Part shown: one piece after another, positions 1 to 64,000 of the stretch
How the letters are laid out: the number at the start of each line of letters is the position of its first letter
How positions within the stretch are numbered: the first letter of the stretch is position 1
NCBI GenBank assembly: GCA_035495415.1
Contig: DATJFY010000071.1
Span: 1,257 to 65,256, forward strand
DNA from: Verrucomicrobiia bacterium
Lineage (GTDB): Bacteria > Methylomirabilota > Methylomirabilia > Rokubacteriales > CSP1-6
DNA length: 64,000 nucleotides
Direction: 5' to 3'
Made by a program: the position numbers and the translations under genes
The notes under the pieces: model-generated
The model's database searches: none
What the model saw: the letters and a program-made list of their open reading frames with translations, nothing else
Told to the model about the DNA's origin: nothing

Positions 1-110
1 GGCCGGTGCGCCCGAATGGACGTTGCTCGATCATGAGACACCTCCTCCGCCTGGAGGATACCGCAGGCGGGCCGGACGAGGTGCCGGTGCGCGGGCTCGC
101 GCTCCGCGCT

Positions 111-722
111 ATGATCTGGCCCGTGCTTCGGATCGCGGGGTCGAGCGTGGCTCTCGTGATGATCCTGGTCAATGTCGCCCTCGCCCAGACGACCGTCCGC
201 GTCCGCGGCGCCGTGGTCGATCTCACCGGCCAGATCCTCACCGTGAAATCCCGCGAAGGCGCCACGGTTTCCGTACGCCTCGCCGACAACTACGCGCTGA
301 TGGAGGTCAAGAAAGCGAAGCTCACCGAGGTCAAGGTCGGTGACTACGTCGGCACCGCGGCGCTCCGCCGGCCCGATGGCACCTTCCGCGCGCAGGAGGT
401 CTTGATCTTCCCCGCGTTCGCACGGGGCAGTGCCGAGGGCCACACCCCCTGGGACCTTACCCCCGACAGCACCATGACCAACGCCACCGTCGCCCAGGTC
501 GAGGCCAAGGGCGATGGGCGCACGCTCACGCTCAAGTACAAGGGCGGGGAGGCGGTCGTGTACGTCCCGGCCGCGGCGCCCATCGTGACGTTCGGCATCG
601 GCCACATCTCCCAGCTCGTGCCGGGAGCGCATATCTTCGTCCAGGGAACCCGCTTGCCGGACGGCACGATCACCACCACGAGCGTGCTGGTGGGCCGGGA
701 CAAGCTGGTCCCACCCATGTGA
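111..722 (+). CDS. Secreted/periplasmic hypothetical protein (beta-rich)
   Basis: ORF 6..722. Internal ATG at 111 gives a signal-like N-terminus MIWPVLRIAGSSVALVMILVNVALAQ. GC3-biased codons. Family not recognised with certainty. Confidence 0.55.
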   Translation: MIWPVLRIAGSSVALVMILVNVALAQTTVRVRGAVVDLTGQILTVKSREGATVSVRLADNYALMEVKKAKLTEVKVGDYVGTAALRRPDGTFRAQEVLIFPAFARGSAEGHTPWDLTPDSTMTNATVAQVEAKGDGRTLTLKYKGGEAVVYVPAAAPIVTFGIGHISQLVPGAHIFVQGTRLPDGTITTTSVLVGRDKLVPPM

Positions 723-750
723 GGCCATTCGGCCCCCAAAGGGAGCGCGC

Positions 751-1563
751 ATGTCTCCGACGCCACGCGGTCGCCAGCACTCCACCGTCACTCGACGTGA
801 TTTCTTGCGCTGGAGCGCGCTGGCCTCGGGCGGCCTCACCGCCCCGTGGGCGATCCGCGCCGCCGGCGCGCAAACCGCGCCCAAGCGGGGCGGCACCCTC
901 CGTGTCGGCTTCGCATCTGTCCCGCAGCAAGATCGACCGGCAGATCTACCACAACATCTACGAGCCACTCCTGACGCTGGACGCGAATCTTGGCATCAAG
1001 CCGGGGCTCGCCGAATCGTGGCAGCTGGTGGACGCGAAGACCCTGGTGTTCAAGCTGCGGCGCGGCGTCAAGTTCGACGACGGCACCGACTTCAACGCGG
1101 AGGCGGCGAAGTTCAACTTCAACCGCATGAAGACGGAACCCAAGTCGGTGCGCAAGGGTGAGACCGCGAGCATCGAGACCGTGGACGTCGTCGACGCCTA
1201 CGCGATTCGCATGAACCTCAAGCGGCCGGACGCCGCGCTTCCCGCCACCTTGACTGACCGCGCGGGAATGATGGTGTCGCCCAAGGCCATACAGGAGCGC
1301 GGCGCAGAATTGGAGCGCAACGCCACCGGCGCGGGCACCGGCCCCTTTCAGTTCGCGGAGTGGGTCAAGGACGACCACCTGTTGATCAAGAGAAACGACA
1401 ACTACTGGAACAAGCAGGGGGCCCTATCTCGACCAGATCCGCTACCGGCCCATCCCCGACGACACCGTGAAGTTGCAGAGCCTCCAGGCGGGCGAGATCC
1501 AGGTGATGGACTACGTGCAGCCTCGCGACGTCGCCGCGGTAAAGGCGGACAAGAACGTGGTGG
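751..1563 (+). pseudogene. Family-5 (peptide/nickel, DppA/OppA-type) ABC substrate-binding protein, disrupted and 3'-truncated
   Basis: Tat-like start MSPTPRGRQHSTVTRRDFLRWSALASGG...KRGGTLRVGF in frame 1. SBP5 sequence (IDRQIYHNIYEPLLTLDANLGIKPGLAESW...GTGPFQFAEW...NDNYWNKQG) continues in frame 2. PYLDQIRYRPIPDDTVKLQSLQAGEIQVMDY continues in frame 3 after a GGGGG/CCC run near 1420. It ends at about half the expected length. Confidence 0.7.
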
Positions 1564-2166
1564 GTGCCGGTGGGCGTCCTGTCCGCGGCGCGCCGGAACG
1601 GGCCGGTCGACCGGGCGGGCACCACCTTCGCGCTCTTCGGCATCTGCATGCCGAACTTCCTCCTCGCCCTCCTTCTGATCTTCTTCTTCGGGGTGACGCT
1701 GCGCTGGCTGCCCATCTCGGGCTACGTCGATCCGCTGGAGGAGCCGTGGGACGGCCTCCGCTCGCTGCTGCTGCCGGCGGTGACGCTGGGGCTGGCCCTC
1801 GCCGCGGTGGTGACGCGGACGCTCCGTGCGAGCATGCTCGAGGCCCTCGCGGAGGACTACGTCCGCACCGCGCGGGCCAAGGGGCTCTCGGAAGGCGCGG
1901 TCATCCGGCGCCACGTCCTCAAGAACGCGCTGATCCCGGTGGTCACGGTGCTGGGCCTCCAGCTCGGCACCTTGATCGGTGGCGCGGTGATCACGGAGTA
2001 CGTGTTCGCGCTGCCTGGCGTGGGTCGCCTCGTCGTCGACGCGGTGTTCGCGCGCGGCTATCCGCTCGTCCAGGGCGTGGTGCTGCTGATCGCGGTGGGC
2101 TTCATCCTGAGCAACCTCGCGGTGGATCTCCTATGGCTGGATCGACCCCGGATCCGGCCTCGCTGA
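1564..2166 (+). pseudogene. DppB/OppB-type ABC permease, C-terminal about two thirds only (5' part deleted)
   Basis: ORF 1564..2166 starts mid-domain (PVGVLSAARRNGPVDRAGTTFALFGICMPNFLLALLLIFFFGV...LPISGY...ARAKGLSEGAVIRRHVLKNALIPV). The N-terminal ~100 aa typical of this family are absent. It abuts the truncated SBP. Confidence 0.7.
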
Positions 2167-2200
2167 GGGCGCGCCGGCGCGCGCGCTCGCCTCGGCGCCG

Positions 2201-3020
2201 GTGGCCTCGCCGCGGTGGCGCGCGCTCCGGCGCGCGGCGTGCGCGCGCCTGGCGCCGTTCGGCGTGGCGGTGCTGCTCGCCGCGCTCGCGGTGGCGATCT
2301 TCGCGCCGGCGATCTCGCCGTACGATCCCCTCAAGCAGGATCTCGGCCGCGCCCACCTGCTGGGCACCGACAATGTCGGTCGCGACGTGCTCTCCCGCAT
2401 GGTGTGGGGCACGCGCGTCTCGCTGGTGGCGGGCTTCGTGTCGGTGGCCATCGCGATGACCGCGGGCGGTGTGCTGGGTCTCGCCGCCGGCTACGCGGGC
2501 GGCCGCGCCGACGGGCTCGTCATGCGGTGCATGGACGCGGTGCTGTCGTTTCCCCCGCTCGTGCTCGCTCTCGCCCTCGGCGCGGTCCTGGGCGCCGGGC
2601 TCACCGGCGTGGTCATCGCGCTCGGGGTCGTCTACGTGCCGGCCTTCGCGCGGCTCATGCGCGGCCAGGTGCTCACCATCACCGCGCGGGAATACGTCCA
2701 CGCCGCGCGCGCTAGGGGCGACGGGCTGGCGCATCGCGGTGACTCACGTGCTGCCCAATGCCCTGGCTCCCATCGTGGTGCAGGCATCCCTGAGCGTCGC
2801 CTTCGCGATCCTCGCCGAAGCCTCGCTCTCCTTCCTCGGGCTCGGCATCCAGCCGCCCGCCGCGTCATGGGGCAGCATGATCAACGCCGGGCGCGGCTAT
2901 CTCCAGCAGGCGCCGTGGATCGTGTTCGGGCCGGGCGTGGCGCTGTTCCTCACCGTGGTGGGGCTCAATTTCGTGGGCGACGCCGTGCGCGACGCCCTGG
3001 ACCCGCGCCTGCTCGACTGA
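2201..3020 (+). pseudogene. DppC/OppC-type ABC permease with a single frameshift near 2710
   Basis: ORF 2201.. reads ...FAPAISPYDPLKQDL...GTDNVGRDVLSRMVWGTRVSL...REYVHAARA. The family sequence (LGATGWRIAVTHVLPNALAPIVVQASL...FVGDAVRDALDPRLLD) then continues in ORF 2469..3020. The shift lies in a GCGCGCGC run. Confidence 0.65.
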
Positions 3021-3023
3021 CGA

Positions 3024-4133
3024 TCAGCGGCGGGCGCGGCTCAGCTCGCGCACCTTCGTGACGAAGGCGTCGGCCTCGAACGGCTTGGCGAGGAAATCCG
3101 CCTCCTCGCCCTCGATGGCCTCGCGCGCGCTGCCCTCGTCGACGATGCCCGACACGTAGAGCACGCGCACCCCGGGCCGCAGCTTGGTGAACCGCTGCGC
3201 GAGCTGCCGCCCGTTCATGCCCGCCATCATCATGTCGGTCACCAGGAGGTCGATCTGGGCCGCCTGAGCACCTGCCTGATCCAGCGCGGCCTGGCCGCTC
3301 TCGGCCTCGATCACGCGGAATCCGGCGGGGCGCAGGATGTTGGCCGCGACGAAGAGGAAGCTCGGATCGTCGTCCACCAGGAGCACGGTGCCCACGGCCG
3401 AACCGGGCGGCGGGTCGGGCTCACGCGTGCCGATTGGCGGCGCAGCGAGCGCGGGCTCGGACGCGGGGCGCTCCACCACGGGAGCGGGCGCGGGTTTCGG
3501 CGGCGCAGGCGGCGGGACGGGGGAGGCCGCGGGCTTGGGCGGCGCGGTGGGCGCGGGCGCCGGCTTGGGCGGCGCAGGCGGCGGGGCGGGGGTGGCCGCC
3601 GGCTTGGGCGGGGCAGGCGGTGTAGCCGCCGGTACCGAAGGCGGCGTGGGCCGCGTGGCGGGCGATGGCGCGGGGCCGGCGGGCGCTCCGGGAGGAGTGG
3701 TGGCCGCGGCCACCGCGGCGTCCGCGGCCTTGCGGCGCGCGTGATCCAGCTCCCTGCGCATGCGCTCGAGCTCAGCCCGGTTCTCCCGCAGCGCGCTCTC
3801 GTGCTGCTTCTGGCGCTCCGCGGCGGTGGCGGCGACCGAGCGCGCCTGCTCATCGGTCTCGCGCTGCCGCGCGCTGGCCTGCACGAGGTCGTCGCGGAGC
3901 CGCTCGATTTCCGCCTGCAGACTCCCCAGGCGTGTTTCGCGCACGTTGGCGGTGGCCCGGAGCCGGCCGGCGTCCGCGGCGGCCCCGCTGCGCGCCCAGA
4001 AGATCAAGCCGATGCCGATCGCGCCCAGCGCGCCAACGACCCCGAGCACCGCGATGTCCTGGGTCCCGTCGTAAACGAGGAACCCGATCCCGAGCGTGGT
4101 GACGAGGGCCATGACGAGTGCAGGCATGGGCAC
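3024..4133 (-). CDS. Membrane-anchored response-regulator receiver protein (TM hairpin, coiled coil, Pro-rich linker, C-terminal REC)
   Basis: 369-aa ORF. N-terminus has two hydrophobic segments (ALVMALVTTLGIGFLVY, VLGVVGALGAIGIGLIFW), then heptad-like charged helices and PPAPPKPA repeats. C-terminal REC motifs: VLLVDDDP, DLLVTDMMMAGMNG, YVSG, LAKPF. Confidence 0.8.
   Translation of the reverse strand: MPMPALVMALVTTLGIGFLVYDGTQDIAVLGVVGALGAIGIGLIFWARSGAAADAGRLRATANVRETRLGSLQAEIERLRDDLVQASARQRETDEQARSVAATAAERQKQHESALRENRAELERMRRELDHARRKAADAAVAAATTPPGAPAGPAPSPATRPTPPSVPAATPPAPPKPAATPAPPPAPPKPAPAPTAPPKPAASPVPPPAPPKPAPAPVVERPASEPALAAPPIGTREPDPPPGSAVGTVLLVDDDPSFLFVAANILRPAGFRVIEAESGQAALDQAGAQAAQIDLLVTDMMMAGMNGRQLAQRFTKLRPGVRVLYVSGIVDEGSAREAIEGEEADFLAKPFEADAFVTKVRELSRARR
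3493..3630. repeat. Imperfect tandem 30/39-bp coding repeats (GGCTTGGGCGGCGCAGGCGGCGG-like units) encoding the PPAPPKPA linker
   Basis: Repeat units begin near 3493, 3532, 3562 and 3601 on the + strand. They lie inside the receiver-protein CDS. Confidence 0.6.
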
Positions 4134-4238
4134 GCGGCCTCCCCTGGATGCGCGTGATGGCAGCGAGCCACGTTAGCGCCCCCGCCGCGGAAGGTCAAGA
4201 ATTGGCGCGCGCCGATTGGGGTAGAATGCCCCCGGCGA

Positions 4239-5027
4239 ATGATCACCTCGTGTCTGCTCATCTTCGTGCTCGTTCCCGCCTCGATCGGACTCGCCACCAC
4301 CATCTGGCACTGGGCGCCGCCGCTCGACTTGCTGCTGCGTCGCCCCGCCCCCGGGCCCACCCTGCGATTCGGCGTCGACACCTTCGCGTTCCGGAACGAC
4401 AGCCGCATCCACCATCGGGGCAAGCCGGATCTGTACGCGAACTGGTGCTTCGTGATGGCGCGCGCGGTGGTGCAGTTCACGCGCTTCGCGCGCTTCGAGC
4501 CGACGCTGCCCCGCCTCGCGCCCGAGGCGTACACGGAGCGGGTGCGACGCATCACCCGGCGCGCGCCCTGGCGCCCGGCGCTGCCATCGGACGCGCGCGT
4601 GGTGATCCCGGGCTTCGCGTCACTCCACGAGCTCACGTGCGAGCTCGAGGCCGCCGTCAAGGCGGGACTCTCGCGTCGTTTCTGGAGCATCGTCCGCGTC
4701 TCGAACTGGCGCATCGTCTATCCGCATCCCCGTGTGCACCAGGCGCGCGTCGCCACGGAAATCGTGGCCGAGCTCCAGGCCGGACGCCCCACCCAGCTCC
4801 TCATCTCGGACTTTCCCCGCGTCGGGCTCAACCACTCCGTGCTCGCCTACGCCTACGCGGACCTCGGTGACACGGTGGAGCTCACCGTCTACGACCCGAA
4901 CGACCCCACCGCCCCCGGGATCATTCACTTCGACCTGGGCGACTGTCGTTTCCGTCCCGCGCCCCTCTGCGGCGTCGATGCGCCCCACTTCCGCGCGTAC
5001 CGGCAGTATTGCTCGCCCCTCATCTGA
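4239..5027 (+). CDS. Hypothetical protein, possible papain/transglutaminase-like Cys-His fold
   Basis: 262-aa ORF with an N-terminal hydrophobic segment. Candidate Cys (YANWCFVMARA) and His (GLNHSVLAYAY) motifs. GC3-biased. No firm family call. Confidence 0.55.
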   Translation: MITSCLLIFVLVPASIGLATTIWHWAPPLDLLLRRPAPGPTLRFGVDTFAFRNDSRIHHRGKPDLYANWCFVMARAVVQFTRFARFEPTLPRLAPEAYTERVRRITRRAPWRPALPSDARVVIPGFASLHELTCELEAAVKAGLSRRFWSIVRVSNWRIVYPHPRVHQARVATEIVAELQAGRPTQLLISDFPRVGLNHSVLAYAYADLGDTVELTVYDPNDPTAPGIIHFDLGDCRFRPAPLCGVDAPHFRAYRQYCSPLI

Positions 5028-5052
5028 TCCCGCACCGCGAAAGGATCTCGAC

Positions 5053-5859
5053 ATGGGCTCACTCGACGGCAAGGTGGCGCTGGTGACCGGCGCGGGCCGG
5101 CTGCGGGGGATCGGGCGGGCCACCGCGCTCGCCCTCGCCGACCTCGGCGCCGACGTGGTGGTGACGGGCACCGGCCGCGATCCCGCTACCTATCCCGAGG
5201 ACGAGAAGAAGATCGGCTGGCGCGACGTCGAGAGCACCGCGGAGCAGATTCGCGGGGCGGGCCGCCGCGCCCTCACCTTCGTGGGCGACGTGAGCCGGGC
5301 CGAGACCATCCAGCGTCTGGTGCAGTCCACGATGGAGGCGTTCGGGCGCATCGATATCCTCGTCAACAACGCCGCCTATCCACGCGGCAACGACCGCGTG
5401 CCGCTCCCCGATCTCGACGAGGCCATCTGGAGGAAGGTGCTCGACATCAAGCTCACCGGCGCCTTCCTCGCCTGCAAGCAGATCGTGCCCCTCATGGTGA
5501 AGCAGAAGTGGGGGCGCATCGTGAACATCTCCTCAATCGCGGGGAAGCGGGGCAGCGCCAACACCGCCGCGTACAACGCGGCCAACTTCGGAATCCAGGG
5601 CCTCACCCAGTCGCTCGCCCAGGAGATCGCGCGGCACGGGATCACGGTGAACGCGGTGTGCCCCGGCACCATCGCCACCGCGCGCATGGACGTGCTCGGC
5701 CGCGGCGAGGGCTGGCAGAAGCACCTCGATCGCATTCCGGTGGGGCGCGCCGCCACCGACGAAGAGGTTGCCGGCCTCGTGGCGTTCCTCTGCTCGCCCG
5801 CCGGCGCGTTCATCAACGGACAGTCCATCAACATCTGCGGCGGCGTGGTCATGTGGTGA
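5053..5859 (+). CDS. Short-chain dehydrogenase/reductase (SDR) family oxidoreductase
   Basis: GKVALVTGAGRLRGIGRA Rossmann motif, NNAA, NISSIAG...AAYNAANFG, VNAVCPGTIAT. ATG at 5053 within ORF 4732..5859. Confidence 0.9.
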   Translation: MGSLDGKVALVTGAGRLRGIGRATALALADLGADVVVTGTGRDPATYPEDEKKIGWRDVESTAEQIRGAGRRALTFVGDVSRAETIQRLVQSTMEAFGRIDILVNNAAYPRGNDRVPLPDLDEAIWRKVLDIKLTGAFLACKQIVPLMVKQKWGRIVNISSIAGKRGSANTAAYNAANFGIQGLTQSLAQEIARHGITVNAVCPGTIATARMDVLGRGEGWQKHLDRIPVGRAATDEEVAGLVAFLCSPAGAFINGQSINICGGVVMW

Positions 5860-5867
5860 GCGGGCGG

Positions 5868-5886
5868 CCCTCGTCTCGGCCATCTG
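5868..5886. repeat. Left copy of 19-bp direct repeat CCCTCGTCTCGGCCATCTG (putative target-site duplication)
   Basis: Identical 19-mer occurs at 7335..7353, immediately outside both IS termini. Confidence 0.75.
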
Positions 5887-7334
5887 TCGCTGCTCAGTGA
5901 CTAGGTCCTCCCTCGCTGCGACGTGAAAAGGTCCTCCCGGTTCGCAGTGCGTGCAACTGAATGTCGCGCGCCTTCTCGCGCACCCAGGGATGGGTAGGCA
6001 GCGGGCGACGGCCAGTGTGCCTGGGGGGCGCCAGCCGGGGCAAGCGCTGGGGCAGTCCACGCCGCCGCCGCGCGGCGCGGGGCCGGCGGCGGTCGTGACT
6101 GGGGGACCGGCGGGGCTTGAGGACGAAGTCAGGCCCTGGGGAGGGCGTCTGCCCGCGCAGCACCCCGTCGTGGACGACGATCAGGCGGCCATCGAGGAGT
6201 TCGCGCACTTCGACGGTGACGCCGGCGTAGGCGCGCCGGCCAGGGAGCTGCACGAGGCGGGCCCCGAGCCGCACCGTGTTATCCCGCGCGACGACCCGGC
6301 GATAGCCACAGCCCAGGAGGAGGGCCAGATCACGCGGTGGCCGGCGCCACACGGCTCGGGGCTGCGCGGGCGGTTTGCCGAAGCGGCGATTGAAGTCGGC
6401 GATGAAGGCGGGCAGGTAGGCCTGCGCCGCCGTCACGGTGCGAATGTCGCGGAGGCGCAGCTCGCTCACCAGCCGATCTTGCAGCGTGCCCCAGAGGCGC
6501 TCGATGCGGCCCTTGGCTTGGGGCGAGTGCGCGGCGATATAGCCGATGGCCAGCGTCTGCAGCATGCGGCCCAGATGGGTCGGGGCCTGGGCCCCCGCCA
6601 GCTGCTCCTCCACCGACCAGTGCAGGTCGTTGCGGACTAGCAGATTGAGCCGATCGCCATAGACGGCCAGCGGCAGGCCGTGCGTGGTGAATACGTCCCG
6701 GAAGAGCGTGGCGTAGCCGTGCACATCCTCGGCCGGCCGAAACTGCAAGGCCAGGATCTCGCTCGTGGCGTCATCCACGGCCCCGAGCAGCACCAGGTCG
6801 GGGCCGCGCGCCTCGAGCCACCGGAAGGGGCTGCCGTCGATCTGGATCAAGGCGCCGCGGACGGCGGCGGGCACGCGCCGATGGCGGGCCCGGCGGGCCT
6901 GTCGCGGCCGGGCCGGGGCCAGCCCCAGGTGCCGCCGCAAGCGCCGCACCGACTCCCTCGACACGGTCAAGCCGTGCTCCTCCCGCAGTTTCTCGGTCAG
7001 GTGGGTGTCATTGAAGCCCACGTAGTGGGTCGTCATCAGGCGGTGGACGGCCGCCCGCACCGTCAGCGGCAAGCGCTGGGGCGAGGGGCGTCCCCGATTG
7101 CCGTGCGTGAGGGCGGCCGCGCCGCCCGCCTCGAAGCGACGTTTCAGACGCCGGACGTGTCTCACCGTCAGCCCCAGGGCCGCGGCCACCTGCGCGTTCG
7201 TCAACCGCCCGCTACACAGCCCCTTCAACAGCCCCGGTCGATGCAGTTCCTTTCGGCTCAACGTGAAGGTCTCCATGGTGAGAGGACCTTTTCACGGAGT
7301 AGTTAGGGGAGGACATTTTCACGTTGCAGCAGCA
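5887..7334 (-). mobile_element. Intact insertion sequence (~1.45 kb), rve/DDE transposase, IS481/ISNCY(IS1202)-like
   Basis: Imperfect ~50-bp terminal inverted repeats. Each holds two GTGAAAAGGTCCTCC-like subrepeats: left GCTGCTCAGTGACTAGGTCCTCCC..GCTGCGACGTGAAAAGGTCCTCCC; right reverse complement GCTGCTGCAACGTGAAAATGTCCTCCCC..CCGTGAAAAGGTCCTCTC. A single transposase ORF fills the element. Flanked by a 19-bp direct repeat. Confidence 0.8.
5894..7276 (-). CDS. DDE (rve/integrase-core) transposase with N-terminal HTH
   Basis: 460-aa ORF. HTH region LTNAQVAAALGLTVRHVRRLKRRFEAGG. DDE candidates IQIDGS, AVYGDRLN, SPQAKGRIERLWGTLQ. Confidence 0.85.
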   Translation of the reverse strand: METFTLSRKELHRPGLLKGLCSGRLTNAQVAAALGLTVRHVRRLKRRFEAGGAAALTHGNRGRPSPQRLPLTVRAAVHRLMTTHYVGFNDTHLTEKLREEHGLTVSRESVRRLRRHLGLAPARPRQARRARHRRVPAAVRGALIQIDGSPFRWLEARGPDLVLLGAVDDATSEILALQFRPAEDVHGYATLFRDVFTTHGLPLAVYGDRLNLLVRNDLHWSVEEQLAGAQAPTHLGRMLQTLAIGYIAAHSPQAKGRIERLWGTLQDRLVSELRLRDIRTVTAAQAYLPAFIADFNRRFGKPPAQPRAVWRRPPRDLALLLGCGYRRVVARDNTVRLGARLVQLPGRRAYAGVTVEVRELLDGRLIVVHDGVLRGQTPSPGPDFVLKPRRSPSHDRRRPRAARRRRGLPQRLPRLAPPRHTGRRPLPTHPWVREKARDIQLHALRTGRTFSRRSEGGPSH

Positions 7335-7353
7335 CCCTCGTCTCGGCCATCTG
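7335..7353. repeat. Right copy of 19-bp direct repeat CCCTCGTCTCGGCCATCTG
   Basis: Exact match to 5868..5886. Confidence 0.75.
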
Positions 7354-7434
7354 GACAGCCGCGGGCGGGGGACTTAAAGTAGTCGGGCCGCGTCAATCTC
7401 CGCCAGCTGTTCGAGCGCGACAAGGAGAAGTGTC

Positions 7435-8496
7435 ATGCCAGGCAAGTTCAAGGTCGTCGTCCAGAAGCCCGCCAGTGGGATCACCTACGACTTCGCCGAT
7501 TCCACCTACAGCATCGAGCGTGAGGCCCTCGACCCCATCGGGGCGGAGATCGTGGAGGTGCCCGCGAAGAACGAGGAAGAGTTCATCGCGGCCGCCCGTG
7601 ACGCCGACGCGGTCATCGCCCGCAATCGCCGGATCAGCGCCGCCATCATCAAGGGGCTCAAGAACTGCAAGGTGATCGGCCTCGGCAGCGTGGGCGCGGA
7701 CACCGTGGACGTGGACGCCGCCACCGAAGCGGGGATCGTGGTGACCAACGTGCCCGACGTGTTCATCGACGAGGTAGCCGACCATACGCTGGCGATGTTC
7801 CTCGCCGCCCATCGCCGCCTCCGGCTCATGCACGAGCTCACCACCCAGGGGAAGTGGTCGGAGGGGCGGCCCCACTTCAGGGAGATCCCGCGTCTATACG
7901 GGCAGACCTTCGCGCTCATCTCGTTCGGCAACGTGGCCAAGGCGGTGGCGCGCCGTTGCCACGCTTTCGGCCTTCGCGTCATCGCTTACGATCCGTATCT
8001 CGCCGAGCTCGAGATGACGGCGGTGGGCGTGGAGCCGGTGACGAGCCTCATCGAGCTCTGTGAGCGGGGGGACTTCGTGTCGATGCACGCGCCCCTCAAC
8101 GCTGAGACCCACCACTTGATGAGCACCGCTCAGTTCCGGGCGATGAAGCGCACCGCCCTCTTCATCAACAATGGCCGCGGCCCGACGGTGGACGAGGCCG
8201 CGCTCATCGAGGCCCTTCGACACGGGCAGATCGCGGGGGCCGCCCTCGACGTCTTCGAGGTGGAGCCGGTGGATCCGACGAACCCGCTCCTCGCCATGGA
8301 CAACGTGATCGTCACGCCGCACATCGCCTCGGCCACCGCGCGGATGGCGCCCGAGACCCGACGCCGGCTCGGCCGCGAGATCGCCACCGTGCTCCAGGGA
8401 AAGTGGCCGCGCTCGGCGGTCAACCCCGGCGTGCTTCCGCGCACCGGTCTCATCCGCTGGCAGCCGTATCCCATGGGCCGCGGGCCCAATCGCTGA
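7435..8496 (+). CDS. D-isomer-specific 2-hydroxyacid dehydrogenase family (CtBP/glycerate DH-like)
   Basis: 353 aa. VGADTVDVDAATEAGIVVTNVP, ISFGNVAKAVARR NAD motif, NNGRGPTVDE, TPHIAS. Confidence 0.9.
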   Translation: MPGKFKVVVQKPASGITYDFADSTYSIEREALDPIGAEIVEVPAKNEEEFIAAARDADAVIARNRRISAAIIKGLKNCKVIGLGSVGADTVDVDAATEAGIVVTNVPDVFIDEVADHTLAMFLAAHRRLRLMHELTTQGKWSEGRPHFREIPRLYGQTFALISFGNVAKAVARRCHAFGLRVIAYDPYLAELEMTAVGVEPVTSLIELCERGDFVSMHAPLNAETHHLMSTAQFRAMKRTALFINNGRGPTVDEAALIEALRHGQIAGAALDVFEVEPVDPTNPLLAMDNVIVTPHIASATARMAPETRRRLGREIATVLQGKWPRSAVNPGVLPRTGLIRWQPYPMGRGPNR

Positions 8497-8505
8497 GGAG
8501 GCGCC

Positions 8506-9498
8506 ATGCAGCACGTTCGCCTCGGCCGCACCGGTCTCACCGTCTCGCGCCTCTGCCTCGGCACCATGACGTTCGGGCTCCAGTGCGACGAGCCCACCTC
8601 GGTGGCCATCCTCGATCGCGCCGCCGCCGGCGGTATTACCTTCCTCGACACCTCCGACGTGTACCCGCTGGGCGGCGGCCTCGACACCGTGGGCCGCACC
8701 GAGGAGATCCTCGGGCGCTGGCTGGCCGGGCGGCGCCACGAGTTCATCGTCGCCACCAAGTGCAATGGCGCGATGAGCGCGAAGCGCTGGGATCGCGGCC
8801 TCTCGCGCAAGCACATTCTCGACGCCATCGAAGGCTCGCTGCGCCGCCTGCGCACGGACTACGTGGATCTCTATCAGTGCCATGCCCCCGATGACGAGAC
8901 GCCGATCGACGAGACCCTGCGCGCCTTCGACGACGTCGTGCGGGCGGGCAAGGTACGCTACATCGGCACCTCGAACTTCGTCACCTGGAAGATCGTGCGC
9001 GCCATGGGGCGGAGCGAGCTCCTCGGCGTCCCCCGCTTCGATTCCGCGCAGCCCCGCTACAACCTCCTCTTCCGACAGATCGAGCGCGATCTGCTCCCCA
9101 TGTGCAAGGAAGAGGGCGTGGGCGTGATCCCGTACAACCCGCTCGCGGGTGGGCTCCTCTCGGGCAAGCACCGGAAGGACGGCGGGCCCACCGCGGGCAC
9201 GCGCTTCACCCTCGGGAATGCCGCGCGCCGCTACCAGGACCGTTACTGGCACGACCGGGAGTTCGCGACGGTGGAAGCGCTGCGGCCGCTCGCCGCGGAG
9301 GCCGGCCTGTCCCTCGCCCGCATGGCGGTGGGCTGGGTGCTCGCGCATCCCGCGATCACCGCGCCCATCATCGGAGCCAGCCGCCCCGAGCAGCTCGACG
9401 ACGTGCTGCCGGTGGCCGAGAAGGGCATCGACGCCGAGCTCAAGGAGCGCCTCGACACCCTCACTTCCGAGTACCGACTCGGCGACGACGCCCGGTGA
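8506..9498 (+). CDS. Aldo/keto reductase
   Basis: 330 aa. LGRTGLTVSRLCLGTMTFG, DTSDVYP, DYVDLYQCHAPD, IPYNPLAGGLLSGK. Confidence 0.9.
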   Translation: MQHVRLGRTGLTVSRLCLGTMTFGLQCDEPTSVAILDRAAAGGITFLDTSDVYPLGGGLDTVGRTEEILGRWLAGRRHEFIVATKCNGAMSAKRWDRGLSRKHILDAIEGSLRRLRTDYVDLYQCHAPDDETPIDETLRAFDDVVRAGKVRYIGTSNFVTWKIVRAMGRSELLGVPRFDSAQPRYNLLFRQIERDLLPMCKEEGVGVIPYNPLAGGLLSGKHRKDGGPTAGTRFTLGNAARRYQDRYWHDREFATVEALRPLAAEAGLSLARMAVGWVLAHPAITAPIIGASRPEQLDDVLPVAEKGIDAELKERLDTLTSEYRLGDDAR

Positions 9499-9503
9499 CG
9501 GCC

Positions 9504-10457
9504 ATGACCCGCGTGGCCATCCTCGACGACTATCAAGACGTGGCGCTCGGGCTCGCCGACTGGAAGACTCTGCCCGCCGGCACCGAGGTGGTGGCGTTCC
9601 GCGAGCACCTGCACGAGCTGGACGCGGTGGCCAAGCGCCTCGCCGACTTCGACGTGGTGGTGGCGATGCGCGAGCGCACGGCGTTTCCGCGCCCGCTGCT
9701 GGAGAAGCTCCCCAAGCTGCGCCTGCTCGTCACCACCGGCATGCGCAACGCGTCCATCGACATGCAGGCCGCGGCGGACCGAGGCGTCACGGTGTGTGGG
9801 ACCTCGGGACTGCCGTATCCCACCGCGGAGCTCACCTGGGGCCTCGTCCTCGCGCTGTTCCGGCGCATCGCCGTCGAGGATCGGGCCACGCGCGAGGGAC
9901 AGTGGCAGACCACCCTGGGGCTCGGGCTCAACGGCAAGACGCTCGGGGTGATCGGGCTGGGCACGCTTGGCTCGCGAGTGGCGCGCTATGGGAAGGCGTT
10001 CGAGATGGAAGTGCTGGCGTGGAGCCAGAACCTGACCGCCGAGCGCGCGGCGGAGGCGGGCGCGACGCTGGTCGGCAAGGAGGAGCTGCTGCGACGTTCC
10101 GACGTGGTGAGCCTCCACCTCGTGCTGAGCGATCGCACGCGGGGCCTCCTCGGCGCCCGGGAGCTCGGTCTCATGAAGCGCACCGCGTATCTCGTCAACA
10201 CCTCCCGGGGGCCCATCGTGGACGAGGCGGCCCTCGTCCGGGCGCTCCAGGACGGCGCCATCGCCGGCGCCGGCCTCGACGTGTTCGAGCCGGAGCCGCT
10301 GCCGCTCGACCATCCCTTCCGCAAGCTGCCGAACACCGTGATCACCCCGCATCTGGGTTACGTGACCGAGGAGACCTACCGCGTGTTCTTCGGACACGCC
10401 CTCGAGGACGTGCAGGCCTTCCTGCGCGGGGCGCCGGTGCGGGTGCTCAAGCCGTAG
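9504..10457 (+). CDS. D-2-hydroxyacid dehydrogenase family protein
   Basis: ATG at 9504 inside ORF 9102..10457. GVIGLGTLGSRVARYG, NTSRGPIVDE, AGLDVFEPEP, TPHLGY. Confidence 0.9.
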   Translation: MTRVAILDDYQDVALGLADWKTLPAGTEVVAFREHLHELDAVAKRLADFDVVVAMRERTAFPRPLLEKLPKLRLLVTTGMRNASIDMQAAADRGVTVCGTSGLPYPTAELTWGLVLALFRRIAVEDRATREGQWQTTLGLGLNGKTLGVIGLGTLGSRVARYGKAFEMEVLAWSQNLTAERAAEAGATLVGKEELLRRSDVVSLHLVLSDRTRGLLGARELGLMKRTAYLVNTSRGPIVDEAALVRALQDGAIAGAGLDVFEPEPLPLDHPFRKLPNTVITPHLGYVTEETYRVFFGHALEDVQAFLRGAPVRVLKP

Positions 10458-10474
10458 CCGCGCTGCCGGCCCTC

Positions 10475-11098
10475 GTGCCCGCGTCCGCGAACGGCTGGGG
10501 CTTCACCCCGCGCGAGCTGCGCGCGCTCCGCGCGCTGCGCGATCCCGCAGGCGTGCAGCGCGTGCTTGACGCCATGCCGTATCACCTGTCGGCCACCGCG
10601 TGGTCGCCCCGCCGCGTGCTCCACGAGCGCACCGCGCACTGTCTCGAGGGGGCGATCTTCGCCGCCGCCGCCCTCCGGGTGCTGGGTTTTCCGCCGCTGC
10701 TGCTGGATCTCGAGGCGGTGCAGGACTCCGACCACGTGGTGGCGGTGTTCCGCGTCCGCGGCCACTGGGGCGCCATCGCCAAGTCGAACTTCTCGGGCCT
10801 GCGCTATCGAGAGCCGGTGTACCGCACGCCGCGCGAGCTGGCGATGAGCTACTTCGAGGACTACATGAACTTGCGGGGCGAGCGCACGCTCCGCGCGTTC
10901 TCGCGCCCGGTTGATCTCGCCGCCTTCGACCGCCGGCACCCGGGCTGGATGACGAGCGGCGGGGAGCTGTGGTGGATTGCCGAGCACCTGGTGGGCGTCC
11001 CGCATACGCGCCTGCTGAGCCGCTCCATGATTCGTGGGCTCTCCACGGTGGGACGCCGCTCGCTACGCGCCGGCCTCGTCGGGTACCGCACGCGCTGA
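10475..11098 (+). CDS. Hypothetical protein, transglutaminase-like/cysteine-peptidase-like fold
   Basis: Only the last ~207 codons of ORF 9149..11098 lie outside the upstream gene. GTG at 10475. Candidate Cys (RTAHCLEGAIFAAAALRVLG) and His (DSDHVVAVF) motifs. Confidence 0.5.
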   Translation: MPASANGWGFTPRELRALRALRDPAGVQRVLDAMPYHLSATAWSPRRVLHERTAHCLEGAIFAAAALRVLGFPPLLLDLEAVQDSDHVVAVFRVRGHWGAIAKSNFSGLRYREPVYRTPRELAMSYFEDYMNLRGERTLRAFSRPVDLAAFDRRHPGWMTSGGELWWIAEHLVGVPHTRLLSRSMIRGLSTVGRRSLRAGLVGYRTR

Positions 11099-11104
11099 AG
11101 CCGC

Positions 11105-11521
11105 TCAGAGCTCCATCGGCGGCCGTCTGAACCGGGCGCGCAGCCGGTTGATCGCGCCGAGCACCGCGGGGCGCCCCACCAGCCGCTGCACGAGCGCGCG
11201 CTTGCCCGGGAAGTCGAGCAAGATGATGCCGATCAGGATGGTGAGCAGCCCCTGCCCGGGCACGCCGGGCACGGAGAGGACCACGCCGAGCGCCACGAGG
11301 ACCAGGCCGAGCAGGTTCTTGCCGACCCGCCACGCCGCGCGCACGAGCGGGGAGCGCGGCCCCGCCGCCGCGGGGGCTCGGTGCGCGAAGTAGTCGGCGG
11401 GGAGCGAGACGAGCACCGCGGTGACCGCGGCGAGGCTCAGCAGGGACGAGGCGGCGAAGACGGCGGCGCCCCAGAGCACGCGCTCGGTCAGCGTGGTGCC
11501 TTCGAGCAGACCGCCGAGCAT
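11105..11521 (-). CDS. Small integral membrane protein (PGPGW-type)
   Basis: 138 aa with three or four hydrophobic segments and a VPGVPGQG motif. Confidence 0.6.
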   Translation of the reverse strand: MLGGLLEGTTLTERVLWGAAVFAASSLLSLAAVTAVLVSLPADYFAHRAPAAAGPRSPLVRAAWRVGKNLLGLVLVALGVVLSVPGVPGQGLLTILIGIILLDFPGKRALVQRLVGRPAVLGAINRLRARFRRPPMEL

Positions 11522-11542
11522 CGCGAGCGGGCCGCGACCGCC

Positions 11543-13573
11543 TCAGCGGGAGGCGGCCGCGACCTCGACGCGCGCGTCGTTGTAGCAAGCGCCGCCCGCG
11601 AGATCCGCGTGATGTGCAGGCGCGAGGGCGGACACCGTCTGGCCGTTGTCGCTGCTGCGGAGCCAGGCCCCCTTGAGCGACGAGACCACGCCGGGACGGA
11701 CCGCCTCGGTGATGCGCAGGGGCAGGCGCACCTCGCCAAGATCGTTCCACATGCGGACGAGGACGCCGTCGACGAGCCCGCGCGGCCGCGCGTCGTCGGG
11801 GTGCATCTCGATCGGCGGCGTGCCGTCGTTGGTGGAGAGGCCCCCGAACGTCGAGGTGATGCGCCGGTCCGACGCCGGCGTGATCAGAGCGAGCGGGTAG
11901 GCGCTCGCCACGGGGCGGAAGCTCGGGAGGCGCGCACCATACTTGCCCTCGAGGTACGGCGAGGCGAGCTCGATCTTTCCCGACGGCGTGCGCGGGGCCA
12001 CGTTGTGGAACATGCGGGCGGGCTCGCCCGCCACGTCCATCGATAGGGCGCGGTCGGGCGCCACGCGGCTGCCGACGAGGCCGCCCATGCGCGGGTCGGC
12101 GGCGTCGACGGCGTCATCCATGAGCGCTCGATCGTCGGCGCGGAAGATGAGATCGGTGAAGCCGAAGCGCGCGGCGAGCCGGCGGAAAATCTCCGTATTG
12201 GGGAGGGACTCGCCCTGAGGCGGGATCACCGCCTCCGCCCGCTGCAGCCAGTGCTGTCCGTAGGCGGGGTAGAGATCGCCGTACTCGAAGTGGCTGGAGG
12301 CGGGCAGCACGATGTCGCAGTAGGCGAGGCTGTCGGTCATGACCACATCGGCGCCCACGGTGAAGAGATCGTCGCGCGCGAGACCGCGGCGCATCCGGTT
12401 CTGGTCGGGATGGACGATGAGCGGGTTGTGGTTGTAAATGAACAGCGACTCGATGGGCGGGGCGAACGCGGGATCGAGGAGATGCCGGCCCACGTCGATG
12501 ATGTTCAGGGTGCGCGTGCCCGCGGGCACGAGGTCGGGGCGCTGGAGGCGGGCCACCGTCTTGGGAAACGCCTGGCTCGCGCCGTTGACCAGCCCGCCCC
12601 CGGGCGTGCCCCACTTCCCGGCGAGCGCGGGCAGGGCGAACACCGCACGGCAGCCGCTGCCGCCGTTCTGATTGCGCTCGAGCCCGTTGCCCACGCTGAT
12701 CGCCGCGGGGGAGAACGTGTGATACCACTCCGCGAGCCGGCGGATGTCCGTCTCCGCGACGCCGCAGATCCCCGCCGCGACCTCCGGCGGATAGCGCCGA
12801 GCCTCGGCCATGAACGCGTCGAAGCCCTCGACGTGGGCGGCGATGAAGTGCCGGTCGAGACCGCCGCGCCGCTCCAGCTCCACCGCGAGGGCCCAGGCGA
12901 GCACGACGTCGGTGCCGGGACGCAGCGCCACGTGGAGATCGGCCTGCTCGGCGAGCTTGATCCGCTTGGGATCGACCACGACGAGGCGCGCGCCCTGCTT
13001 CCGCGCCGCGTTGATCACCGGAGTGAGGTGGAGGTTACACCAGGTGACGTTGTTGCCCCAGACGATGATGAGACGGGCGTCGCGCGCCGCTTCCGGCCGG
13101 ATGCCGGGCACCGCGCCGTACGTCCCCATCCACGCCTCCGCGCGGACGCCGCCGCACAGGGGCTTGCGATCCAGGAGGGACGCTCCGAGCCGATGGAAGA
13201 ACCGCAGATCCATGGAGCCGCCCGCGAGCATGCCGTGCGGCCCCGCGTAGTTGAGGGGCAGGATCGCCTCGGGGCCGTGCGCGGCGATGATCGCGCTCCA
13301 GCGCTCGTGGATGACGTCGAGCGCTTCCGCCCAGCCGATGCGCTCGAACCGCCCCTCGCCCTTGGCTCCGGTGCGCCGGAGTGGCGTGAGCAGACGGCCC
13401 GGCCCGTGCACCCACTCGGGATAGGCGGCGGGGACCTTGGCGCACACCACCCCGGCGGTGTAAGGATTCGTCTTGGAGCCGCGGACGGCGACGACCCGCT
13501 CACCCTCCACCGTCACGGTGAGGCTGCAGGTGTCGGGGCAATCGAGGGGGCAGACGCTGGCGAGCTCGGGCAT
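11543..13573 (-). CDS. Molybdopterin (MopB superfamily) oxidoreductase, cytoplasmic
   Basis: 676 aa. N-terminal 4Fe-4S motif CPLDCPDTCSL. MopB-like sequence throughout (GPEAILPLNYAGPHG, IIVWGNN, VVVDPKR). SD GGAGGT upstream of the ATG. Confidence 0.9.
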   Translation of the reverse strand: MPELASVCPLDCPDTCSLTVTVEGERVVAVRGSKTNPYTAGVVCAKVPAAYPEWVHGPGRLLTPLRRTGAKGEGRFERIGWAEALDVIHERWSAIIAAHGPEAILPLNYAGPHGMLAGGSMDLRFFHRLGASLLDRKPLCGGVRAEAWMGTYGAVPGIRPEAARDARLIIVWGNNVTWCNLHLTPVINAARKQGARLVVVDPKRIKLAEQADLHVALRPGTDVVLAWALAVELERRGGLDRHFIAAHVEGFDAFMAEARRYPPEVAAGICGVAETDIRRLAEWYHTFSPAAISVGNGLERNQNGGSGCRAVFALPALAGKWGTPGGGLVNGASQAFPKTVARLQRPDLVPAGTRTLNIIDVGRHLLDPAFAPPIESLFIYNHNPLIVHPDQNRMRRGLARDDLFTVGADVVMTDSLAYCDIVLPASSHFEYGDLYPAYGQHWLQRAEAVIPPQGESLPNTEIFRRLAARFGFTDLIFRADDRALMDDAVDAADPRMGGLVGSRVAPDRALSMDVAGEPARMFHNVAPRTPSGKIELASPYLEGKYGARLPSFRPVASAYPLALITPASDRRITSTFGGLSTNDGTPPIEMHPDDARPRGLVDGVLVRMWNDLGEVRLPLRITEAVRPGVVSSLKGAWLRSSDNGQTVSALAPAHHADLAGGACYNDARVEVAAASR

Positions 13574-13645
13574 GCACGAACCTCCGTTCTGTTACCGCGC
13601 TTCAGAGTACACTAAGGTCACCAATCGTTGATGGGGGGTGCCGGC

Positions 13646-14662
13646 ATGCCTCAACCTCTGGTCACCATCGTCGTCGTGCCGCGCGAGCGGTTCAGCGTCA
13701 GCCAGCGGTCGCTCGAGGCCATCTACGCAAACACTGCACCCCCGTTCGACCTAGTGTACGTCGACGGCGGCTCGCCGTCGCGGATCCGCCGGTATCTCGC
13801 CGATCAGTCCCGGGCCCGAGGCTTCACGCTCGTACGCACTCCGCACCATCTCGTCCCCAATGCCGCGCGGAACCTCGGCGTACGCCACGTCCGGACGCGC
13901 TACGTCGCGTTCATCGACAACGACGCCGTGCCCGCGCCGGGCTGGCTGCCGGCGCTCGTCGAGTGCGCGGAGAGCACCGGCGCCTGGGTGGTGGGCCCGC
14001 TCTACTTCATCGGCGAGCCCGAAGCCCAGAGGATCCACATGGCCGCCGGCGATGCGCGCATCGAGGACCGGCCGAGCGGCCGGCGCTTCATCGAGCGCCA
14101 TCGATTCGCGGACAAGCGGCCCGACGAGGTGCGCGCTCAGCTGGTCCGTCAGCCCTGCGAGCACGTGGAGTTCCACTGCATGCTCGTGCGCACGGAGGTC
14201 TTCGAGCGGCTGGGCCCGCTCGACGAGCAGCTCAAGAGCATCGCCGAGCACACCGATCTCTGCCTGCTCGTGCGCCGTGAGGGCGGCACGGTGTACTTCG
14301 AGCCGGCGTCGGCGGTGACCTACATCACGAGCGGCGGCTTCACCGCGGCGGACTACGCCTACTTCGCCCGGCGCTGGAGCCGCGCCTGGAACCAGACGTC
14401 TCTCGAGCACTTCCGCACCAAGTGGGATCTGCCCCCCGGCGAGGCAGGGCTGGCCTCGATCGCGCGCTGGTCGGAGGCGCACCGCCACATCCCACTTCGG
14501 CCGATGCTCCGCGCGCTCGAGCGCGGGCTCGGGTGGCGATGCGGAGGCTGGCTGGGGCGTCGGCTCCTCGCCGTGGAGGGCCAGCTGAACCGCTGGTGGG
14601 AGCCGATTCCGGGCGGCGCCTCCCGCTCGGCCGGCCCCGTCGCGGAGCGCGCGAACGTCTGA
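13646..14662 (+). CDS. Glycosyltransferase family 2
   Basis: VTIVVVPRERFS..., VYVDGGSPS, AFIDNDAVPAPGWL (DxD-like). Alternative starts at 13628 and 13631. Confidence 0.8.
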   Translation: MPQPLVTIVVVPRERFSVSQRSLEAIYANTAPPFDLVYVDGGSPSRIRRYLADQSRARGFTLVRTPHHLVPNAARNLGVRHVRTRYVAFIDNDAVPAPGWLPALVECAESTGAWVVGPLYFIGEPEAQRIHMAAGDARIEDRPSGRRFIERHRFADKRPDEVRAQLVRQPCEHVEFHCMLVRTEVFERLGPLDEQLKSIAEHTDLCLLVRREGGTVYFEPASAVTYITSGGFTAADYAYFARRWSRAWNQTSLEHFRTKWDLPPGEAGLASIARWSEAHRHIPLRPMLRALERGLGWRCGGWLGRRLLAVEGQLNRWWEPIPGGASRSAGPVAERANV

Positions 14663-14665
14663 GCC

Positions 14666-15394
14666 ATGTTCACCTACGCCCAGACCAACCTGCAGCTCTA
14701 TCGGCAGCTCGAGGCGGAGGGCTACGCCGCCGTCGACGTCGAAACGGTGGCGCGGGCCCACGAAATGGCGCTGCGCCTCTTTCCCGGCATCTACCGCGGC
14801 TCCGGCAAGCCCTTCCTCTCCCATCTCGTGGGCACGGCGAGCGTGCTCGCGTCCCTTCGCGCGCGCGTCCCCCTGGTGATCACCGGCCTCCTCCACGCCG
14901 TCTACACCCATGGGGAGTTCGGCACTGGCTGGCGTGGCATGAGCGAGGTCAAGCGGGCGAAGGTCCGCGGGGACGTCGGGGAGGAGATCGAGGATCTGAT
15001 CGCGCGCTATACCCGGCTCACGTGGAAGCCGAAGACCCTCCCGGCCATTCGCGCGGGGCTCGACGCGATGAGCCCGCTCGAGCGGGACGTGGTGCTGGTG
15101 CGGTTGGCCAACGAGCTCGAGGATCACCTCGACCTGGGCATCCTCTATGCGGCGGACTACGAGCGCCGCCGCGCCTTCATGCAGACCGACCTCCCCGCGG
15201 TCGTGGAGATGGCGGAGCGCCTCGGCGCGCCCACCCTTGCCAAGGCGCTCGTCCAGACCTTCGCGGATGTTTCGAGCGCCCGCGTGAGCCTGGCGCTCCG
15301 CCGCCCGCACGACGAGTCGTTCCAGATCCCGCTCGCCTCGCATCGGCCCCGGCTCCGCGTGGCGTTGAGCCATCTCCTCGCCCGCTGGCGCTGA
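14666..15394 (+). CDS. Hypothetical protein with degenerate RelA/SpoT-type HD-domain-like N-terminus
   Basis: 242 aa. GSGKPFLSHLVGTASVL ... GLLHAVYTHGE resembles the SGEPY..HP..VA / LLHD pattern, but with HA in place of HD. Confidence 0.55.
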   Translation: MFTYAQTNLQLYRQLEAEGYAAVDVETVARAHEMALRLFPGIYRGSGKPFLSHLVGTASVLASLRARVPLVITGLLHAVYTHGEFGTGWRGMSEVKRAKVRGDVGEEIEDLIARYTRLTWKPKTLPAIRAGLDAMSPLERDVVLVRLANELEDHLDLGILYAADYERRRAFMQTDLPAVVEMAERLGAPTLAKALVQTFADVSSARVSLALRRPHDESFQIPLASHRPRLRVALSHLLARWR

Positions 15395-15408
15395 CCGGCT
15401 CGCCGAGC

Positions 15409-15438
15409 TTGACGCAGCGGGACGGCTCGGTCGATGAT
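15409..15438 (+). promoter_or_regulatory. Candidate sigma-70 promoter for the nitrile hydratase genes (TTGACG-N18-GATGAT)
   Basis: TTGACG at 15409..15414 and GATGAT at 15433..15438. SD GAGGAG lies 6 nt before the ATG at 15457. Confidence 0.3.
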
Positions 15439-15456
15439 GCCTGACGAGGAGAGCCC

Positions 15457-16146
15457 ATGGACGGCGTCCACGATCTCGGCGGCATGCACGGATTCGGCCC
15501 GGTGGAGCGAGAGGCGAACGAGCCCCCGTTCCACGAGCCGTGGGAAGCCGCCGTCTACGCCATCATGCGCGCGAGCCTGAGCACCGGGCAGTACAATCTC
15601 GACGAATTTCGTCATGGCGTCGAGCGGATGGACCCCGCGCACTATCTCCGCTCCGGTTACTACGAGCACTGGCTGGACGGTATCGCCCGTGTCCTGGTCG
15701 AGAAGGGCGTTGTGGCCAGCGACGAGCTCGCCGCGCGCACTGCGTTCTTCGCGGATCATCCCGACGCCCCGGCGACCGCGGCGGTGCGGGCCATGCCCGC
15801 CACGCCGCCTCCGCGCATCCGGTGGCTCGCCCTCGACTCCGAGCGCCCGGCCACGCAGGCGCCGCGCTTCGCGGTGGGCGACGCCGTCATCACGCGCAAC
15901 ATCCATCCGACCGGACACACGCGGCTCCCACGATATGCGCGGGGCAAGCGAGGCATGATCCACCGCCAGCACGGCGCCCATGTCTTCCCCGACAGCAACG
16001 CGCACGGCGGGGGCGAGCAGCCGCAGACGCTCTACAGCGTCCGCTTCGACGCGCGGGAGCTGTGGGGGCCCGCGGCGGAGCCGAACCAGCACGTCTACAT
16101 CGATCTCTGGGAGCCGTATCTCGAGCCGGGAGCCGCCCGTGGGTAA
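15457..16146 (+). CDS. nthB: Nitrile hydratase beta subunit
   Basis: 229 aa. Hallmark N-terminus [16 protein letters not shown]. Followed directly by the alpha subunit. Confidence 0.9.
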
Positions 16147-16735
16147 GAACCATCCGAACGTCGACAAGTACGTGGTCTCGCGCGTGCGCGCGCTGGAATC
16201 CATCCTCCTCGAGAAAGGCATCCTGCCGCCCGACGCGGTGGACCGCGTGATCCAGCGCTACGAGGCCGACACCGGGCCGATGATCGGCGTGCGCGCGGTG
16301 GCCCGCGCGTGGATAGACCCGGCCTACAAGCAGCGGCTGCTCCAGGACCCGCGAGGCGCCCTCAAGGACTTCGGGCTCGACTACGAAGCGCTGCGCGTGG
16401 TCGAGAACACCCCGGCGGTGCACAACGTGGTCGTCTGCACCCTCTGCTCGTGCTACCCGTGGGCGGTAATGGGCCTTCCGCCCACCTGGTACAAGATGCC
16501 GGCCTATCGGTCCCGTACCGTGGCGGAGCCTCGCCGGGTACTGGCCGAGTTCGGGCTGAGCATTCCCGAGTCGCGCGAGATCCGCGTGTGGGACTCGAGC
16601 GCGGAGCTGCGCTACATGGTGCTGCCGGAGCGGCCCGCGGGCAGCCAGGCGATGGGCGAGGCGGAGCTGATCCCGCTCATCACGCGAGACGCCCTCATCG
16701 GCGTCGCCGACGTCCGGCTGTCCTCTCCGGCCTGA
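16139..16735 (+). CDS. nthA: Nitrile hydratase alpha subunit, cobalt type
   Basis: Metal-site motif [11 protein letters not shown] (Thr and Tyr variant is typical of Co-type). GTG at 16139 overlaps the beta stop (GTGGGTAA). Confidence 0.9.
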
Positions 16736-16746
16736 TCGCGCTCCCG

Positions 16747-17613
16747 ATGGGCTACGAGCGCCGCCGCAACCTCGTCATCCGTCCCGACGGCCGCCTCGTC
16801 AACGTCGCGCGGCCGCGCGGGCAGCTCTTCGTGTGCGCCAGTGGCTGCTGCTGCGGGCGCACCGAGGATGGCTTCGCCCCCGTCCCGACCGCGCTGTTCC
16901 ACGGCGAATGGGAGCGGCGGCGCCTTCGGAATCTCGTGCATCTCACCCTCGGCGGCTGCCTGGGGCCCTGCGCGCTCGCCAACGTCGCCCTGCTGCTGTT
17001 CGACGGCCAGGCGCAGTGGTTTCACTCGATGAATCGCGACGCGCTCGTCCTCGAGCTCTACGATCATGTGGAGCGGATGCTCGACGCGGACGGCGTGCTG
17101 GCCCCGCCGCCCGCCCTCGCCCCGTATCACTTCAGCGGCTCGGCGTGGCAGCCGCGGCCGGACGGGCTGCCCGTCGACGACCATCGCCCGCGGCGCCGGC
17201 CGTGCCCGTCCGAGCGTGGGAGCTCGAGCCTCGCCGAGCACACCTGCGCCGCCGGGCCCCCCGCGGACGAGTCCGGCGAGGGACGCGTCGAGCGGCTCAT
17301 CGCGGACATGAGCGGTGCGGCCGCGATGCCGCGCCGGAACGGTGAGCTGGTGTTTGCCGAGCCCTGGCAGGGGCGGGCATTCGGCATGGCGGTGGCGCTG
17401 TCCGAGAATGGCGCGTTCTCCTGGGAGGAGTTCCGTCAAGCGCTGATCGCGGAGATCGGCGTCGCCGAGCGCCGCGAGGGGCCTTTCGAGTATTACGAGG
17501 TGTGGCTCGCGACGTTCGAGCGGCTCCTTGCCACGAAGGGCCTCGTTTCCAGCGGCGAGCTCGACGAGACCGCATATCAGTTCGAGTTCGGCGAGCGCGA
17601 CGAGGTCTTCTGA
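16747..17613 (+). CDS. Nitrile hydratase accessory (activator) protein fused to an N-terminal Cys-rich thioredoxin-like-ferredoxin-type domain
   Basis: 288 aa. N-terminal part: GQLFVCASGCCCG...LTLGGCLGPCALANV. C-terminal part: ELVFAEPWQGRAFGMAVALSENGAFSWEEFRQALIAEI...YYEVWLATFERLL, resembling NHase beta-homolog accessory proteins. Confidence 0.75.
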   Translation: MGYERRRNLVIRPDGRLVNVARPRGQLFVCASGCCCGRTEDGFAPVPTALFHGEWERRRLRNLVHLTLGGCLGPCALANVALLLFDGQAQWFHSMNRDALVLELYDHVERMLDADGVLAPPPALAPYHFSGSAWQPRPDGLPVDDHRPRRRPCPSERGSSSLAEHTCAAGPPADESGEGRVERLIADMSGAAAMPRRNGELVFAEPWQGRAFGMAVALSENGAFSWEEFRQALIAEIGVAERREGPFEYYEVWLATFERLLATKGLVSSGELDETAYQFEFGERDEVF

Positions 17614-17733
17614 CGCGCGCCTCGCGGCCGTGTGGGCCGAGCAACAAAGCTGGAGGCCCAGGCAGCAGGGGCAGATTCTCCCCAACCTACGCTTGGCCTC
17701 GTGGACTCGCGCACTTGGCCGCGGGCGCCGCCG

Positions 17734-17749
17734 TGGCACCCCGCTTGCT
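17734..17749 (+). promoter_or_regulatory. Sigma-54 (-24/-12) promoter TGGCACCCCGCTTGCT
   Basis: Matches TGGCAC-N5-TTGCW with exact GG-to-GC spacing. Lies 49 nt upstream of a small ORF with a strong SD. Confidence 0.6.
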
Positions 17750-17797
17750 CCTCCTGGGGGCATGTGGCAGTCAACCGGAACCCCCAAGGAGGCCGTC

Positions 17798-17899
17798 ATG
17801 GCCAAGAGAATGAACGTCGCGAAGCTCTGCTGGACGGTGATGGCGCTGGGCGCGGTGATGTTCCTCACGCACTCGGCCATCCTCGCCTTCGCTCGCTAA
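17798..17899 (+). CDS. Small (33 aa) single-TM membrane protein
   Basis: MAKRMNVAKLCWTVMALGAVMFLTHSAILAFAR. SD AAGGAGG lies 7 nt upstream of the ATG. GC3-rich codons. Followed by an intrinsic terminator. Confidence 0.55.
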   Translation: MAKRMNVAKLCWTVMALGAVMFLTHSAILAFAR

Positions 17900-17943
17900 G
17901 ACCACTCCGGGTCGCGCCACCGCCGCGTGACCTGCGCTCGATA

Positions 17944-17989
17944 CCAGGCGCCGACCACTCGCCACAGAGTGGCGGCGCCTGGACGTTTT
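17944..17989 (+). terminator. Rho-independent terminator-like hairpin
   Basis: ~16-bp stem with one bulged A (CCAGGCGCCGACCACTC / GAGTGGCGGCGCCTGG), 6-nt loop, then ACGTTTTA. Confidence 0.6.
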
Positions 17990-18049
17990 ACGGCGCTGGA
18001 ACCCCGACAGCAACATTGGCAACTCCCTGGAATCGTTGGACGCCCTCTC

Positions 18050-18065
18050 TGGAACGCCACTTGCT
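18050..18065 (+). promoter_or_regulatory. Sigma-54 (-24/-12) promoter TGGAACGCCACTTGCT
   Basis: Correct GG-N10-GC spacing with TTGCT at -12. The motif ends 26 nt upstream of the kinase ATG at 18092. Confidence 0.5.
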
Positions 18066-18091
18066 GCCGATAGGTCGATAGGACAGCCTCC

Positions 18092-19552
18092 ATGCGTCTG
18101 GCGCCCAAGATCTTTCTCGTGTCGGTGCTGGCGATCCTGCTTCTCGGCGGGGTGTCGGCCTGGAGCATCGTCGCGGTGAGCCGGCTCGTCGAGGTGAACC
18201 GTGACATCGCCACCCGCGCGGTGCCGGCCATCGAGATCGCGAGCGGGCTGCCCGAGGCGTTCCGCCGCCTCGTGCGCCTGGAGGCCAAGTACCTCGTGCT
18301 GCGCGACCGCGCCTATGCCGACCTGTGGAACGAGCGGGCCACGCGTGTGGCAAGCGAGCTCGACCGGCTCGGGACCCTGCTCGTGACGCCCGAGGAGCTC
18401 ACGTGGCAGCAGAGCGCGGCGTCCGCCTTCGCGGCCTACCGCGAGCACGTGAGCCACGAGCGCGTGCTCGTGGGCCGGGGCGAGATCGAACGCGCCCAGC
18501 AGCTCTCGGAGCGCGCCGCCCGGGAGGCCGCCGAGCTGGCGGAGACGAGCGTGGTCAAGCTGTCCGCGGCGTCGAACGCGGGGCTCGGGCGCGCCCAGGC
18601 CGATGCCGCCGCCCTTGCCTCGCGCACCTGGACCACGGTGATCATCGCCTTCATCGCGAGCCTCGCGGTGGCGATCATCGCCACCGCCATCGTGGCGGTC
18701 CGCATGACGCGCTCGCTGCGCCAGCTCTCCACCGCCACGCGCCAGCTCGCCGAGGGCGCTGCGACGGGGCCGCTGCCCATCGACCGCGGCGACGAGATCG
18801 GCGACGTCGGTCGGGCGTTCAACCGCATGGCGGAGCGGCTGAAGGAGGTCGACGCGCTCAAAGAGGATTTCTTCTCGCAGATCTCGCACGATCTCCGTAA
18901 CCCGTTGACGGGCATGCGGGGAGCCGCCCAGCTCCTGATTCAGGGCCGGACCGGGGGCGCCCTCCCGCCCCGCCAGCTCCAGATGGTCCGGGTCATCGAC
19001 GACAGCGCCGGGCGCATGCTGGCGATGGTCAACCAGATCCTCGAGTTCACCCGACTCCGCGCGCACTTGATGCCGCTCGAGCGGAAGCCGGTGGACCTCG
19101 CCAAGCTCGTGGCGCGCGCGCTCGACGAGTTCCATCCGCAGGCGGAAGCGGCCGGGGTCGCGCTCTCCACCACCACGAGCGGCGCCGACTTCACCGTGTA
19201 CGGTGACGAGGCGGGCCTCATGCGCGTGGTCACGAACCTGGTGGGGAACTCGCTCAAGTTCACGCCGCGGGCGGGGTCGGTGACCGCCCAGGTGCGGGAC
19301 TGGGACGCAGAGGTCGAGCTGCGGCTGACCGACACCGGCGAGGGAATTCCGGCGGACGCCCTGCCGCGCATCTTCGACGCCTACCGACAGGCGCACGCGG
19401 GCCGCAAGGGCTCGGGGCTCGGCCTCGCGGTGGTGAAGGGCTTCGTCGAAGCACACGGCGGCCGCGTCGAGGTCGAGTCCGATCTGGGCAAGGGAACCAC
19501 GTTCGTGGTGACGCTGCCGCGCTCCCTGCCGCACCTGGAAGCCGCCGCGTGA
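18092..19552 (+). CDS. Sensor histidine kinase (TM, helical periplasmic domain, TM, HAMP, HisKA, HATPase)
   Basis: 486 aa. Two TM segments. HAMP (RQLSTATRQLAEG...GDEIGDVGRAFNRMAERL). H-box FFSQISHDLRNPL. G-boxes DTGEGIP and GSGLGLAVVKG. Confidence 0.9.
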   Translation: MRLAPKIFLVSVLAILLLGGVSAWSIVAVSRLVEVNRDIATRAVPAIEIASGLPEAFRRLVRLEAKYLVLRDRAYADLWNERATRVASELDRLGTLLVTPEELTWQQSAASAFAAYREHVSHERVLVGRGEIERAQQLSERAAREAAELAETSVVKLSAASNAGLGRAQADAAALASRTWTTVIIAFIASLAVAIIATAIVAVRMTRSLRQLSTATRQLAEGAATGPLPIDRGDEIGDVGRAFNRMAERLKEVDALKEDFFSQISHDLRNPLTGMRGAAQLLIQGRTGGALPPRQLQMVRVIDDSAGRMLAMVNQILEFTRLRAHLMPLERKPVDLAKLVARALDEFHPQAEAAGVALSTTTSGADFTVYGDEAGLMRVVTNLVGNSLKFTPRAGSVTAQVRDWDAEVELRLTDTGEGIPADALPRIFDAYRQAHAGRKGSGLGLAVVKGFVEAHGGRVEVESDLGKGTTFVVTLPRSLPHLEAAA

Positions 19553-20100
19553 GCCGCGCGCGTCTCGGGATCGCGCTTGCGCTGATCGTCACCGCCGGCG
19601 GGGGCTGCGCGAGCTGGGCCGCACGCCCGGCCTGGGTGCCCGTCGTTTCCTGGGAGCCCCGCCCGACTCCGACCGCCGCCCCGCCCCCCGCCGCGACCGC
19701 GAGCGTACCCGCGCCTTCACCCGTGCCCCGAGCCGAGCCGGCGCGGCTCGTCGAACGCGCCGGCGAGCTGGCCCATGACGGCCGGCCGGTCGCCGCGCGT
19801 GACCTCTACGAACGCGTGGTGCGCGAGTACCCCGGCGATCCCGCGCGCGCGGCCGCGCTCTACGGCCTCGGGCAGCTCCAGTGCGACCCGGCCAGCCCCT
19901 TCCGCGACTATCGCGCCGGCTACACCACCTTCGGCCGCCTCCTCGCCGAGCATCCGCGCAGCACCTTCGAGGCGGACGCCCGGCTGTGGCGCGCCACGCT
20001 GAGCGAGCTGCTCGCGCGCGACGAGGAGATGGCCCGCATGCGCAGCCAGCTCCAGCGCCTCAAGCGGATCGAGGTGGAGCTGGAGCGGTCGCCGCGCTGA
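19549..20100 (+). CDS. Lipoprotein with TPR/YbgF-like helical domain and C-terminal coiled coil
   Basis: GTG start overlaps the kinase stop (GTGA). Lipobox LIVTAGGGC. Pro-rich linker, then a helical repeat region. Confidence 0.7.
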   Translation: MSRARLGIALALIVTAGGGCASWAARPAWVPVVSWEPRPTPTAAPPPAATASVPAPSPVPRAEPARLVERAGELAHDGRPVAARDLYERVVREYPGDPARAAALYGLGQLQCDPASPFRDYRAGYTTFGRLLAEHPRSTFEADARLWRATLSELLARDEEMARMRSQLQRLKRIEVELERSPR

Positions 20101-20107
20101 TCGCCCG

Positions 20108-20764
20108 CTATCGGAGGGAGTGCGCGAAGGCCAGGTAGCGGAAGCTCACTTCCTCCGCGTAACGATCCCCCGGGCGGTTCTCGGTGGCCTTGTCGGGATT
20201 GCGGTTGTACGCGCGAAGGGCGGTCGCGTTGAACCCGTAGCGCGTGATCTGCCAGCGGAGGTAGGCGGTGCCCACCCGCACGTTGAACTTGGGATCGGCC
20301 AGTGAGCCCAGCGAGGCGTAGGTGCCGTTCTTGCCCATCTCGGGCGGGGTGTAGTCGAGGCCCAGCCGCTTCACCACGAGCTCGGCGGTGGAGGGCATCA
20401 GCTGCATCAGCCCGATCTCGCCCGACTTGCCGATCGCGCCGGGGTTGAACTGGCTCTCCTTGTCGGCGATGGCCAGGATGATGCGGAAATCGATGTCGGC
20501 GGCCTGGCTCACCTCCAGCAGCGTGTGCGGAAAGCCGGCGAACTCCCGGATGGTCGCCTGCGGGTTGCGCTCCACGATGAGCGCGGTGATCTTCTGCTCC
20601 ATCTCGGCCCGGCCCTGATCGGCGCGTTCTTGAGCGAGGCGGCCCTGCGTGAGGCCGCCCATATAGAAGAGCGGGACGGCGGCGACGAGAAGCACAACGC
20701 CCAGCGCCTGCAGCCACGTCCCGCGAGTCTCGACGAACCGACGAGCCAGCGCGATAGCCTGCAT
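20108..20764 (-). CDS. Membrane-anchored lytic transglycosylase (SLT domain)
   Basis: AIADKESQFNP ... GEIGLMQLMPSTA ... AYNRNP. AGGAGG lies 10 nt upstream of the ATG at 20764. The longer ORF start at 20800 lacks an SD. Confidence 0.85.
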   Translation of the reverse strand: MQAIALARRFVETRGTWLQALGVVLLVAAVPLFYMGGLTQGRLAQERADQGRAEMEQKITALIVERNPQATIREFAGFPHTLLEVSQAADIDFRIILAIADKESQFNPGAIGKSGEIGLMQLMPSTAELVVKRLGLDYTPPEMGKNGTYASLGSLADPKFNVRVGTAYLRWQITRYGFNATALRAYNRNPDKATENRPGDRYAEEVSFRYLAFAHSLR

Positions 20765-20839
20765 GATCACGAGTCCTCCTGCCGACTGGATTTTGTTCAT
20801 GGTGTGCGCGGTGTTACCGAGCTGTCAGTCCAGTAGAGT

Positions 20840-20855
20840 GGCAAGCGGTGTGCCA
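20840..20855 (-). promoter_or_regulatory. Sigma-54 (-24/-12) promoter TGGCACACCGCTTGCC, minus strand
   Basis: Perfect TGGCAC-N5-TTGC. Lies ~75 nt upstream of the SLT start. The site is near-palindromic, so the + strand reads TGGCAAGCGGTGTGCC at 20839..20854. Confidence 0.55.
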
Positions 20856-21159
20856 CGGAGAGGCCGCGGCTGGGAGGCTGGAAGAATCACGAGATGACAG
20901 TGCGCAACCATTTCGCGCTCGCGAGTTGTCAGGATCTCCGACAGCGTCACGCAGTGTCAGAGCCCACTAAAGGTTCTATGGCGCTCAGGCCACGAGGGCA
21001 AACCGGCGGCGACCGAGGCCTTCACATTCGGGGGGGACTCTGCTCGCGTCGGCGCGTCGGCATCCTCCGCGGAAACGATGCGCTCAATCAATTCACGCGC
21101 TTGACACTGACGGGGTGGGGCGGCCACTCGATCCGGCGGGGATTGAGCAGCCGGGTACA

Positions 21160-21951
21160 ATGAGTGCGATGGCGCTCGTGCTTGCGGCGATGCTGCTCGC
21201 CACGCTCCTCCTCGAAACCGCGCCCGCGGACGCCCAGGGTCGCGCGCCGGCGACGAGCCCCACCGGCCGTTCCCCGAACTTCTCGCGGCAGGCCGCCGAG
21301 GCGGACCGCATGGCCGCCGAGATCGTCCGCACGAGCCGTGAGTACATCGCGAGTCTCGAGCGGATGCGCGCCGCCTATCAGCAGGATGCCGCCGCGCTCG
21401 CCGAGATGGTCGAGGTGCGCCGCGATCTCTACCAGCGGCAGATCATCTCGAAGCGCGAGGTCGAGATCGCCGAGGAAGCCCTCGCCGCGGCGAATCGCAA
21501 GGTCGAAGAGGCCGACCGCGCGATCAGGGACGCGAGCACCATCCGCGAGTCGATACTCGGCGAGGCCGCCCTCCATGCCGAGATCGCGAAGACGGCGCTG
21601 CCCGCGGGCGGTTACCTCGCCACCGGCGTGTTCATCCGCTTCAACGGCACGGCGGCATTCACGCTCGCTGATCTCCCGAAGGTCGAGCGCTTCTTTGGTT
21701 ACCGCTTCGGTCGCGGCCTGCCCGTCAGCGCGCTGGGCCAGAGCGCGGTGCATGACCGCATCGGCTTCGACCATCGCAACGCGGTGGACGTGGCCCTGCA
21801 CCCCGACAGCGCCGAAGGGCAGGCGTTGATGAGCTATCTGCAGAGCCAGAACATTCCGTTCATCGCGGTGCGGCAGGCGGTGCCGGGCTCCTCCACCGGC
21901 GCCCACATCCACATCGGGCAGCCGTCGCGGAGATTCACGGCGCGTCACTGA
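21160..21951 (+). CDS. Secreted coiled-coil protein with C-terminal LAS-like (H-x4-D ... H-x-H) putative metallopeptidase motif
   Basis: Signal peptide MSAMALVLAAMLLATLLLETAPADAQG. Central heptad-rich segment. C-terminus has FDHRNAVDVAL and TGAHIHIG. Start could be 21169. Confidence 0.6.
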   Translation: MSAMALVLAAMLLATLLLETAPADAQGRAPATSPTGRSPNFSRQAAEADRMAAEIVRTSREYIASLERMRAAYQQDAAALAEMVEVRRDLYQRQIISKREVEIAEEALAAANRKVEEADRAIRDASTIRESILGEAALHAEIAKTALPAGGYLATGVFIRFNGTAAFTLADLPKVERFFGYRFGRGLPVSALGQSAVHDRIGFDHRNAVDVALHPDSAEGQALMSYLQSQNIPFIAVRQAVPGSSTGAHIHIGQPSRRFTARH

Positions 21952-22002
21952 CCGCTTTCCTGTATAGTTGCGGCGACGCGGGCCCAGTCGACCGGAGGAC
22001 AT

Positions 22003-23403
<1,401 letters not shown>

Positions 23404-23622
23404 CACTGCACTTCCCTCTGCCGATGCACTGCCAGCGGGGCAGGTGCCTCAAGTACGGTTCATCATTGGCGATTTTGCCTCCGAGCCCCCCTCTTCTCTC
23501 GCGACCTGCCCCGCCGATCGTGCAGGGAGGGCGGCGGACTCGCGACTCCGCGTCGAGAAAGGTGTCGGGAAAGGCGCACGGAAACGCGGAGTTTTTTCGC
23601 CTCGGGCCGACGGCCGCGCTCA

Positions 23623-23638
23623 TGGCGGCCGAATTGCT
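23623..23638 (+). promoter_or_regulatory. Sigma-54 (-24/-12) promoter TGGCGGCCGAATTGCT
   Basis: Correct GG-N10-GC spacing with TTGCT at -12. Lies ~80 nt upstream of the small ORF at 23717. Confidence 0.55.
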
Positions 23639-23716
23639 CTATTCTCCCCCTCGGGCAGTGGATCTCATTGGGAGGTCTCCTCGCCCGGCGACTCATTCCT
23701 CATGGGAGGGAACGCA

Positions 23717-23854
23717 ATGACGAAGCTCGTGGCCGTGCTGGCGATTCTCGCGTCGTTCCTGCTGGTGGCGCCGGTGATCGAGTCGGGTACGTCGGAGTCC
23801 AGCCAGATCTTCCTGGCCATCGGTAATGCGGACGGCGGCGCCGGAGGGGACTAG
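23717..23854 (+). CDS. Small (45 aa) protein with N-terminal hydrophobic segment (signal peptide or TM) and acidic/Gly tail
   Basis: MTKLVAVLAILASFLLVAPVIESGTSESSQIFLAIGNADGGAGGD. SD GGGAGGG lies 6 nt upstream. GC3-rich codons. Confidence 0.55.
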   Translation: MTKLVAVLAILASFLLVAPVIESGTSESSQIFLAIGNADGGAGGD

Positions 23855-25523
23855 TCTCACGCCACCTCGTCGGGGAGCGGCCGGCCATTCCCCTCGGGCC
23901 TCCGCACGAGCTTGGAGGGGCTTCGGCCCCTCTCTGCTCTTGATGACCCTCGTGCTGCTGGCCGGGCCCGCGGCGCCGCCCGCGCACGCCGAGGAGCCGA
24001 CCGAGAACGCGGCTCGTGAAGTCGGCGTTTACCGGAGACCGCTCGGGAACGATCCCGCCACGCTCGATCCGGTCCGGGTCAGCGATCTCTACGGGCGCTC
24101 CGTCACCGAGCAAATCTTCGACGGCCTGGTCCAGTTCGACCAGACGCTGACGATCACCCCCGCCCTCGCCCGCTTCTGGCGGGCCTCGCGGGACGGGCTC
24201 GTGTGGACGTTAACGCTACGCCAGGGCATCAAGTTTCACCATGGCCGCGAGCTCACGTCCGACGACGTCGTGTTCTCGCTCAGCAGGATTCTGGACCCGA
24301 AGTCTCAGAGCGGCGCGGCCGATCTCTTCTCGAGCATCGAGGGCGCCCAGGAATTTCGCGAGGGGCGAGCGCCCACGGTGAGCGGGCTCCAGGCGCCCGA
24401 CCGCTACACGGTGCGGGTGATATTGCGCGAGGCGTCCACGCCCTTCGTGTCCGTGCTGGCCCTCGGGCACGCCAAGATCGTCCCGCGCGACATGGTCGAG
24501 AAGCAGGGCGCCGCCTTCGGCCAGCATCCGGTGGGGACAGGTCCGTTCAAGTTCGTCCGGTGGGAGCGCCGCAAGGAGATCGTGCTGTCGGCGAATCGGG
24601 ACTACTTCGAGGGCCCGCCCCGGCTCGCCCGGGTCATCTATCGTATCTTTCCCGGCGAGCTCAGCGACGTGATGTGCCGGGAGTTCGACCGGGGCGAGCT
24701 GGACGAGAGCCCGGTTCCCCCCGTCTGCCGGAACAAGGTCAATGACGCGCGGTATCAGTACGTCCGCCGCGTCACGTTCAGCGTCCGCTTCTACGGTCTG
24801 CAGACCCGCATGAAGCCGATGAGCGATGTCCGGGTGCGCCGCGCCATCGCCCACGCCATCGATCGGAACGCGCTTCTCGACGACGTGTTCACCGGCCGCT
24901 TTCAGCCCGCGCCCGGAATCTTGCCGCTGGGACTGCCGGGCTACAATCCGAACTTGAAGCCGCTCGGCTACGCCCCCGCGCGGGCGCGCGAGCTCCTTCG
25001 CGAGGCGGGACATCCGGACGGGCGGGGACTGCCGACCATCGTGTTCTGGTCGGGGGCGAAGAGCGAGCGGCTCGAGCGCGAGCTGGACACGGTGTCGCGG
25101 CAGCTCGGCGCCGTCGGCATCCGGACCGAAACGCGCTACGAGACCGATTGGCCGACCTTCTCGCGAGAGGTGAACGAGGGCAAGCTGCCAATGTTCATCT
25201 ACGCGTGGTACGCCGACGTGCCCGACCCCGACAACTTCCTCTTCCGGCTCTTCTACTCGCGGAGCCCGCGCAACCTCACCGGGTACTCCAACGCGATGGT
25301 GGACGGCCTGCTGATCCAGGCGCGGGGCGAGAAGGAGCTGGCCCGACGGATGGATCTGTACCGGCGGGCCGAGCAGACGATCCTGAACGACGCACCCATC
25401 ATCCCCATCTGGCACTACCCGTTCGAACGGCTCTTCCAGGGCTACGTGCGCAGCGTGGAGGTGAACGGGCTCGGCGATCCCTATATCCCACTGAGGAAGA
25501 TATGGTTGGAGGAGCGGCGATGA
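23826..25523 (+). CDS. Family-5 (peptide/nickel-type) periplasmic substrate-binding protein, no adjacent permease
   Basis: SBP5 pattern (DPATLDPVRVSDLY, FDGLVQFD, GIKFHHGRELTSDDVVFS, GTGPFKFVRWE, ANRDYFEG, VRRAIAHAID). Signal-like LLLMTLVLLAGPAAPPAHA. Start is uncertain: 23826 overlaps the small ORF; the alternative is 23943. Confidence 0.85.
   Translation: MRTAAPEGTSLTPPRRGAAGHSPRASARAWRGFGPSLLLMTLVLLAGPAAPPAHAEEPTENAAREVGVYRRPLGNDPATLDPVRVSDLYGRSVTEQIFDGLVQFDQTLTITPALARFWRASRDGLVWTLTLRQGIKFHHGRELTSDDVVFSLSRILDPKSQSGAADLFSSIEGAQEFREGRAPTVSGLQAPDRYTVRVILREASTPFVSVLALGHAKIVPRDMVEKQGAAFGQHPVGTGPFKFVRWERRKEIVLSANRDYFEGPPRLARVIYRIFPGELSDVMCREFDRGELDESPVPPVCRNKVNDARYQYVRRVTFSVRFYGLQTRMKPMSDVRVRRAIAHAIDRNALLDDVFTGRFQPAPGILPLGLPGYNPNLKPLGYAPARARELLREAGHPDGRGLPTIVFWSGAKSERLERELDTVSRQLGAVGIRTETRYETDWPTFSREVNEGKLPMFIYAWYADVPDPDNFLFRLFYSRSPRNLTGYSNAMVDGLLIQARGEKELARRMDLYRRAEQTILNDAPIIPIWHYPFERLFQGYVRSVEVNGLGDPYIPLRKIWLEERR
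23915..23932 (+). other. GC-rich stem-loop GAGGGGC-TTCG-GCCCCTC (UUCG tetraloop)
   Basis: Perfect 7-bp stem, followed by TCTGCTCTT. Lies 60 nt after the small-ORF stop. It would be inside the SBP CDS if that gene starts at 23826. Confidence 0.35.
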
Positions 25524-27430
25524 GCGCGCGCGCCCTCTTCGACCGGGTGGGCCGCCGCTTCAACTCTCTCCACGCCCGGCTGCTCGCCGGCACCATCCTC
25601 ATCCTCCTCGTGGTGATGGCCGGGGTGATCGCGGTCGTGGAGTACCGGCAGCGCGTGGCCATCATCGGCGAAGTGCTCCGGCGGGGCGAGGTCATCGTGC
25701 GCGACCTCGCGGCGATCTCGTCCACCCCGCTGCTCCTCTACAACTTCACCGCCCTCGAGCAGAACGTGGATCGCGTGCGGGGGAACACCGACGTGGTCTA
25801 CGCGGTGGTGCTGGACGCCGACGGGAAGGTGGCGGCCCACAGCCGCCGCCCCGACCTGGTGGGGAGCGTGCTCGCCACGCCCCTCGATCGGGCCGCCGCC
25901 GCGAGCGAGACCCTGCTCGTCCAGGAGAGCCAGAGCCGAGGCGCCGCGGTGTACGACTTCGCGGTGCCGGTCCTGATCGGCGCCCAGCGCTGGGGCACCG
26001 CGCGCGTCGGGCTCTCCAAGAAGCGGATGGAGGCGCAGATCCGCCGGACCCGTATCGAGCTGGCGGGCCTGACCGTGGTGACGCTGCTCGTGAGCGGTCT
26101 CGCCGCCGCGCTCGTCGCCCGCGCCATCTCCCGGCCGGTGCGGGAGCTGGCGGCGGGCGCGGAGGCCATCGCGCGGGGTGACCTCGACCAGCGCATCGCG
26201 GCGACCGGGTTCGGGGAGATCGGCCAGCTCGCGGTGGTCTTCAATCACATGACGGCGCAGCTCCTGCAGCAGCGCCACGATCTCGAGGCCACCCACGAGT
26301 CGCTCCGGGAGCGCTTCGAAGAGGTCGCCGACCTCAAGAGCTACACCGACAGCATCCTGGCCTCGATCACGAGCGGCATCGTGACCCTCGACCTCGATGG
26401 CCGGGTCGCCACCGTGAACCCCGCCGCCGAGCTCCTCACCGGCCTCTTCGCCGGCGAGATCGTGGGCCGGTACTGCACCGAGGTCTTCGCCCACACCCCC
26501 GGGGTCTCGGAGATCCTCATGGAGGCGCTCGCGAGCCGGGCGGGACTGGGCCACGTGTCCCTGAGCCTGCGGCGCCGGAACGGTACCGCGGTACCGGTGG
26601 AGATGAGCACGGCCCCGCTGCGTGGGCTGGAGGGGAAGGACCTCGGCGTGGTCGGGGTGTTCCGCGACGTGAGCCATGTTCGCGAGCTGGAGGGCCAGCT
26701 GCGCCGCTCCGACCGGCTCGCCGCCCTCGGCACCCTCGCCGCCGGGCTCGCCCACGAGATCAAGAATCCCCTCGCGTCACTGCGCACCTTCACGCGGATC
26801 ATCCCCCGCAAGTTCGAGGACGCCCGCTTCCGGGAGACGTTCATGCGGGTCGTGCCCCACGAGCTCGAGCGGATCAACGGCATCGTGGAGCAGCTTCTCG
26901 AGCTGGCCCGGCCGATCCGACTCCGGCCGGCTCCCCTCACCGTGCCGGGCGTGCTGGACCGGGTCCTCGAGCTGTACGCCAACGAGCTCGAGGCCAAGGG
27001 GATCGTGGTGACGCGGGAGTACGCGCGCGAGGTGCCGTCGATCACCGCCGATCCCGAGCGTCTCTACGAGGCGTTCGTCAACCTGGTCAGCAACGCCATC
27101 GCCGCCATGGCGCCGGGGGGTCGGCTCACCGTGCGCACCGCCTGGCACCGCCCGGGAGAGCCCGTGGGGCGCGGCACGGCGGGGCGCCGTGTGCGCGTCG
27201 AGATCGAGGACACGGGCAGCGGCATCTCAGCCTCGGAGGCCGACAAAGTGTTCGATCCCTTCTTCACCACCAAAGCGGAGGGCACGGGCCTCGGCCTCGC
27301 CCTCACGCACAAGATCATCGAGGATCACGGCGGAAGCATCGGCTTCCGGAGCGCGCCGGGCGTGGGCACGGTGTTCACCGTGCTCCTGCCCTTGGCCTCC
27401 GAGCGCGCCGCCGGAGAGCGCGATGTCTAG
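25520..27430 (+). CDS. Sensor histidine kinase, NtrB/AtoS-like (TM, periplasmic domain, TM, HAMP, PAS, HisKA, HATPase)
   Basis: 636 aa. ATG overlaps the SBP stop (ATGA). H-box LAAGLAHEIKNPLASL. PAS (ILASITSGIVTLDLDGRVATVNPAAELLTG). DTGSGI, GTGLGLALTHKII. Confidence 0.9.
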   Translation: MSARALFDRVGRRFNSLHARLLAGTILILLVVMAGVIAVVEYRQRVAIIGEVLRRGEVIVRDLAAISSTPLLLYNFTALEQNVDRVRGNTDVVYAVVLDADGKVAAHSRRPDLVGSVLATPLDRAAAASETLLVQESQSRGAAVYDFAVPVLIGAQRWGTARVGLSKKRMEAQIRRTRIELAGLTVVTLLVSGLAAALVARAISRPVRELAAGAEAIARGDLDQRIAATGFGEIGQLAVVFNHMTAQLLQQRHDLEATHESLRERFEEVADLKSYTDSILASITSGIVTLDLDGRVATVNPAAELLTGLFAGEIVGRYCTEVFAHTPGVSEILMEALASRAGLGHVSLSLRRRNGTAVPVEMSTAPLRGLEGKDLGVVGVFRDVSHVRELEGQLRRSDRLAALGTLAAGLAHEIKNPLASLRTFTRIIPRKFEDARFRETFMRVVPHELERINGIVEQLLELARPIRLRPAPLTVPGVLDRVLELYANELEAKGIVVTREYAREVPSITADPERLYEAFVNLVSNAIAAMAPGGRLTVRTAWHRPGEPVGRGTAGRRVRVEIEDTGSGISASEADKVFDPFFTTKAEGTGLGLALTHKIIEDHGGSIGFRSAPGVGTVFTVLLPLASERAAGERDV

Positions 27431-28580
27431 GCCGATCATCGACGATCCGCGCATCGAGCGGCACATCGTCCGGTCGGAGGTCATCAGCAAGGTCGCGGGT
27501 GGGGTGGTTCACAACTTCAACAATATCCTGTCCGTGCTGCTCGGGCGCGTGGAGCTCCTGCTCGGGCAGGTTGACAAGGGCGCGGTGGACGCCGGCCAGC
27601 TCCGCAAGGGACTCGTCTCCATCCAGAAGGGGGCCCTCGACGCGGCCGAGCTGCTGAAGCGCCTGCGCGACATCGCGCGGCCCCCGCAAGACGTCGCGTG
27701 CTCCGTGTTCGACTTGAACGCCGCGGTGGCCGACGCGGTGGAGTTCATCCAGCCCCACCTCGTCACCGTTGCCCAGGGCCAGGGGATCTCGGTGCGCGTG
27801 ACCTCGCGCCTCTCCACCGTCGCGGTTCTCATCTCCGGCCAATCGAGCGCGCTCCGCGAGGTGCTGGTCAACCTGATCCTCAACGCCATCGAGGCGATGC
27901 CCGAGGGGGGTGAGGTCAGCGTGGAGACCGCGCGCGAGGGGAGCCAGGCGGTCCTCCGCGTCACCGACACCGGCGTCGGCATACCGGAGGAGGTGCGCTC
28001 GCGCGTCTTCACGCCGTTCTTCACCACCAAGCCGGCGGGAAACACCGGGCTCGGGCTCTCGTCGGCGAAGGATCTCGTGACGAGCCACGGCGGCACCATC
28101 GCGGTGGCGAGCGAGCTCGGCCGAGGCACCACCTTCACCATCGTCCTGCCCTGCGCGGAGAGCCGTCAGCCGCGGGCAGTGGCGCCCGCGGCTCTGCGGC
28201 TGCGCGCGGGCCTGCGGGTCCTCGTGGTGGACGACCAGCGCGAGCTGCGCGACATCCTGCGCGAGTTCCTGAGCGAGCTCGGCTGCCAGCCGACCCTCGT
28301 GGGCAGCGGGAAGGCCGGCCTCGACGCCGTGGAGAGGGAGATCTTCGACGTGGTCCTCACCGACCTGCTCCTGCCCGGGGCGAGCGGGTGGGAGATCGCG
28401 CGCGCGGCCAAGCGGAGGTCGCCCGGCTGTCGTGTGGTGCTCATGTCGGGCAAGGCCATCCCCGACGGGCTGCGCGTGGAGGCCCTGGTGGACGCCACGC
28501 TCATGAAGCCGGTCGACCTCGGCCACCTTCGCACGGTCATCGCCGAAGTGCTCGACGAGCCCTCGCCCTCGCTGAGTTGA
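27423..28580 (+). CDS. Soluble hybrid histidine kinase (HisKA, HATPase, REC) without a recognisable sensor domain
   Basis: 385 aa. Overlaps the upstream kinase by 8 nt. H-box VVHNFNNILSVLLG. DTGVGIP, NTGLGLSSAKD. REC: VLVVDDQ, DVVLTDLLLPGASG, LMKP. Confidence 0.9.
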   Translation: MSRPIIDDPRIERHIVRSEVISKVAGGVVHNFNNILSVLLGRVELLLGQVDKGAVDAGQLRKGLVSIQKGALDAAELLKRLRDIARPPQDVACSVFDLNAAVADAVEFIQPHLVTVAQGQGISVRVTSRLSTVAVLISGQSSALREVLVNLILNAIEAMPEGGEVSVETAREGSQAVLRVTDTGVGIPEEVRSRVFTPFFTTKPAGNTGLGLSSAKDLVTSHGGTIAVASELGRGTTFTIVLPCAESRQPRAVAPAALRLRAGLRVLVVDDQRELRDILREFLSELGCQPTLVGSGKAGLDAVEREIFDVVLTDLLLPGASGWEIARAAKRRSPGCRVVLMSGKAIPDGLRVEALVDATLMKPVDLGHLRTVIAEVLDEPSPSLS

Positions 28581-28642
28581 GTTCCGCGCCGCGAGGCCAT
28601 ACACTGGCCCGCGATGCGCGACCACGCCGAACCCGCGCCCCG

Positions 28643-29404
28643 ATGATCCTCGTGTCGTGGAACGTCAACGGGCTCCGCGCCGCCTGGAAGAAGGGCTTCG
28701 TGGATTTCCTGGAGTCCCAGAAGGCGGACGTGGTCTGCGTGCAGGAGACGAAGGTGCAGGCCGAGCAGCTCACCGAGGAGATGCGCGCGGTGGGCGGCTA
28801 CCGCTCGTACTGGAGCTTCGCCGAGAAGAAAGGCTACAGCGGCGTGGCAACCTACCTCCACGAGGAGCCCGTCCACGTCGGGACCACCTTCAGCTCGCCC
28901 GCCCTCGATGTCGAGGGCCGCGTCGTGCACCTCGAGCTGCGGGACTTCCACCTCCTGAACGTGTACTTCCCCAACGGCGGGATGGGGCCAGAGCGGCTCG
29001 CCCACAAGCTCACGTTCTACGACGAGTTCCTCGTGCTGACCGAGGGGCTCCGCAAGGGGGGCAAGGGCGTCATCGTCTGCGGGGACGTCAATACCGCCCA
29101 CACCGAGATCGATCTCGCCCGTCCCAAGGAGAACGAGAAGACCTCGGGCTTCATGCCGGAGGAACGGGCCTGGGTGGCCAAGTTCATCGCGACGGGTTAC
29201 TGCGACACCTTCCGACTCTTCAGTCAGGAGTCGGGGCACTACACCTGGTGGGACATGAAAACGGGCGCGCGCGCCCGGAACGTCGGCTGGCGCATCGACT
29301 ACTTCTTCGTCTCGGAGGAGCTTCGCGGGCGGGTCAAGGCCGCCGGCATCCTGCCGGCGGTCCAGGGCTCGGACCACTGCCCCATCACGCTCGTCCTGGA
29401 CTGA
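28643..29404 (+). CDS. xthA: Exodeoxyribonuclease III
   Basis: 253 aa. ILVSWNVNGLRA, VVCVQETK, NVYFPNGG, CGDVNTAH, WRIDYFF, SDHCPI. Confidence 0.9.
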   Translation: MILVSWNVNGLRAAWKKGFVDFLESQKADVVCVQETKVQAEQLTEEMRAVGGYRSYWSFAEKKGYSGVATYLHEEPVHVGTTFSSPALDVEGRVVHLELRDFHLLNVYFPNGGMGPERLAHKLTFYDEFLVLTEGLRKGGKGVIVCGDVNTAHTEIDLARPKENEKTSGFMPEERAWVAKFIATGYCDTFRLFSQESGHYTWWDMKTGARARNVGWRIDYFFVSEELRGRVKAAGILPAVQGSDHCPITLVLD

Positions 29405-29425
29405 GCGTGAGGGGCCGGGTCGCCG

Positions 29426-30040
29426 CTAGCGGACGGCGGCGGCGCGCTCGAGACGGTCCAGGGTGGCCCCTTCGAGGCCACCCGTCTTCAGCTTCCGCAC
29501 GAGGTCCTCGTAGGACCCCTTCGAGATGATGCGGTTGAACTGGCTCCGGTAGTTGCCCACGAAGCTCACACCCTCGATGAGCACGTCGTAGACCGCCCAC
29601 CGCGAGTTGACGAGATGGAGGCGATAGGCGAGCGCCATCTCGGTGCCGCGCCCCATGATCTTGGAGCGCACGGTGGCGTACTCGCCGTCCACCGTCTCGC
29701 CGAGATAGATGATCCGCTCGCCCGTGTAGTTCTCGAGCTTGGCGATGTACGAGCGCTCGAGGAGATCGCGGAAGAGCGAGACGAACTCCTCGCGCTCGCC
29801 CGGCGTGCGCTCACTCCAGTGACGGGCCAGGGTCCGGCGGGCCATCTCCGGAAAGTCGAAGAGACGGCCGGCCACCCGCCGGATCTCACTGCGCCGCTTC
29901 TCGGCGCCATCGGGATGACCCGCGTCGTAGTCCTGCACGACCTGCACCACCTGCTCGATACCCGACTGCACCACCTCGGTCGGACTCGGCGTGGCCATCG
30001 GCGCCATCGCCAGGAGCATCAACGCCAGGGCCTTCTGCAT
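29426..30040 (-). CDS. MlaC/Ttg2D-family periplasmic lipid-binding protein
   Basis: ATG at 30040. Signal peptide MQKALALMLLAMAPMA. FDFPEMARRTLARHW, REEFVSLFRDLLERSYI, WAVYDVLIEGVSFVGNYRSQF. Confidence 0.8.
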   Translation of the reverse strand: MQKALALMLLAMAPMATPSPTEVVQSGIEQVVQVVQDYDAGHPDGAEKRRSEIRRVAGRLFDFPEMARRTLARHWSERTPGEREEFVSLFRDLLERSYIAKLENYTGERIIYLGETVDGEYATVRSKIMGRGTEMALAYRLHLVNSRWAVYDVLIEGVSFVGNYRSQFNRIISKGSYEDLVRKLKTGGLEGATLDRLERAAAVR

Positions 30041-30269
30041 GACCACCCTCCCCGGGTTCTGTGTCGGCGGCCCTGCGAGCGGCGCCGCCGCCGCACCTAT
30101 GGGAGAGCACGAGGGATGCCAGGCCGCCGGTTGATCCAAGATATTGGAAACACGCGGGTTTTCGGGCCTGTCCCCGCGGCGTCCCGTCATCCCCGGGACA
30201 GCTCCCGTCAGACCGCGGACAGCCCGGCGGACCGCGGTTGCCGCCCCCCTCGCGTGCTATTGTGCGGGG

Positions 30270-31478
30270 ATGCCCCAGACCGCGGACGTCACCATCGTCG
30301 GCGCCGGCATCGTCGGCCTCGCCACTGCCGTGAACCTGACCGAGCGGCATCCGCGGGCGCGTGTGGTCGTGCTCGACAAAGAGCCGCAGATCGCCACCCA
30401 TCAGACCGGTCACAACTCGGGCGTGATCCACTCCGGGATTTACTACAAGCCCGGCTCGTTCAAGGCGCGCCTCTGCGTCGAGGGCGCGCGGCTCATGACC
30501 CAGTTCTGCGACGCCCATGGGATCGGCTATGAGCGCTGCGGCAAGGTCATCGTGGCCACGAGCGACGAGGAGATCCCGCGCCTCGATGCGCTCCATGAGC
30601 GCGGCACCGCCAACGGCGTCCCCGGGCTCAAGCTGGTCTCCGGCGACGAGATCCGCGAGTGGGAGCCACATGTCCGCGCGGTGCGGGGCATGCTCTCGCC
30701 TGCGACCGGCATCGTCGACTACACCGAGGTCGCCAAGCGCATGGCCGCCCTCATCGGCCAGCGGGGCGCCGAGGTGAAGACGGGGGCGGGCGTCCGGGCC
30801 ATCCGCCGGGATGGCGGCACGCTCGTCCTCGAGACCGAGGCCGGCCCGGTGGCCACGAGCTATCTCATCAACTGTGCGGGACTTCATTCCGACCGTGTGG
30901 CCGCGCTCATGGGCATCCGCCCGGAGGTGCAGATCATTCCCTTTCGCGGCGAGTACTACATGCTCCGGCCGGAGCGCCGCTCGCTCGTGCGCGGGCTCAT
31001 CTACCCCGTCCCGGACCCGCGGTTCCCGTTCCTCGGGGTCCACTTCACCCGCACCATCCACGGCGACGTCGAGGCCGGCCCGAATGCGGTGCTCGCGCTC
31101 GCGCGCGAGGGCTACACGATGCGCACGGTGCGGATCGGGGAAGCCCTGCGCACGTTCACGTATCGCGGTTTCTGGCACATGGGCCGGCGCTACTGGAAGA
31201 TGGGCGCCTACGAGGTCTACCGCTCGATGAGCAAGGCCGCCTTCGTGGCCTCCCTCCAGCGGCTCGTGCCCGCGATCCAGGCCACCGACATCGCGCCCGG
31301 CGGCGCGGGGGTGCGCGCGCAGGCGGTGAGCCCGGACGGCTCGCTGGTGGACGACTTCAAGATCAGTCAGACCGAGGGCGCCATCCACGTGTTGAATGCG
31401 CCCTCGCCGGCGGCCACTGCGTCGCTCGCCATCGGCCGGCACATCGCGGGTCTCGCCGCGGAGTCGTTCCGCCTCTAG
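30270..31478 (+). CDS. lhgO: L-2-hydroxyglutarate oxidase (FAD-dependent)
   Basis: DVTIVGAGIVGLATA, HQTGHNSGVIHSGIYYKPGS, INCAGLHSD, HVLNAPSPAATAS. Confidence 0.85.
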   Translation: MPQTADVTIVGAGIVGLATAVNLTERHPRARVVVLDKEPQIATHQTGHNSGVIHSGIYYKPGSFKARLCVEGARLMTQFCDAHGIGYERCGKVIVATSDEEIPRLDALHERGTANGVPGLKLVSGDEIREWEPHVRAVRGMLSPATGIVDYTEVAKRMAALIGQRGAEVKTGAGVRAIRRDGGTLVLETEAGPVATSYLINCAGLHSDRVAALMGIRPEVQIIPFRGEYYMLRPERRSLVRGLIYPVPDPRFPFLGVHFTRTIHGDVEAGPNAVLALAREGYTMRTVRIGEALRTFTYRGFWHMGRRYWKMGAYEVYRSMSKAAFVASLQRLVPAIQATDIAPGGAGVRAQAVSPDGSLVDDFKISQTEGAIHVLNAPSPAATASLAIGRHIAGLAAESFRL

Positions 31479-31518
31479 TGCCGGCGGCCACGCGCGGCCG
31501 CGGATGCCGCGTCGGGCT

Positions 31519-31920
31519 TCACTCCTTCGGCGGCTGCTTCGCGCGGTCCTCGGCGGTGCGCGCTCGATCCTCGGCCTCGAGCATCCGGGCGGCGAGCTGC
31601 TTGATCAGCGCGAGGGCGAGGGCGGGATTCGAGCGCACGAGGTGCTCGAGCCGGTTGGACGGGATCAGGAGAAGGGTGACGGCGTCGACGGCGACCGCGT
31701 CGGCCGAGCGCGGCGCGTTGCGGAACAGCGCGAGGTCGCCCAGCAGATCGCCCTTGCCGAGCACGCGCAGCACGCGGTCTTGACCCCCGAACTGCCGCCG
31801 GATCTCGACCTTGCCCTCGTGGACCATGAAGGCCTCGCCCTTGGCGTCGTCTCCCTCGCGGAAGATGAACTCGCCGGGCTTGAAGGTCTTGGACGGGACG
31901 TCGCCGATCTGACGGCTCAT
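31519..31920 (-). CDS. Stand-alone cyclic-nucleotide-binding (CAP effector) domain protein
   Basis: 133 aa. FKPGEFIFREGD...GDLLGDLALF...RSADAVAVDAVTLLLI. Confidence 0.8.
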   Translation of the reverse strand: MSRQIGDVPSKTFKPGEFIFREGDDAKGEAFMVHEGKVEIRRQFGGQDRVLRVLGKGDLLGDLALFRNAPRSADAVAVDAVTLLLIPSNRLEHLVRSNPALALALIKQLAARMLEAEDRARTAEDRAKQPPKE

Positions 31921-31962
31921 GCGTGGCCCTCGGTCCTGAGGAGTGGTATAAGATGAACTGTC

Positions 31963-33594
31963 GTGGCCCCTATGGTACGCCTGATTACCCTGGTGGTGAC
32001 AAGCCTCCTGGGCCTTTTCCACGGGATTTCCTCGCCACTCGCTGCCGAACGGGGCCTCACCATCCAGGAAGTCTTCCTCCGTGCCAAGCCGGCGGTCGTT
32101 CTCGTGATCGCGGAAGTGAATGCGGAGGTCACGCTCGACTGCGGCGGCGGCACTCAGACCGTGACGCCGCCGGTGTTCCGCGAAACGGGCACCGGCTGGT
32201 TCGTCGACGGGCGCGGATGGATCATCACCAACGGGCACGTCATCCAGCCGGCGTATTCGCCCCCGCGCTGGCTGATCAACCAGCAAGCGCAGCGGGCGGT
32301 GTCCACCGCCTGCCTCCCGAAGGCTCTGGCGCAGAAGGGCGTGAACCCGGGGGAGCGGCCGGAGGTCGAGGACGCGATCAAGCGGAAGGTCCTCGACGCA
32401 GTGCTGCCCACGACGAAGGTGAAGCTGACGCCACAGGTCACCGTCCTGGTATCCAACGGTGCGCGGCTCAAGTCCGAGGTCGTGAAGTACAGTCCCCCCG
32501 TGAGCGCCGAGCCCGGCACCATGTCCGGCCGCGACCTGGCGCTCCTCAAGGTCCCCGGCGAGGTCTTCCCGGTCCTTCCTCTCGTCGATAGCCGCAACGT
32601 GCAGATCGGCGACCCGCTGCACATCCTGGGCTTCCCGGGGGTCGTGCTCTCTCACGAGCTCCTCAACAAGTCGGCCTCCATGGAGGCCTCCGTCACCAAC
32701 GGCGCGGTGTCCGGGCTCAAGGAGGACGTCTCGAATCAGCCGGTGATCCAGACGGACGCCCCGGCGGCCTGGGGCAACTCCGGCGGGCCGGCGGTGACTC
32801 AGCGGGGCCAGGTGGTGGGCGTGCTGACGTTCGTCTCGCTGGCGCCGGGCGCCGAGGGCTCCATCGTCCAGGGCTTCAACTTCGTCATTCCGGCCGACGC
32901 CGTCCGCGAGTTCGTGAAGGGGACCCCGGTGCAGCTCTCGGGCACGAGCAAGTTCAACGAGGCCTGGTACGCGGCGCTCCGCGGCTTCTTCACCGAGGAC
33001 TACTCGGGCGCCGTCCGCGAGATGGAACGCGCGAATCAGCTCGTGCCCAACCTTCCCGACGTCAAGCGTCAGCTCGTGGAGGCGCGCGAGCTGGTGAGGA
33101 ACCCGCCGCCCCGGCCCTTCCCTTGGTTCTGGGTGGCAATCGGCGTGACCTTCCTGAGCGGGGCCGGGTGGGGAGTCCAGTTTTTGCGACGCTGGCAGAA
33201 GAACCGGTACCGGGTCTCGCCGTCGGACGTCATCAAGTTCCTGGAGGATGGCAAGCAGCCCCAGATCCTCGACGTGCGGACGGCCGCAGCGTACGACACG
33301 CTGCCGCTCAAGATCCCCGGCTCCATTCGCCTCGCACCTGAAGAGCTCGCGAGCGGGGTGAGCGGGCTCGAGCTCGATCTCCAGCGGCCGGTCGTCGCCT
33401 ACTGCACGTCGCCCGACGAGCAGACGAGCTCCAAGGTCGCCAAGGCGCTGCGCAAGCTCGGCTTCAAGACCGTGCTGGTGCTCAGGGGCGGGCTCGGGGC
33501 GTGGACCAACGCGGGACTCCCCATCGAGAGCCGCTCGGACGTCTCCGCGGTGGGGCTGGAGCTCTACAAGGCACTGGCGGGCGGCAACGCGTAA
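31963..33594 (+). CDS. Trypsin-like (S1) serine protease, TM segment, rhodanese-domain fusion
   Basis: Signal peptide. Triad contexts IITNGHVI, GRDLALLKV, WGNSGGP. TM FPWFWVAIGVTFLSGAGWGVQFL. Rhodanese ILDVRTAAAY...VVAYCTSPDEQTS...GGLGAW. Start is 31963 (GTG) or 31972 (ATG). Confidence 0.85.
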   Translation: MAPMVRLITLVVTSLLGLFHGISSPLAAERGLTIQEVFLRAKPAVVLVIAEVNAEVTLDCGGGTQTVTPPVFRETGTGWFVDGRGWIITNGHVIQPAYSPPRWLINQQAQRAVSTACLPKALAQKGVNPGERPEVEDAIKRKVLDAVLPTTKVKLTPQVTVLVSNGARLKSEVVKYSPPVSAEPGTMSGRDLALLKVPGEVFPVLPLVDSRNVQIGDPLHILGFPGVVLSHELLNKSASMEASVTNGAVSGLKEDVSNQPVIQTDAPAAWGNSGGPAVTQRGQVVGVLTFVSLAPGAEGSIVQGFNFVIPADAVREFVKGTPVQLSGTSKFNEAWYAALRGFFTEDYSGAVREMERANQLVPNLPDVKRQLVEARELVRNPPPRPFPWFWVAIGVTFLSGAGWGVQFLRRWQKNRYRVSPSDVIKFLEDGKQPQILDVRTAAAYDTLPLKIPGSIRLAPEELASGVSGLELDLQRPVVAYCTSPDEQTSSKVAKALRKLGFKTVLVLRGGLGAWTNAGLPIESRSDVSAVGLELYKALAGGNA

Positions 33595-33602
33595 GCGGCC
33601 GA

Positions 33603-33755
33603 TCAGCCGCCCATGCGCTTCAGCAGCCCCTGCACATCGGCGTCAGCCGCGAGCTTCTGGTCCAGGCGGGTCGCGCGGAGCGCGCTGACCCGCGCGTCGT
33701 CCCGCCGCCCCATGCCCTCGTAGGTCAGCGCGAGATGGTAGTGAAACGTGCCCAC
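33603..33755 (-). CDS. Possible 50-aa TPR-fragment ORF or gene remnant
   Basis: GTG at 33755 lies 20 nt after the ggt stop. FHYHLALTYEGMGRRDDARVSALRATRLD resembles a single TPR. Weak support. Confidence 0.25.
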   Translation of the reverse strand: MGTFHYHLALTYEGMGRRDDARVSALRATRLDQKLAADADVQGLLKRMGG

Positions 33756-33775
33756 GCTGGGGGCGCGCGTCGCCG

Positions 33776-35416
33776 CTAATAGCCCAGCGCGCCGCCGTCC
33801 GCTCGGGGGTCGGAGCCGCCGCAGAGGCCGCCTTCGGCCTTGTCCAGCCAGATGGCGTGGGCATGGCCGAAGAGGTCGTCCCACTCCTCACCCCGCTTCA
33901 CGTCGTGGCCCCGCTCCGAGAGGTCCCGGGCGAGGGACACGGGGTAGCGGCCCTCGAGGCTGAGCGCGCGCGTCGCCACCCCCCATGTGCGCCCATAGAG
34001 CCAGCGCGGCGCCTCGACGCAGGCCTGGGTGCCATGGCCACGGCGGAGCCGGCGGGTGAGCAGCGCCGCCTGAGTCTGCGGCTGGCCCTCGCCGCCCATC
34101 GTGCCGTAGACCATGCGGGGGCGGCCGCCCTCGAGATACATCGAGGGGATCAGCGTGTGCATGGTGTGCTTGCGCGGCGCCAGCGCGTTCACGTGCCGCG
34201 GATCGAGGGAGAAGAACGCGCCGCGATTCTGCAGGACGATGCCGGTGTCCCCGGCCAGCAGACCGGAGCCGAACGTGTAGTAGAGCGACTGGATCACGGA
34301 TACCGCGTTGCCGGCGCCATCCGCGGTGACGATCGCGATGGTGTCCCCGCCCGCGGCGGCGGCGGCCTCCGGCGCCATCGCGCGCCGGCGCGAGATCCGG
34401 CCGCGAAGCCGCGCGAGGCGCTCGGGCGCGAGCAGCTCCGCCGGCGCCGCCGCCATCGCGGCCGGGTCCGTCAGGTGCCGGTCACGATCGGCGAAGGCGA
34501 GCTTGATCGCTTCCACCAGGACGTGGATGTAGTCGGCTTCCTCGAGCCCGGCGAGGTCGAAGCCCTCCGCGAGACCCAGGAGGGCGAGGGCCGACATGCC
34601 CTGGGTCGGCGGCGGGAAGCTCGCCGCCATGCCACCGCCGAAGGGCAGCATGAGCGGCTCTACCCACTCGGACCGATGCGCGGCCAGGTCCTCCGCGCTC
34701 AGCGGGCTGCCCGCGGCGGCGGCGGCGGCGGCCAGGCTACGCGCCAGCTCGCCTCGGTAGAAGCCCTCGGGCCCGCCGTCGCGAATCATCTCCAGCGAGC
34801 GCGCGAGATTCCTCTGCACAAGCGGCCCCCGCGCCAGCGCGTCGGGATGATAGAGCGGCCAGAGATCGCGCCGGATCTCGGCGCTGGCGCTGGGGCCGAA
34901 CAGGTCCGGCTCGCGGGGGGGAGGCCGCCGCTGGCCCGCCGAGGCGGAGAAGCCGCCCGCGGCGTAGGCGATGGCGTCGGCGAGGAGATCGTCCCAGCCG
35001 AGCGGCGAGCCCATGGCGGTCGCGCTATAGCGGTGCGCCTGCCACCAGCCATCCACCGCGCCGGGCACGGTGAGGGCGGCCAGTCCGCCGCGCGCGGGAA
35101 TGGCGTCGCGGACCCCGCGCGCGGCGTACCAGTCGATGCTGGCCGCGGCCGCCGAGCGGCCGGCCCCACCGAGCGCCAGCAGCCGCCCGGCCTTCGCGTC
35201 CCAGATCAGCCAGAAGTTGTCGCCGCCGATCCCGTTCATGTGCGGATACACCACCGCAATGGTGGCGGCGGCCGCGATGGCGGCGTCCAGGGCATTGCCG
35301 CCGGCGCGCAGCGCAGCGACGCCGGACTGGGAGGCGAGGAGATGCGGCGCGGCCACCATGCCGCGCGGCCCGCGCGCTTCGGGCCAGCGGGTAGGGGCGA
35401 GCTCGTCGGGGGACAT
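33776..35416 (-). CDS. ggt: Gamma-glutamyltransferase family protein
   Basis: ATG at 35416 within ORF 33776..35857. GGNALDAAIAAA, NGIGGDNF, nucleophile context GGDTIAIVTADGAGNAVS, MGGEGQPQ. Confidence 0.9.
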   Translation of the reverse strand: MSPDELAPTRWPEARGPRGMVAAPHLLASQSGVAALRAGGNALDAAIAAAATIAVVYPHMNGIGGDNFWLIWDAKAGRLLALGGAGRSAAAASIDWYAARGVRDAIPARGGLAALTVPGAVDGWWQAHRYSATAMGSPLGWDDLLADAIAYAAGGFSASAGQRRPPPREPDLFGPSASAEIRRDLWPLYHPDALARGPLVQRNLARSLEMIRDGGPEGFYRGELARSLAAAAAAAGSPLSAEDLAAHRSEWVEPLMLPFGGGMAASFPPPTQGMSALALLGLAEGFDLAGLEEADYIHVLVEAIKLAFADRDRHLTDPAAMAAAPAELLAPERLARLRGRISRRRAMAPEAAAAAGGDTIAIVTADGAGNAVSVIQSLYYTFGSGLLAGDTGIVLQNRGAFFSLDPRHVNALAPRKHTMHTLIPSMYLEGGRPRMVYGTMGGEGQPQTQAALLTRRLRRGHGTQACVEAPRWLYGRTWGVATRALSLEGRYPVSLARDLSERGHDVKRGEEWDDLFGHAHAIWLDKAEGGLCGGSDPRADGGALGY

Positions 35417-35422
35417 GACGGA

Positions 35423-35459
35423 AGAGGCCGGGCTCCGATGATAGAGGAGCCCGGCCTCT
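35423..35459 (-). terminator. Perfect 14-bp stem-loop between nrdJ and ggt (terminator-like, no U tract)
   Basis: AGAGGCCGGGCTCC, 9-nt loop, GGAGCCCGGCCTCT. Confidence 0.45.
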
Positions 35460-35483
35460 CTGGCTAGCGCGGAGGGGCGTCGA

Positions 35484-38400
35484 TCAGGAGCAGCCGGTGG
35501 TGGTGCCGCAGGTGATGCACTTGAGGCATGTCCCGTTGCGGACCATCGTGAACTGACCGCAGTCGCCGCAAGGATCGCCCTCGTAGCCCTTGAGCCTGGC
35601 CATGTCGGAGGCGGACAGCACCTTGAGCTCGGCGGCCGCCGCGCCGCTTCCGCCGGACACGGGCGCCGCCGCGCGCGCCAGGCTGGCCGGGTCCGGCAGC
35701 GTGCCGGCGAGAGCCGAGGGCGCGGGCGCCGGAGGCACCATCGCGATCGGGCCCTGGCCGATCTTGTTGCCGAGGGTGTCGCTGCGCAGGTCCTCGTCCG
35801 GCACGTGGGAGAGATCGGTGCGCCCGAGGTAGGAGATGGCGAGCTCGCGGAAGACATAGTCGATCACGGACGTCGCCATCTTGATCCGGTCATTGCCCAT
35901 CACCATGCCGTTCGGCTCGAAGCGCGTGAACACGAAGGCGTCCACGAACTCCTCCAGCGGGACGCCGTGCTGGAGGCCGAGCGAGATCGCAATGGCGAAG
36001 CAGTTCATCAGGCTGCGGAAGGCCGCGCCTTCCTTGTGCATGTCGAGGAAGATTTCGCCGAGCGAGCCGTCCTCGTAATTGCCGGTGCGGAGGTACACCT
36101 TGTGGCCGCCCACCACCGCCTTCTGGGTGTAGCCGGCGCGGCGGTCGGGGAGCCGGTGCCGCTCGCGGAGATACTTGGTCACGACGCGCTCGGTCATCTT
36201 CTCGGCCACCGCCTCGACACCGGCCGCTGCCGCCTCGTCCTCGTCGGTGGTGGCATTGAGCGGCTGCGACAGCTTGGAGCCGTCGCGGTAGAGGGCCACC
36301 GCCTTCAGCATGCTCCGCCACGAGGTGTAGTAGGCCTGCTTGACGTCCTCGATGGTCGCGTCGGACGGCATGTTGATGGTCTTGCTGATGGCGCCGGAGA
36401 GGAAGGGCTGGGCCGCCGCCATCATCCGGATGTGGGCGTCCACCGCGATGAAGCGCTTCCCCTTCTTGCCGCAGCGGTTGGCGCAGTCGAACACGGGCAG
36501 GTGCTCGTCCTTGAGATGAGGCGCGCCCTCGACGGTCATGGTGCCGCACACGTAGTCGCTGGCCGCCTCGATCTGCGCCGCAGTGAAGCCGAGGGCGCGG
36601 AGGAGATTGCCGTTCCACTCGGCGAGCTGCGCCTCGTTGAGGCCGAGATGCCGCTGCACGTAGCCGTCGCCGAGCGTCCACGGGTTGAAGGCGAAGGTCA
36701 GGTCGAACGCGCCCTCGAGCGCGGCCTCGATCCGCGTCAGCCCCGCCTGATCGAAGCCCTTGGCCTGCAGCGTCTCGGGATTGACGAAGGGGGCCCCTCG
36801 CAGCGTCTTCCGGCCCACGCAGTAGGCGACGACGTCGTCGATCTGATCGGGGGTGTAGCCCAGCGCGCGCAGCGCAATCGGAATGCTCTGGTTGATGATC
36901 TTGAAGTAGCCGCCGCCCGCGAGCTTCTTGAACTTCACGAGAGCGAAGTCCGGCTCGATGCCCGTCGTGTCGCAATCCATCACGAGCCCGATGGTTCCGG
37001 TGGGGGCGAGCACGGTGACCTGCGCGTTGCGAAACCCGTGGGCCTCGCCGAGAGTCAGCGCGCGATCCCAGGTCTCGCGCGCGGCCTGGACCAGCGCGTT
37101 CGGGCAGTGGGAGGGATCCACGCCGAGCGGCTTGATCGTCAGTCCCTCGTACACCGAGGGCGCGGCGTTGTAGGCCGCGCGACGATGATTGCGGATGACG
37201 CGCAGCATCGGCTCCCGGTTCCGCATGTAGCCGGGGAACGGCCCGAGGTCGCGGGCCATCTCCGCGGAGGTCGCATAGGCCTCGCCGTGCATGATGGCGG
37301 TGATCGCCCCGCAGATTGCCACCGCCTCCGGCGAATCGTAGGGGATGCCCTGCCGCATCAGCACCGTGCCCATGTTCGCGTAGCCGAGTCCGAGGGTCCG
37401 GTAGTCCCAGCTCTTCTGGGCGATGGCCGGGCTGGGATAGGCGCCCATCAGCACGCTGATCTCGAGCACGAGCGTCCAGAGCCGGCAGGCGTGGCGGAAC
37501 CCCTCGACGTCGAAGCTGCCGTCGGACCGCAGGAACTTGACCACGTTGATCGAGGCCAGGTTGCACGCGGTGTCGTCCAGGAACATGTACTCGGAGCACG
37601 GATTCGACGCGTTGATCCGGCCGTCGTCGGAGCAGGTGTGCCATTCGTTGATGGTGGTGTCGTACTGCACCCCTGGATCCGCGCAGGCCCACGCCGCGTA
37701 CGCGATCTCGTCCCACAGGCTCGCCGCGGGTATCCGCGTCGAGATCTTCCCGTCGGTGCGCCGGCGCAGCTCCCACTCCCCCCCGGCTTCCAGCACGTCG
37801 AAGAAGCCATTGGGCACGCGGATGCTGTTGTTGGAGTTCTGGCCCGCGACGGTGAGATAGGCCTCGGAGTCCCAGTCAGTGTCGTACTCGGGGAAAACCA
37901 GCTCGGTCACGCCCTGGGACGCGAGCTGGAGCGCCCGCTGGATGTAGGCCTCGGGCACCATGGCCGCGCGCGCCTCGCGCAGGGCGGCACGGAGCGCGGC
38001 GTTCCGCTTGGGATCGGCGTCGACCCGGTCGGGCTGGTGCGCGTCGGGCCGGCAGGCCGCCATCACCGCCTGCAGGCGCCGCTTGCCCAGGCGCGAGCCG
38101 GCCACGAGCGCCGCGACTTTTTGCTCCTCCACGACCTTCCAGCGGATGAAGTCGAGCACGTCCGGATGGTCGAGGTCGAGGCACACCATCTTGGCGGCCC
38201 GGCGCGTGGTGCCGCCGGACTTGATGGCGCCCGCCGCGCGGTCGCCGATCTTCAGGAAGGACATCAGGCCCGAGGACTTGCCGCCGCCGGACAGCGGCTC
38301 GTTCTCCCCGCGCAGGCTCGAGAAGTTCGAGCCCGTGCCCGACCCGTACTTGAAGATGCGCGCCTCGCGCGTCCAGAGGTCCATGATGCCGCCGTCGTTG

Positions 38401-38978
38401 ACGAGGTCATCGCTCACGGACTGGATGAAGCAGGCGCTCGGCTGCGGCCGCTCGTACGCCGACGTGGCGCGGGTCAGCGCGCTGGTGTCGGGCTCGACGT
38501 AGTAGTGTCCCTGGGCCGGCCCGGTGAGGCCGTACGCCCAGTGGAGTCCCGTGTTGAACCACTGGGGCGAGTTCGGCGCCGCGATCTGCGCGGCGAGCAT
38601 GTGGCAGATCTCGTCATAGAACGCCTTCGCGTCGATCTCGGTGTCGAAGTAGTGATGCGTGCGACCCCAGTGCGTCCACGCGCCGGCGAGGCGGTGGAAG
38701 ACTTCACGTGCATCCCGTTCACCGCCGAGCACCGGCCGTCCGTCGCGGTCGAGCACGGGCCGGCCATTCGCGCCGGTCTGGGGCACGCCCGCCTTGCGGA
38801 AATACTTCTGGGCGAGGATGTCCGTCGCCACCGCCGACCAGCCCGAGGGCACGGCGATGCCCTCCTGGCGAAAGACCGTGGACCCATCCGGGTTCTTGAT
38901 CTCCGATGTGCGGAGATCGAACTCGATCCCGGTGTATGGGCTGTGGCCTTCCTTGGTGTAGCGGCGGGAGATCTTCAT
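35484..38978 (-). CDS. nrdJ: Class II (adenosylcobalamin-dependent) ribonucleotide reductase
   Basis: 1164 aa. [32 protein letters not shown].... RNR core motifs ([28 protein letters not shown]). C-terminal Cys-rich tail GDPCGDCGQ...[18 protein letters not shown]. Confidence 0.95.
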
Positions 38979-39052
38979 GCTGCCCTCCTCACGGCGGTCG
39001 CGAACGGGCGCTGCTGAACGTTACCGGGAGATTACGGACTCAGGGGAACGAA

Positions 39053-39068
39053 GCCCAAGATATTGTGG
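39053..39068. promoter_or_regulatory. NrdR-box-like partial palindrome (GCCCAAGATATTGTGG) overlapping the putative nrdJ -10
   Basis: Reverse complement CCACAATATCTTGGGC matches about 12 of 16 positions of the acaCwAtATaTwGtgt consensus as I recall it. Only one box was found. Confidence 0.3.
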
Positions 39069-39086
39069 TGCGCGGGAACGAGTCAA
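39057..39086 (-). promoter_or_regulatory. Candidate sigma-70 promoter of nrdJ (TTGACT-N18-TATCTT)
   Basis: Minus-strand TTGACT at 39086..39081 and TATCTT at 39062..39057. About 70-nt leader to the ATG at 38978. Confidence 0.4.
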
Positions 39087-39128
39087 CCTTTATTTAGTGC
39101 TTGTGACCATCTTCTCAACCCAGCGGGC

Positions 39129-39220
39129 TGTGGACAATGTGGATAGCGGTGGACAACGCCGCGAGTGATGACCGTGTAGAGGCTTCCGTGGCCGCGGGGT
39201 GTGGATGACTCGGTGGACGC
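39129..39220 (+). promoter_or_regulatory. Array of five co-oriented DnaA-box-like 9-mers
   Basis: TGTGGACAA (39129), TGTGGATAG (39138), GGTGGACAA (39148), TGTGGATGA (39200), GGTGGACGC (39212), compared with TGTGGATAA. They have 1, 1, 2, 1 and 4 mismatches respectively. Confidence 0.45.
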
Positions 39221-39236
39221 GTACAATGGCCGCGCC

Positions 39237-39782
39237 ATGCATTGGATGGTGGACGGCTACAACGTCATCCGCCGCGACCCCGCGCTCGCCTCGCACGAGG
39301 CGCGGAGCATCGAAGCCGGCCGCGACGCGCTGTGTCGTCTCCTCGCGCGGACCGTGCGCGAGTCCGGCGAAACATTCACCGTCGTCTTCGACGGCGCGGG
39401 GAGCGGCGGCGCCGGCACGGGTCGCGGTGGCGTCCGCGTGGTCTTTTCCAGCGCGCGTGAAAGCGCCGACCGCGTGCTCGCCCGCCTGGCGACCCGCGGG
39501 GGCGCGGTGGTCTCGAACGACCGAGAAGTGCGCCGCGCGGCCGAGCGCGCCGGCGCCGTGGCGGTCACCACGGATCAGTTCCTCGCCCGGCTCGAGCGCC
39601 CGGGTAAGCAGGTGGTCGGGGCCGCCGAGGGCGACGATTCCTCTCTGGACGATTCCTCTCTGAAGGACGAGGAGCCCGATCCGCCTCCGCGCCCTCGGAA
39701 GGGCAATCCGCGGCGCGCTCCCCGGAAGGGCCGGGCGGCCACCCGCGCGCTCGACCGACTCGATCGGCGGCGGCTCAGCTGA
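39237..39782 (+). CDS. YacP/Rae1-like NYN (PIN-like) domain protein with basic C-terminal tail
   Basis: MHWMVDGYNVIRRD... hallmark DGYN. VVFDG, VVSNDREV. The ORF could start at 39201 (GTG). Confidence 0.75.
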   Translation: MHWMVDGYNVIRRDPALASHEARSIEAGRDALCRLLARTVRESGETFTVVFDGAGSGGAGTGRGGVRVVFSSARESADRVLARLATRGGAVVSNDREVRRAAERAGAVAVTTDQFLARLERPGKQVVGAAEGDDSSLDDSSLKDEEPDPPPRPRKGNPRRAPRKGRAATRALDRLDRRRLS

Positions 39783-39818
39783 CCCCGGCGACCTCACCTC
39801 AACCCGGAGACCCTGCCC

Positions 39819-40700
39819 ATGCATGTCGGCTTCGTCGGGACTGGAAACATGGGCCGCCCCATGGCGGCGAACATCCTCAAGGCCGGTCACGCGCTGACCG
39901 TGTTCGATCTGAATCCCGCCGCGACGGCTCCGCTCGAGAAAGCGGGCGCCGCGCGGGCCGCCGGCCTCCAGGCCCTGGCGTCATCGGTACGGGTGACCCT
40001 CATGAGCCTGCCCGATGCGAAGGCGGTCGAAGCGGCGCTGTTCGGGGCCGGCGGCGCGGCCGGCTTGATGACCGGCGCCCAGGCGGGCGATTTCATCTTC
40101 GATCTCTCGACGGTCGGGCCCGCCAGCACACGGGCCCTGGCTGCCCGGGCGGCCCAGCAGGGTGTGCGGCTGGTCGACGCGCCGGTGAGCGGCAGCGTGA
40201 GCGGCGCCGAGTCGGGGACGCTCGCGGTGATGATCGGGGCGCCCGAATCCGATGTGAAGGCATTCGAGCCGATCTTCCGCGCCATCGGCAAGAGCCTCTT
40301 CTTCCTGGGCGAGGTGGGGAAGGGGAACATCCTCAAGCTCCTCAATAACTACGTCGCCCTCACCAATCAAGCGGCGCTGTGCGAGGCCATGGCCCTGGCC
40401 GACCGTCTCGGCGTCTCCCGCCAGACCGTGGGCGACGTGGTCGGCAAGAGCTCCGGCGCCAGCTTCATCCTCGAGCGGAAGCTCGCGGCGCTGGTGAAGC
40501 ACGACTACCGCCCCGGCTTCTTCGTGGACCTGGCCCGCAAGGACCTCGGCCTCGGCCTCGACCTCATGGCAGAGACCAAGGGCGATAGCTCGGTGGGACG
40601 GGCGGCGTGGCAACTCTACGAGCGGGCGAGCGAGGCGGGGCTGGGGAAGCTCGACACGTGCGGCCTGCTGGGGCTGCTGGAGCCCCAGCCTACTCCTTGA
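39819..40700 (+). CDS. NAD(P)-dependent oxidoreductase, 3-hydroxyisobutyrate dehydrogenase family
   Basis: 293 aa. VGFVGTGNMGRPMAANI, DAPVSGSVSGAESGTLAVMIG, GKGNILKLLNN. Confidence 0.9.
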   Translation: MHVGFVGTGNMGRPMAANILKAGHALTVFDLNPAATAPLEKAGAARAAGLQALASSVRVTLMSLPDAKAVEAALFGAGGAAGLMTGAQAGDFIFDLSTVGPASTRALAARAAQQGVRLVDAPVSGSVSGAESGTLAVMIGAPESDVKAFEPIFRAIGKSLFFLGEVGKGNILKLLNNYVALTNQAALCEAMALADRLGVSRQTVGDVVGKSSGASFILERKLAALVKHDYRPGFFVDLARKDLGLGLDLMAETKGDSSVGRAAWQLYERASEAGLGKLDTCGLLGLLEPQPTP

Positions 40701-41769
40701 TCTGCCGCTCCCGTCGCTGGAGATAGGCATTGCGCACCGCGGTGTAGAGATCCACCGTGGTCTCCTCGACGCCCTCGAACGCTTCGAGGCTGAGCGACCG
40801 ATCATTGATGATGTTGACGACCTTGAGGATCAACCGCGTCGGGATGAATCCTACGATGTAGCCCAGCGGATCCATGGCGCTGTCCACGCCGATGCCGATG
40901 CCGTCGCGGACGGTCATGGGCGGTAGGAACGGTACGACTAGGTAGGGTCCCGGCCCCACCCCCCAGAGTCCGAGCGTCTGGCCGAAGTCCTCCTTGCTCG
41001 GCTCGATGCCCCATTCCTGCTTGGCCATGTCCCAGAGCCCGCCGATCCCGATCGTGGAGTTGATCAGGAAGCGCGCAACTTCGCGGCCGGCGCCCGCCCA
41101 CTTGCCCTGGAGGAGGTTGTTCACGAATCGCGGCACGAAGGTGACGTTCTGAAAGCCGCGGTCGATCATGCGCTGGACTTCATCCGGGACGATGAAGTTG
41201 TAGCCCTGCGCGATGGGCTTGAGCACGTACTTGTCGACTTTGTAGTTGAACGTGAACATCTTCTCGTTGAACTTTTCCCAGGGGTCGTACTCCTCGAGCG
41301 GCGGCTCCAGCGGCGGGCCACTCTCGCGACCGGTCTGGGCAACCGTCATCGTCTCGACGAGCGCCATCAGGTAGGGCGTCATCGACGTGTCGGTGATCGA
41401 GGCCATCGGCAGCAGCTCGGACTCGCGCTCGGTGGCGGCCGGGGCGCCGACGATGGGCTCGGCCGTCGCCATCACGACCTCGTCCCGCGGTGGCGTGGCG
41501 CCGCCCCCCACGAGGGACTCGGGATTCGCCGGCGCGGCTTCAACCGGGGGCCCGCCGACGGCCGGGTCGGGGGCGGCCTTGGACTCGGGGGCCACGACGG
41601 TCGCGGTCAAAAGGGCTTCCGTGCCGGCATGGAGGCCCCCCGACACCGAGCCGCAGCCACCGACCGAGAGGCCCACCAGGAGGAACAGCGTCCCCAGGAC
41701 GGCTCCGAGGGCATGTCGCCCGGGGATCTTTCGCTCAGCGATGACCGGTGCAGAAATGTCCGACTTCAC
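40690..41769 (-). CDS. mlaA: MlaA/VacJ-family outer-membrane lipoprotein with long low-complexity linker
   Basis: GTG at 41769. Lipobox LSVGGC. ~140-aa Ala/Pro-rich linker. VacJ core DPWEKFNEKMFTFN...FQNVTFVPRFVNNLLQGK...INSTIGIGGLWD...GPYLVVPFLPP. Confidence 0.8.
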   Translation of the reverse strand: MKSDISAPVIAERKIPGRHALGAVLGTLFLLVGLSVGGCGSVSGGLHAGTEALLTATVVAPESKAAPDPAVGGPPVEAAPANPESLVGGGATPPRDEVVMATAEPIVGAPAATERESELLPMASITDTSMTPYLMALVETMTVAQTGRESGPPLEPPLEEYDPWEKFNEKMFTFNYKVDKYVLKPIAQGYNFIVPDEVQRMIDRGFQNVTFVPRFVNNLLQGKWAGAGREVARFLINSTIGIGGLWDMAKQEWGIEPSKEDFGQTLGLWGVGPGPYLVVPFLPPMTVRDGIGIGVDSAMDPLGYIVGFIPTRLILKVVNIINDRSLSLEAFEGVEETTVDLYTAVRNAYLQRRERQIKE

Positions 41770-41833
41770 TCGCTCTCTGACTCTCCCACCATCCAGGCAT
41801 TCAGCGCCGGTCGCCCGGCGCAAACAAGCAACG

Positions 41834-41852
41834 GGGGTGCCCAGGGCACCCC
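41834..41852. repeat. Perfect 19-bp palindrome GGGGTGCCC-A-GGGCACCCC
   Basis: Located in the divergent mlaA / KAS III intergenic region, ~60 bp upstream of the candidate -35. Confidence 0.6.
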
Positions 41853-41913
41853 GCGGCGATACTCGCACCCATGCGGTCGACGTGGCAAGCGTTTTCCTGG
41901 TTGGGGAGCGGCG

Positions 41914-41942
41914 TTGACAGCCCCTGGAGCCGGCGGTAGGGT
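41914..41942 (+). promoter_or_regulatory. Candidate sigma-70 promoter TTGACA-N17-TAGGGT
   Basis: TTGACA at 41914..41919 and TAGGGT at 41937..41942. SD GGGAGG lies 7 nt before the ATG at 41970. Confidence 0.4.
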
Positions 41943-41969
41943 TCCGCCAGACGCGCCGGGAGGCCAGGC

Positions 41970-43826
41970 ATGAAGCCATTCGTCGTCAACCGCTACGGCC
42001 GGATCGTCTTCCCCGAGAGCTTCTTCCCCGAGCTCGACTTTTCGGTGTTCGAGACGCTCGAGCAGTTCGCGGCCGTCATCAAGCGCGACTTCGAGGAAAA
42101 GGCCCCCAGCGAGACGGACATGGTCGCGCGCATCGAGGCCCGGACCTACGGCGGGCGCTATGAGCTCTTGCGCGACCTCGCCCTGAACCTCTTCTGGGTG
42201 AATCGCTATGCGATGACGATGTACGAGAAGCGTCCCACACGCTGGCGCGACGTGGCCCGGCAGCGCGATGACGTGTTCCTCCCCGTCTTCAAGCCGTGGG
42301 ACGGGGCCGAGCTCACCGCGGCGATCGAGGCCGGCTACCGTGGGCTCGGGCCGTCGTGGGACGAGGGTACCGAGAACAAGATCTTCCGCATCCTCCTCGA
42401 TGTATTCCGCCACAAGAAGGGCGCGGGCGCGGAGCTTCCCGCCATCAAGCCCACGGTGGCCGAGCTCCTGGGGAGCCCCAAAAGCCTCACCTATCACCTG
42501 CTCGCGTACAATCCCGACTTCCCCGGCTATGGCTACAACGACATCATCGAGTACGCGCACACGGTGCCGGAGCTCGAGGCGGTGATGCGGCAGGCGATGG
42601 TGCTCCACAACCAGTACCGATGGGACCGCGCGCGCACGCGCCTCACCGAGGTCGGCCAGCTCCACGACGACGACTACGTGGTGGTGTTCCATCCCCGCAA
42701 CGACGACGTGCTCGACTTCATCCGGCGGGTCAAGACCGGCCGCCGCGGCCGCCCGCGCCGGCCCGCTCCCAGCGAGTCCCGCCCCCCGCAGTCGCCCTAT
42801 CCGCCGGTGACGGTGGCGAAGCGCTTCAGCGTCCTCCCGCGCCTGGAGGCGCTGGCCGTCTACAAGGGGGAGCGCGCGTGCACCAACGAAGACTTGATCC
42901 GCAACGCGGCCTACTGCTGGTCGCCGATGAGCGCGGAGGAGATCGAGCGCAAGACCGGCATCACCCAGCGGCTCTACACCGAGCTGGACCTCGACCACAT
43001 TGCGCTCCTCGCCGCCCGCCGGGCCCTCGAGAAGTCCGGGCGCCGGCCGGAGGAGATTGGCGCGGTGCTCTTCTGCTCGTGCACGAGCGTGAAGATGATG
43101 CCCTCGCTGGCGACCTGGCTGTCGAGCCAGCTCGGCATCTTCCAGACCCGGGCCTCGCTCGACATGGTGGCGGCCTGCGCGGGGCTGCCGTACGGCCTTT
43201 CCGAGGCGGTGCGCCTGCTCCAGGAGACGGAGCGGCCGGTGCTCGTCGTGTGCGGTGAGAAATTCTCCGACAAGATCGGAACCGTGCGAACGTCACGCAT
43301 GATCTTTGCCGATGGCGCGGCGGCGATGATCCTGGCGCCGGCGCCGCCGGGCGCGCCGTCGGACATCGAGGTCTACCAGACCTATGCGTCCGGGCCGGTG
43401 TCGGAGGTGGATTCGATCATCTGGCCCAATCCCGAGTTCGACAACAACATCACCGTGTTCGGCCCCCAGGTGCGCGCGCTCGCGAAGCGGTACTTGAGCC
43501 AGATGATCGACGAGATGCGCGAGCTTCCCAATACCGAAGGCGGCGCGGGGTCGCTGCTGGAGGCGGTGGATCTCATCGTGCCGCATCAGGCCAACAAGAC
43601 CATGGTGATCCATCTCGCGAAGGGCGCAGGGGTCGGCGCGGACCGCCTGTACTTCAACATCCGCTCGGTGGGCAACACCTCGTCGGCGAGCATTCCCATC
43701 GCCATTCACGACGCGGTGCAGGAAGGTGTCATCAACCGGCCCATGCGCATCTTTGCCCCGGGCTTTGGCGCGGGGGCGGTGGCCGGGTACGTGGTGATGC
43801 GGCTGGATCCCTCCGTGGTCGCGTGA
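41970..43826 (+). CDS. Fusion protein: ~290-aa domain of unknown function plus FabH-like 3-oxoacyl-ACP synthase III (KAS III)
   Basis: 618 aa. C-terminal half carries the KAS III triad contexts DMVAACAGLPYG (Cys), VPHQANK (His), VGNTSSASIP (Asn). I could not recognise a family for the N-terminal half (MKPFVVNRYGRIVFPESFFPELDF...). An Arg/Pro-rich linker (GRRGRPRRPAPSESRPPQSPYPP) joins them. Confidence 0.85.
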   Translation: MKPFVVNRYGRIVFPESFFPELDFSVFETLEQFAAVIKRDFEEKAPSETDMVARIEARTYGGRYELLRDLALNLFWVNRYAMTMYEKRPTRWRDVARQRDDVFLPVFKPWDGAELTAAIEAGYRGLGPSWDEGTENKIFRILLDVFRHKKGAGAELPAIKPTVAELLGSPKSLTYHLLAYNPDFPGYGYNDIIEYAHTVPELEAVMRQAMVLHNQYRWDRARTRLTEVGQLHDDDYVVVFHPRNDDVLDFIRRVKTGRRGRPRRPAPSESRPPQSPYPPVTVAKRFSVLPRLEALAVYKGERACTNEDLIRNAAYCWSPMSAEEIERKTGITQRLYTELDLDHIALLAARRALEKSGRRPEEIGAVLFCSCTSVKMMPSLATWLSSQLGIFQTRASLDMVAACAGLPYGLSEAVRLLQETERPVLVVCGEKFSDKIGTVRTSRMIFADGAAAMILAPAPPGAPSDIEVYQTYASGPVSEVDSIIWPNPEFDNNITVFGPQVRALAKRYLSQMIDEMRELPNTEGGAGSLLEAVDLIVPHQANKTMVIHLAKGAGVGADRLYFNIRSVGNTSSASIPIAIHDAVQEGVINRPMRIFAPGFGAGAVAGYVVMRLDPSVVA

Positions 43827-44455
43827 GTCCTGCGCGCGCGGGCGCCCGCTCGCTCCTCCTCGTCCACGGCGCGGGCAGCGGGCCGTGGGTGTTCGACAGC
43901 TGGCCCGCCTCCTTTCCCTCGGGGCAGCGTCTCGAGACGGTCGATCTGCACGAGGGCCTCGACCCTGCGCACGCGACGATGGCGCAGTACGCCGAGGCGG
44001 TCGCCCACGCCGCCGCGCGCCTCGACCGGCCCCTCGTCGTGGTGGCCTGGAGCATGGGCGGCCTCGCCGCGATGATGGCCGCCGACTGCGCGGACGGGCT
44101 GGTGCTGCTCGAGGCGAGCGCGCCCGCGGAAGTGCAGGGCGTGCACCGAGACCTGCGGCCGGCGCCCGGGGTCTTCGATCCCGAAGCCGAGTACGGGGCC
44201 TTTCCGGAGGGAGTCCGCGCGCGGCCGGAGTCGGCGCTCGCGCGAGCCGAGCGCAAGCGGGGCGTCTCGGTGCCGGAGCTCCCGTGTCCGACCCTGGTGG
44301 TGTACGGCGACGAGTATGCGGAAGAGCGCGGCCGTCGGCTCGTGGCGCGTTACGGGACGCACGAGCTGGCGTTGCCCGGCAAATCCCACTGGGATCTCGT
44401 GCGGGATCCCGAGGCGGTGCGCGCCATCGCCATGCGGATCGCGGCGCTCTTCTGA
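43823..44455 (+). CDS. Alpha/beta-fold hydrolase
   Basis: 210 aa. GTG overlaps the KAS III stop (GTGA). LLLVHGAGSG and nucleophile elbow AWSMGG. Candidate catalytic His near the C-terminus (GKSHWD). Confidence 0.8.
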   Translation: MSPARAGARSLLLVHGAGSGPWVFDSWPASFPSGQRLETVDLHEGLDPAHATMAQYAEAVAHAAARLDRPLVVVAWSMGGLAAMMAADCADGLVLLEASAPAEVQGVHRDLRPAPGVFDPEAEYGAFPEGVRARPESALARAERKRGVSVPELPCPTLVVYGDEYAEERGRRLVARYGTHELALPGKSHWDLVRDPEAVRAIAMRIAALF

Positions 44456-44475
44456 AGGGTGGGGAGACGACGCTC

Positions 44476-44516
44476 GGGGGGGCGGGAGACATGCTCCCGC
44501 CGGCCCCCCTTTGGTT
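44476..44516 (+). terminator. Rho-independent terminator
   Basis: GGGGGGGCGGGAG-ACATG-CTCCCGCCGGCCCCC (8 + 5 bp stem with a 2-nt bulge), followed by CTTTGGTT. Confidence 0.6.
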
Positions 44517-44736
44517 CGTGCGCGACATACCGTCGCGCGACCCGGCTAGCGTCGGGTTCGGCCTGTGGCCGTGCCGGCGTCACCGGGTCCGGAGTCGCGA
44601 CACATGCGCAACTAGCGCGGAGCCGGTGACGCAGCCATCGAGTCCGGCGGCGTCTCCATGGTGAATGCATCTGGCGCCCTCGCCGCTGCGGTGTCAAGGG
44701 GCTCATGCCGCGAAGCGGCGTAGTACACTCCCCGGC

Positions 44737-45726
44737 ATGCTCACCATGACCAAGCGCGCGCGTATTGCCGCCGCGATCGCGGGCCAGCCCGTGGACCGCG
44801 TGCCCGTGGCCTTCTGGCGTCACGTCCCCGACGTCGACCACACGGCGAAGGGTCTCGCCGATGCGATGCTGGCGTTTCACCGCCGCTGGGACCTCGATCT
44901 CATCAAGATCATGTCGAGCGGCGTCTACTGCGTGGAGGACTGGGGCTGCCGGGTCGCCTATCAGGGCTCGCCCAACGGCGCCAAGAGCTGCACCGAGCAC
45001 GCGGTGAAGACCACGGCCGACTGGGCGCGGCTCACGCTCCTGGATCCCGGCGCGGGCGCGCTCGGCCGCGAGCTGGAAGCCCTACGGCTGATCGTGAAGG
45101 GACGCGCCGACGACGCGCCGGCGCTTCACACGATCTTCTCGCCGCTCACGATCGCGCGGAAGCTCGCGGGTGATCGCCTCGATGCCGACCTCGCCGCCGC
45201 GCCGGCCGCGGTGGAAGCGGCGCTCGAGACGATCGCGACCACCGTGACGCGGTACGCGGCGGCCGCGCGCGCGGCGGGCGCGGACGGCTTCTTCTTCGCG
45301 ACTCAGCACGCGAGCCGGGACGCCCTCTCCGAGCCCGTCTTCCAACGTTACGAGCTGCCCTACATGCGGCGCATTCTCGAGCAACTCACGGCGGGCGGCG
45401 GGCTCACCATGCTGCACCTCCACGGCAGGGACATCTACTTCGACGCCTGCGCGGACCTGCCCGCCGCCATCCTCAACTGGCACGATCGTCTCACCGGTCC
45501 CGCGCTCGCCGAGGGCAAGCGCCGCGGCGCCGTGGCGGCGGGACTGGGCGAGGCGGGGACCCTCCGAAAGGGACCCGTGGAGTCGGTGCGTGCGGAGGCG
45601 ACCGACGCGCTCGCCCAGACGGGCGGGCGCGGCCACGTACTCACCACCGGATGTGTGCTCCCCCTCGACGTGCCCGACGCGCATCTTCAGGCGGTGCTCG
45701 ACGCCGCGCGGAGCTTCCGCGCATGA
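44737..45726 (+). CDS. Uroporphyrinogen-decarboxylase (URO-D) family protein (MtaA/CmuA-like fold)
   Basis: 329 aa. RVPVAFWRH, DLIKIMSSG, FFFATQHASRD, MLHLHG, VLTTGCVLPLD. Family-level call only. Confidence 0.7.
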   Translation: MLTMTKRARIAAAIAGQPVDRVPVAFWRHVPDVDHTAKGLADAMLAFHRRWDLDLIKIMSSGVYCVEDWGCRVAYQGSPNGAKSCTEHAVKTTADWARLTLLDPGAGALGRELEALRLIVKGRADDAPALHTIFSPLTIARKLAGDRLDADLAAAPAAVEAALETIATTVTRYAAAARAAGADGFFFATQHASRDALSEPVFQRYELPYMRRILEQLTAGGGLTMLHLHGRDIYFDACADLPAAILNWHDRLTGPALAEGKRRGAVAAGLGEAGTLRKGPVESVRAEATDALAQTGGRGHVLTTGCVLPLDVPDAHLQAVLDAARSFRA

Positions 45727-47213
45727 GGCGGTTCGTGGCCCGCCCCGCCGCGCTGCTCGTGGCGCTGCTCGTCGCCTCGCCGGCGTGGGCCCAGGGCGAG
45801 CTGCGTGTGGCTATTCCCTGGACACCCGAGAACCTCGACCCGACGATGAATCTCTCCTCGCTCCGCTCGCAGGTGGGCGTGAGCCTGTTCGACTCGCTGG
45901 TCGGACGGGACGCCGACGGCAAGATCGCGGGGGAGCTGGCGGAGTCGTGGCGGGCGCTTGACGACCGCACCTGGCAGCTCAAGCTCCGCCGCGGGGTCAC
46001 GTTCCACAATGGCGAGCCGTTCAACGCCGAGGCGGTGCGCTTCACGTTCCAGCGCGTGCTGAATCCGGAGCAGAAGTCGCCCAACCGCGCCACCGTCTCC
46101 GAGGTCGAGCGGGCGGACGTGGTGGACGACCTCACCGTGAACCTGGTCCTCCGCGCGCCGTACGCGCCGTTTCTCGCGCGGCTGATCGACTTCCCGATGG
46201 TGCCCCCGAAGTACACCACCGAGAAGGGCAATCAGGGCCTGGCCCTCCGGCCCGTCGGCACCGGCCCCTTCCGCTTCGTCGAGCTGGTGAAGGACGATCA
46301 CATGATCGTGGAGGCCTTCGACAAGCATTGGCGGGGGCAGCCGCGGATCAAGAAGATCGTCTTCAAGCCCATCCCGGAGCCTTTCACCCGCGCCGCCGCC
46401 TTGCGCAACGGCGAGATGGATCTCATCACCACGGTGCCGCCCAACATCGCGGCCGAGCTCGACAAGGTGGCGGGGGTGCGCGTGCAGCGCGTTCCCAGCA
46501 CCTGGCAGATCTACCTCGGGCTCAACGCCTTCAAGAAGCCGCTGTCCGATGTCCGCGTGCGCCAGGCCCTCAACTACGCCACCGATGTGGACGCCATCAT
46601 CAAGAACGTGATGGACGGCAACGGTCGGCGGCTGGAAGGCCCCTTCACCCCCAACGTCTTCGGCTTCGACCCCTCGGTGAAGGGCTACGCGTCCGATCCC
46701 GCGCGGGCCCGGCGCCTGCTCGCCGAGGCGGGCTATCCGGACGGCGTGGACGTGACGCTGGACGCGCCCACCGGCCGCTATCAGGGTGACAAGGAGATCG
46801 CCGAGGCGCTGGGCGGGCAGTGGCAGAAGGCCGGCTTCCGTCCGAAGGTGCAGGTGGCGGAGTGGGGCGCCTATTTCAAGAAGTACCTCGGCAAGCAGAT
46901 GCCGGACGCCTATCTCCTCGGCCTCGGCGGGCCCATGCAGGATGCCGACGAGCTCTACAACCTGGTCTCCTCCAAGGGCCGCGGGCTCTACTACAAGAAC
47001 GAGCGGGTGGACGAGCTCTTCGATCAGGGCCGCGCCACCACCGACCCCGCGCGCCGCCGCAAGATCTATGCGGACCTCGCCCGCGCCATGGTCGAGGACG
47101 CGAGCTGGGTGTTCCTGATGCAGCAGGTCGACATCTACGCCACGCGTGACCGCCTGGTCTGGACGCCCCGGGCCGACCAGTGGCTGCTCTTCCACTCGGC
47201 CACGCTCAAGTAG
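45723..47213 (+). CDS. Family-5 (peptide/nickel-type) ABC substrate-binding protein
   Basis: ATG overlaps the upstream stop (ATGA). Signal peptide MRRFVARPAALLVALLVASPAWAQG. GTGPFRFVELVKDDHMIVEAFDKHW, VRVRQALNYATD. Confidence 0.9.
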   Translation: MRRFVARPAALLVALLVASPAWAQGELRVAIPWTPENLDPTMNLSSLRSQVGVSLFDSLVGRDADGKIAGELAESWRALDDRTWQLKLRRGVTFHNGEPFNAEAVRFTFQRVLNPEQKSPNRATVSEVERADVVDDLTVNLVLRAPYAPFLARLIDFPMVPPKYTTEKGNQGLALRPVGTGPFRFVELVKDDHMIVEAFDKHWRGQPRIKKIVFKPIPEPFTRAAALRNGEMDLITTVPPNIAAELDKVAGVRVQRVPSTWQIYLGLNAFKKPLSDVRVRQALNYATDVDAIIKNVMDGNGRRLEGPFTPNVFGFDPSVKGYASDPARARRLLAEAGYPDGVDVTLDAPTGRYQGDKEIAEALGGQWQKAGFRPKVQVAEWGAYFKKYLGKQMPDAYLLGLGGPMQDADELYNLVSSKGRGLYYKNERVDELFDQGRATTDPARRRKIYADLARAMVEDASWVFLMQQVDIYATRDRLVWTPRADQWLLFHSATLK

Positions 47214-47217
47214 TAGC

Positions 47218-48009
47218 GTGCCGGCGCTTCTCGAGATCAGCGGCCTCCGCCGCGCCTTCTTTGGCGTCCAGGCCTTGACCGGCGCCGACCTGCGCGTGCG
47301 CGCGGGCACCATCACGGGCCTGATCGGCCCCAATGGGGCGGGGAAGACCACGCTCTTCAACTGCGTCTCGGGGTTGATTCCGCCCGACGCCGGCCGTGTC
47401 GTCTTCGACGGTGAGGACATCACGGGGTGGCGGGCCGACCGGGTTACGCGACGAGGGCTCGTGCGCACGTTCCAGATCGCGCGCGGCTTCCCGCGGCTGT
47501 CCGTGCTGGAAAACCTCATGCTCTACGGCGCGCAGCAGCCCGGGGAGTCACTGTGGCGCGCGCTCGCCCGGCCGCCCGCGGTCGCCGAGCGCGAGGACGT
47601 TCTGCGGGGGCGCGCCTTCGCGGTGGCGCGGCGCCTCAACTTGACGCCGGTGGTGAACGCGGCGGCGTCCGATCTCTCGGGCGGGCAGAAGAAGCTGCTC
47701 GAGCTGGGTCGCGCCCTCATGACCGATCCCAAGCTGATCCTGCTCGACGAGCCAATCGCGGGCGTTAACCCCACCCTGGCCGGCGACATCGCCCGGCATC
47801 TGGAGTCGCTGCGCGTCGACGGCATCACCTTCCTGATCATCGAGCATCATCTCGACGTGATCGCGCGTCTCTGCGACCCGGTGATCGTGCTCGCGGAGGG
47901 CCGTCATCTCGCGGAGGGATCTTTCGCGGCACTTGCCGCCGACCCGCGGGTCCAGGCAGCGTACATGGGGAGTAGGCGGGTTGGCGAGCCGCAGCCGCAG
48001 GCGAGGTGA
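47218..48009 (+). CDS. livG: Branched-chain amino acid ABC transporter ATPase (LivG type)
   Basis: GTG start. GLIGPNGAGKTTLFN, LSGGQKKLLELGRAL, LLDEP. Confidence 0.9.
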   Translation: MPALLEISGLRRAFFGVQALTGADLRVRAGTITGLIGPNGAGKTTLFNCVSGLIPPDAGRVVFDGEDITGWRADRVTRRGLVRTFQIARGFPRLSVLENLMLYGAQQPGESLWRALARPPAVAEREDVLRGRAFAVARRLNLTPVVNAAASDLSGGQKKLLELGRALMTDPKLILLDEPIAGVNPTLAGDIARHLESLRVDGITFLIIEHHLDVIARLCDPVIVLAEGRHLAEGSFAALAADPRVQAAYMGSRRVGEPQPQAR

Positions 48010-48046
48010 GCGAATCCATGATGGAATCCGAGCGGAGCGAGGCCGC

Positions 48047-48760
48047 GTGAGTCTCCTCGCGTGCGAGGGAGTCGTCGCCGGCTACAGCGCCGCCGACGAG
48101 GTGCTGAAGGGCGTGGACCTCACCATCGAGCGCGGCGAGATCGTGAGCATCATCGGCCCGAACGGCGCGGGCAAGTCCACCCTGCTCAAGGTGGTCGCGG
48201 GGATCCTGACGCCGAGCCGCGGCTCCGTCCGGCTGGGCGACCGCGCCATCCAGGGCCGCCCCCCGCGGGAGATCTCCGCGCTCGGCGTGGCGTTCGTGCC
48301 CCAGGAGCAGAACATCTTCCCCACGATGTCCGTCCGCGAGAACCTCGAGATCGGGGGCTATGTGGACCCCTCGGGCGCCCGCCGGAGGATCGACGCGATC
48401 TTCGCGCGCTTCCCCGCGCTCGCCGAGAAGCGCCGCCACGCCGCGCGCACGCTCTCGGGCGGGCAGCGGCAGATGCTGGCGATGGCGATGGCGCTGATGG
48501 TGGAGCCCACCCTGCTGCTGCTCGACGAGCCCTCCGCGGGCCTGGCCCCCCAGGCGGCGGAGCGCCTCTTCGAGACCATCGCCGCCATCAATGCGGACGG
48601 CGTGTCCATTGCCATGGTGGAGCAGAACGCACTCGAGGCCCTCGCCATCGCCCGGCGCGGTTATATTCTGGTGGACGGCCGGAACAGCCGGACCGGCCCC
48701 GCCGCCGAGCTGGCGGCGGACGCGGAGGTCCGGCGCATCTTCCTGGGAGGCTCACTATGA
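48047..48760 (+). CDS. livF: Branched-chain amino acid ABC transporter ATPase (LivF type)
   Basis: GTG start. IIGPNGAGKSTLLK, LSGGQRQMLAMAMAL, LLLDEPSAGLAP. Confidence 0.9.
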   Translation: MSLLACEGVVAGYSAADEVLKGVDLTIERGEIVSIIGPNGAGKSTLLKVVAGILTPSRGSVRLGDRAIQGRPPREISALGVAFVPQEQNIFPTMSVRENLEIGGYVDPSGARRRIDAIFARFPALAEKRRHAARTLSGGQRQMLAMAMALMVEPTLLLLDEPSAGLAPQAAERLFETIAAINADGVSIAMVEQNALEALAIARRGYILVDGRNSRTGPAAELAADAEVRRIFLGGSL

Positions 48761-49383
48761 CGTTCAAGGACGTGGTGACGTCGGTGGAGGAGCTGCGCGC
48801 GCTGATGGGCGAGCCGAGCGAGCTGGCACTGCGCAAGGACATCGGCCGCCTCGATCACCATTGCCGCGCGTTCATCACGCGCTCGCCGTTCGTGCTGATC
48901 GCGACGGCGGACCGGTCCGGCCGCTGCGACGTGAGCCCCAAGGGCGACGGGCCCGGGTTCGTCCAGGTGCTGGACGAGCGGCACCTGGTCATCCCCGACC
49001 GCCCGGGAAACAAGCGCTTCGACGGCATCCGCAATCTCCTCGAGAACCCCGGGATCGGCCTCATCTTCCTGCTGCCGCGCAGCGAGGAGACCCTGCGGGT
49101 GAACGGCCGGGCTCAGATCGTGCGCGACCCCGACGTGCTGGCGCGTTTCGCGGTCCAGGGCAAGCTGCCGCAGCTCGCCATCGCCGTCGAGGTGCAGGAG
49201 AGCTTCCTCCACTGCGCGAAGTGCGTGAAGCGCTCGGGGCTGTGGGACGCGGAGAAGTGGCCCGACCTCACCGGGCTGGCCTCGGCCGCTCAGATGCTCC
49301 ACGACCATGCCCGCCCGAAGGACATGACGGTCGAGGCCATGCAGGACCGGCTGCAGGACGGCTACCGAAAGAATCTCTACTGA
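48757..49383 (+). CDS. Pyridoxamine 5'-phosphate oxidase-family (split-barrel flavin-binding) protein
   Basis: ATG overlaps the livF stop (ATGA). FVLIATADRSGRCDVSPKGD, PGNKRFDGIRN, LRVNGRA. Confidence 0.75.
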   Translation: MTFKDVVTSVEELRALMGEPSELALRKDIGRLDHHCRAFITRSPFVLIATADRSGRCDVSPKGDGPGFVQVLDERHLVIPDRPGNKRFDGIRNLLENPGIGLIFLLPRSEETLRVNGRAQIVRDPDVLARFAVQGKLPQLAIAVEVQESFLHCAKCVKRSGLWDAEKWPDLTGLASAAQMLHDHARPKDMTVEAMQDRLQDGYRKNLY

Positions 49384-49414
49384 GCGCGGCCGCGGGCCGC
49401 GAGGAGACCTCACG

Positions 49415-50632
49415 ATGAGCGATGACTCGACCCGCATCTCCCGCCGCGCCGTGCTGGCCGGCGCTACCGCGCTGGGTGCGGCGGCCCTCGCGCCGCGGCT
49501 CGCGCGCGCGCAGGGCGGCGCCATCCGCCTCGGCACCTTGACCCCGCTCACCGGCGCCGGCGGACCGTATGGCCCGCCCATGCGCCGGGCGATGGAGTGG
49601 GTGGTCGGCGAGGTGAACGCCGCCGGCGGCGTGCTCGGCCGCAAGATCGAGCTCGCGAGCGAGGACGACCAGACCAACCCCGAAGCGGCGGTGCGCGCGG
49701 CGCGCAAGCTCATCGACGTGGACAAGGTCGCGGCGATCATGGGCACCTGGGCTTCCGCCGTCACCACCGCGGTGGCGCCGCTCTGCTGGGAGTCCAAGAC
49801 GTTCCTCACCACCGTGTCCGGGTCGGACACCATCACGCAGCTGCCGCACCAGGGCTATCTCGTCCGCACCCAGCCGAACACGCACCTGCAGATCGGCAAG
49901 CTCGGCGAGTTCATCCTCTCGCTCAAGTCCAAGCGCGTGTTCGTGCTGGCCGCGCAGACGCCGTTCGCGGTGCCGTCGCAGAAGCGCCTCGCCGAGGTGC
50001 TCGGCAAGGGCGGCGGCTCCGAATTGGCGGGCAGCGTGATCTACGACAAGGACAAGACGACCTTCCGGTCGGAGATCGACCAGGCCCTCAAGGCAAGGCC
50101 GGACATGATCTATCTCAATGGCTACACGCCGGACACCACCGTGGTGATGAAGGAGCTCTACAAGGCCGGTTACACCGGCGCCAAGATCGCCCAGGGCTAC
50201 GCGGTGAACCAGAAGCTGCTCGACTCCATGCCCGCAGAGGTGTCGGACGGCACCTACACCGCCACGCCGTCGCCCGCGGTCGACTCGGCGGGCTACAAGC
50301 GGCTGGCCAAGTTCCTGGGCAGCGCGGATCTCGATCCGTATTCCTGCCAGTGCCACGATCACGCCAGCCTGGTGATCCTCGCGATCGCCAAGGCCAAGGG
50401 CGAGGCGACCGGCGCCGCCATCAAGGACAACGTGCGGAAGATCTCCCAGGGCGGCGGCGTCAAGGTCGACAACGCGGTGGAAGGGCTCAAGCTCCTCGCC
50501 CAGGGCAAAGAGGTGAACTACGAGGGCGCCAGCGGGCCCTGCGACTTCACCGACACCGGGGACATCATCGACTGCAAGATCCGCTTCGACCAGGCCGAGA
50601 AGGGCAAGTTCAAGCCGGTGACCATTCTCTAG
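49415..50632 (+). CDS. LivK/LivJ-type (family 4) periplasmic amino-acid-binding protein with Tat-like signal
   Basis: MSDDSTRISRRAVLAGATALGAAALAPRLARAQ. IRLGTLTPLTGAGGPYG, VNAAGGVLGRKIEL, DDQTNPEAAV. Confidence 0.9.
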   Translation: MSDDSTRISRRAVLAGATALGAAALAPRLARAQGGAIRLGTLTPLTGAGGPYGPPMRRAMEWVVGEVNAAGGVLGRKIELASEDDQTNPEAAVRAARKLIDVDKVAAIMGTWASAVTTAVAPLCWESKTFLTTVSGSDTITQLPHQGYLVRTQPNTHLQIGKLGEFILSLKSKRVFVLAAQTPFAVPSQKRLAEVLGKGGGSELAGSVIYDKDKTTFRSEIDQALKARPDMIYLNGYTPDTTVVMKELYKAGYTGAKIAQGYAVNQKLLDSMPAEVSDGTYTATPSPAVDSAGYKRLAKFLGSADLDPYSCQCHDHASLVILAIAKAKGEATGAAIKDNVRKISQGGGVKVDNAVEGLKLLAQGKEVNYEGASGPCDFTDTGDIIDCKIRFDQAEKGKFKPVTIL

Positions 50633-50635
50633 CGC

Positions 50636-51499
50636 GTGAGCGAGGTCGCACAGCTCCTCGTCAACGGCCTGGTGGCCGGCACCATCCTCGCGGTGCCGGC
50701 CATCGGCTTCACCGCCATCTACGCGGTGCTCCGCTTCCCCAACTTCACGGTGGCCTCCCACGCGACCATCGGCGCCTTCGCCGGCTACGTCGCCAACACC
50801 GCGGGCGGCCTCCCCGCGTGGGCCGCGGTGGGCGTCGCCTTCCTGGTGGCGGGCGCGGCCGGCGTGGTGAACGACGAGATCGTCCTCAAGCCGCTGCGGC
50901 CCGCCGGCGCGCTCACCGCGGCCATTGCCGCCATCGCCCTCACCATCGTGCTCGAGAACGTCGTGCGCTTCATCTGGGGCAACGACCTCCGCGGCTACGA
51001 CCTGCCCATCCGCCGCGACTGGCAGTGGGCCGGACTGCGCATCGGCCCGCAACAGGTGGAGAACCTCGCCATCGCCGTCCTCGCCATGGCCGTGCTGTTC
51101 CTCTTCCTCGCCTTCACCCGCACCGGCAAGGCCATGCGTGCGGTGGCCGACAATCCCATGCTCGCGGGGATCAAGGGGATCAATGCCGACACGGTGGCGC
51201 GGCTGGTCAACTTCGTCGGGATGGGCCTGGCCGGGGTCGGCGGCATGCTGCTGGGGCTCGACACCAGCATCGACCCGCTCACCGGCTTTCGGGTGATCCT
51301 CTCCGTGTTCGCGGCCGCGGTGGTGGGCGGGCTCGGCTCGATTCCCGGCGCGGTGGTGGGCGCGCTCACCATCGGCGTGGCCGAGGAGCTCTCGCTCCTC
51401 TCCCTGGCGCCGGCCTACCGCACCGCGGTGGGCTTCGCGGCCATCCTGATGGTGCTCACGCTGCGTCCCCGCGGCCTTCTCGGCGAGCGGGCGTACTGA
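50636..51499 (+). CDS. livH: Branched-chain amino acid ABC permease (LivH type)
   Basis: 287 aa, multi-TM. LVNGLVAGTILAVPAIGFTAIYAV. Confidence 0.9.
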   Translation: MSEVAQLLVNGLVAGTILAVPAIGFTAIYAVLRFPNFTVASHATIGAFAGYVANTAGGLPAWAAVGVAFLVAGAAGVVNDEIVLKPLRPAGALTAAIAAIALTIVLENVVRFIWGNDLRGYDLPIRRDWQWAGLRIGPQQVENLAIAVLAMAVLFLFLAFTRTGKAMRAVADNPMLAGIKGINADTVARLVNFVGMGLAGVGGMLLGLDTSIDPLTGFRVILSVFAAAVVGGLGSIPGAVVGALTIGVAEELSLLSLAPAYRTAVGFAAILMVLTLRPRGLLGERAY

Positions 51500-51511
51500 G
51501 GAGGTCGGCTC

Positions 51512-52429
51512 GTGGAAGGCTACCTCGTCGCCATGGCCACGTTCGCCGCGTTCTACGCGCTCCTCGCGCTGGGGCTGAACCTCGTGTGGGGCATGACGGG
51601 CATGATCAACCTCGGCCTGGTGGGGTTCTACGCCGTGGGAGCCTACGTCTCCGCGCTCCTCACGAAGAAGGCGGGCTGGCCGATGCCCGCGGGGCTGCTC
51701 GCCGCCATGCTGATCACCGCCGTCGCCGGCACGGTCATGGCGCTGGTCACCGCGCGGCTGCGCGGCGACTACCTCGCCATCATCACGCTGGGCTTTTCCG
51801 AGGTGGTGCGCCTCGTCGCGGCCAACGAGATCTGGCTCACCAACGGCACCGACGGCATCTCGGGGATTCCGGGGCCGTGGCGCGGGCAGGTGACGCCGGC
51901 CACCTTCAATCTGATCTATCTCGGCCTCGCCACCGTCGCCGTCGCCGTCGTCTACCTGGCGATGCAGCGCGTGCGTCACTCGCCGTACGGCCGCGTGCTG
52001 CGCGCCATCCGCGACGACGATCAGGTCGCGGCGGTGGCGGGCAAGCCGGTGATCGCGTTCAAGGTCGAGGCGTTCGCGGTGAGCGCGGCGGTGCTCGGCC
52101 TGGCCGGCGCGCTCTACGGGCACTACACGTCCTACATCGCGCCGGAGGGCTTCGTGCCGCTCATCTCGATCTACATCGTGCTGGCCCTCACCGCGGGCGG
52201 GACCGGCAGCAACACCGGCGCGGTGGCGGGTGCCTTTCTCGTGGTGTTCTTCCTCGAATCCACGCGCTTCGTCACTGGCGCGCTGCCCGGCCTCAAGCCC
52301 GTGCAGGTGGCGGCGGTGCGTGAGTTTCTGATCGGCGCGAGCCTGATCGTCGTGCTCCGCATGCGCCCCTCCGGCCTCGTGCCCGAGCGTATGCCGCGCC
52401 ATGCGCCACCCGCGGGAGTCGCGAGTTGA
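51512..52429 (+). CDS. livM: Branched-chain amino acid ABC permease (LivM type)
   Basis: 305 aa, multi-TM. LALGLNLVWGMTGMINLGLVGFYAVGAY. Confidence 0.9.
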   Translation: MEGYLVAMATFAAFYALLALGLNLVWGMTGMINLGLVGFYAVGAYVSALLTKKAGWPMPAGLLAAMLITAVAGTVMALVTARLRGDYLAIITLGFSEVVRLVAANEIWLTNGTDGISGIPGPWRGQVTPATFNLIYLGLATVAVAVVYLAMQRVRHSPYGRVLRAIRDDDQVAAVAGKPVIAFKVEAFAVSAAVLGLAGALYGHYTSYIAPEGFVPLISIYIVLALTAGGTGSNTGAVAGAFLVVFFLESTRFVTGALPGLKPVQVAAVREFLIGASLIVVLRMRPSGLVPERMPRHAPPAGVAS

Positions 52430-52929
52430 CGCGGAAGCAGGCGGGCGTCGACCCCGCGCCGCATCTCGCGGCGGTGGCCGCCGCTCTCGCGCGCCCGGGG
52501 CAGCCCGAACCGCTGTGGGCCGCCCTCGACGCCGCGCTGGGGGCGGTCATCGGCCACAAGCTCTTCACCGTGCTGCGCTTCCACGCGGACTCACGCGAGT
52601 CAGAGCGCTGCTACACGAACCAGCCGGTGGCCTACCCGGTCGGCGGCCGCAAGACGTTCAACGAGAGCGCATGGTCGCGGCAGCTGTTCGTGGAGCGACA
52701 GCCGTACATCGGAAGAACCGCGGAGCACATCCGATCCGTCTTCTTCGACCACGCCCTGATCGCGTCGCTGGGCTGCGACTCGGTGTTGAACGTGCCGGTG
52801 GCGTACGACGGCCGCGTGCTGGGGACGCTGAATCTCCTGCACGAGGCGGGCTGGTACGACGAGGGAGACGTGCCGCCCGCGCTGCTCTTCGCCGCGCTGG
52901 CCGTGCCGGGCTATCTGACCCTGCCCTAG
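52426..52929 (+). CDS. GAF-domain-like small protein
   Basis: 167 aa. TTG start overlaps the livM stop. NVPVAYDGRVLGTLNLLH is GAF-like. Family call is tentative. Confidence 0.55.
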   Translation: MTRKQAGVDPAPHLAAVAAALARPGQPEPLWAALDAALGAVIGHKLFTVLRFHADSRESERCYTNQPVAYPVGGRKTFNESAWSRQLFVERQPYIGRTAEHIRSVFFDHALIASLGCDSVLNVPVAYDGRVLGTLNLLHEAGWYDEGDVPPALLFAALAVPGYLTLP

Positions 52930-55900
52930 CGCGGCAAGGCGGTCTCGACCTGCGCCAGCCAGTACGGCATGCCCAGCTCGCGGAACGTCGTCGCCGCCCG
53001 CGTCAGCTCGGTCCGCGCCGCCTCGGCGTCGCCCGTCGCCTCGGCGAGCCGCCCCAGCCCTAGCTGGCACTGCGCGACGAGCGGTCGAAGGCCGAGCGCC
53101 TCCGCGTGTGACCGCGCTTCGCGGTAGAGGGCGGCCGCCTCGCCGGCCTGTCCCTGGTGGGCGCGCACGGCGGCGAGCAGGCACAGCGCCTTCGCCTCGT
53201 GACTACGCTCGCCGAAGCGCCGGGCGAGCTCGACGGCCTGCTGCGCCTCGGTGCGCGCGTCGTCGACTCGGTCCAGGGCCAGGAAGCACTCGCCGCGGCT
53301 GACTTTCCGCGCGGAAACGTACGAGCGCGGCGGCAGCGCGCCGGGGTGGAGCAGCGCGCGCGCCTCCGGGAGGCGTCCGGCCAGGACATAGGCCCGCGCG
53401 AGATGGTCGGCGCATGCCCCCCGCATGAGGCCGATGTGCCAGGCTTCGGCGAGGGACGCGCTCCGCTCGAGCAGGGGAACGGCGTGAGCGGGCGCGCCCC
53501 GGCCCAGGTGGATCCGCCCGAGCTGGTAGATCGCGTAGAAGATCGTGTAGAGCTGTCCCGCCGCGTCCGCTTCCCGCCGCCCGCGCTCGCCGTGATCCAC
53601 CGCCTCATCGAACCGTCCGACCTCGGCGAGCGACAGGGCGAGCCATGTCCGGGTGATGACGGACGGCACGCCCAGCGAGCGGCTGGGATTGGTGTCGGTG
53701 ACGGGATCCGCCCGGAGTCCCCGCTCGAAGTGCTCGATGGCCCGCGCGTGATCGCCAAGCGCGTTGTGGGCCTGCCCCAGCTTGAGCAACGCGACGCCCA
53801 TCTGAGTCGCATCGCCGAGGCGCTCGCCGAGGGCGCGCACCTGCTCGCTGATCTCGATGGTCCGCGCCTGGTCGCCCAGTAGCCAGTGATTGTGCGCCAC
53901 CCGGTGGAGGACGTGCGCGAGGCGGCGCTCGTCGCCGGCCTGGCGCGCGAGCCGCTCCGCCTCGGCGAGGTGCTCGGCCGTGCGCGGGATCTCGCCCAAG
54001 GTGATGAGGAGATCGCGCGTCTCCAGCAGGAGGTCGACCACGCGCGCCATGACTGCCGAGGTCGGCGGCAGATGGCTCAACGCCTCGCGCGTGCTGTCGA
54101 AGAGCGTGACGGCGTCCCGGTAGGCGCCCCGCTCGGCCGCCTGGCTCGCGGTGGCGAGGAGATGCTCAACCGCCTTGTCCCAGGCCAGCGCGCGCCGGTG
54201 GTGCCCGGCGAGGGCGGCCCGATGCGCATCGAGGTCCTGCGCGTGCTCGCGCTCGATGGCCGCGGCGACCGCGGCGTGGAGCATGCGCCGCCGCGGCTCG
54301 CCGATCTCTTCGTAGGCGACGTCGCGCACGCGGTCGTGGGTGAAGTCGAAGTGCTCGCCGACCTGATGCAGGAGGCGTCGCCGCACCAGCTCCTCCATCG
54401 CATCCGCGAGCTCGCGGGTGTCGAGCCCGGCCGCCTCCCGGAGCACGCCGAGCTCGAACTCGCGCCCGATCACCGCGGCGATCCCCACCAGCTCGCGCGC
54501 GCGGCCGTCGAGGCGGTCGAGGCGCTCCCGCAGGATTCGGCGCACGCCGTCGGGCAGCGGCAGCGTCCCGTCGGCGCTCGCAAGTCCGCGCTCGTGGAGG
54601 GCGCGCAGCGTCTCCACCACCACCAGGGGATTCCCGTCGCTCGCGCGCCAGATGCGCTCCTCCAGCGAGGGATCGGCGGCGGCGGCAACTCGCCCGGCGA
54701 GCGCCCGTACGAGCTCGAGGGTCTCCGTCCTCCGCAGAGGAAGCAGGCGGACTTCCGTCAGACCCGGGTCCCGACCGAGCTCCGTGAAGATGCTGCGGGT
54801 GAACGGCACCGGATCGAGCTCCTCCACGCGGGCGGTCATGAGGAACGTGACCGCGGTGCCGACCAGCCGCCGAGCGAGGAAGGCGGTGAGGCGGAGGCTG
54901 GTCTCGTCGGCCCAGTGCACGTCCTCCAGCACGATCGCGAGCGGACCCTTTCGCCCCAGCGCGGTCAGGAGCTCTCCCACCGCCTGAAAGATGCGCAAAT
55001 GATCATCGATGCCGGCTCGCGCCGGGCCCAGGCGGCCGCCGATCTCCGGAAAGAGGCGGGCGAGCTCTTGCCGCCACGCAGCGCCGAGCCCCTTGAGCGT
55101 GTCCGTGTCGCTCAGCGCATGGCTGCCCCGGAGCGCGCCCGCCCAGAGCCCGAAGGGCAGGATGCGCTCGCTCTCGTGCGCGCGGCCCAGGACCAGCCGC
55201 AGGCCGTCGCGCTGGGCGTGCGCCACCACCTCCTCGACGAGCCGGGTCTTGCCGAGTCCCGCCTCGCCGAGGATCGCGACCACGCGCGCGTGGCCCTCGG
55301 CGCCGCGGGCGAGCTCGGCGCGCACGCGCGCGAGCTCGGCGTCTCGGCCGATGAGCGGCGGGTGGACGCTCGCCTCACCCGAGGGCGCCGCGGGGTGCGC
55401 GGCCCGCGCGGGCGGGAGGCTCTGCGTCGAGCGCTGGAGGAGGATCTCCCGGTAGAGCTGCTTCGTCTCCGGCTCGGGCTCGACCCGCAGCTCGCGCCAC
55501 AGCGCGTCCACGCACGCCTGGTAGCGTCGCAGCGCGATCGCGCCACGGCCCTGCGACGCGTACAGGCGCATCAGCGCGCGGTGCGCGGCTTCCTGAAGCG
55601 CATCGAGCGCGAGGATGCGGAGCGCGGTCTCGATCGCCCGCTCCGTCTGCCCGGCGCCGGCCTGCCGCACGAGCAGGGCGTGCAGCACCCGCAGGCTCAG
55701 CTCGCGCAGCCGCTCCCGCTGCCCGTCGAGCCAGAGCTCGAACGCGGGGTCCTTCACGGCGAGCCCGGCGAGGAGGTCGCCCCCGAGACGCGCGCCCGCC
55801 GCCTCGAGCGCCTCGAGGGTGTCCGCGCCGGCGAGGCGCTCGACCTCGAGGGCGTCCACCGCGAGGCCGGCGGGGTCGAGGGCCACCTGCTCGTGCTCGA

Positions 55901-56153
55901 CGATCAAGGCGCGCTCGCCCGACGGTCCGAGGGCGCGCCGGATCTCGAACAGGGCCTGCCGCAGGCTGTTCCGCGCCTGCTCCTCTCCCCGATCGCCCCA
56001 GAGAAGACCGGCCAGGCGAGCGCGTGATTCGGAATGGCCGGGCGTGAGCGCGAGATAGGCGATGAGGCCCTGGGCCTTCTTCGACAGGGTCACCGCTCGG
56101 TCGGCCTGCTGAGCGCGGAAGCCGCCCAGGAGGGTCAAGGTCAGACCGTGCAT
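52926..56153 (-). CDS. SARP/BTAD-family transcriptional regulator with AAA/STAND-type NTPase and TPR domains
   Basis: N-terminal OmpR-type wHTH plus BTAD (LTLLGGFRA..., LWGDRGEEQARNSLRQAL, LMRLYASQGRGAIALRRYQ). P-loop ILGEAGLGKTRL. Long C-terminal TPR-like helical repeats. ATG at 56153 has GAGGAGG 6 nt upstream; the ORF-track start at 56168 is a GTG that contains this SD. Confidence 0.9.
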   Translation of the reverse strand: MHGLTLTLLGGFRAQQADRAVTLSKKAQGLIAYLALTPGHSESRARLAGLLWGDRGEEQARNSLRQALFEIRRALGPSGERALIVEHEQVALDPAGLAVDALEVERLAGADTLEALEAAGARLGGDLLAGLAVKDPAFELWLDGQRERLRELSLRVLHALLVRQAGAGQTERAIETALRILALDALQEAAHRALMRLYASQGRGAIALRRYQACVDALWRELRVEPEPETKQLYREILLQRSTQSLPPARAAHPAAPSGEASVHPPLIGRDAELARVRAELARGAEGHARVVAILGEAGLGKTRLVEEVVAHAQRDGLRLVLGRAHESERILPFGLWAGALRGSHALSDTDTLKGLGAAWRQELARLFPEIGGRLGPARAGIDDHLRIFQAVGELLTALGRKGPLAIVLEDVHWADETSLRLTAFLARRLVGTAVTFLMTARVEELDPVPFTRSIFTELGRDPGLTEVRLLPLRRTETLELVRALAGRVAAAADPSLEERIWRASDGNPLVVVETLRALHERGLASADGTLPLPDGVRRILRERLDRLDGRARELVGIAAVIGREFELGVLREAAGLDTRELADAMEELVRRRLLHQVGEHFDFTHDRVRDVAYEEIGEPRRRMLHAAVAAAIEREHAQDLDAHRAALAGHHRRALAWDKAVEHLLATASQAAERGAYRDAVTLFDSTREALSHLPPTSAVMARVVDLLLETRDLLITLGEIPRTAEHLAEAERLARQAGDERRLAHVLHRVAHNHWLLGDQARTIEISEQVRALGERLGDATQMGVALLKLGQAHNALGDHARAIEHFERGLRADPVTDTNPSRSLGVPSVITRTWLALSLAEVGRFDEAVDHGERGRREADAAGQLYTIFYAIYQLGRIHLGRGAPAHAVPLLERSASLAEAWHIGLMRGACADHLARAYVLAGRLPEARALLHPGALPPRSYVSARKVSRGECFLALDRVDDARTEAQQAVELARRFGERSHEAKALCLLAAVRAHQGQAGEAAALYREARSHAEALGLRPLVAQCQLGLGRLAEATGDAEAARTELTRAATTFRELGMPYWLAQVETALPR

Positions 56154-56188
56154 GCACGACCTCCTCACGGAGTGACGCGACTATAGCA

Positions 56189-56217
56189 TTAACGGTTTTT
56201 TTCGACCTGTCTAACGG
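56189..56217 (+). promoter_or_regulatory. Two direct heptamers TTAACGG / CTAACGG spaced 22 bp start-to-start (candidate SARP site overlapping the -35 position)
   Basis: Heptamers at 56189..56195 and 56211..56217. GATAGT -10 candidate at 56235..56240, 17 nt after the second heptamer. SD AAGGAGGA precedes the ATG at 56263. Confidence 0.4.
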
Positions 56218-56262
56218 CGCCCGAACGACCGGGGGATAGTCCTGGGACAAGGAGGATCGACC

Positions 56263-57495
56263 ATGAAGAACGTCCGCTGGGCTGCGTTCTGCTGCTTCGC
56301 CGTCGCGGCGCTGCTGCTCGCCACGCCCGATGTCCGCGCCGACATCGTCACCGACGCCAACGCCCGGGCGGCCGACACCGTCTCGCGCTTTCCCGCGCCG
56401 CCCATCACCGTGCGGATGATGGCCATCGTGCAAGTGTCGGTGTTCGAATCGGTCAACGCGATCACCGGCCGCTATCCGGCGTACCGCGCGAAGCTCGCGC
56501 CGGCGCCCGGCGCCTCGGTCGACGCCGCCGTCGCCTCGGCCACGCGCACCGCGCTCCTCAAGCTCATGCCCGCGGCCCAGCACCCCGTGGTGGAGGCCGA
56601 CTATCAGGCGCTGATCGCCGGCGTGCCCGATGGCCCCGCGAAAGCGGCGGGCATCGCGCTCGGCGAGCAGGCCGCTGCCACGATCGTGGCGTCGTGCGCT
56701 GATGACGGCGCCATCGCGCCCGACGGATATCGGCCCCACGCCGCCCCCGGCGTGTACGTGCCCACGATGCTGCCGGCGACGCCCCACTGGGGGAAGCGCC
56801 GCCCGTGGACGCTGACGCGCCCTGACCAGTTTCGGCCGGGGCCGCCGCCGAGCCTGACGAGTGACACCTGGGCGCGCGACTACAACGAGATCAAGGCGCT
56901 CGGGGCACGCAACAGCACCGTGCGCACGGCCGAGCAGACGGCCATCGCGAAATTCTGGGAGGCGACGCTTCCGAGCGTCTACTGGCCGATCGCCCGCGCC
57001 GTCGCGGCCGCGCCCGGGCGCGAGGTGACGGACAACGCACGCTTCCTCGCGGTGGCGGCGATGGCCATGGACGACGCGCTCATCGCGGTGTTCGACGCCA
57101 AGTACATTTACAACTTCTGGCGGCCGGTCACCGCCATCCGTAACGGCGACCTGGACGGCAACGACGCCACCGAGCGCGAGGCCGGTTGGGTGCCGTTCAT
57201 CGACACGCCCATGCACCCGGAGTACCCGTGCGCGCACTGCATCGTGTCGGGCGCGCTGGGCGGGGTGCTGACCGCGGAGATCGGCGCGGGGCCGACGCCG
57301 ACCCTGCGTTCCACCAGCTACACGGCGGCCGGCGCGGCGCGAGGCTGGACGAGCGTGAGCGACTTCACCCAGGAGGTGTCCCTCGCTCGCATCCTGGACG
57401 GCGTGCACTACCGGAACTCGACCGCCGTCGGGTCCGAGATGGGGAGAAAGATCGGCGAGCAGGCGACCGCGACCTTTCCGAAGCCGATCCGCTAG
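56263..57495 (+). CDS. Secreted vanadium-dependent haloperoxidase / PAP2-superfamily protein
   Basis: Signal peptide MKNVRWAAFCCFAVAALLLATPDVRA. Motifs KYIYNFWRP (KxxxxxxRP), HPEYPCAHC (PSGH position), ARILDGVHYRNS (Rx5H). Confidence 0.8.
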   Translation: MKNVRWAAFCCFAVAALLLATPDVRADIVTDANARAADTVSRFPAPPITVRMMAIVQVSVFESVNAITGRYPAYRAKLAPAPGASVDAAVASATRTALLKLMPAAQHPVVEADYQALIAGVPDGPAKAAGIALGEQAAATIVASCADDGAIAPDGYRPHAAPGVYVPTMLPATPHWGKRRPWTLTRPDQFRPGPPPSLTSDTWARDYNEIKALGARNSTVRTAEQTAIAKFWEATLPSVYWPIARAVAAAPGREVTDNARFLAVAAMAMDDALIAVFDAKYIYNFWRPVTAIRNGDLDGNDATEREAGWVPFIDTPMHPEYPCAHCIVSGALGGVLTAEIGAGPTPTLRSTSYTAAGAARGWTSVSDFTQEVSLARILDGVHYRNSTAVGSEMGRKIGEQATATFPKPIR

Positions 57496-57852
57496 CTACC
57501 TGACCTTGGCCTCTGGGCCGGTCAGCGGCACGTAGTCGTACTCGCCGATGCCCTGCAGCACGAGGAAGGTTGCGGAGGATTCGCCCGCGTTCGTGACGAG
57601 GTGCGCCCGCCCGGGCCGGACGGTGTAGGTCTCGCCCGGCGCGAGGCGCACTTCTTCCTTGGGATCGCGCAGGAAGATGCGCAGGCGCCCCTCCAGCACG
57701 TAGAAGGTGTCCTGCACCCGGGTGTGGTAGTGCCACGGCACCTGCTGCGTGGGTGAGATCTGCAGCTCCGAGATGCGGAAGCCCGGCCGCTCGGCGTGGC
57801 GCGCCCGGCGTTCAACCTCGTAGAGATGACTCGAATCTTTGACCGCATTCAT
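57496..57852 (-). CDS. Cupin-domain protein
   Basis: 118 aa. VPWHYHTRVQDTFYVLEGRL...GRAHLVTNAG. ATGA overlap with the upstream gene. Confidence 0.8.
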   Translation of the reverse strand: MNAVKDSSHLYEVERRARHAERPGFRISELQISPTQQVPWHYHTRVQDTFYVLEGRLRIFLRDPKEEVRLAPGETYTVRPGRAHLVTNAGESSATFLVLQGIGEYDYVPLTGPEAKVR

Positions 57853-58292
57853 ACGCTGCCTCCTTCCCCGGCGGCGGCGCCGAGGCGTCTCACCCAGGTC
57901 TCGAATTCTTCTCCGAGGCCACCCCGACGCGCGGCCGCGCGCATCTCGGCGGTGGGCGCGCCCTCGTGCGCCAGCTCGAACAGGAGCAGGGAAGCCAGAT
58001 GCTCGCGGTGCCGCCCCACATAGCCTACAACTCCCGCGGCGTCGCGCGCCTTCCACACCTCGCCGAACCCGCCCACGATCGCGGTGACCGGCGCGGCGTG
58101 CGCGCTCAATCCCGCCTTGCGCAGCACGGCCGGCAGATGGCCGATCGCCTCCTCGTGGACGAGGGCGGCGATGCGAAGCACGCGGGTCGGCGTCCCGGCG
58201 GCGCGGCGCACGCGGGTGGCGACGGCGTCGATGTGCTCGCGCAGCGGGGCGGCGAGGGTGGGAGCCAGCAGACGGGTCGCCAGGACGTCCAT
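57849..58292 (-). CDS. Hypothetical protein (helical, 147 aa)
   Basis: ATG at 58292 within ORF 57849..58658. Translationally coupled to the cupin gene. No family recognised. Confidence 0.5.
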   Translation of the reverse strand: MDVLATRLLAPTLAAPLREHIDAVATRVRRAAGTPTRVLRIAALVHEEAIGHLPAVLRKAGLSAHAAPVTAIVGGFGEVWKARDAAGVVGYVGRHREHLASLLLFELAHEGAPTAEMRAAARRGGLGEEFETWVRRLGAAAGEGGSV

Positions 58293-58335
58293 CGCGGTGC
58301 CTGATTCTCTCACAAGGTGAGGGTAGAATGTCGCG

Positions 58336-59100
58336 GTGGACGCGACCCTGGCCGTCATGGTGGAGGCCGCGCGCGCGGGGGGCGCCATCGCGCGTGAGCG
58401 GCAGCGCCGTGGCTTCGACGTCATCATCAAAGGCGACGGGTCGCCGGTCACCGACGCCGATCGCGACGCGGAGGCGGCGGTGGCCCGAGTGCTCGCCGCC
58501 GCGTATCCCGAGTACGGCTGGCTCGGCGAGGAGACGGGCGCGCGCGGCTCCACCGCCTGCCGGTTCATCGTCGATCCCATCGACGGCACGCGTAACTTCG
58601 TGAAGGGCCTGCCCCAGTGGGCGACCTTGGTGGCGCTGGAAGAGGACGGCGTGGTCATGGCGGGCGTCGTCTACCAGCCCGTCCCCGACGTCCTGCACGT
58701 GGCCCGTCGCGGCGAAGGCGCCTACGCCGACGGCGCCCGGATTCACGTCTCCGCGGTCGGCGAGCTGCGGCAGGGCACGCTGCTCCACGGCGCGCTCGGC
58801 ATGCTGCGTCCGCCGGAGCTCTGGGACGGCTTTCTGCGCCTCGTCGACGCCACCACCTATCAGCGCGGCTTCGGCGACTACCTCTCGTTCACCACGGTGG
58901 CGGAAGGCAAGGGCGAGGTGGCCCTGACCCCGGGCGTGAAGCCCTGGGACCTCGCCGCGCTGCGCCTCCTCGTCGAAGAGGCGGGCGGGGTCTTCACCGA
59001 CTTCGAGGGCAAGCCCACCATCTACTCGTCCACCGCCTTCGCCACCAACGGGCGGTTGCACGCCGCCGCCCTCGCCCGCTTCCGAGGAGAGATGCCATGA
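58336..59100 (+). CDS. Inositol monophosphatase family protein (IMPase/HisN-like)
   Basis: PVTDADRDAE, GEETG, IVDPIDGTRNF, KPWDLAA. Confidence 0.85.
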   Translation: MDATLAVMVEAARAGGAIARERQRRGFDVIIKGDGSPVTDADRDAEAAVARVLAAAYPEYGWLGEETGARGSTACRFIVDPIDGTRNFVKGLPQWATLVALEEDGVVMAGVVYQPVPDVLHVARRGEGAYADGARIHVSAVGELRQGTLLHGALGMLRPPELWDGFLRLVDATTYQRGFGDYLSFTTVAEGKGEVALTPGVKPWDLAALRLLVEEAGGVFTDFEGKPTIYSSTAFATNGRLHAAALARFRGEMP

Positions 59101-60158
59101 CGCGCGTGAGCGAGCTGGATACCCCGGTCGTCACCATCCGCCTCGACATCATGGAGGCGAACATCCGCCGCGTGCAGGGGCTCCTCGACCGCCGCGGCAT
59201 CGGCAATCGCCCGCACATCAAGACCCACAAGATCCCCGCCATCGGCGCGCAACAGATGGCCGCGGGGGCGATGGGGATCACCTGTCAGAAGCTCGGGGAG
59301 GTCGAGGTGTTCGCCGACGCCGGCGTGGCTGACGACGTCCTTCTCACGTACAACATCCTCGGAGCGGCGAAGGCCGAGCGGCTCATGGCGGCGAACCGCC
59401 GCATCCGGCGGCTCACCGTCGCGCTCGACAACGAGGTGGTGGCACGGGGCCTCTCCGAGGCGGCGGCGCGGGCGGGCCAGGATCTGCGCTTCGTGGTGGA
59501 CTGCGACACCGGCATGGGGCGCACCGGCGTGCAGACGCCGCAGGCCGCGGTGGACCTCGCGCGCATGGCCATGACGCTGCCGCGTCTGCAGTTCCAGGGG
59601 CTCATGACCTTCCCCAGCCGGGATCCCGACACCCGGGTCTTCTTCGAGGCGGCGCTGGCGCTCTTCAAGCAGGCGGGGATCGCGGTGCCGGTCGTCTCGG
59701 GCGGCGGCACGCCCGCGCTCGCCACCGTGGACCGCTTCCCCATGCTCACCGAGCATCGCGCGGGGACCTGCGTGTTCAACGATGCGATGGTGGTGTCCAC
59801 CGGCACGGCGACGTGGGAGGACTGCGCGATGCGGGTGCGCGCCACGGTGGTGAGCCGGCCCACGCCCGAGCGTGCGGTGCTGGACGCCGGGTCGAAGGTG
59901 CTCACCTCCGACCAGTACTTCATGAAGGGCTTCGGCCACGTGATGGAATACGGGGAGGCCGCGATCACCCACCTCTCCGAGGAGCACGCGGTGGTGGACT
60001 TGAGCGCGTGCCCCGAGCGTCCGATGGTGGGCGACGTGGTGGAGGTGGTGCCGAACCACTGCTGCGTGGTCTCGAACATGGTGGACGAGCTCCACGGGGT
60101 GCGCGGCGGCGCCGTCGAGGTGGTGTGGCCGGTCGCCGCGCGCGGCCGGGTGCGCTAG
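59097..60158 (+). CDS. PLP-dependent D-threonine aldolase / DSD1-type D-serine dehydratase family (alanine racemase N-terminal fold)
   Basis: ATGA overlap with the upstream gene. PLP-Lys context RPHIKTHKIPAIG. C-terminal EEHAVVDL...VVPNHCC. Confidence 0.8.
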   Translation: MTRVSELDTPVVTIRLDIMEANIRRVQGLLDRRGIGNRPHIKTHKIPAIGAQQMAAGAMGITCQKLGEVEVFADAGVADDVLLTYNILGAAKAERLMAANRRIRRLTVALDNEVVARGLSEAAARAGQDLRFVVDCDTGMGRTGVQTPQAAVDLARMAMTLPRLQFQGLMTFPSRDPDTRVFFEAALALFKQAGIAVPVVSGGGTPALATVDRFPMLTEHRAGTCVFNDAMVVSTGTATWEDCAMRVRATVVSRPTPERAVLDAGSKVLTSDQYFMKGFGHVMEYGEAAITHLSEEHAVVDLSACPERPMVGDVVEVVPNHCCVVSNMVDELHGVRGGAVEVVWPVAARGRVR

Positions 60159-60160
60159 CC

Positions 60161-61792
60161 ATGGCCACGCGCACCGGCGCGCAGCTCCTCGTCGACGCGC
60201 TCGTCGCCGCGGGCGTCCCGCACCTCTTCTCCCTGTCCGGCAATCAGATCCTGTCCGTCTACGACGCGACCATCGAGCAGCCGATCTCCATCCTCCACAC
60301 CCGCCACGAGGCAGGCGCGGTGCACATGGCCGACGCCTGGGGCCGGCTCACCGAGCGGCCGGGCGTGGCGCTGGTGACGGCGGGTCCCGGTCATCTCAAC
60401 GCGATCTCGGCGCTGTATGGCGCGCTGATGTCGGAGTCGCCGATGGTGCTGCTCTCCGGCCACGCCCCCAAGGCCCAGGCGGGGCGCGGCGCCTTCCAGG
60501 AGATCGACCAGGTCGGCGCAGCGCGGCCGGTGACCAAGGCGGCATGGCGCGTCGAGAGCGCGGCGGGCATGGGCGACGACATGGCGCGCGCCCTCGTGCT
60601 CGCCGCGAGCGGGCGGCCGGGGCCGGTGCACCTGAGCCTGCCGGGCGATCTGCTCGACGCGAAGGTGGCCGAGGCGCCCGCCGCGGCGCCCGCCCCGTCC
60701 GGGCACGAGCCGACGCTCGTCCCCGAGGTCACGATCGCGCAGATCCTCGAGCGGCTCGAGTCCGCGCGCCGCCCGCTGATCGTGGTCGGGCCCGCCATGG
60801 CCCGCGCGCCGCGCGGCGCCGCGGTTGCGGCCCTCAGCCGCGCCACCGGTATTCCCGCCTTGCCCGTCGAGAGCCCGCGCGGTCTGAACGACCCGTGGCT
60901 TCACATGGCCGCGACGGTCTTCGCGCAGGCCGACGCGGTGCTGCTGCTGGGCAAGCGCCTCGACTACGGGCTGCGCTTCGGCGACGCCGGCGTCTTCGCG
61001 CCCGACCGCCGCATTCTGCAAGTGGACTGGGACGCCGCCGCCCTCGCGAATGACGCGCGCGTTGAGCTCTCGCTGGTGGCCGATCCGGCACGTGTGGCCG
61101 AGCGCCTCGCCGCCGAGGCGGCCGGTCGGCGGTGGAAGCACGCGGCCTGGGGCGACGAGGTGCGCGCCGCGCGCGAGGCCGTGCCCGGGGGCTGGGCCGC
61201 GCTGCGCGGCGCGACGTCACGCCCCATTCATCCGCTCCGCGTGGCGGCCGCCCTTCAGCCGTTGCTCGATCGCGGCGCCATCCTCGTCGCCGACGGCGGC
61301 GAGTTCGGCCAGTGGATCCAGGCGGGCTGCGAGGCGGGCACGCGCCTCATCAACGGGCCGTCAGGCTCGATCGGCAGCGCGATTCCGATGGCGCTCGGCG
61401 CCAAGGCCGCCCATCCCGACACCCTCGTCATCGCCGCGCTGGGAGACGGCACGTTCGGCTTCCACGCCTTCGAGCTCGACACGGCGGTGCGCCACGGCCT
61501 GCCCATCGTCGCCGTGGTGGGCAACGATGCGCGCTGGAACGCCGAGCATCAGCTCCAGCTCCAGCACTACGGCGCCGAGCGCACCGTGGGCTGCGAGCTG
61601 CGCCCCACCCGCTACGATCGGGTCGCGGCCGCGCTGGGCGCCCACGCCGAGCACGTCGAGTACCCGGGGGATCTGGACGGGGCGCTCGCGCGGGCCGTGG
61701 CGGCCTCCGCCTCCGGCCGTCCCGCCTGCATCAATGTGTTCATCGACGGCATCCCCGCGCCCACCTACCGCGCCGGGGCCGGCGCGCACTAG
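60161..61792 (+). CDS. Thiamine-diphosphate-dependent enzyme (acetolactate synthase large-subunit-like)
   Basis: GAQLLVDALVAAGVPHLFSLSGNQIL, HEAGAVHMADAWGRLT, ThDP motif GDGTFGF...NDARWN. Confidence 0.9.
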   Translation: MATRTGAQLLVDALVAAGVPHLFSLSGNQILSVYDATIEQPISILHTRHEAGAVHMADAWGRLTERPGVALVTAGPGHLNAISALYGALMSESPMVLLSGHAPKAQAGRGAFQEIDQVGAARPVTKAAWRVESAAGMGDDMARALVLAASGRPGPVHLSLPGDLLDAKVAEAPAAAPAPSGHEPTLVPEVTIAQILERLESARRPLIVVGPAMARAPRGAAVAALSRATGIPALPVESPRGLNDPWLHMAATVFAQADAVLLLGKRLDYGLRFGDAGVFAPDRRILQVDWDAAALANDARVELSLVADPARVAERLAAEAAGRRWKHAAWGDEVRAAREAVPGGWAALRGATSRPIHPLRVAAALQPLLDRGAILVADGGEFGQWIQAGCEAGTRLINGPSGSIGSAIPMALGAKAAHPDTLVIAALGDGTFGFHAFELDTAVRHGLPIVAVVGNDARWNAEHQLQLQHYGAERTVGCELRPTRYDRVAAALGAHAEHVEYPGDLDGALARAVAASASGRPACINVFIDGIPAPTYRAGAGAH

Positions 61793-61850
61793 GTCGAGCA
61801 GCCGGCGCCGGGGCGGGCCCCGGTGCCGGCTGCGGGAGTAGACGCGGCGA

Positions 61851-63038
61851 CTAGCGTGAGACGGTCAGGCGTTCGCGGCCGTAGTTGTCCGCGTCGACCC
61901 AGGGCTTGCCCTCGGCGAAGCGCGAGGCGCGGAAGGGCGTGAGGTCCATCAGGGCCGGCTTGCCCTCGGTGACCCACTCGGCGAGGCAGCGACCGATGGC
62001 GGGCGAGGTCTTGAACGAGGTGCCGGAGTCGCCGAGCATCACCCAGAGGCCGGGCACCGACGAGATCTGGTCGATGATGGCGCGGCCGTCCGCGGACATC
62101 ATGATCATCCCGGCCCAGCCGCCCCGCATCGTCGCCTCCGCGAACGCGGGCAGTCGTGCGGAGAGCTTCTCGCGGCAGAGGGTGACGTAGTCCGGGTCCA
62201 CGCCCTCGTTGTACTTCTCGGGATCGCCGTGGGAGACGCCCAGCTCCACCCCGATCAGCGTGGAGGCCGCGCCCTCCGGCCGTATCCACGCCTCGTGCGA
62301 GTCATCGCTGATCACGCAGTGGCGCCGGGTGAAGCCGGCCGGCCAGCGGAAGATGGACACCTGGATGCGGAACGGCGTGAGCGGCAGGCCGATTCCCAGG
62401 GGCTCCAGCAGCGTATGCGCCCACGCGCCCGGCACGAGCACCACCGCGGGGGTGTCGATGCGCCCGCCGGTGGTCTCCACCCCGGTGACGCGGCCGCGCT
62501 CGGTCACGACGCGCGTCGCCTCGCAGTGCGTGCGGATCTCGACGCCGAGGCGCCGGGCCGCCTCGGCGAGGGAGAACGTGGTGGCGTTCGGGTCGGCGTA
62601 GCCCGAGTCGGGCTCGTACGCGGCGCCCCCGAGGTCGTCCACGCGGCACTCGGGCAGGATCTCGCGCACCTCGTCGGAGGTGATCACGCGGGTCTTGATC
62701 CCGATCGCCTGCTGGGCGGCGACATTACGCTCCAACCGGTCGCGATGGCCGCGGGCCACCAGCTTCAAGTAGCCGAGCCGCTCGAAGCCGCAGTCGCCTC
62801 CGACCCGATGCTTCCAATCGTGGAAGTACTTGAGGCTCTCGTGAGCGAGGCGGGACTCGTGGGCGTTGGTGTAGTGCATGCGCACCAGCGAGCCCGACTT
62901 GCCGCTGGCCCCAGCGCCCAGCTGACGACGCTCCACCAGGATCACGCGCGTGACGCCACGCTCGGCCAGGTGAAATGCGGTGCTGCACCCGTTGACCCCG
63001 CCTCCGATGACGACGACGTCCGCAGTCTGATTGGCCAT
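61851..63038 (-). CDS. FAD-dependent oxidoreductase (DAO family, sarcosine-oxidase-beta-like)
   Basis: ATG at 63038. DVVVIGGGVNGCSTAFHLAERG. 395 aa. Confidence 0.9.
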   Translation of the reverse strand: MANQTADVVVIGGGVNGCSTAFHLAERGVTRVILVERRQLGAGASGKSGSLVRMHYTNAHESRLAHESLKYFHDWKHRVGGDCGFERLGYLKLVARGHRDRLERNVAAQQAIGIKTRVITSDEVREILPECRVDDLGGAAYEPDSGYADPNATTFSLAEAARRLGVEIRTHCEATRVVTERGRVTGVETTGGRIDTPAVVLVPGAWAHTLLEPLGIGLPLTPFRIQVSIFRWPAGFTRRHCVISDDSHEAWIRPEGAASTLIGVELGVSHGDPEKYNEGVDPDYVTLCREKLSARLPAFAEATMRGGWAGMIMMSADGRAIIDQISSVPGLWVMLGDSGTSFKTSPAIGRCLAEWVTEGKPALMDLTPFRASRFAEGKPWVDADNYGRERLTVSR

Positions 63039-63059
63039 AACGCGCGAATTCTCGCATGC

Positions 63060-63088
63060 TTGACAGGGCGAGGGGAAGGCCCTATAAG
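63060..63088 (+). promoter_or_regulatory. Candidate sigma-70 promoter TTGACA-N17-TATAAG
   Basis: TTGACA at 63060..63065 and TATAAG at 63083..63088. About 105-nt leader to the ATG at 63200. Confidence 0.5.
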
Positions 63089-63199
63089 GAGGACCACTCG
63101 AACCCTTCGGTCCCACGACCCGGAACCGGGGGTACCACGCAAGGCTGCGAGCTCAGGTCAGCGCCCAATCCCACATTTCTCGGTAAGGAGGAACGCAGC

Positions 63200-64000
63200 A
63201 TGACAGTGAGTCGTAGAGACCTACTCAAGGGCGCGGCCCTGGCCGGCGCGGCCGCCGCCTTGCCGGGCGGCCTGGCCGCTCCCGCCGCCGCCCAGACCTC
63301 TCAGAAGCGGGAGCTGGTGGTCGCCCAGGGCGGGGATATCGCCTGGCTCGACCCGCATATGAGCACGTCGTCGAACGACATCCGGATCTCGTTCAACATC
63401 TTTGACAACCTCACGAGCCGCCGACCCGACGGTAAACTGCTCGCCGGCCTCGCCACCGAGTGGAAGCTCCAGGGCCAGCAGGCGTGGATATTCAAGCTGC
63501 GTCAAGGGGTGAAATGGCACAACGGTGATCCGTTCACCTCGGCCGATGTCAAGTTCGCCATCGACCGAACTTACGATCCCGCCGCCAAGACACGCGTGAG
63601 CACAATTCTCACCACCATCGAGCGGATCGAGACGCCGGACGCGACGACGGTCGTGATGCATACCAAGAAGCCGGATCCGCTCCTGCCCGCACGCCTAGGT
63701 TTTTACGCCGGGCAGATCATGCCCAAGAAGTACTTCGAGTCGGTCGGCGCTGAGACCTTCAACCAGAAGCCCGTAGGCACCGGCCCGGTCCGCTTCGTGT
63801 CCTGGACCAAGGACGACAAGGTCGTGTTGGATGCCAACCCCGACTACTGGGGCGGCAAGCCGGACTTCGATCGTCTCATCGTGCGCGCCTTGCCCGAGAT
63901 GGCGCCGCGGATCGGCGCCCTACTCAAGGGGGAGATCGACATCGCCACCCAGGTCCCGCCGGACCAGGGGGAGAGGGTGCGGGGTAATGCGGGCACCACG
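63200..64000 (+). CDS. Family-5 ABC substrate-binding protein with Tat signal (3' end beyond the window)
   Basis: Not in the ORF track because it has no stop in the window. My manual translation from ATG 63200 (SD AAGGAGGA): MTVSRRDLLKGAALAGAAAALPGGLAAPAAAQ...LVVAQGGDIAWLDPH...GVKWHNGDPFTSADVKFAIDR...GTGPVRFVSWTKDDKVVLDANPDYWGG. Confidence 0.85.
   Translation, partial: MTVSRRDLLKGAALAGAAAALPGGLAAPAAAQTSQKRELVVAQGGDIAWLDPHMSTSSNDIRISFNIFDNLTSRRPDGKLLAGLATEWKLQGQQAWIFKLRQGVKWHNGDPFTSADVKFAIDRTYDPAAKTRVSTILTTIERIETPDATTVVMHTKKPDPLLPARLGFYAGQIMPKKYFESVGAETFNQKPVGTGPVRFVSWTKDDKVVLDANPDYWGGKPDFDRLIVRALPEMAPRIGALLKGEIDIATQVPPDQGERVRGNAGTT

Follow-up and report, generated by a model that had tools for sequence, protein, structure and literature searches.

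The comparative evidence supports a genuine, self-contained and conserved unit, a small-protein gene preceded by a sigma-54 promoter, placed between nitrile hydratase genes (beta, alpha and accessory) and a sensor histidine kinase gene in the 64-kb stretch of DNA analysed here (the window, ∼70% G+C). The best explanation for the unit as a whole, to which we give a probability of about 0.4, is a lineage-restricted membrane-peptide gene under sigma-54 control, for which the neighbouring kinase would be the likeliest partner. Conservation was evaluated over 24 loci, from seven genomes of a single genus of Rokubacteria and from 17 soil-metagenome contigs; substitutions were placed on a tree of the 20 distinct loci, with parsimony changes counted per codon position.

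A predicted sigma-54 promoter and its leader

The window was scanned for the sigma-54 consensus TGGCAC-N5-TTGCW, in which the GG (-24) and GC (-12) elements are separated by exactly 10 nt. Only one perfect match was found, TGGCACCCCGCTTGCT at positions 17734–17749 of the forward strand (GG at 17735–17736, GC at 17747–17748; hereafter P1), for an expectation of 0.03 in shuffled sequences, 3 of 100 shuffles holding any match at all. The pattern TGGCA(C/T)-N5-TTGC is unchanged across all 24 loci, and the fit to the -24/-12 consensus with exact spacing that was originally noted here is borne out. Transcription from P1 is predicted to start near 17760, and we consider it probable, with good confidence, that the small gene depends on sigma-54.

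The 5′ leader (17761–17797, + strand) has a constant length, with 36 nt from a conserved CATG (17761–17764) to the start codon, and is free of indels in the 20 aligned loci. It holds a ribosome-binding site, AAGGAGG (17786–17792), 5 nt before the ATG at 17798, the GGAGG of which is invariant in all 24 loci. The site had been placed 49 nt downstream of the promoter: it is present, but the distance is 52 nt counted from the start of the motif and 37 nt counted from its end. A conserved GAGCAACAA element is found near -115, and a k-mer comparison of the regions upstream of P1 and of the three other sigma-54-type sites of the locus (P2 to P4, see below) revealed no conserved k-mer in common.

A 45-residue protein starting from the in-frame ATG at 17762 was rejected, since the 12 additional codons show no coding pattern (14/26/19 changes at first, second, and third positions, in a tally of per-site counts); this start is GTG in two loci, and no ribosome-binding site lies 5′ of 17762. 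Gene callers picked the upstream in-frame ATG in four of the five database protein entries.

Coding evidence for a 33-residue membrane peptide

The small ORF (17798–17899, + strand, with its TAA stop at 17897–17899) encodes 33 residues, in which a basic N-terminus is followed by a single transmembrane helix and the sequence ends in AFAR. Its translation up to the stop, MAKRMNVAKLCWTVMALGAVMFLTHSAILAFAR, is an exact match to the one given in the original prediction, which had also described the basic N-terminus and single helix. AlphaFold2, run on the family alignment, folds it into one helix (residues 7–31, mean pLDDT 85), with about one residue extending past the helix and almost nothing predicted outside the membrane. 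The product is thus predicted to be a small single-pass inner-membrane protein.

Several features of the ORF are those of a translated gene. The ATG is unchanged in 24 of 24 loci, and the stop codon stays at a fixed position while its identity varies between TAA, TAG, and TGA. Loss of the frame in related genomes had been named as a possible refutation of the ORF; the frame is in fact intact in all loci except L055, which has a one-base deletion (23 of 24). The sole change of ORF length among loci is a 3-nt indel, i.e., one codon, which preserves the frame, whereas the spacers on both sides are rich in indels. On the 20-locus tree, core codons 9–33 have accumulated 18/9/33 changes at first, second, and third positions (p = 6e-4), to be compared with 22/23/121 changes in the N-terminus of the kinase, and the first- and second-position rates of the ORF equal those of the kinase N-terminus. 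The pN/pS ratio is about 0.46 for the ORF (0.38 for its core) versus 0.28 for the kinase, which indicates that protein-level constraint on the peptide is only moderate (0.4–0.5), and the N-terminal codons 2–8 show no coding pattern in their substitution counts. We regard it as very probable that the 33-residue gene is real and translated.

Conserved hairpins downstream of the ORF

Two hairpins follow the ORF on the same strand. The first (17908–17934, -16.9 kcal/mol), absent from the original description, lies directly 3′ of the stop codon and is kept in every locus (-13 to -25 kcal/mol) despite a complete turnover of its sequence, with compensatory pairs. The second, with the ACG and TTTT that come after it, occupies 17944–17989; its stem (17944–17982) consists of 10 + 6 = 16 pairs with one bulged A, folds at -35.8 kcal/mol (z = -7.2, none of 200 shuffles folding equally well), and is likewise kept in every locus. 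It evolves at 0.82 changes per site, versus 2.6–2.9 in the adjacent spacers; other lineages have an inner stem of different sequence that pairs nonetheless, and several of the outer pairs show compensatory changes. In the alignment of hairpin 2, G.U wobbles are found in 30 cells versus 2 cells for A.C, an excess that points to selection on the plus-strand RNA and not on a DNA palindrome.

A 16-bp hairpin with a T tract, acting as a terminator, had been proposed at this place. The 16-pair stem stands, but the T tract is weak: it consists of TTTT only (17986–17989), 3 nt past the stem, with two to four T in the relatives, and so falls outside the canonical definition (at least five T of eight, starting 0–2 nt from the stem). 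A consensus terminator scan of 17000–18600 called neither hairpin, and canonical terminators are not enriched across the whole window. Hairpin 2 is likely the 3′ end or a stabiliser of the transcript, its role as a terminator being putative. It was also considered as a dispersed repeat, which was rejected as it occurs a single time in the genome. Further downstream, between hairpin 2 and P2, a TTGGCAA element (18016–18022, + strand) shows 0–1 parsimony changes per site within a spacer that otherwise shows 3–8, and may be a protein-binding site.

A probable local sigma-54 regulon

The genome encodes one rpoN (contig C104) and about 26 full-length enhancer-binding proteins (PF00158). It carries 30 perfect consensus sigma-54 sites versus ∼2.6 expected, i.e., ∼11 times chance when the window shuffles are extrapolated, and most of the 30 lie 25–110 nt ahead of a ribosome-binding site and start codon. 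The genes behind these sites often encode small secreted or membrane proteins.

Three other sigma-54-type sites lie close to P1. P2, TGGAACGCCACTTGCT (18050–18065, + strand), is situated 26 nt 5′ of the kinase ATG; TGG-N8-TTGCT is invariant in the 20 aligned loci while the surrounding bases vary, as does the distance to the kinase ATG, the leader being very short and devoid of a ribosome-binding site in several relatives. P3, TGGCACACCGCTTGCC (20855–20840, - strand, one mismatch to the consensus), precedes a lytic transglycosylase gene with an SLT domain (Pfam; 20108–20800, - strand) that is convergent with the kinase operon, and was kept in seven of the seven related loci checked, identical in six and with two base changes (TGGCATACCACTTGCC) in L039. 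P4, TGGCGGCCGAATTGCT at 23623, lies ahead of a 45-codon ORF that heads a binding-protein/kinase operon.

About 4 kb from P1, an NtrC-family response regulator and sigma-54 activator (22003–23403, + strand) combines REC, AAA+, and HTH_8 domains (Pfam) with AtoC/NtrC/ZraR-like NCBIfam matches, and is 86–91% identical within the genus. A sigma-54 promoter implies an activator, and this protein, with its receiver domain, is a candidate for the local promoters and may control P1 as well. The conservation of P2 and P3, together with an NtrC-type activator nearby, suggests that the unit belongs to a local sigma-54 regulon. The gene order downstream of the unit is kept across the genus: the kinase, a TPR gene, the SLT gene, a secreted protein, the activator, a family-5 binding protein, and two kinases. 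The secreted protein carries an H-x-D ... H-x-H motif.

A peptide restricted to one genus

All seven congeneric genomes match the query and six carry the whole unit; the seventh (G003, 67% complete) gives a match of only ∼30 bases, without a peptide match. Six-frame profile searches accordingly recovered the peptide in six of the seven congeners and in the window's own genome, whereas none of the remaining genomes of its order (183 searched in all) or of the phylum (251 genomes, 68 genera) has it. A profile search against 1.84 billion representative proteins returned five matches, all of them close orthologues, and searches of Pfam, NCBIfam, and PDB with the peptide returned zero. A same-genome paralogue suggested on contig C42 (E = 0.001) proved spurious, being out of frame within a longer gene. 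Judging from these genomes, the distribution of the peptide is limited to a single genus of uncultured soil Rokubacteria. Divergence past recognition in other genera was rejected as an explanation, as no small hydrophobic ORF, and no P1 either, lies upstream of the kinase orthologues there.

On the hydratase side, orthologues of the accessory gene (57–73% identity) are found in at least eight other genera, and the eight other-genus loci examined have neither the small ORF nor a sigma-54 site downstream of their hydratase clusters. We therefore rejected the peptide as a component of the nitrile hydratase, for instance a metal-uptake subunit, and a linkage to these genes is unlikely. The unit is specific to this genus and was added where the hydratase cluster meets the kinase operon.

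The neighbouring kinases

The unit had been described as lying immediately upstream of a sensor kinase, and this position is confirmed across the genus: the tandem arrangement of P1, ORF, hairpins, P2, and kinase is kept in every locus. The kinase (18092–19552, + strand) has two transmembrane segments, an extracytoplasmic domain, and HAMP, HisKA, and HATPase domains (Pfam), with the H-box ISHDLRNPL. Its stop overlaps (GTGA) a TPR lipoprotein-like gene (19549–20100, + strand) with weak TPR, BamD, and YbgF matches. The best NCBIfam models for this kinase are WalK, CreC, PnpS, and PhoR (E = 1e-52 to 1e-45); AtoS and ZraS score much lower. By contrast, a Cache-HAMP-PAS kinase located further downstream (25523–27430, followed by a hybrid kinase on its 3′ side) has the H-box LAHEIKNPL and is best matched by AtoS (7e-101) and ZraS (3e-69). 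The H-box and NCBIfam comparison thus makes the latter a likelier partner of the activator than the kinase at 18092, itself probably controlled by the sigma-54 circuit and not serving as its sensor. It also weakens a simple closed loop of kinase 18092, activator, and P1 in the style of MgrB.

Kinase homologues (∼50% identity) are present in most genera of the family, all without the peptide, which argues that the kinase does not need it. The kinase-TPR pair is kept in three other genera (G140, G125, and G115), and in one of these, G140, it is preceded by a sigma-54-like site, the only case outside the genus. Seven kinase homologues sit in clusters of a kinase, a receiver, a second kinase, and an activator. 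Together with the G140 site, these clusters suggest that the kinase family has been linked repeatedly to sigma-54 activators. As the peptide occurs in one genus and always at the same place, synteny cannot separate a linkage to the kinase from other linkages, tests of co-evolution likewise have little power with relatives from one genus only, and adjacency within a single genus is weak evidence of a functional link.

Possible mode of action

In the mechanism that we propose, RNA polymerase with sigma-54 would bind P1 and the complex would be opened by an NtrC-type activator, for which the one encoded at 22003–23403 is a candidate among the genome's 26 or so. A monocistronic transcript of ∼225 nt would start near 17760, be translated from 17798 thanks to the strong ribosome-binding site, and be closed, and probably stabilised, by the hairpins at 17908–17934 and 17944–17982. 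The 33-residue peptide would then insert into the membrane. With almost no residues outside the membrane, it would have to act through helix-helix contact with a membrane partner. The likeliest one would be the co-induced kinase 18092, for which the peptide could be a connector or a feedback modulator, much like MgrB, SafA, or SamT, within a local, envelope-related regulon formed around one activator by the small gene, the kinase-lipoprotein operon (P2), the transglycosylase (P3), and the peptide/binding-protein/kinase operon (P4). That the kinase at 18092 is the target is a tentative proposal, made by analogy, with the odds against it.

A more elaborate version of this mechanism would make the unit a genus-specific connector of recent origin, in which an AtoS/ZraS-type kinase and an NtrC-type regulator induce, via the tandem promoters, a WalK/PhoR-type orphan kinase together with a peptide confined to the membrane, which would dock on the transmembrane helices of this kinase and set how active it is; the message would have a second, RNA-level function. 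With the 45-residue peptide behind P4, this would form a peptide-centred sigma-54 signalling island in Rokubacteria. The second function is suggested by the synonymous constraint at 17822–17860 and by the sequence conservation of hairpin 2; the scheme as a whole seems improbable to us.

Alternative explanations

The alternative that survives best keeps the sigma-54-induced membrane peptide and dispenses with kinase contact: the peptide would be an envelope effector acting on another membrane target (the transglycosylase/peptidase machinery or a transporter) or on the bilayer, with PspG, AcrZ, and KdpF as models. The neighbouring sigma-54 targets are envelope genes (the SLT gene behind P3, the gene of the TPR lipoprotein) and fit such a role, as do the nearby secreted protein with its H-x-D ... 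H-x-H motif, the frequency of small secreted or membrane proteins behind sigma-54 sites in this genome, and the kinase orthologues that function elsewhere without the peptide; pspG is moreover a monocistronic, sigma-54-dependent gene for a small membrane protein (PMC4987338). Yet the peptide is homologous to no known effector, its gene stands in tandem with the kinase in every locus, and the pairing of a peptide with a kinase recurs within the island, at P4. We consider this alternative possible, if on the whole unlikely.

The main product might also be the RNA itself, a sigma-54-dependent regulatory RNA of ∼225 nt, possibly with a dual function as in SgrS/SgrT, whose core would pair with target mRNAs and for which the peptide would be secondary. 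With a promoter followed by a short transcript that ends in a hairpin, the unit has the anatomy of sigma-54-driven small RNAs, and hairpin 2 is kept in sequence, beyond its structure. Within the ORF core (17822–17860), third positions evolve about half as fast as those of the kinase, and among columns with an unchanging residue the codon is invariant in 7 of 13 for the ORF versus 7 of 65 for the kinase, which implies either an extra constraint at the nucleotide level or a strong codon preference. The latter, in a short gene with high expression, could account for the slow synonymous sites. The second codon positions are the slowest, and the invariant ribosome-binding site and ATG, the multiple-of-three indel, and the fixed stop are coding features. 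A search of the unit in Rfam returned no family at threshold, and the fold of the whole transcript is not unusual (z = -1.4). A transcript acting mainly as RNA appears quite improbable.

A further possibility is a leader peptide or attenuator, whose translation would govern the formation of hairpin 2 and, through it, whether transcription from P1 extends into the kinase operon. Two hairpins do separate the ORF from the kinase downstream of it, the P2-to-ATG leader of the kinase has the short form described above, and by inspection an invariant GGCGCTGG (17843–17850) can pair with CCAGGCGCC in the 5′ arm of hairpin 2. This alternative pairing, however, comprises 8 bp against a local stem of 16 bp at -35.8 kcal/mol, the kinase has a conserved promoter of its own 3′ of the hairpins, and the peptide is conserved in sequence and shows no regulatory codon runs. 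An insertion monitor of the MifM/SecM type is impossible, as the helix would still be in the ribosome tunnel at termination. We hold attenuation to be very unlikely. Least likely is an untranslated ORF lying in promoter, enhancer, and hairpin DNA that is conserved for the kinase operon: chance open frames are frequent at 70% G+C, hairpin 2 lies 94–133 nt 5′ of the predicted P2 start, at the usual position of an activator site, and conservation of the ORF core extends to all three codon positions, but this is opposed by the invariant ATG and perfect ribosome-binding site at 5-nt spacing, the significant coding periodicity, the frame-keeping length change amid indel-rich spacers, and the G.U bias, which shows that hairpin 2 is under selection as RNA and not as a DNA palindrome.

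Relation to known systems

The sigma-54-driven small gene next to a kinase had been presented as a new regulatory arrangement, which overstates the case, since ZraP-ZraSR is a precedent, and pspG one for a sigma-54-dependent small inner-membrane protein (PMC4987338). In Escherichia coli and Salmonella, zraP encodes an accessory repressor of ZraS-ZraR that feeds back on this system, and sigma-54 promoters drive zraP as well as zraSR (PMC4987338). As in ZraP/ZraSR, the small accessory gene described here adjoins a kinase operon, each with its own sigma-54 promoter, in what is probably an envelope-related regulon under an NtrC-family regulator. The two systems differ in several respects. The present product is a predicted membrane helix of 33 residues, whereas ZraP has ∼140 residues and acts in the periplasm as a soluble, zinc-binding chaperone; P1 and P2 are in tandem, the zra promoters divergent; and the zra kinase and regulator share an operon, whereas the kinase at 18092 has no adjacent regulator and an H-box unlike that of an NtrC partner. 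The peptide does not belong to the CpxP/Spy fold (Pfam) and has no sequence similarity to ZraP.

PspG has ∼80 residues and two membrane segments; neither a receiver domain in its activator PspF nor a kinase gene adjacent to pspG is known. The peptide shares no homology with it. The likeness lies in the design: pspG is a sigma-54-dependent gene, induced by envelope stress, for a small inner-membrane protein (PMC4987338), and the unit described here is predicted to be monocistronic and sigma-54- and activator-dependent, and to encode a small inner-membrane protein as well.

For a kinase-modulating role, the closest parallels are MgrB-PhoQ, SamT-RstB, SafA-PhoQ, and MzrA-EnvZ, in which very small single-pass proteins, induced by two-component systems, bind and alter a kinase (PMC2789325, PMC13425233, PMC8534201). 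MgrB has 47 residues (PMC2789325), SamT (YdgU), which binds RstB, only 27 (PMC13425233), and SafA and MzrA are connectors between systems (PMC8534201). A peptide of the size of SamT thus suffices to modulate a kinase. Sigma-54 dependence is not known for any of these four proteins. MgrB, SafA, and MzrA make use of periplasmic residues, unlike the present peptide with its ∼1 residue beyond the helix, and searches of Pfam, NCBIfam, and PDB gave no homology to any of the four. In Pseudomonas, CbrX is also a small membrane peptide encoded immediately 5′ of a sensor kinase; it is bound within the membrane domain of this kinase, CbrA, which has the sigma-54 activator CbrB as its partner (PMC13022988). 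CbrX is, however, a 58-residue two-helix hairpin and not a single helix of 33 residues, and the peptide gene described here, unlike that of CbrX, would be a separate transcription unit, set apart from the kinase by the hairpins and P2. A kinase-modulating role following the logic of MgrB, SafA, and SamT is plausible by analogy, and by its predicted features the unit may be placed as a new orphan family among the small membrane proteins of stress regulons.

Annotation usually overlooks small membrane proteins, which have hardly been studied except in model bacteria. The present case is backed by conservation in an uncultured soil phylum, has a promoter class that offers a clean switch for tests of expression, and is part of a compact island with four sigma-54 promoters, three kinases, two peptide genes, and cell-wall enzymes. 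The locus shows how a micro-gene of this kind can emerge within one genus, beside an older kinase operon controlled by sigma-54. If the peptide does tune the kinase, kinase control through membrane peptides would reach further than the enterobacteria and would be tied to sigma-54 regulons.

The small ORF and its product

Within the leader of the small ORF (17761-17797), a CATG located at the predicted transcription start of its sigma-54 promoter, P1 (17734-17749, plus strand), is conserved, and the ATG contained in it precedes the small ORF by exactly 12 codons, in the same frame, across all lineages (a GTG replaces it in two loci). Of the five database proteins, four have this upstream in-frame ATG as their start in public gene calls; no coding pattern was found in the 12 codons separating it from the small ORF start. 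Judging from its sequence, the peptide encoded at 17798-17899 resembles a stand-alone signal peptide: its basic n-region leads into a hydrophobic core of 14 residues, after which come a polar THS and, just ahead of the final residue, a conserved A-F-A.

Synonymous sites in the core of the small ORF (17822-17860) are almost invariant: among the columns in which the residue never changes, the codon is also invariant in 7 of 13, versus 7 of 65 in the adjacent sensor kinase gene (18092-19552). This constraint possibly stems from strong codon selection, or else the coding sequence may double as a functional RNA or DNA element. One metagenome contig (L055:2980-3078) carries a single-base deletion in codon 8, while its promoter, its hairpins and the remaining sequence are all intact; either the contig was misassembled here or the gene has recently become a pseudogene.

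Conserved sequences around the sigma-54 promoters

The sole strongly conserved element upstream of P1 maps to about -115 relative to the predicted start: it is the loop GAGCAACAAAG of an inverted repeat (TGGGCC ... GGCCCA, 17633-17659) located downstream of the nitrile hydratase accessory gene, and it occurs once in the genome. Such an element could serve as a hairpin closing the operon, or a protein could bind to it.

Between the sigma-54-type promoter ahead of the kinase, P2, and the kinase ATG (18050-18091) there is so little space that a leader of about 15 nt is predicted for the window. In some relatives (e.g., L039) this predicted leader would shrink to a few nucleotides and have no ribosome-binding site, and the kinase mRNA would thus be nearly leaderless. 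On the minus strand, a further conserved sigma-54 promoter, P3 (20840-20855), precedes an SLT lytic transglycosylase gene. Conserved TGTC-type repeats upstream of it (within 20840-20960), such as TGTCGGAGATCCTGACA, look like an activator binding site, and a sequence similar to these repeats, GGTGTCGG, is present upstream of the promoter at 23623. This sigma-54-type site (TGGCGGCCGAATTGCT) precedes a 45-codon ORF (MTKLVAVLAILASFLLVAPVIESGTSESSQIFLAIGNADGGAGGD; region 23623-23855), the first in an operon for a binding protein, a kinase and a hybrid kinase; both the site and the beginning of the 45-codon ORF are also seen in L039.

The kinase in other genera

Homologues of the adjacent kinase, at about 50% identity, were found in other genera of the family (L093, L095-L100), where they cluster with a stand-alone receiver, a second kinase and an NtrC-type activator. 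The make-up of these clusters suggests a branched relay that would feed into a sigma-54 activator.

Follow-up and report, generated by a model that had tools for sequence, protein, structure and literature searches.

A probable cluster of sigma-54-dependent transcription units around a conserved activator, small-peptide, binding-protein and kinase module in Methylomirabilota

The window, i.e. the whole 64-kb stretch of DNA from the Methylomirabilota/Rokubacteria that was analysed, contains a cluster of genes encoding kinases, small peptides, envelope-related proteins and an NtrC-type activator (EBP), the only EBP encoded in these 64 kb (Table 1). Pfam and independent gene calls agree with the gene content that a reading of the sequence alone (hereafter the sequence-only reading) had described for the central 11 kb. 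The EBP matches Response_reg (4.8e-30), Sigma54_activat (2.8e-71) and HTH_8 (1.6e-10) of Pfam, and its sequence contains ERGAFTGA and the Walker motif GESGTGKE. Its best family matches are AtoC, NtrC and ZraR; these and GlrR all score below the curated NCBIfam cut-offs (score/cut-off: AtoC 477/714, NtrC 450/559, ZraR 405/760, GlrR 360/763). The HK2 kinase is best matched by AtoS/ZraS. HK1 is best matched in NCBIfam by the WalK, CreC and PhoR types, and its H-box is like that of OmpR partners, so that a link of HK1 to the EBP is not evident. The TPR lipoprotein gives weak YbgF/BamD-type TPR matches, below cut-off. The rpoN gene was found neither in the window nor in the 2.28 Mb of loci searched; we infer its presence in the genome because the EBP bears GAFTGA. 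A promoter scan of 17600-31000 found no sigma-70 consensus promoter.

Table 1. Features of the cluster and of the more distant MlaA gene (window positions; promoters and upstream elements are predicted).
Feature	Position	Strand	Remarks
Promoter P_pep33	17734..17749	+	TGGCACCCCGCTTGCT, 11/11
pep33	17798..17899	+	33-aa single-TM peptide MAKRMNVAKLCWTVMALGAVMFLTHSAILAFAR; SD AAGGAGG
GC-rich hairpin 3' of pep33	17944..17983	+	-36 kcal/mol
Promoter P_HK1	18050..18065	+	TGGAACGCCACTTGCT, 10/11
HK1	18092..19552	+	TM-HAMP-HisKA-HATPase kinase; H-box SHDLRNPL
TPR lipoprotein	19549..20100	+	start overlaps HK1 stop
SLT lytic transglycosylase	20108..20764	-	membrane-anchored, 218 aa; profile match, gene call
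Promoter P_SLT	20840..20855	-	TGGCACACCGCTTGCC, 10/11
UAS-B palindrome	20927..20943		TGTCGGAGATCCTGACA, ~80 bp upstream of P_SLT -24 element
Secreted 263-aa protein ('LAS-like')	21160..21951	+	signal peptide, MFP-like coiled-coil hairpin, C-terminal His/Asp-rich domain
EBP	22003..23403	+	NtrC-type: REC, AAA+ with GAFTGA, Fis-type HTH
UAS-A1, NtrC-like palindrome	23425..23442		TGCACTGCCAGCGGGGCA
UAS-A2	23507..23524		TGCCCCGCCGATCGTGCA
Promoter P_pep45	23623..23638	+	TGGCGGCCGAATTGCT, 9/11
Conserved 5'UTR hairpin	23662..23676	+	consensus CCUC-AUGGG-GAGG
pep45	23717..23854	+	45-aa peptide of new conserved family
SBP_bac_5 protein	23943..25523	+	orphan periplasmic binding protein, peptide family
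HK2	25520..27430	+	sCache_3_2-HAMP-PAS-HisKA-HATPase kinase; H-box HEIKNPL, AtoS/ZraS-like
HK3	27423..28580	+	soluble hybrid kinase (HisKA-HATPase-REC)
MlaC-family protein	29426..30040	-	periplasmic lipid-binding; profile match, gene call
Promoter P_MlaC (fifth)	30106..30121	-	TGGCATCCCTCGTGCT, conserved in relatives
Two tandem UAS-B sites	30185..30221		TGTCCCGGGGATGACG and TGTCCGCGGTCTGACG, 21 bp apart
MlaA lipoprotein	40690-41769	-
Promoter of MlaA (sixth)	41827..41842	-	58 nt upstream of MlaA gene

The locus had been called an island. It is in fact a conserved chromosomal cluster of uniform base composition, not an acquired one. Three synteny types were compared. Only the genes for the EBP, pep45, the binding protein (SBP) and HK2 are common to all of them and are thus retained in three different contexts, whereas the remaining genes are lineage-specific neighbours. 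The order of the core is invariant: NtrC-type activator, two NtrC-like palindromes, sigma-54 promoter, pep45, orphan SBP and AtoS/ZraS-like Cache kinase. In all loci the SBP_bac_5 gene is followed by the sCache_3_2 kinase gene, and no ABC transporter or Opp/Dpp permease genes were found near it. HK3 is confined to the window's lineage. We consider it fairly probable that the locus is a conserved cluster of sigma-54-dependent transcription units, made of an ancient core and lineage-specific additions.

Both small peptides noticed in the sequence-only reading are genuine genes under purifying selection. In every locus the sigma-54 promoter is followed by pep45 as the leading gene of the SBP-HK2 operon, and TGGC-N7-TTGC is present 79-96 nt 5' of it in all 22 distinct orthologous sequences. 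At least 255 cluster representatives belong to the pep45 family, in which the PVIESG segment is invariant and the codons of conserved residues vary synonymously. The family is previously undescribed; no match was found in Pfam or NCBIfam, and there is no homology to MgrB-like kinase regulators. The hairpin in its 5'UTR has five pairs, three of them with compensatory changes. The pep33 gene is conserved and has a strong SD, in a narrow family (about four representatives at 50% identity) without match in Pfam or NCBIfam. The hairpin that follows it is conserved in six loci with compensatory stem changes; it was not flagged by a simple terminator scan and is probably a terminator or stabiliser.

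Four -24/-12 motifs had been reported from the sequence (17734, 18050, 20855 and 23623). All four have the correct spacing, are intergenic and face a start codon 27-94 nt downstream. Exact TGGC-N7-TTGC occurs three times in 64 kb, at 17734(+), 20841-20855(-) and 23623(+), and the site at 18050 has one mismatch to it. This raw count is not significant (3 versus 1.78 expected; 27 of 100 shuffles reach 3), and GG-N10-GC by itself is not enriched in the window. Scoring against the consensus TGGCAC-N5-TTGCW (maximum 11/11, GG to GC exactly 10 nt apart) gave four sites of at least 10/11 versus 0.74 expected, three of them inside the locus, and one site of 11/11 versus 0.04 expected. The absence of further motifs from the other intergenic regions, which had also been put forward, proved wrong: a fifth promoter precedes the MlaC gene just beyond the end of the 11-kb piece and a sixth precedes the MlaA gene. 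The five promoters of the locus score 11/11, 10/11, 10/11, 9/11 and 9/11, and the MlaA promoter 10/11. Sigma-54 sites are unusually dense in the locus.

The synteny comparison that had been suggested came out in favour of these motifs and is the test that decides most. In syntenic Methylomirabilota loci (L004, L006, L007, L164-L167 and L178), every motif recurs at its position; GG/TTGC is invariant there, and the spacers vary. P_pep33 is kept with a variable spacer in L006, L007, L164, L167 and L178, and the GG and TTGCT of P_HK1 are invariant in six loci. The MlaA promoter reads TGGCAC-N5-TTGCT in L183 and L185-L187 and is degenerate in L184. In five relatives, 25 of the 28 matches scoring at least 9/11 lie at the conserved intergenic positions, and further sigma-54 promoters are present in relatives of the window locus. 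Because they are conserved, well placed and correctly oriented, the sites most likely act as genuine sigma-54 promoters. The genes that they would control are envelope-related, as had been proposed.

Activator sites would be expected some 70-200 bp upstream of such promoters. Conserved palindromes were found for the pep45, SLT and MlaC promoters, and these elements form at least two classes. TGCAC-type palindromes are found upstream of the pep45 promoter only, at about -100 and -183 nt, and in most lineages a palindrome lies ~100 nt 5' of the -24 element. The half-site and the spacing change together with the recognition helix of the EBP, in three lineages only (RNTLLRK with TGCACCA, RNTLKVK with TGCACTG, and RNSLKVK with TGCACAG and N3 spacing). 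The second class, TGTC-N8/9-GAC[A/G], occurs only upstream of the promoters of SLT, of MlaC and, in L178, of a pseudopilin operon; the window contains three matches to TGTCSG-N5/6-TGACR where 0.35 would be expected. At P_pep33 and P_HK1 no upstream element was recognised. Some relatives have a sigma-54 promoter for the EBP operon as well, in one intergenic region with a TGTC element, and in L007, L164, L165 and L167 this element is flanked by the diverging promoters of SLT and of the EBP operon. The binding site of GlrR is TGTC-N10-GACA (PMC4987338), which TGTCSG-N5/6-TGACR resembles.

In the model that we propose, the orphan peptide-family SBP would bind a periplasmic signal and relay it to the Cache domain of HK2, which would phosphorylate the adjacent EBP. 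The EBP would then bind the two NtrC-like palindromes ~100 and ~185 bp upstream and drive sigma-54 open-complex formation at P_pep45. Induction of pep45, SBP and HK2 (and of HK3 where present) would constitute a positive autoregulatory loop, and pep45, exported or inserted in the membrane, could modulate the SBP/HK2 sensor. In the window's lineage, extra sigma-54 promoters would drive pep33, HK1 with the TPR lipoprotein, SLT, MlaC and MlaA. Since SLT and MlaC carry the distinct TGTC-N8/9-GAC[A/G] element, a second EBP encoded outside the window most likely activates them. The motifs and their conservation, the gene content, the two element classes and the purifying selection on the peptides are observed, whereas element-binder pairs, phosphotransfer partners and the role of the peptide are inferred. 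The regulatory circuit appears real but fairly conventional in kind.

The sequence-only reading had favoured a single regulon, in which the local EBP, fed by three kinases, would activate all sigma-54 promoters of the locus and, by extension, that of MlaC. Such an arrangement seems to us rather unlikely. The window encodes no second candidate activator and the genes remain clustered in its lineage; HK1, lipoprotein and EBP together recall QseE/QseG/QseF, whose TGTC-N10-GACA site resembles the SLT/MlaC element, and the EBP operon of relatives has a sigma-54 promoter beside a TGTC element. However, the two classes of upstream elements are unrelated, in the other two synteny types the EBP is accompanied by the pep45 operon only, the H-box of HK1 is of the PhoR/WalK type, and GlrR is not the best family of the EBP (360 bits versus 477 for AtoC; GlrR cut-off 763). 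The single-regulon idea is thus supported only in part, the SLT/MlaC element being a different one and pep33 and HK1 carrying neither class, and more than one activator probably drives the locus.

As the EBP operon promoter of some relatives adjoins a TGTC element, the assignment could also be the reverse: the local EBP would bind TGTC-N8/9-GAC[A/G], and a global NtrC-like nitrogen regulator would switch on pep45-SBP-HK2 via the TGCAC palindromes. The palindromes fit the canonical NtrC consensus (the L169 site is exactly TGCACCA-N4-TGGTGCA), the divergent promoters mentioned above flank a TGTC element, and a peptide-family SBP would suit nitrogen scavenging. We nevertheless judge this quite improbable, for the palindromes differ between lineages in half-site and in spacing (N3 versus N4) in parallel with the recognition helix of the local EBP, which would be unexpected with a global regulator, and the two synteny types other than that of the window (B and C) have no TGTC element near the EBP. 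That the motifs are random GG-N10-GC matches in a 70% G+C genome, the genes using other promoters, would agree with the raw counts given above, but it is effectively refuted by conservation across orthologous loci, where -24/-12 elements are invariant while spacers drift, as well as by the enrichment at high score, the constant distance to start codons and the activator-type palindromes at the expected distance.

Within the proposed model, the layout of pep45 (n-region MTK, then a hydrophobic core of 14 residues, then APVIES|GTS, which is invariant) brings to mind a Sec-exported precursor, of which a mature acidic peptide of ~23 residues could be the cognate ligand, or anti-ligand, of the neighbouring SBP. 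Peptide, SBP, Cache kinase, EBP and sigma-54 would then form a self-induced signalling loop producing more peptide. This is a speculative possibility to which we give little credence. If true, such logic would be unusual in a diderm bacterium: autocrine or autoinducing peptide circuits of this type are known mainly from Gram-positive bacteria, and this one would belong to an uncultured diderm phylum.

No described system matches this locus, as had been suspected, and the module, as a variant, resembles AioXSR, ZraPSR and QseEGF most closely. AioR activates a sigma-54 promoter. In AioX-AioS-AioR, which senses arsenite in Agrobacterium/Rhizobium, a periplasmic binding protein dedicated to signalling stands beside a Cache-like kinase and an NtrC-type EBP (PMC8050422), with gene adjacency as in the core module. 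However, AioX belongs to the phosphonate-binding family and not to SBP_bac_5, the target is arsenite oxidase instead of the sensor operon itself, and AioXSR has neither a leading small peptide nor neighbouring sigma-54 envelope genes. For HK2 and the EBP, ZraS and ZraR of the envelope stress response in E. coli/Salmonella rank among the best-matching families, although below equivalog cut-offs (ZraR 405 versus 760; ZraS 234 versus 479). ZraR drives sigma-54 promoters of its own operon and of a repressor of the system, a small accessory protein located in the periplasm (PMC4987338); this repressor, ZraP, is a zinc chaperone of ~140 aa unrelated to pep45, and ZraPSR has no SBP. QseE(GlrK)-QseG-QseF(GlrR) combines a kinase, a lipoprotein and a sigma-54 EBP for envelope homeostasis genes (PMC6075780), a combination seen here too, with a similar activator site. 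Unlike in QseEGF, HK1-lipoprotein and EBP do not share an operon, the spacing within the element is N8/N9, and the targets are SLT and MlaC instead of glmY and rpoE. SBP_bac_5 proteins are known to signal via membrane receptors, whose periplasmic domain is of the Cache type or of another kind, in CBP-ChiS, DppA-Tap and AibA-TlpB (PMC8050422). Here the family-5 protein is paired with HK2 by gene adjacency; CBP, DppA and AibA mostly serve transporters too, and act on chemotaxis or a DNA-binding kinase instead of sigma-54. In MgrB-PhoQ and SafA-PhoQ, a short single-pass peptide, induced by or linked to a two-component system, modulates the kinase. Like these, pep45 is a short hydrophobic peptide in the operon of a kinase system, but the peptides of the locus have no sequence similarity to them and pep45 may be cleaved and soluble.

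Methylomirabilota/Rokubacteria are abundant in soil and, to our knowledge, without cultured isolates. In the literature that we searched, no publication dealt with sigma-54 regulation in this group. The locus yields a phylogenetically footprinted set of sigma-54 promoters with two candidate enhancer motifs, and offers a compact, testable sensor module with which a new family of small proteins, at least 255 sequence clusters in size, is always associated. A survey that described sigma-54 as a controller of the cell exterior found its promoters before genes of peptidoglycan, lipid and lipoprotein processes and did not include Methylomirabilota (Francke et al. 2011, PMC3162934). A term search of this survey gave no match for 'transglycosylase' or 'VacJ'; it therefore apparently does not report such promoters for SLT or Mla-type (VacJ) genes. 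With the predicted promoters, this exterior control would reach a new phylum and include genes for a lytic transglycosylase and for Mla lipid transport.

Finally, the secreted protein encoded just upstream of the EBP had been labelled LAS-like, a label based on His/Asp motifs and without a significant fold or family match. Searches of Pfam and NCBIfam gave no peptidase match, a fold search no PDB match below E 0.2, and BFVD weak matches only (E 0.2-2, TM 0.36-0.45), some to hedgehog/M15A/endolysin entries. The predicted model of the C-terminal domain is confident (pLDDT 89). Across 18 diverse homologues H198-x5-D204 and H249-x-H251 do not vary; they fit the LAS zinc motifs H-x(3-6)-D and H-x-H.

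The motif TGGC-N7-TTGC occurs three times in the 64 kb of the window, each time where the sequence-only reading had placed a sigma-54 promoter, and the fourth site of that reading, at 18050, has one mismatch to this motif. This count is not above chance (3 versus 1.78 expected in 64 kb), and the GG-N10-GC pattern alone is uninformative. When scored against TGGCAC-N5-TTGCW, four sites in the window reach at least 10/11 versus 0.74 expected, and there is one perfect match versus 0.04 expected. All sites are intergenic, as had been claimed, and aimed at a start codon 27–94 nt away. No sigma-70 consensus promoter was detected by a simple scan of 17600-31000. The AAGGAGG sequence is the Shine-Dalgarno sequence of pep33, a 33-aa peptide gene.

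Related loci were gathered via the 263-aa secreted protein, via the NtrC-type sigma-54 activator (EBP), and by exact look-ups of homologues of MlaA and of the 45-aa peptide pep45. The synteny of the window is shared by L004, L006, L007, L164-L167 and L178. Each motif is found at the same position in these loci with invariant GG and TTGC and drifting spacers, so the expected conservation of the motifs in syntenic loci was borne out. In five of these loci, 25 of the 28 hits with a score of at least 9/11 fall at conserved intergenic positions. The earlier observation is thus confirmed, and it can be extended. No motif with TTGC at -12 had been seen in the other intergenic regions inspected, but two were overlooked, upstream of MlaC (P_MlaC) and of the MlaA gene (P_MlaA). 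In relatives, P_MlaA reads TGGCAC-N5-TTGCT, and a conserved sigma-70-like sequence, TTGCCA-N18-GAGTAT, lies just upstream of it. Together, P_MlaA and P_MlaC suggest that Mla lipid transport receives sigma-54 input. Further sigma-54 promoters in relatives precede an inserted pseudopilin operon and an operon encoding a FecR-like protein, the 263-aa protein and the EBP. The gene map was built from GC3-guided ORF calling, independent gene calls and Pfam/NCBIfam.

Genes and regulatory elements of the locus and its neighbours (window positions)
Feature	Position	Strand	Remark
Nitrile hydratase operon	15457-17613		upstream neighbour; beta subunit, alpha subunit, accessory protein with NHase_beta_N-like domain
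pep33	17798-17899	+	33-aa peptide
HK1	18092-19552	+	kinase, HAMP-HisKA-HATPase
TPR lipoprotein	19549-20100	+	start overlaps HK1 stop
SLT	20108-20764	-	lytic transglycosylase, membrane-anchored
TGTC-type element	20927-20943
263-aa secreted protein	21160-21951	+	labelled "LAS-like" in the earlier reading
EBP	22003-23403	+	NtrC-type
TGCAC palindromes	23425-23442, 23507-23524		upstream of pep45
pep45 5'UTR	23647-23716		leader hairpin at 23662-23676
pep45	23717-23854	+	45-aa peptide
SBP	23943-25523	+	SBP_bac_5
HK2	25520-27430	+	sCache_3_2-HAMP-PAS kinase
HK3	27423-28580	+	hybrid kinase
ExoIII-like gene			after HK3
MlaC	29426-30040	-
P_MlaC	30106-30121	-	conserved in eight loci
TGTC-type elements	30185-30221
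MlaA lipoprotein gene (MlaA/VacJ)	40690-41769	-
P_MlaA	41827-41842	-	promoter-like site GGGCACCCCCGTTGCT, 58 nt upstream of the MlaA gene

Three types of synteny were found, and the sole block common to them consists of the EBP gene, a sigma-54 promoter, pep45, the SBP_bac_5 protein (SBP) and HK2. Only in the window's lineage does this core block come with HK1, the lipoprotein, SLT, the 263-aa protein, HK3 and MlaC. The nitrile hydratase operon adjoining the locus has the same position in relatives. Two loci (L167, 3359-6307; L178, 2948-5883) carry between the lipoprotein and SLT genes a four-gene insert with its own sigma-54-like promoter, encoding two N_methyl pseudopilins, a 397-aa protein and a TPR/CarboxypepD_reg protein. 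The window is without this insert, the equivalent position being 20100-20108. The original role of the small SLT may have been in a pilus- or T2SS-like apparatus. Another insert, upstream of the 263-aa protein and EBP genes, encodes a 430-aa FecR-domain protein (L164, 6164-7459; L165, 2171-3463; L007, about 8700-10000) and has in front of it a plus-strand sigma-54 promoter, TGGCAG-N5-TTGCT; in the window this promoter is degenerate or lacking.

In 22 of 22 distinct sequences, TGGC-N7-TTGC lies 79–96 nt before the pep45 start. Two NtrC-type palindromes precede the -24 element of this promoter, one by about 100 nt (23507-23524 in the window) and one by about 183 nt (23425-23442), and none was found elsewhere in the loci. 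Their half-site and spacing vary by lineage in parallel with the recognition helix of the EBP: TGCACCA-N4 is found with RNTLLRK, TGCACTG-N4 with RNTLKVK and TGCACAG-N3 with RNSLKVK. Because of this parallel, and because the palindromes directly follow the EBP gene, we infer that the local EBP would bind them. A search of the EBP's HTH against PDB sequences returned generic Fis-type domains alone, from which DNA specificity is not assignable. The pep45 leader contains a conserved hairpin, CCUC-AUGGG-GAGG, with compensatory changes. In the window's lineage the string (T)CATGGGAGG is repeated at the pep45 Shine-Dalgarno site, which is reminiscent of the paired GGA sites of a CsrA-like regulator, or of an anti-SD switch.

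A second class of element, TGTCSG-N5/6-TGACR, is common to the SLT and MlaC promoters, 70–100 bp upstream of the -24 element. It matches the window three times (0.35 expected), and the SLT and MlaC sites account for two of these matches. The MlaC promoter carries two copies in tandem, 21 bp apart, and in L178 such an element also precedes the pseudopilin promoter. It resembles the GlrR site TGTC-N10-GACA (PMC4987338). Upstream of pep33 and HK1, neither TGCAC palindromes nor TGTC-type elements nor any other shared element was found. The window encodes one EBP; neither a second one nor rpoN was found in the window or in the retrieved related loci. With two element classes, neither of them at pep33 or HK1, and a single EBP in the window, the cluster appears to be under at least two activator specificities. 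A local EBP with dual specificity is possible, and so is a swapped assignment of activators to the two classes, to be weighed against the parallel between recognition helix and TGCAC half-site. The earlier interpretation as a regulon is thus partly supported: the cluster and its envelope theme stand, whereas control of the whole cluster by a single EBP is probably not correct.

The two small peptides proposed earlier are backed as genes; neither has a Pfam or NCBIfam match. The pep45 family comprises at least 255 cluster representatives, and all named members are from Rokubacteria/Methylomirabolita-type MAGs except one MAG labelled Actinomycetota. Its consensus is M[TA][KR]xxAxxxxLASFLLVAPVIESGTSxSTQxFxAIG[TN]ADGGxGG(D). 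Synonymous codons vary freely at the conserved residues, and selection therefore acts on the protein. The layout fits a predicted Sec signal peptide with cleavage after IES; a conserved membrane anchor would likewise agree with the invariant hydrophobic end. As the most interesting prospect of the locus, pep45 could possibly be a ligand of the adjacent SBP. Binding proteins of the peptide, HbpA/AibA, OppA, DppA and MppA types are the nearest relatives of the SBP. No transporter genes adjoin the SBP gene, and a co-sensor role is established for SBP_bac_5 proteins (PMC8050422). For pep33, conservation is limited to the window's lineage, with about four true relatives in a representative-library search. 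The hairpin that follows it (-27 to -37 kcal/mol) shows compensatory changes and was not flagged as a terminator by a simple scan.

HK2 scores best against AtoS/ZraS and the EBP against AtoC/NtrC/ZraR, all below equivalog cut-offs, and the best-scoring families for HK1 are of WalK, CreC and PhoR types. In agreement with the sequence-only reading, which recognised no described system, no named equivalog takes in the module. Its architecture combines features of AioXSR (dedicated SBP, Cache-like kinase, sigma-54 EBP), ZraPSR (a sigma-54 two-component system inducing a periplasmic accessory regulator) and QseEGF (kinase, lipoprotein and sigma-54 EBP for envelope homeostasis, PMC6075780). The locus also fits the general theme of sigma-54 and the "bacterial exterior" (PMC3162934). 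A literature search on sigma-54 or rpoN in Rokubacteria/Methylomirabilis returned nothing relevant.

The 263-aa protein has a signal peptide, a long coiled-coil hairpin like those of membrane-fusion proteins, and a C-terminal domain with invariant H-x5-D and H-x-H motifs. A profile search against PDB sequences gave nothing. A fold search with the full-length model retrieved membrane-fusion proteins only, the coiled-coil hairpin dominating. The C-terminal domain, whose model is confident (pLDDT 89), gave alone no significant PDB or viral fold match; its weak matches were viral only, some to hedgehog, M15A or endolysin entries. The LAS label is thus plausible but unproven. This protein is a poor synteny anchor, being found widely, and without the EBP, in MAGs of Acidobacteriota, Binatia and others (delta-type). 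Its family has hundreds of homologues, yet no Pfam annotation, and nearby duplicate copies occur in L040, L043, L056, L069, L077, L078 and L080, from Acidobacteriota, Binatia and delta-type MAGs.

The G+C content of the window is 70%, with uniform composition. An identical EBP is encoded on a contig of MAG GCA_046723635.1, and close relatives of this protein are annotated as Methylomirabilota or Candidatus Rokubacteria. Within 3500-3620, the GGCTTGGGCGG motif is repeated at 3532, 3562 and 3601. This segment, probably a repetitive Gly/Pro/Ala-rich coding sequence, lies in a 2-kb bin of 75% G+C whose AT skew is strong (-0.27). In 52926-56180 (about 74% G+C), long ORFs overlap on both strands, including a minus-strand ORF of 1084 aa with a GC1 of 0.81.

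Follow-up and report, generated by a model that had tools for sequence, protein, structure and literature searches.

A module within the 64-kb window (the window being the whole stretch of DNA analysed here), built around a gene for a 45-aa protein, is most likely the regulatory head of a self-contained sigma-54-dependent two-component system that is specific to Rokubacteria. On the genomes compared, the arrangement around the small open reading frame (ORF) is conserved across this uncultured soil phylum, and the comparison with other genomes indicates that the sequence features described here are functional. The conserved layout of promoter, small gene and sensor therefore makes the locus a good candidate for a peptide-centred signalling loop. 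Its features are as follows.

22003..23403, + strand: sigma-54 activator gene (Pfam: receiver, AAA+ sigma-54 interaction domain, Fis-type HTH)
23425..23442, + strand: distal candidate activator-binding palindrome TGCACTGCCAGCGGGGCA, 198 nt upstream of the -24 element
23507..23524, + strand: proximal candidate activator-binding palindrome TGCCCCGCCGATCGTGCA, 116 nt upstream of the -24 element
23623..23638, + strand: sigma-54 -24/-12 element TGGCGGCCGAATTGCT, of the form TGGC-N7-TTGC, with GG at 23624-23625 and GC at 23636-23637, the doublets exactly 10 nt apart
23704..23710, + strand: ribosome-binding site GGGAGGG, 6 nt before ATG 23717
23717..23854, + strand: small protein gene, 45 aa plus stop, product MTKLVAVLAILASFLLVAPVIESGTSESSQIFLAIGNADGGAGGD
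23914..23933, + strand: GC-rich hairpin GGAGGGGC-UUCG-GCCCCUCU, on the translation start region of the binding-protein gene
23943..25523, + strand: family-5 (peptide/nickel type) periplasmic solute-binding protein (Pfam SBP_bac_5, E = 2.8e-85)
25520..27430, + strand: membrane histidine kinase (sCache_3_2, HAMP, PAS, HisKA, HATPase)
27423..28580, + strand: second, soluble hybrid kinase (weak HisKA match, HATPase, receiver domain)

The small protein and its family

An earlier, sequence-only reading of this DNA had proposed a 45-aa ORF opening at ATG 23717 and had named its conservation as a check beforehand. The ORF is present there and is conserved: it belongs to a family of proteins of 41-48 aa, with 255 homologues of 43-46 aa and a pattern of substitutions typical of coding sequence. 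The family is almost confined to Rokubacteria/Methylomirabilota, and gene calls in 110 index blocks of public assemblies include the identical small protein. Its alignment contains 9 invariant columns, among them P19, E22, G24, F32, G36, A38 and D39. In frame, synonymous and non-synonymous codon differences occur at a ratio of 0.84, compared with 0.12 and 0.08 in the other two frames, and mismatch rates at codon positions 1, 2 and 3 are 0.24, 0.15 and 0.45, respectively. All relatives of the locus come from metagenome-assembled genomes; ten contigs (L001-L010) are ~100% identical in the small-ORF region and are uninformative on selection. Because of the 255 homologues, the invariant residues and the codon-position mismatch pattern, the small ORF is judged to be a genuine protein-coding gene under purifying selection.

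No Pfam or NCBIfam model matches the small protein, and a profile search of 1.84 billion representative proteins returned 65 matches, essentially all of them from the same small family. Three large matches in that search (P0169, P0183 and P0184) were set aside as unrelated repeat proteins rather than relatives. Literature searches on Rokubacteria together with sigma-54, and on the combination of binding protein, kinase, sigma-54 and small protein, found nothing relevant. The earlier impression that the module is not a described system is supported, in that neither a family model nor a paper was found to describe the small protein.

The product possesses a short basic N-terminus (MTK), a hydrophobic segment at residues 4-21 and a conserved junction, APVIESGT. 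Between this junction and the conserved motif F-x-A-[IV]-G-[NT]-A-[DE]-G-G the linker is variable, and the protein ends in a tail rich in glycine. The tail is acidic, one basic residue is located at the N-terminus, and the hydrophobic run measures 18-23 residues across the family. Cysteine is absent from most members. A possible Sec cleavage region is formed by MTK, 15 hydrophobic residues and PVIES/G, and is compatible with a signal peptide in its length and in Pro at -5, Ile at -3 and Ser at -1 before G24; the junction possesses no classic A-x-A, and some members carry Tyr at -1. In its periplasm-proximal half the hydrophobic segment is more conserved than would be expected of a simple signal peptide, which argues for a membrane-resident role. 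AlphaFold models the small protein alone as a single helix over residues 2-40 (pLDDT 83), a prediction that says nothing about function.

In eight genomes the small ORF is found in 2-5 tandem copies, which share a single promoter and have a ribosome-binding site before each copy. The copies of one array (L048) differ in linker and motif in the manner of isoforms, and the array-bearing clade has a single Cys in the small protein (GNACDGG...W). The small size, the multi-copy arrays with their isoforms and this single Cys would all suit a RiPP or bacteriocin-like precursor, matured and exported by enzymes encoded elsewhere, whose mature product is read by the sensor. Family-5 binding proteins, moreover, bind peptide-derived metallophores, for example methanobactin via MbnE. 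Nevertheless, a precursor of this kind is very unlikely: the N-terminal part resembles a Sec signal or membrane anchor rather than a RiPP leader, the candidate core is conserved instead of hypervariable, and maturation, protease or transporter genes do not recur in the 79 loci compared.

Promoter, activator and hairpin

The sequence-only reading placed an exactly spaced sigma-54 promoter about 220 bp past the activator gene and a GGGAGGG motif 6 nt before the ATG. Both are found where it put them, the promoter 220 nt after the activator stop (23403) and the motif at 23704-23710. From the position of the -24/-12 element, transcription would start near 23650. Amongst related loci, TGG[CT]-N7-TTGC is located 61-97 nt (median 71) upstream of the first small-ORF ATG in 75 of 77 cases, while its 7-nt spacer varies, and a purine-rich ribosome-binding site precedes the first small ORF in 77/77. 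Within the 64-kb window TGGC-N7-TTGCW occurs twice, at 17734 and 23623, against 0.49 expected; this count is weak evidence taken alone, and is to be read beside the conserved position in 75/77 loci. No sigma-70-like promoter was found in 23350-24050, and no rpoN was identified in the 64-kb window. Taken together, the sequence comparisons support a small ORF driven by a conserved sigma-54 promoter that adjoins the activator gene.

The other occurrence, at 17734, heads a unit whose layout had been thought to parallel the present one. The parallel holds for a sigma-54-like site and ribosome-binding site, for the 33-aa hydrophobic ORF (17799-17900) that they precede and for a hairpin further downstream, but not for the kinase, which in that unit has its own sigma-54-like site at 18050.

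The activator carries GAFTGA at residue 226 and is the only GAFTGA-containing protein in the window; a scan of six frames revealed no other GAFTGA-like motif. The two candidate palindromes between its gene and the promoter are the only matches to TGCMC-N8-GKGCA in 64 kb (23425 and 23507, against 0.37 expected). The same pattern is present in 26 of 76 related loci as against 12 of 1500 control segments, and in the relatives these candidates cluster ~100-120 nt and ~180-220 nt upstream of the promoter.

A UUCG hairpin had also been reported downstream of the small ORF, and here the earlier description stands in part. The perfect stem and loop are present (arms GAGGGGC at 23915-23921 and GCCCCTC at 23926-23932, separated by TTCG and extended by a G-U pair to 8 bp, 23914-23933), but the UUCG loop is conserved solely within the window's own clade and the element does not stand free. 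In orthologues the stem sits at or just past the binding-protein start codon, overlapping the start region, and its distance from the small-ORF stop is 8-100 nt (59 nt in the window). By itself the window's hairpin is not significant, with a fold z-score of -1.4 and a best 46-nt energy of -24.4 kcal/mol that falls within the control range. Hairpins in related loci are longer (10-19 bp); their median best energy is -30.6 kcal/mol compared with -21.8 kcal/mol in controls, with 64% of loci lying under the controls' 5th percentile.

Covariation was assessed by a loop-anchored comparison, in which the arms of each hairpin were paired with each other and with those of other loci. Among 41 distinct hairpins, arms pair with their own partner over a median of 12 bp, against a median of 0 bp for pairing across loci, and several base-pair types occur at every position of the stem. 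A MAFFT/RNAalifold consensus yielded 5 pairs only, because loop lengths vary. The comparison indicates that pairing is kept through compensatory changes and that the window's version is a short form of a conserved hairpin. An intrinsic (Rho-independent) terminator was considered and rejected, as the stem has no U tract (its tail is CTGCTCTTGATG) and the tails of relatives are Leu/Phe codons; a terminator scan of 23350-24050 found nothing, and no Rfam family matches the hairpin. The structure provides a clear natural case of RNA structure and signal-peptide coding constraining each other.

Binding protein, kinases and gene order

The order activator, small ORF, family-5 binding protein and Cache kinase is almost invariant amongst 79 species-level genomes. 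An activator orthologue is located upstream of the small ORF in 68 of 71 loci, the binding-protein gene is present in 62/62, and the Cache kinase in 53 of the 54 with enough flanking sequence; the proposal that the small ORF leads an operon of binding protein and two kinases, for which synteny had been named as a check, is thus upheld. In the window, the first kinase gene overlaps the binding-protein stop (ATGA) and the last 8 nt of that kinase gene are shared with the hybrid kinase gene. Many related loci likewise have a hybrid kinase after the first one. Three short public contigs were fetched as possible transcript assemblies; they look like genomic DNA, since all extend upstream of the small ORF, where L091 and L092 carry a large gene.

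The nearest solved structures to the binding protein are the peptide-binding proteins OppA, DppA, MppA and PrgZ, the last of which we take to be the enterococcal pheromone-binding protein. In ORF clustering of the 79 loci, the conserved neighbourhood contained neither permease nor ATPase genes of the Opp/Dpp type, and the orphan binding protein and Cache kinase have the genetic layout of a binding-protein-dependent sensor kinase. The kinase also possesses a Cache ligand-binding domain of its own, and the cue read by the sensor may have nothing to do with the peptide, a point that counts against the explanation preferred below. MlaC and BamD/YbgF-like neighbours indicate a cell with an outer membrane.

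The same clustering shows that the constant neighbours of the small ORF are signalling genes only, and that maturation, protease, export/transporter or immunity genes are not recurrent near the module. The small protein is the sole non-signalling gene product of the conserved module, and two-component systems commonly adjoin their target genes. The sensor might accordingly read an external cue, such as environmental peptides, and the small exported protein might be its effector without any feedback. Roles of such an effector could include surface activity, metal binding, membrane protection or antagonism. The hairpin and the amplification to 2-5 copies would be in keeping with bulk production, and the L048 copies vary in linker and motif as isoforms would. 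We regard this reading as somewhat unlikely. The tail is short, anionic and glycine-rich, by inspection unlike known antimicrobial or surfactant peptides, immunity, export and maturation genes are not linked to it, and its strict co-inheritance with a peptide-type binding protein would have to be a coincidence.

The binding protein has its own signal peptide (...PAAPPAHA/EEP). Its start is uncertain, with ATG 23943 or TTG 23940 favoured, and public gene calls place it at the position equivalent to 23943. A start at ATG 23826, which would put the small ORF merely inside a leader, had been raised as a possible refutation of the small gene. This ATG was rejected as the conserved start of the binding-protein gene, although its use in the window strain alone is conceivable: no such product is on record, no other locus has an equivalent ATG in the binding-protein frame, and the codon exists in the window strain only because that strain uses the rarer AAT codon for Asn37.

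In many loci the binding-protein ATG follows the small-ORF stop by 8-16 nt, lacks a separate ribosome-binding site and directly precedes the hairpin. Such spacing would be expected of a cis-acting leader, in which translation of the small ORF controls the downstream gene by termination-reinitiation, hairpin melting or SecM/MifM-type arrest and the product itself is incidental; a membrane segment combined with a hairpin masking the next start also resembles secretion-monitoring leader peptides. This reading is most improbable, given an amino-acid sequence strongly conserved over the whole peptide, tandem arrays of up to 5 copies and the variable stop-to-hairpin distance. In addition, the geometry of SecM and MifM suggests that 45 aa is too short for the membrane segment to exit the ribosome tunnel and be pulled before termination. 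A SecM/MifM/VemP-type arrest peptide was rejected on similar grounds: the masking hairpin is present, but the protein is 41-48 aa long, the distance to the hairpin varies and the gene occurs in tandem copies.

A proposed circuit and its relation to known systems

In the explanation that we prefer, the small protein acts back on the sensor encoded beside it. The phosphorylated activator would bind the palindromes and open the sigma-54 promoter. The small protein would then enter the membrane via Sec, leaving its N-terminus cytoplasmic and its C-terminus periplasmic, and cleavage after ...VIES might release a periplasmic peptide of ~22 aa. The hairpin would either restrain translation of the binding protein and kinases or mark a stable transcript 3' end; with either role the peptide would be in large excess over the sensor proteins, an idea drawn from the conserved hairpin on the binding-protein start and from the single-promoter tandem arrays. 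Once in the envelope, the peptide would act on its own sensor, either as the ligand through which the OppA-like binding protein gates the kinase or as a tethered modulator of the kinase, and this action would close an autoregulatory loop. The overall reading, in which a small exported protein is produced in excess and acts on the binding-protein/kinase sensor encoded with it, has, in our judgement, about an even chance of being right. Between the two modes of action, we lean slightly towards a ligand of the binding protein, whether released or tethered, rather than a kinase modulator of the MgrB type.

A more specific form of the circuit would be ribosomal-peptide autoinduction in a diderm, running from a Sec-exported peptide of ~22 aa (cut after ...VIES) through OppA-type capture, gating of the Cache kinase and phosphorylation of the activator to the peptide's own promoter. 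We consider it unlikely. An anionic peptide of ~2 kDa would not readily cross the outer membrane and no exporter is linked, which argues against an intercellular signal. Were such a circuit real, the lineage-specific peptide variants and the tandem arrays would represent signalling dialects of uncultured soil Rokubacteria.

MgrB of the PhoQ-PhoP system is a membrane feedback protein of ~47 aa with a short periplasmic tail, found in enterobacteria; it is induced by its two-component system and acts back on the kinase of that system (PMC2789325; bioRxiv 10.1101/438515). The present protein is like MgrB in size, predicted topology and autoregulatory logic, but has no sequence similarity to it and does not possess its conserved periplasmic cysteines. 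Membership of the MgrB family was rejected, as there is no Pfam/NCBIfam match and most members contain no cysteine. Furthermore, the gene described here is the first cistron of the sensor operon, is under a sigma-54 promoter, is always accompanied by a binding protein and can be amplified in tandem.

CBP-ChiS of Vibrio (PMC12704726) and AioX-AioS-AioR (PMC5908839, PMC7565993) are sensor kinases gated by binding proteins. As in the present locus, an orphan periplasmic solute-binding protein is encoded beside a membrane kinase and serves as ligand sensor. LuxP-LuxQ and TorT-TorS are further kinases of this kind; the response regulator of AioXSR is also a sigma-54 activator, and CBP is also a binding protein of the peptide/nickel type. 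In contrast to the Rokubacteria module, none of these systems is known to have an operon headed by a conserved small exported protein that is co-transcribed with the sensor genes, and their ligands are environmental small molecules.

In the autoinducing-peptide circuits of Gram-positive bacteria, such as agr and com, the gene for a ribosomal peptide is controlled by an adjoining two-component system. The Rokubacteria locus resembles these in having a peptide gene beside a two-component system, and PrgZ provides a case of an OppA-family protein that captures a peptide signal. It differs from agr and com in that it has no dedicated processing or export protein, belongs to a host with an outer membrane and encodes a peptide whose release from the cell is hypothetical. 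Compared with PrgZ, its binding protein would pass a signal on to a kinase and not supply an importer. Finally, intercistronic hairpins set unequal expression within the puf operon of Rhodobacter and within malEFG. The likeness lies in a stable stem-loop after a small, highly expressed first cistron and before genes that are needed less; the stem here, unlike those, overlaps the start region or the signal-peptide coding of the next gene, and may act on translation initiation besides or instead of RNA decay.

Small proteins that tune sensors and binding proteins that gate kinases are each known, whereas their conserved combination under a dedicated sigma-54 promoter, throughout a phylum, is undescribed. 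As a compact and complete set of parts, from the activator, its binding sites and the promoter through the peptide and hairpin to the binding protein and kinases, the locus lends itself to synthesis and heterologous testing. To our knowledge no culture of Rokubacteria exists, so a synthesised locus is one of few routes to experimental biology in this phylum. If the peptide is indeed the ligand of the binding protein, the module would represent a new peptide-signalling architecture for diderm bacteria; if it is a modulator, a well-defined and widely conserved family would join the short list of small proteins that control kinases.

The small gene and its neighbours

The sequence-only reading described a sigma-54 promoter, a ribosome-binding site, a 45-aa ORF and a hairpin, all of which are present in the window as described. 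The genes that follow encode, in order, a family-5 (peptide/nickel type) periplasmic solute-binding protein, a sCache_3_2 kinase and a hybrid kinase, with overlapping stops and starts.

Features of the locus in the window
22003-23403, sigma-54 activator gene of response-regulator type (Pfam Response_reg, Sigma54_activat, HTH_8)
23425 and 23507, candidate activator-binding palindromes, 198 and 116 nt upstream of the promoter
23623-23638, sigma-54 element TGGCGGCCGAATTGCT, 220 nt past the activator stop
23704-23710, ribosome-binding site GGGAGGG, 6 nt ahead of ATG 23717
23717-23854, small ORF, 45 aa
23915-23932, hairpin GAGGGGC, TTCG, GCCCCTC (8 bp if a G-U pair is included)
25520-27430, kinase with sCache_3_2, HAMP, PAS and kinase domains
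27423-28580, hybrid kinase with receiver domain

The identical 45-aa product is annotated in 110 index blocks of public assemblies. A protein search returned 255 homologues, nearly all of 43-46 aa with 65-96% identity, whose named sources are Rokubacteria/Methylomirabilota. Their alignment gives the consensus MTKLxAVLxxLASFLLVAPVIESGTSxSTQxFQAIGNADGGxGGx, in which P19, E22, G24, F32, G36, A38 and D39 are invariant. In the 29 orthologues with a length of exactly 45 aa, codon positions 1, 2 and 3 show mismatch rates of 0.24, 0.15 and 0.45, and codon differences have a synonymous to non-synonymous ratio of 0.84 in frame vs 0.12 and 0.08 in the other frames. Conservation of the small ORF, proposed earlier as a check, is thus borne out by its homologues, by coding substitutions in frame and by fixed gene neighbours, and on this evidence the small ORF is judged a real gene. 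No Pfam or NCBIfam model matches the protein, a profile search of 1.84 billion representative proteins gave only 65 matches, essentially all from the same family, and a literature search found no matching paper, in agreement with the initial view that this is not a recognised described system. One search match, P0174 (439 aa), is a secreted zincin-like protein; its C-terminal 35 residues (...LVLVAPEPESGTSESSHIFQPVGNAEGGGGGA) align with profile positions 11-44, which may reflect a gene fusion, chimeric assembly or a frameshift in the gene call.

Scanning a single genome for each species yielded 79 small-ORF loci, almost all from Rokubacteria or Methylomirabilota MAGs, the exceptions being labelled Acidoferrum (one), Actinomycetota (one) or only 'uncultured bacterium' (several). 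Among loci with enough flanking sequence, the activator lies immediately upstream of the small ORF in 68 of 71, the binding protein immediately downstream in 62 of 62, and the Cache kinase next in 53 of 54, often followed by the hybrid kinase. Other neighbours vary (ComM/ChlI-like, SLT, Lon, isochorismatase, opposite-strand LivHM-type permeases) and no Opp/Dpp permease or ATPase genes recur around the 79 loci, so that the conserved unit consists of activator, small protein, orphan binding protein and kinase(s). Among solved structures, those closest to the binding protein belong to peptide binders (8upi, HbpA, OppA, DppA, MppA, PrgZ). Two contigs of one MAG (CAZXPE01; L016 and L026) carry differing copies of the module with distinct peptides and binding proteins, and are either paralogous modules in one genome or the product of a strain-mixed bin. 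A nitrile-hydratase pair is located at 15980-17613 of the window, with a VCTLCSC metal site in the alpha subunit and a long second ORF that has a Cys-rich start (CASGCCCG) and an NHase_beta_N match at its end; elsewhere such a pair lies upstream of the module in L085 only.

Promoter, activator sites and the 17734 unit

TGGC-N7-TTGCW occurs twice in 64 kb (23623 and 17734; 0.49 expected). Among related loci, TGG[CT]-N7-TTGC is found 61-97 nt (median 71) ahead of the first small-ORF ATG in 75 of 77, and a purine-rich ribosome-binding site precedes that ORF in all 77. The seven spacer bases differ freely among loci, the footprint expected of a putative -24/-12 element. The adjoining activator carries GAFTGA and is the sole GAFTGA protein in the window, and no sigma-70-like promoter was found in the region. 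Conservation of the element, its variable spacer and the adjoining activator together uphold the proposed sigma-54 promoter.

Alignment of upstream regions at the promoter revealed TGCAC-N8-GTGCA-type palindromes. The degenerate form TGCMC-N8-GKGCA has two matches in the whole window (23425 and 23507) vs 0.37 expected, and is present within 230 nt upstream in 26 of 76 loci vs 12 of 1500 control segments, clustering about 100-120 and 180-220 nt upstream. Other clades possess different palindromes in the same position, for example GCCCAG-N4-CTGGGC, often duplicated, in L037, L045, L047, L050, L056 and L057. The difference points to co-evolution of activator and binding site between clades.

The locus had also been likened to another small-ORF unit in the window.

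The 17734 unit and other sigma-54-like sites
17734-17990, whole unit, with consensus sigma-54 site TGGCACCCCGCTTGCT and ribosome-binding site AAGGAGG
17799-17900, 33-aa almost wholly hydrophobic ORF, MAKRMNVAKLCWTVMALGAVMFLTHSAILAFAR
17947-17979, 13-bp-class hairpin, then TGGACGTTTT; TTTT follows the hairpin
18050-18065, + strand, sigma-54-like site TGGAACGCCACTTGCT, 26 nt before kinase ATG 18092
20840-20855, - strand, sigma-54-like site TGGCACACCGCTTGCC, about 40 nt before an SLT transglycosylase gene (20108-20800, - strand)

The likeness extends to the sigma-54 site, ribosome-binding site, hydrophobic small ORF and hairpin, but the kinase has its own site at 18050 and a whole-window pattern search found no 23425-type palindromes at this unit. 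The parallel is thematic, a small hydrophobic protein ahead of a kinase, and not the same module repeated. The peptide belongs to a real but narrower family (29 homologues, 60-96% identity) with no family model. The sites at 18050 and 20840 are each one mismatch from TGGCAC-N5-TTGCW, giving four candidate sigma-54 promoters in 6 kb vs one activator gene in the window.

Binding-protein start, hairpin and tandem arrays

The long binding-protein ORF opens at ATG 23826, overlapping the small ORF by 29 nt. This start had been considered as an alternative that would leave the small ORF inside a leader. The ATG arises from the AAT codon of Asn37 (of the related copies with Asn at this site, 21 use AAC and 5 use AAT), no other locus has its equivalent in the binding-protein frame, the offset between the two frames varies (0, 1 or 2), and no product with this start is on record, all of which speaks against it. 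Public gene calls start at the equivalent of 23943, all six members of the window's clade have an in-frame TTG at or just past the 3' arm of the hairpin (TTG-ATG 23940/23943 in the window), and upstream start codons in this clade are not conserved, with none in L028. These observations favour 23940/23943 as the candidate start, which would place the hairpin, with a Shine-Dalgarno-like GGAGGGG, immediately ahead of the start codon.

The window hairpin alone is not significant (fold z-score -1.4; best 46-nt energy -24.4 kcal/mol vs a control median of -21.8). In relatives the corresponding stem has 10-19 bp; best energies have a median of -30.6 kcal/mol and lie under the controls' 5th percentile in 64% of loci. 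When arms are paired within a locus, the 41 distinct hairpins have a median stem of 12 bp, vs 0 bp when they are paired with the arms of another locus, so sequence differs while complementarity is kept, with several base-pair types at every position. Only the window's clade (WIN, L011, L012, L013, L017, L028) has the UUCG loop; other clades have GCG, TTC, CTG and others. In L017 about three repeats of the small-ORF 3' end (GGGGGGACTAG/GAGAG) directly follow the stop (6139-6200) and place the hairpin 100 nt downstream.

An intrinsic terminator was rejected, as no U tract follows the stem and no canonical terminator was found; the region also has no Rfam family. Downstream of the stem lies the coding sequence for the Leu/Phe-rich core of the signal peptide that the binding protein carries. 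The 5' arm is purine-rich and the 3' arm pyrimidine-rich, reading [KR]-G-G-x-x-P-P-[LF] in the binding-protein frame. In many loci (L021, L034, L065, L066, L057, L075) the binding-protein ATG is just ahead of the 5' arm or inside the loop, often at a distance of only 8-16 nt from the small-ORF stop and without its own ribosome-binding site. Since the amino acids that the stem encodes change while pairing is maintained (L014, L032, L035, L070/71), the RNA structure is itself under selection, and it lies on the translation start region. Hairpins of the puf type are intercistronic stabilisers; the present one is alike but overlaps a translation start.

The small gene forms arrays in 8 of the 79 genomes (L029, L041, L048, about 5560-7000; L040, L053, L060, L061 and L073): five with two copies, one with four and two with five. 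A sigma-54 element precedes the first copy only, and every copy has a ribosome-binding site. Variation among the copies of one array is concentrated in the N-terminal hydrophobic half and, for L048, extends to the linker; the APVIESGT junction and the C-terminal motif are preserved. Spacers are 73-75 nt, near-identical within L041, and each holds a GC hairpin of 6-7 bp that immediately precedes the ribosome-binding site of the next copy. The array-bearing clade has Cys in the motif (GNACDGG), Trp at the end and merely a short hairpin at the binding-protein start. Several L029 copies look frameshifted, possibly from assembly error.

Proposed role of the small protein

The phosphorylated activator would open the sigma-54 promoter. 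In the small protein a single basic residue at the N-terminus is followed by 18-23 hydrophobic residues and by an acidic tail, so it would be expected to insert into the membrane with the N-terminus cytoplasmic and the C-terminus periplasmic. Signal peptidase I could cut at P(-5)-V-I(-3)-E-S(-1)/G, leaving a peptide of about 22 aa. An uncleaved membrane anchor is equally possible, because one half of the hydrophobic segment is unusually conserved and some members have Tyr at -1. Both the hairpin and the gene arrays suggest that more of the peptide is needed than of the sensor proteins. Being the sole non-signalling product there, it would be the module's output; its export into the compartment of the binding protein and Cache domain makes action on these the simplest reading, and would close a feedback loop. 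The presence of MlaC and BamD/YbgF-like genes close by indicates that the cell has an outer membrane, so an autocrine role within the envelope is more likely than free diffusion between cells. A RiPP locus and, for the small ORF, a SecM-type arrest peptide were tried as candidates and rejected.

MgrB, which acts on PhoQ (PMC2789325), resembles the small protein in size and logic but shares no homology with it. CBP-ChiS (PMC12704726) and AioX-AioS-AioR (PMC5908839) pair a binding protein with a kinase as the module does, without any such peptide. Gram-positive autoinducing-peptide loops are wired alike but use dedicated exporters, and their hosts lack an outer membrane. Comparison across genomes considerably strengthens the first observation, and the idea of a peptide-centred sensing module is plausible, with partial support. 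The locus would be a variant of two known kinds of system: kinases controlled by a small protein, and kinases gated by a binding protein under sigma-54.
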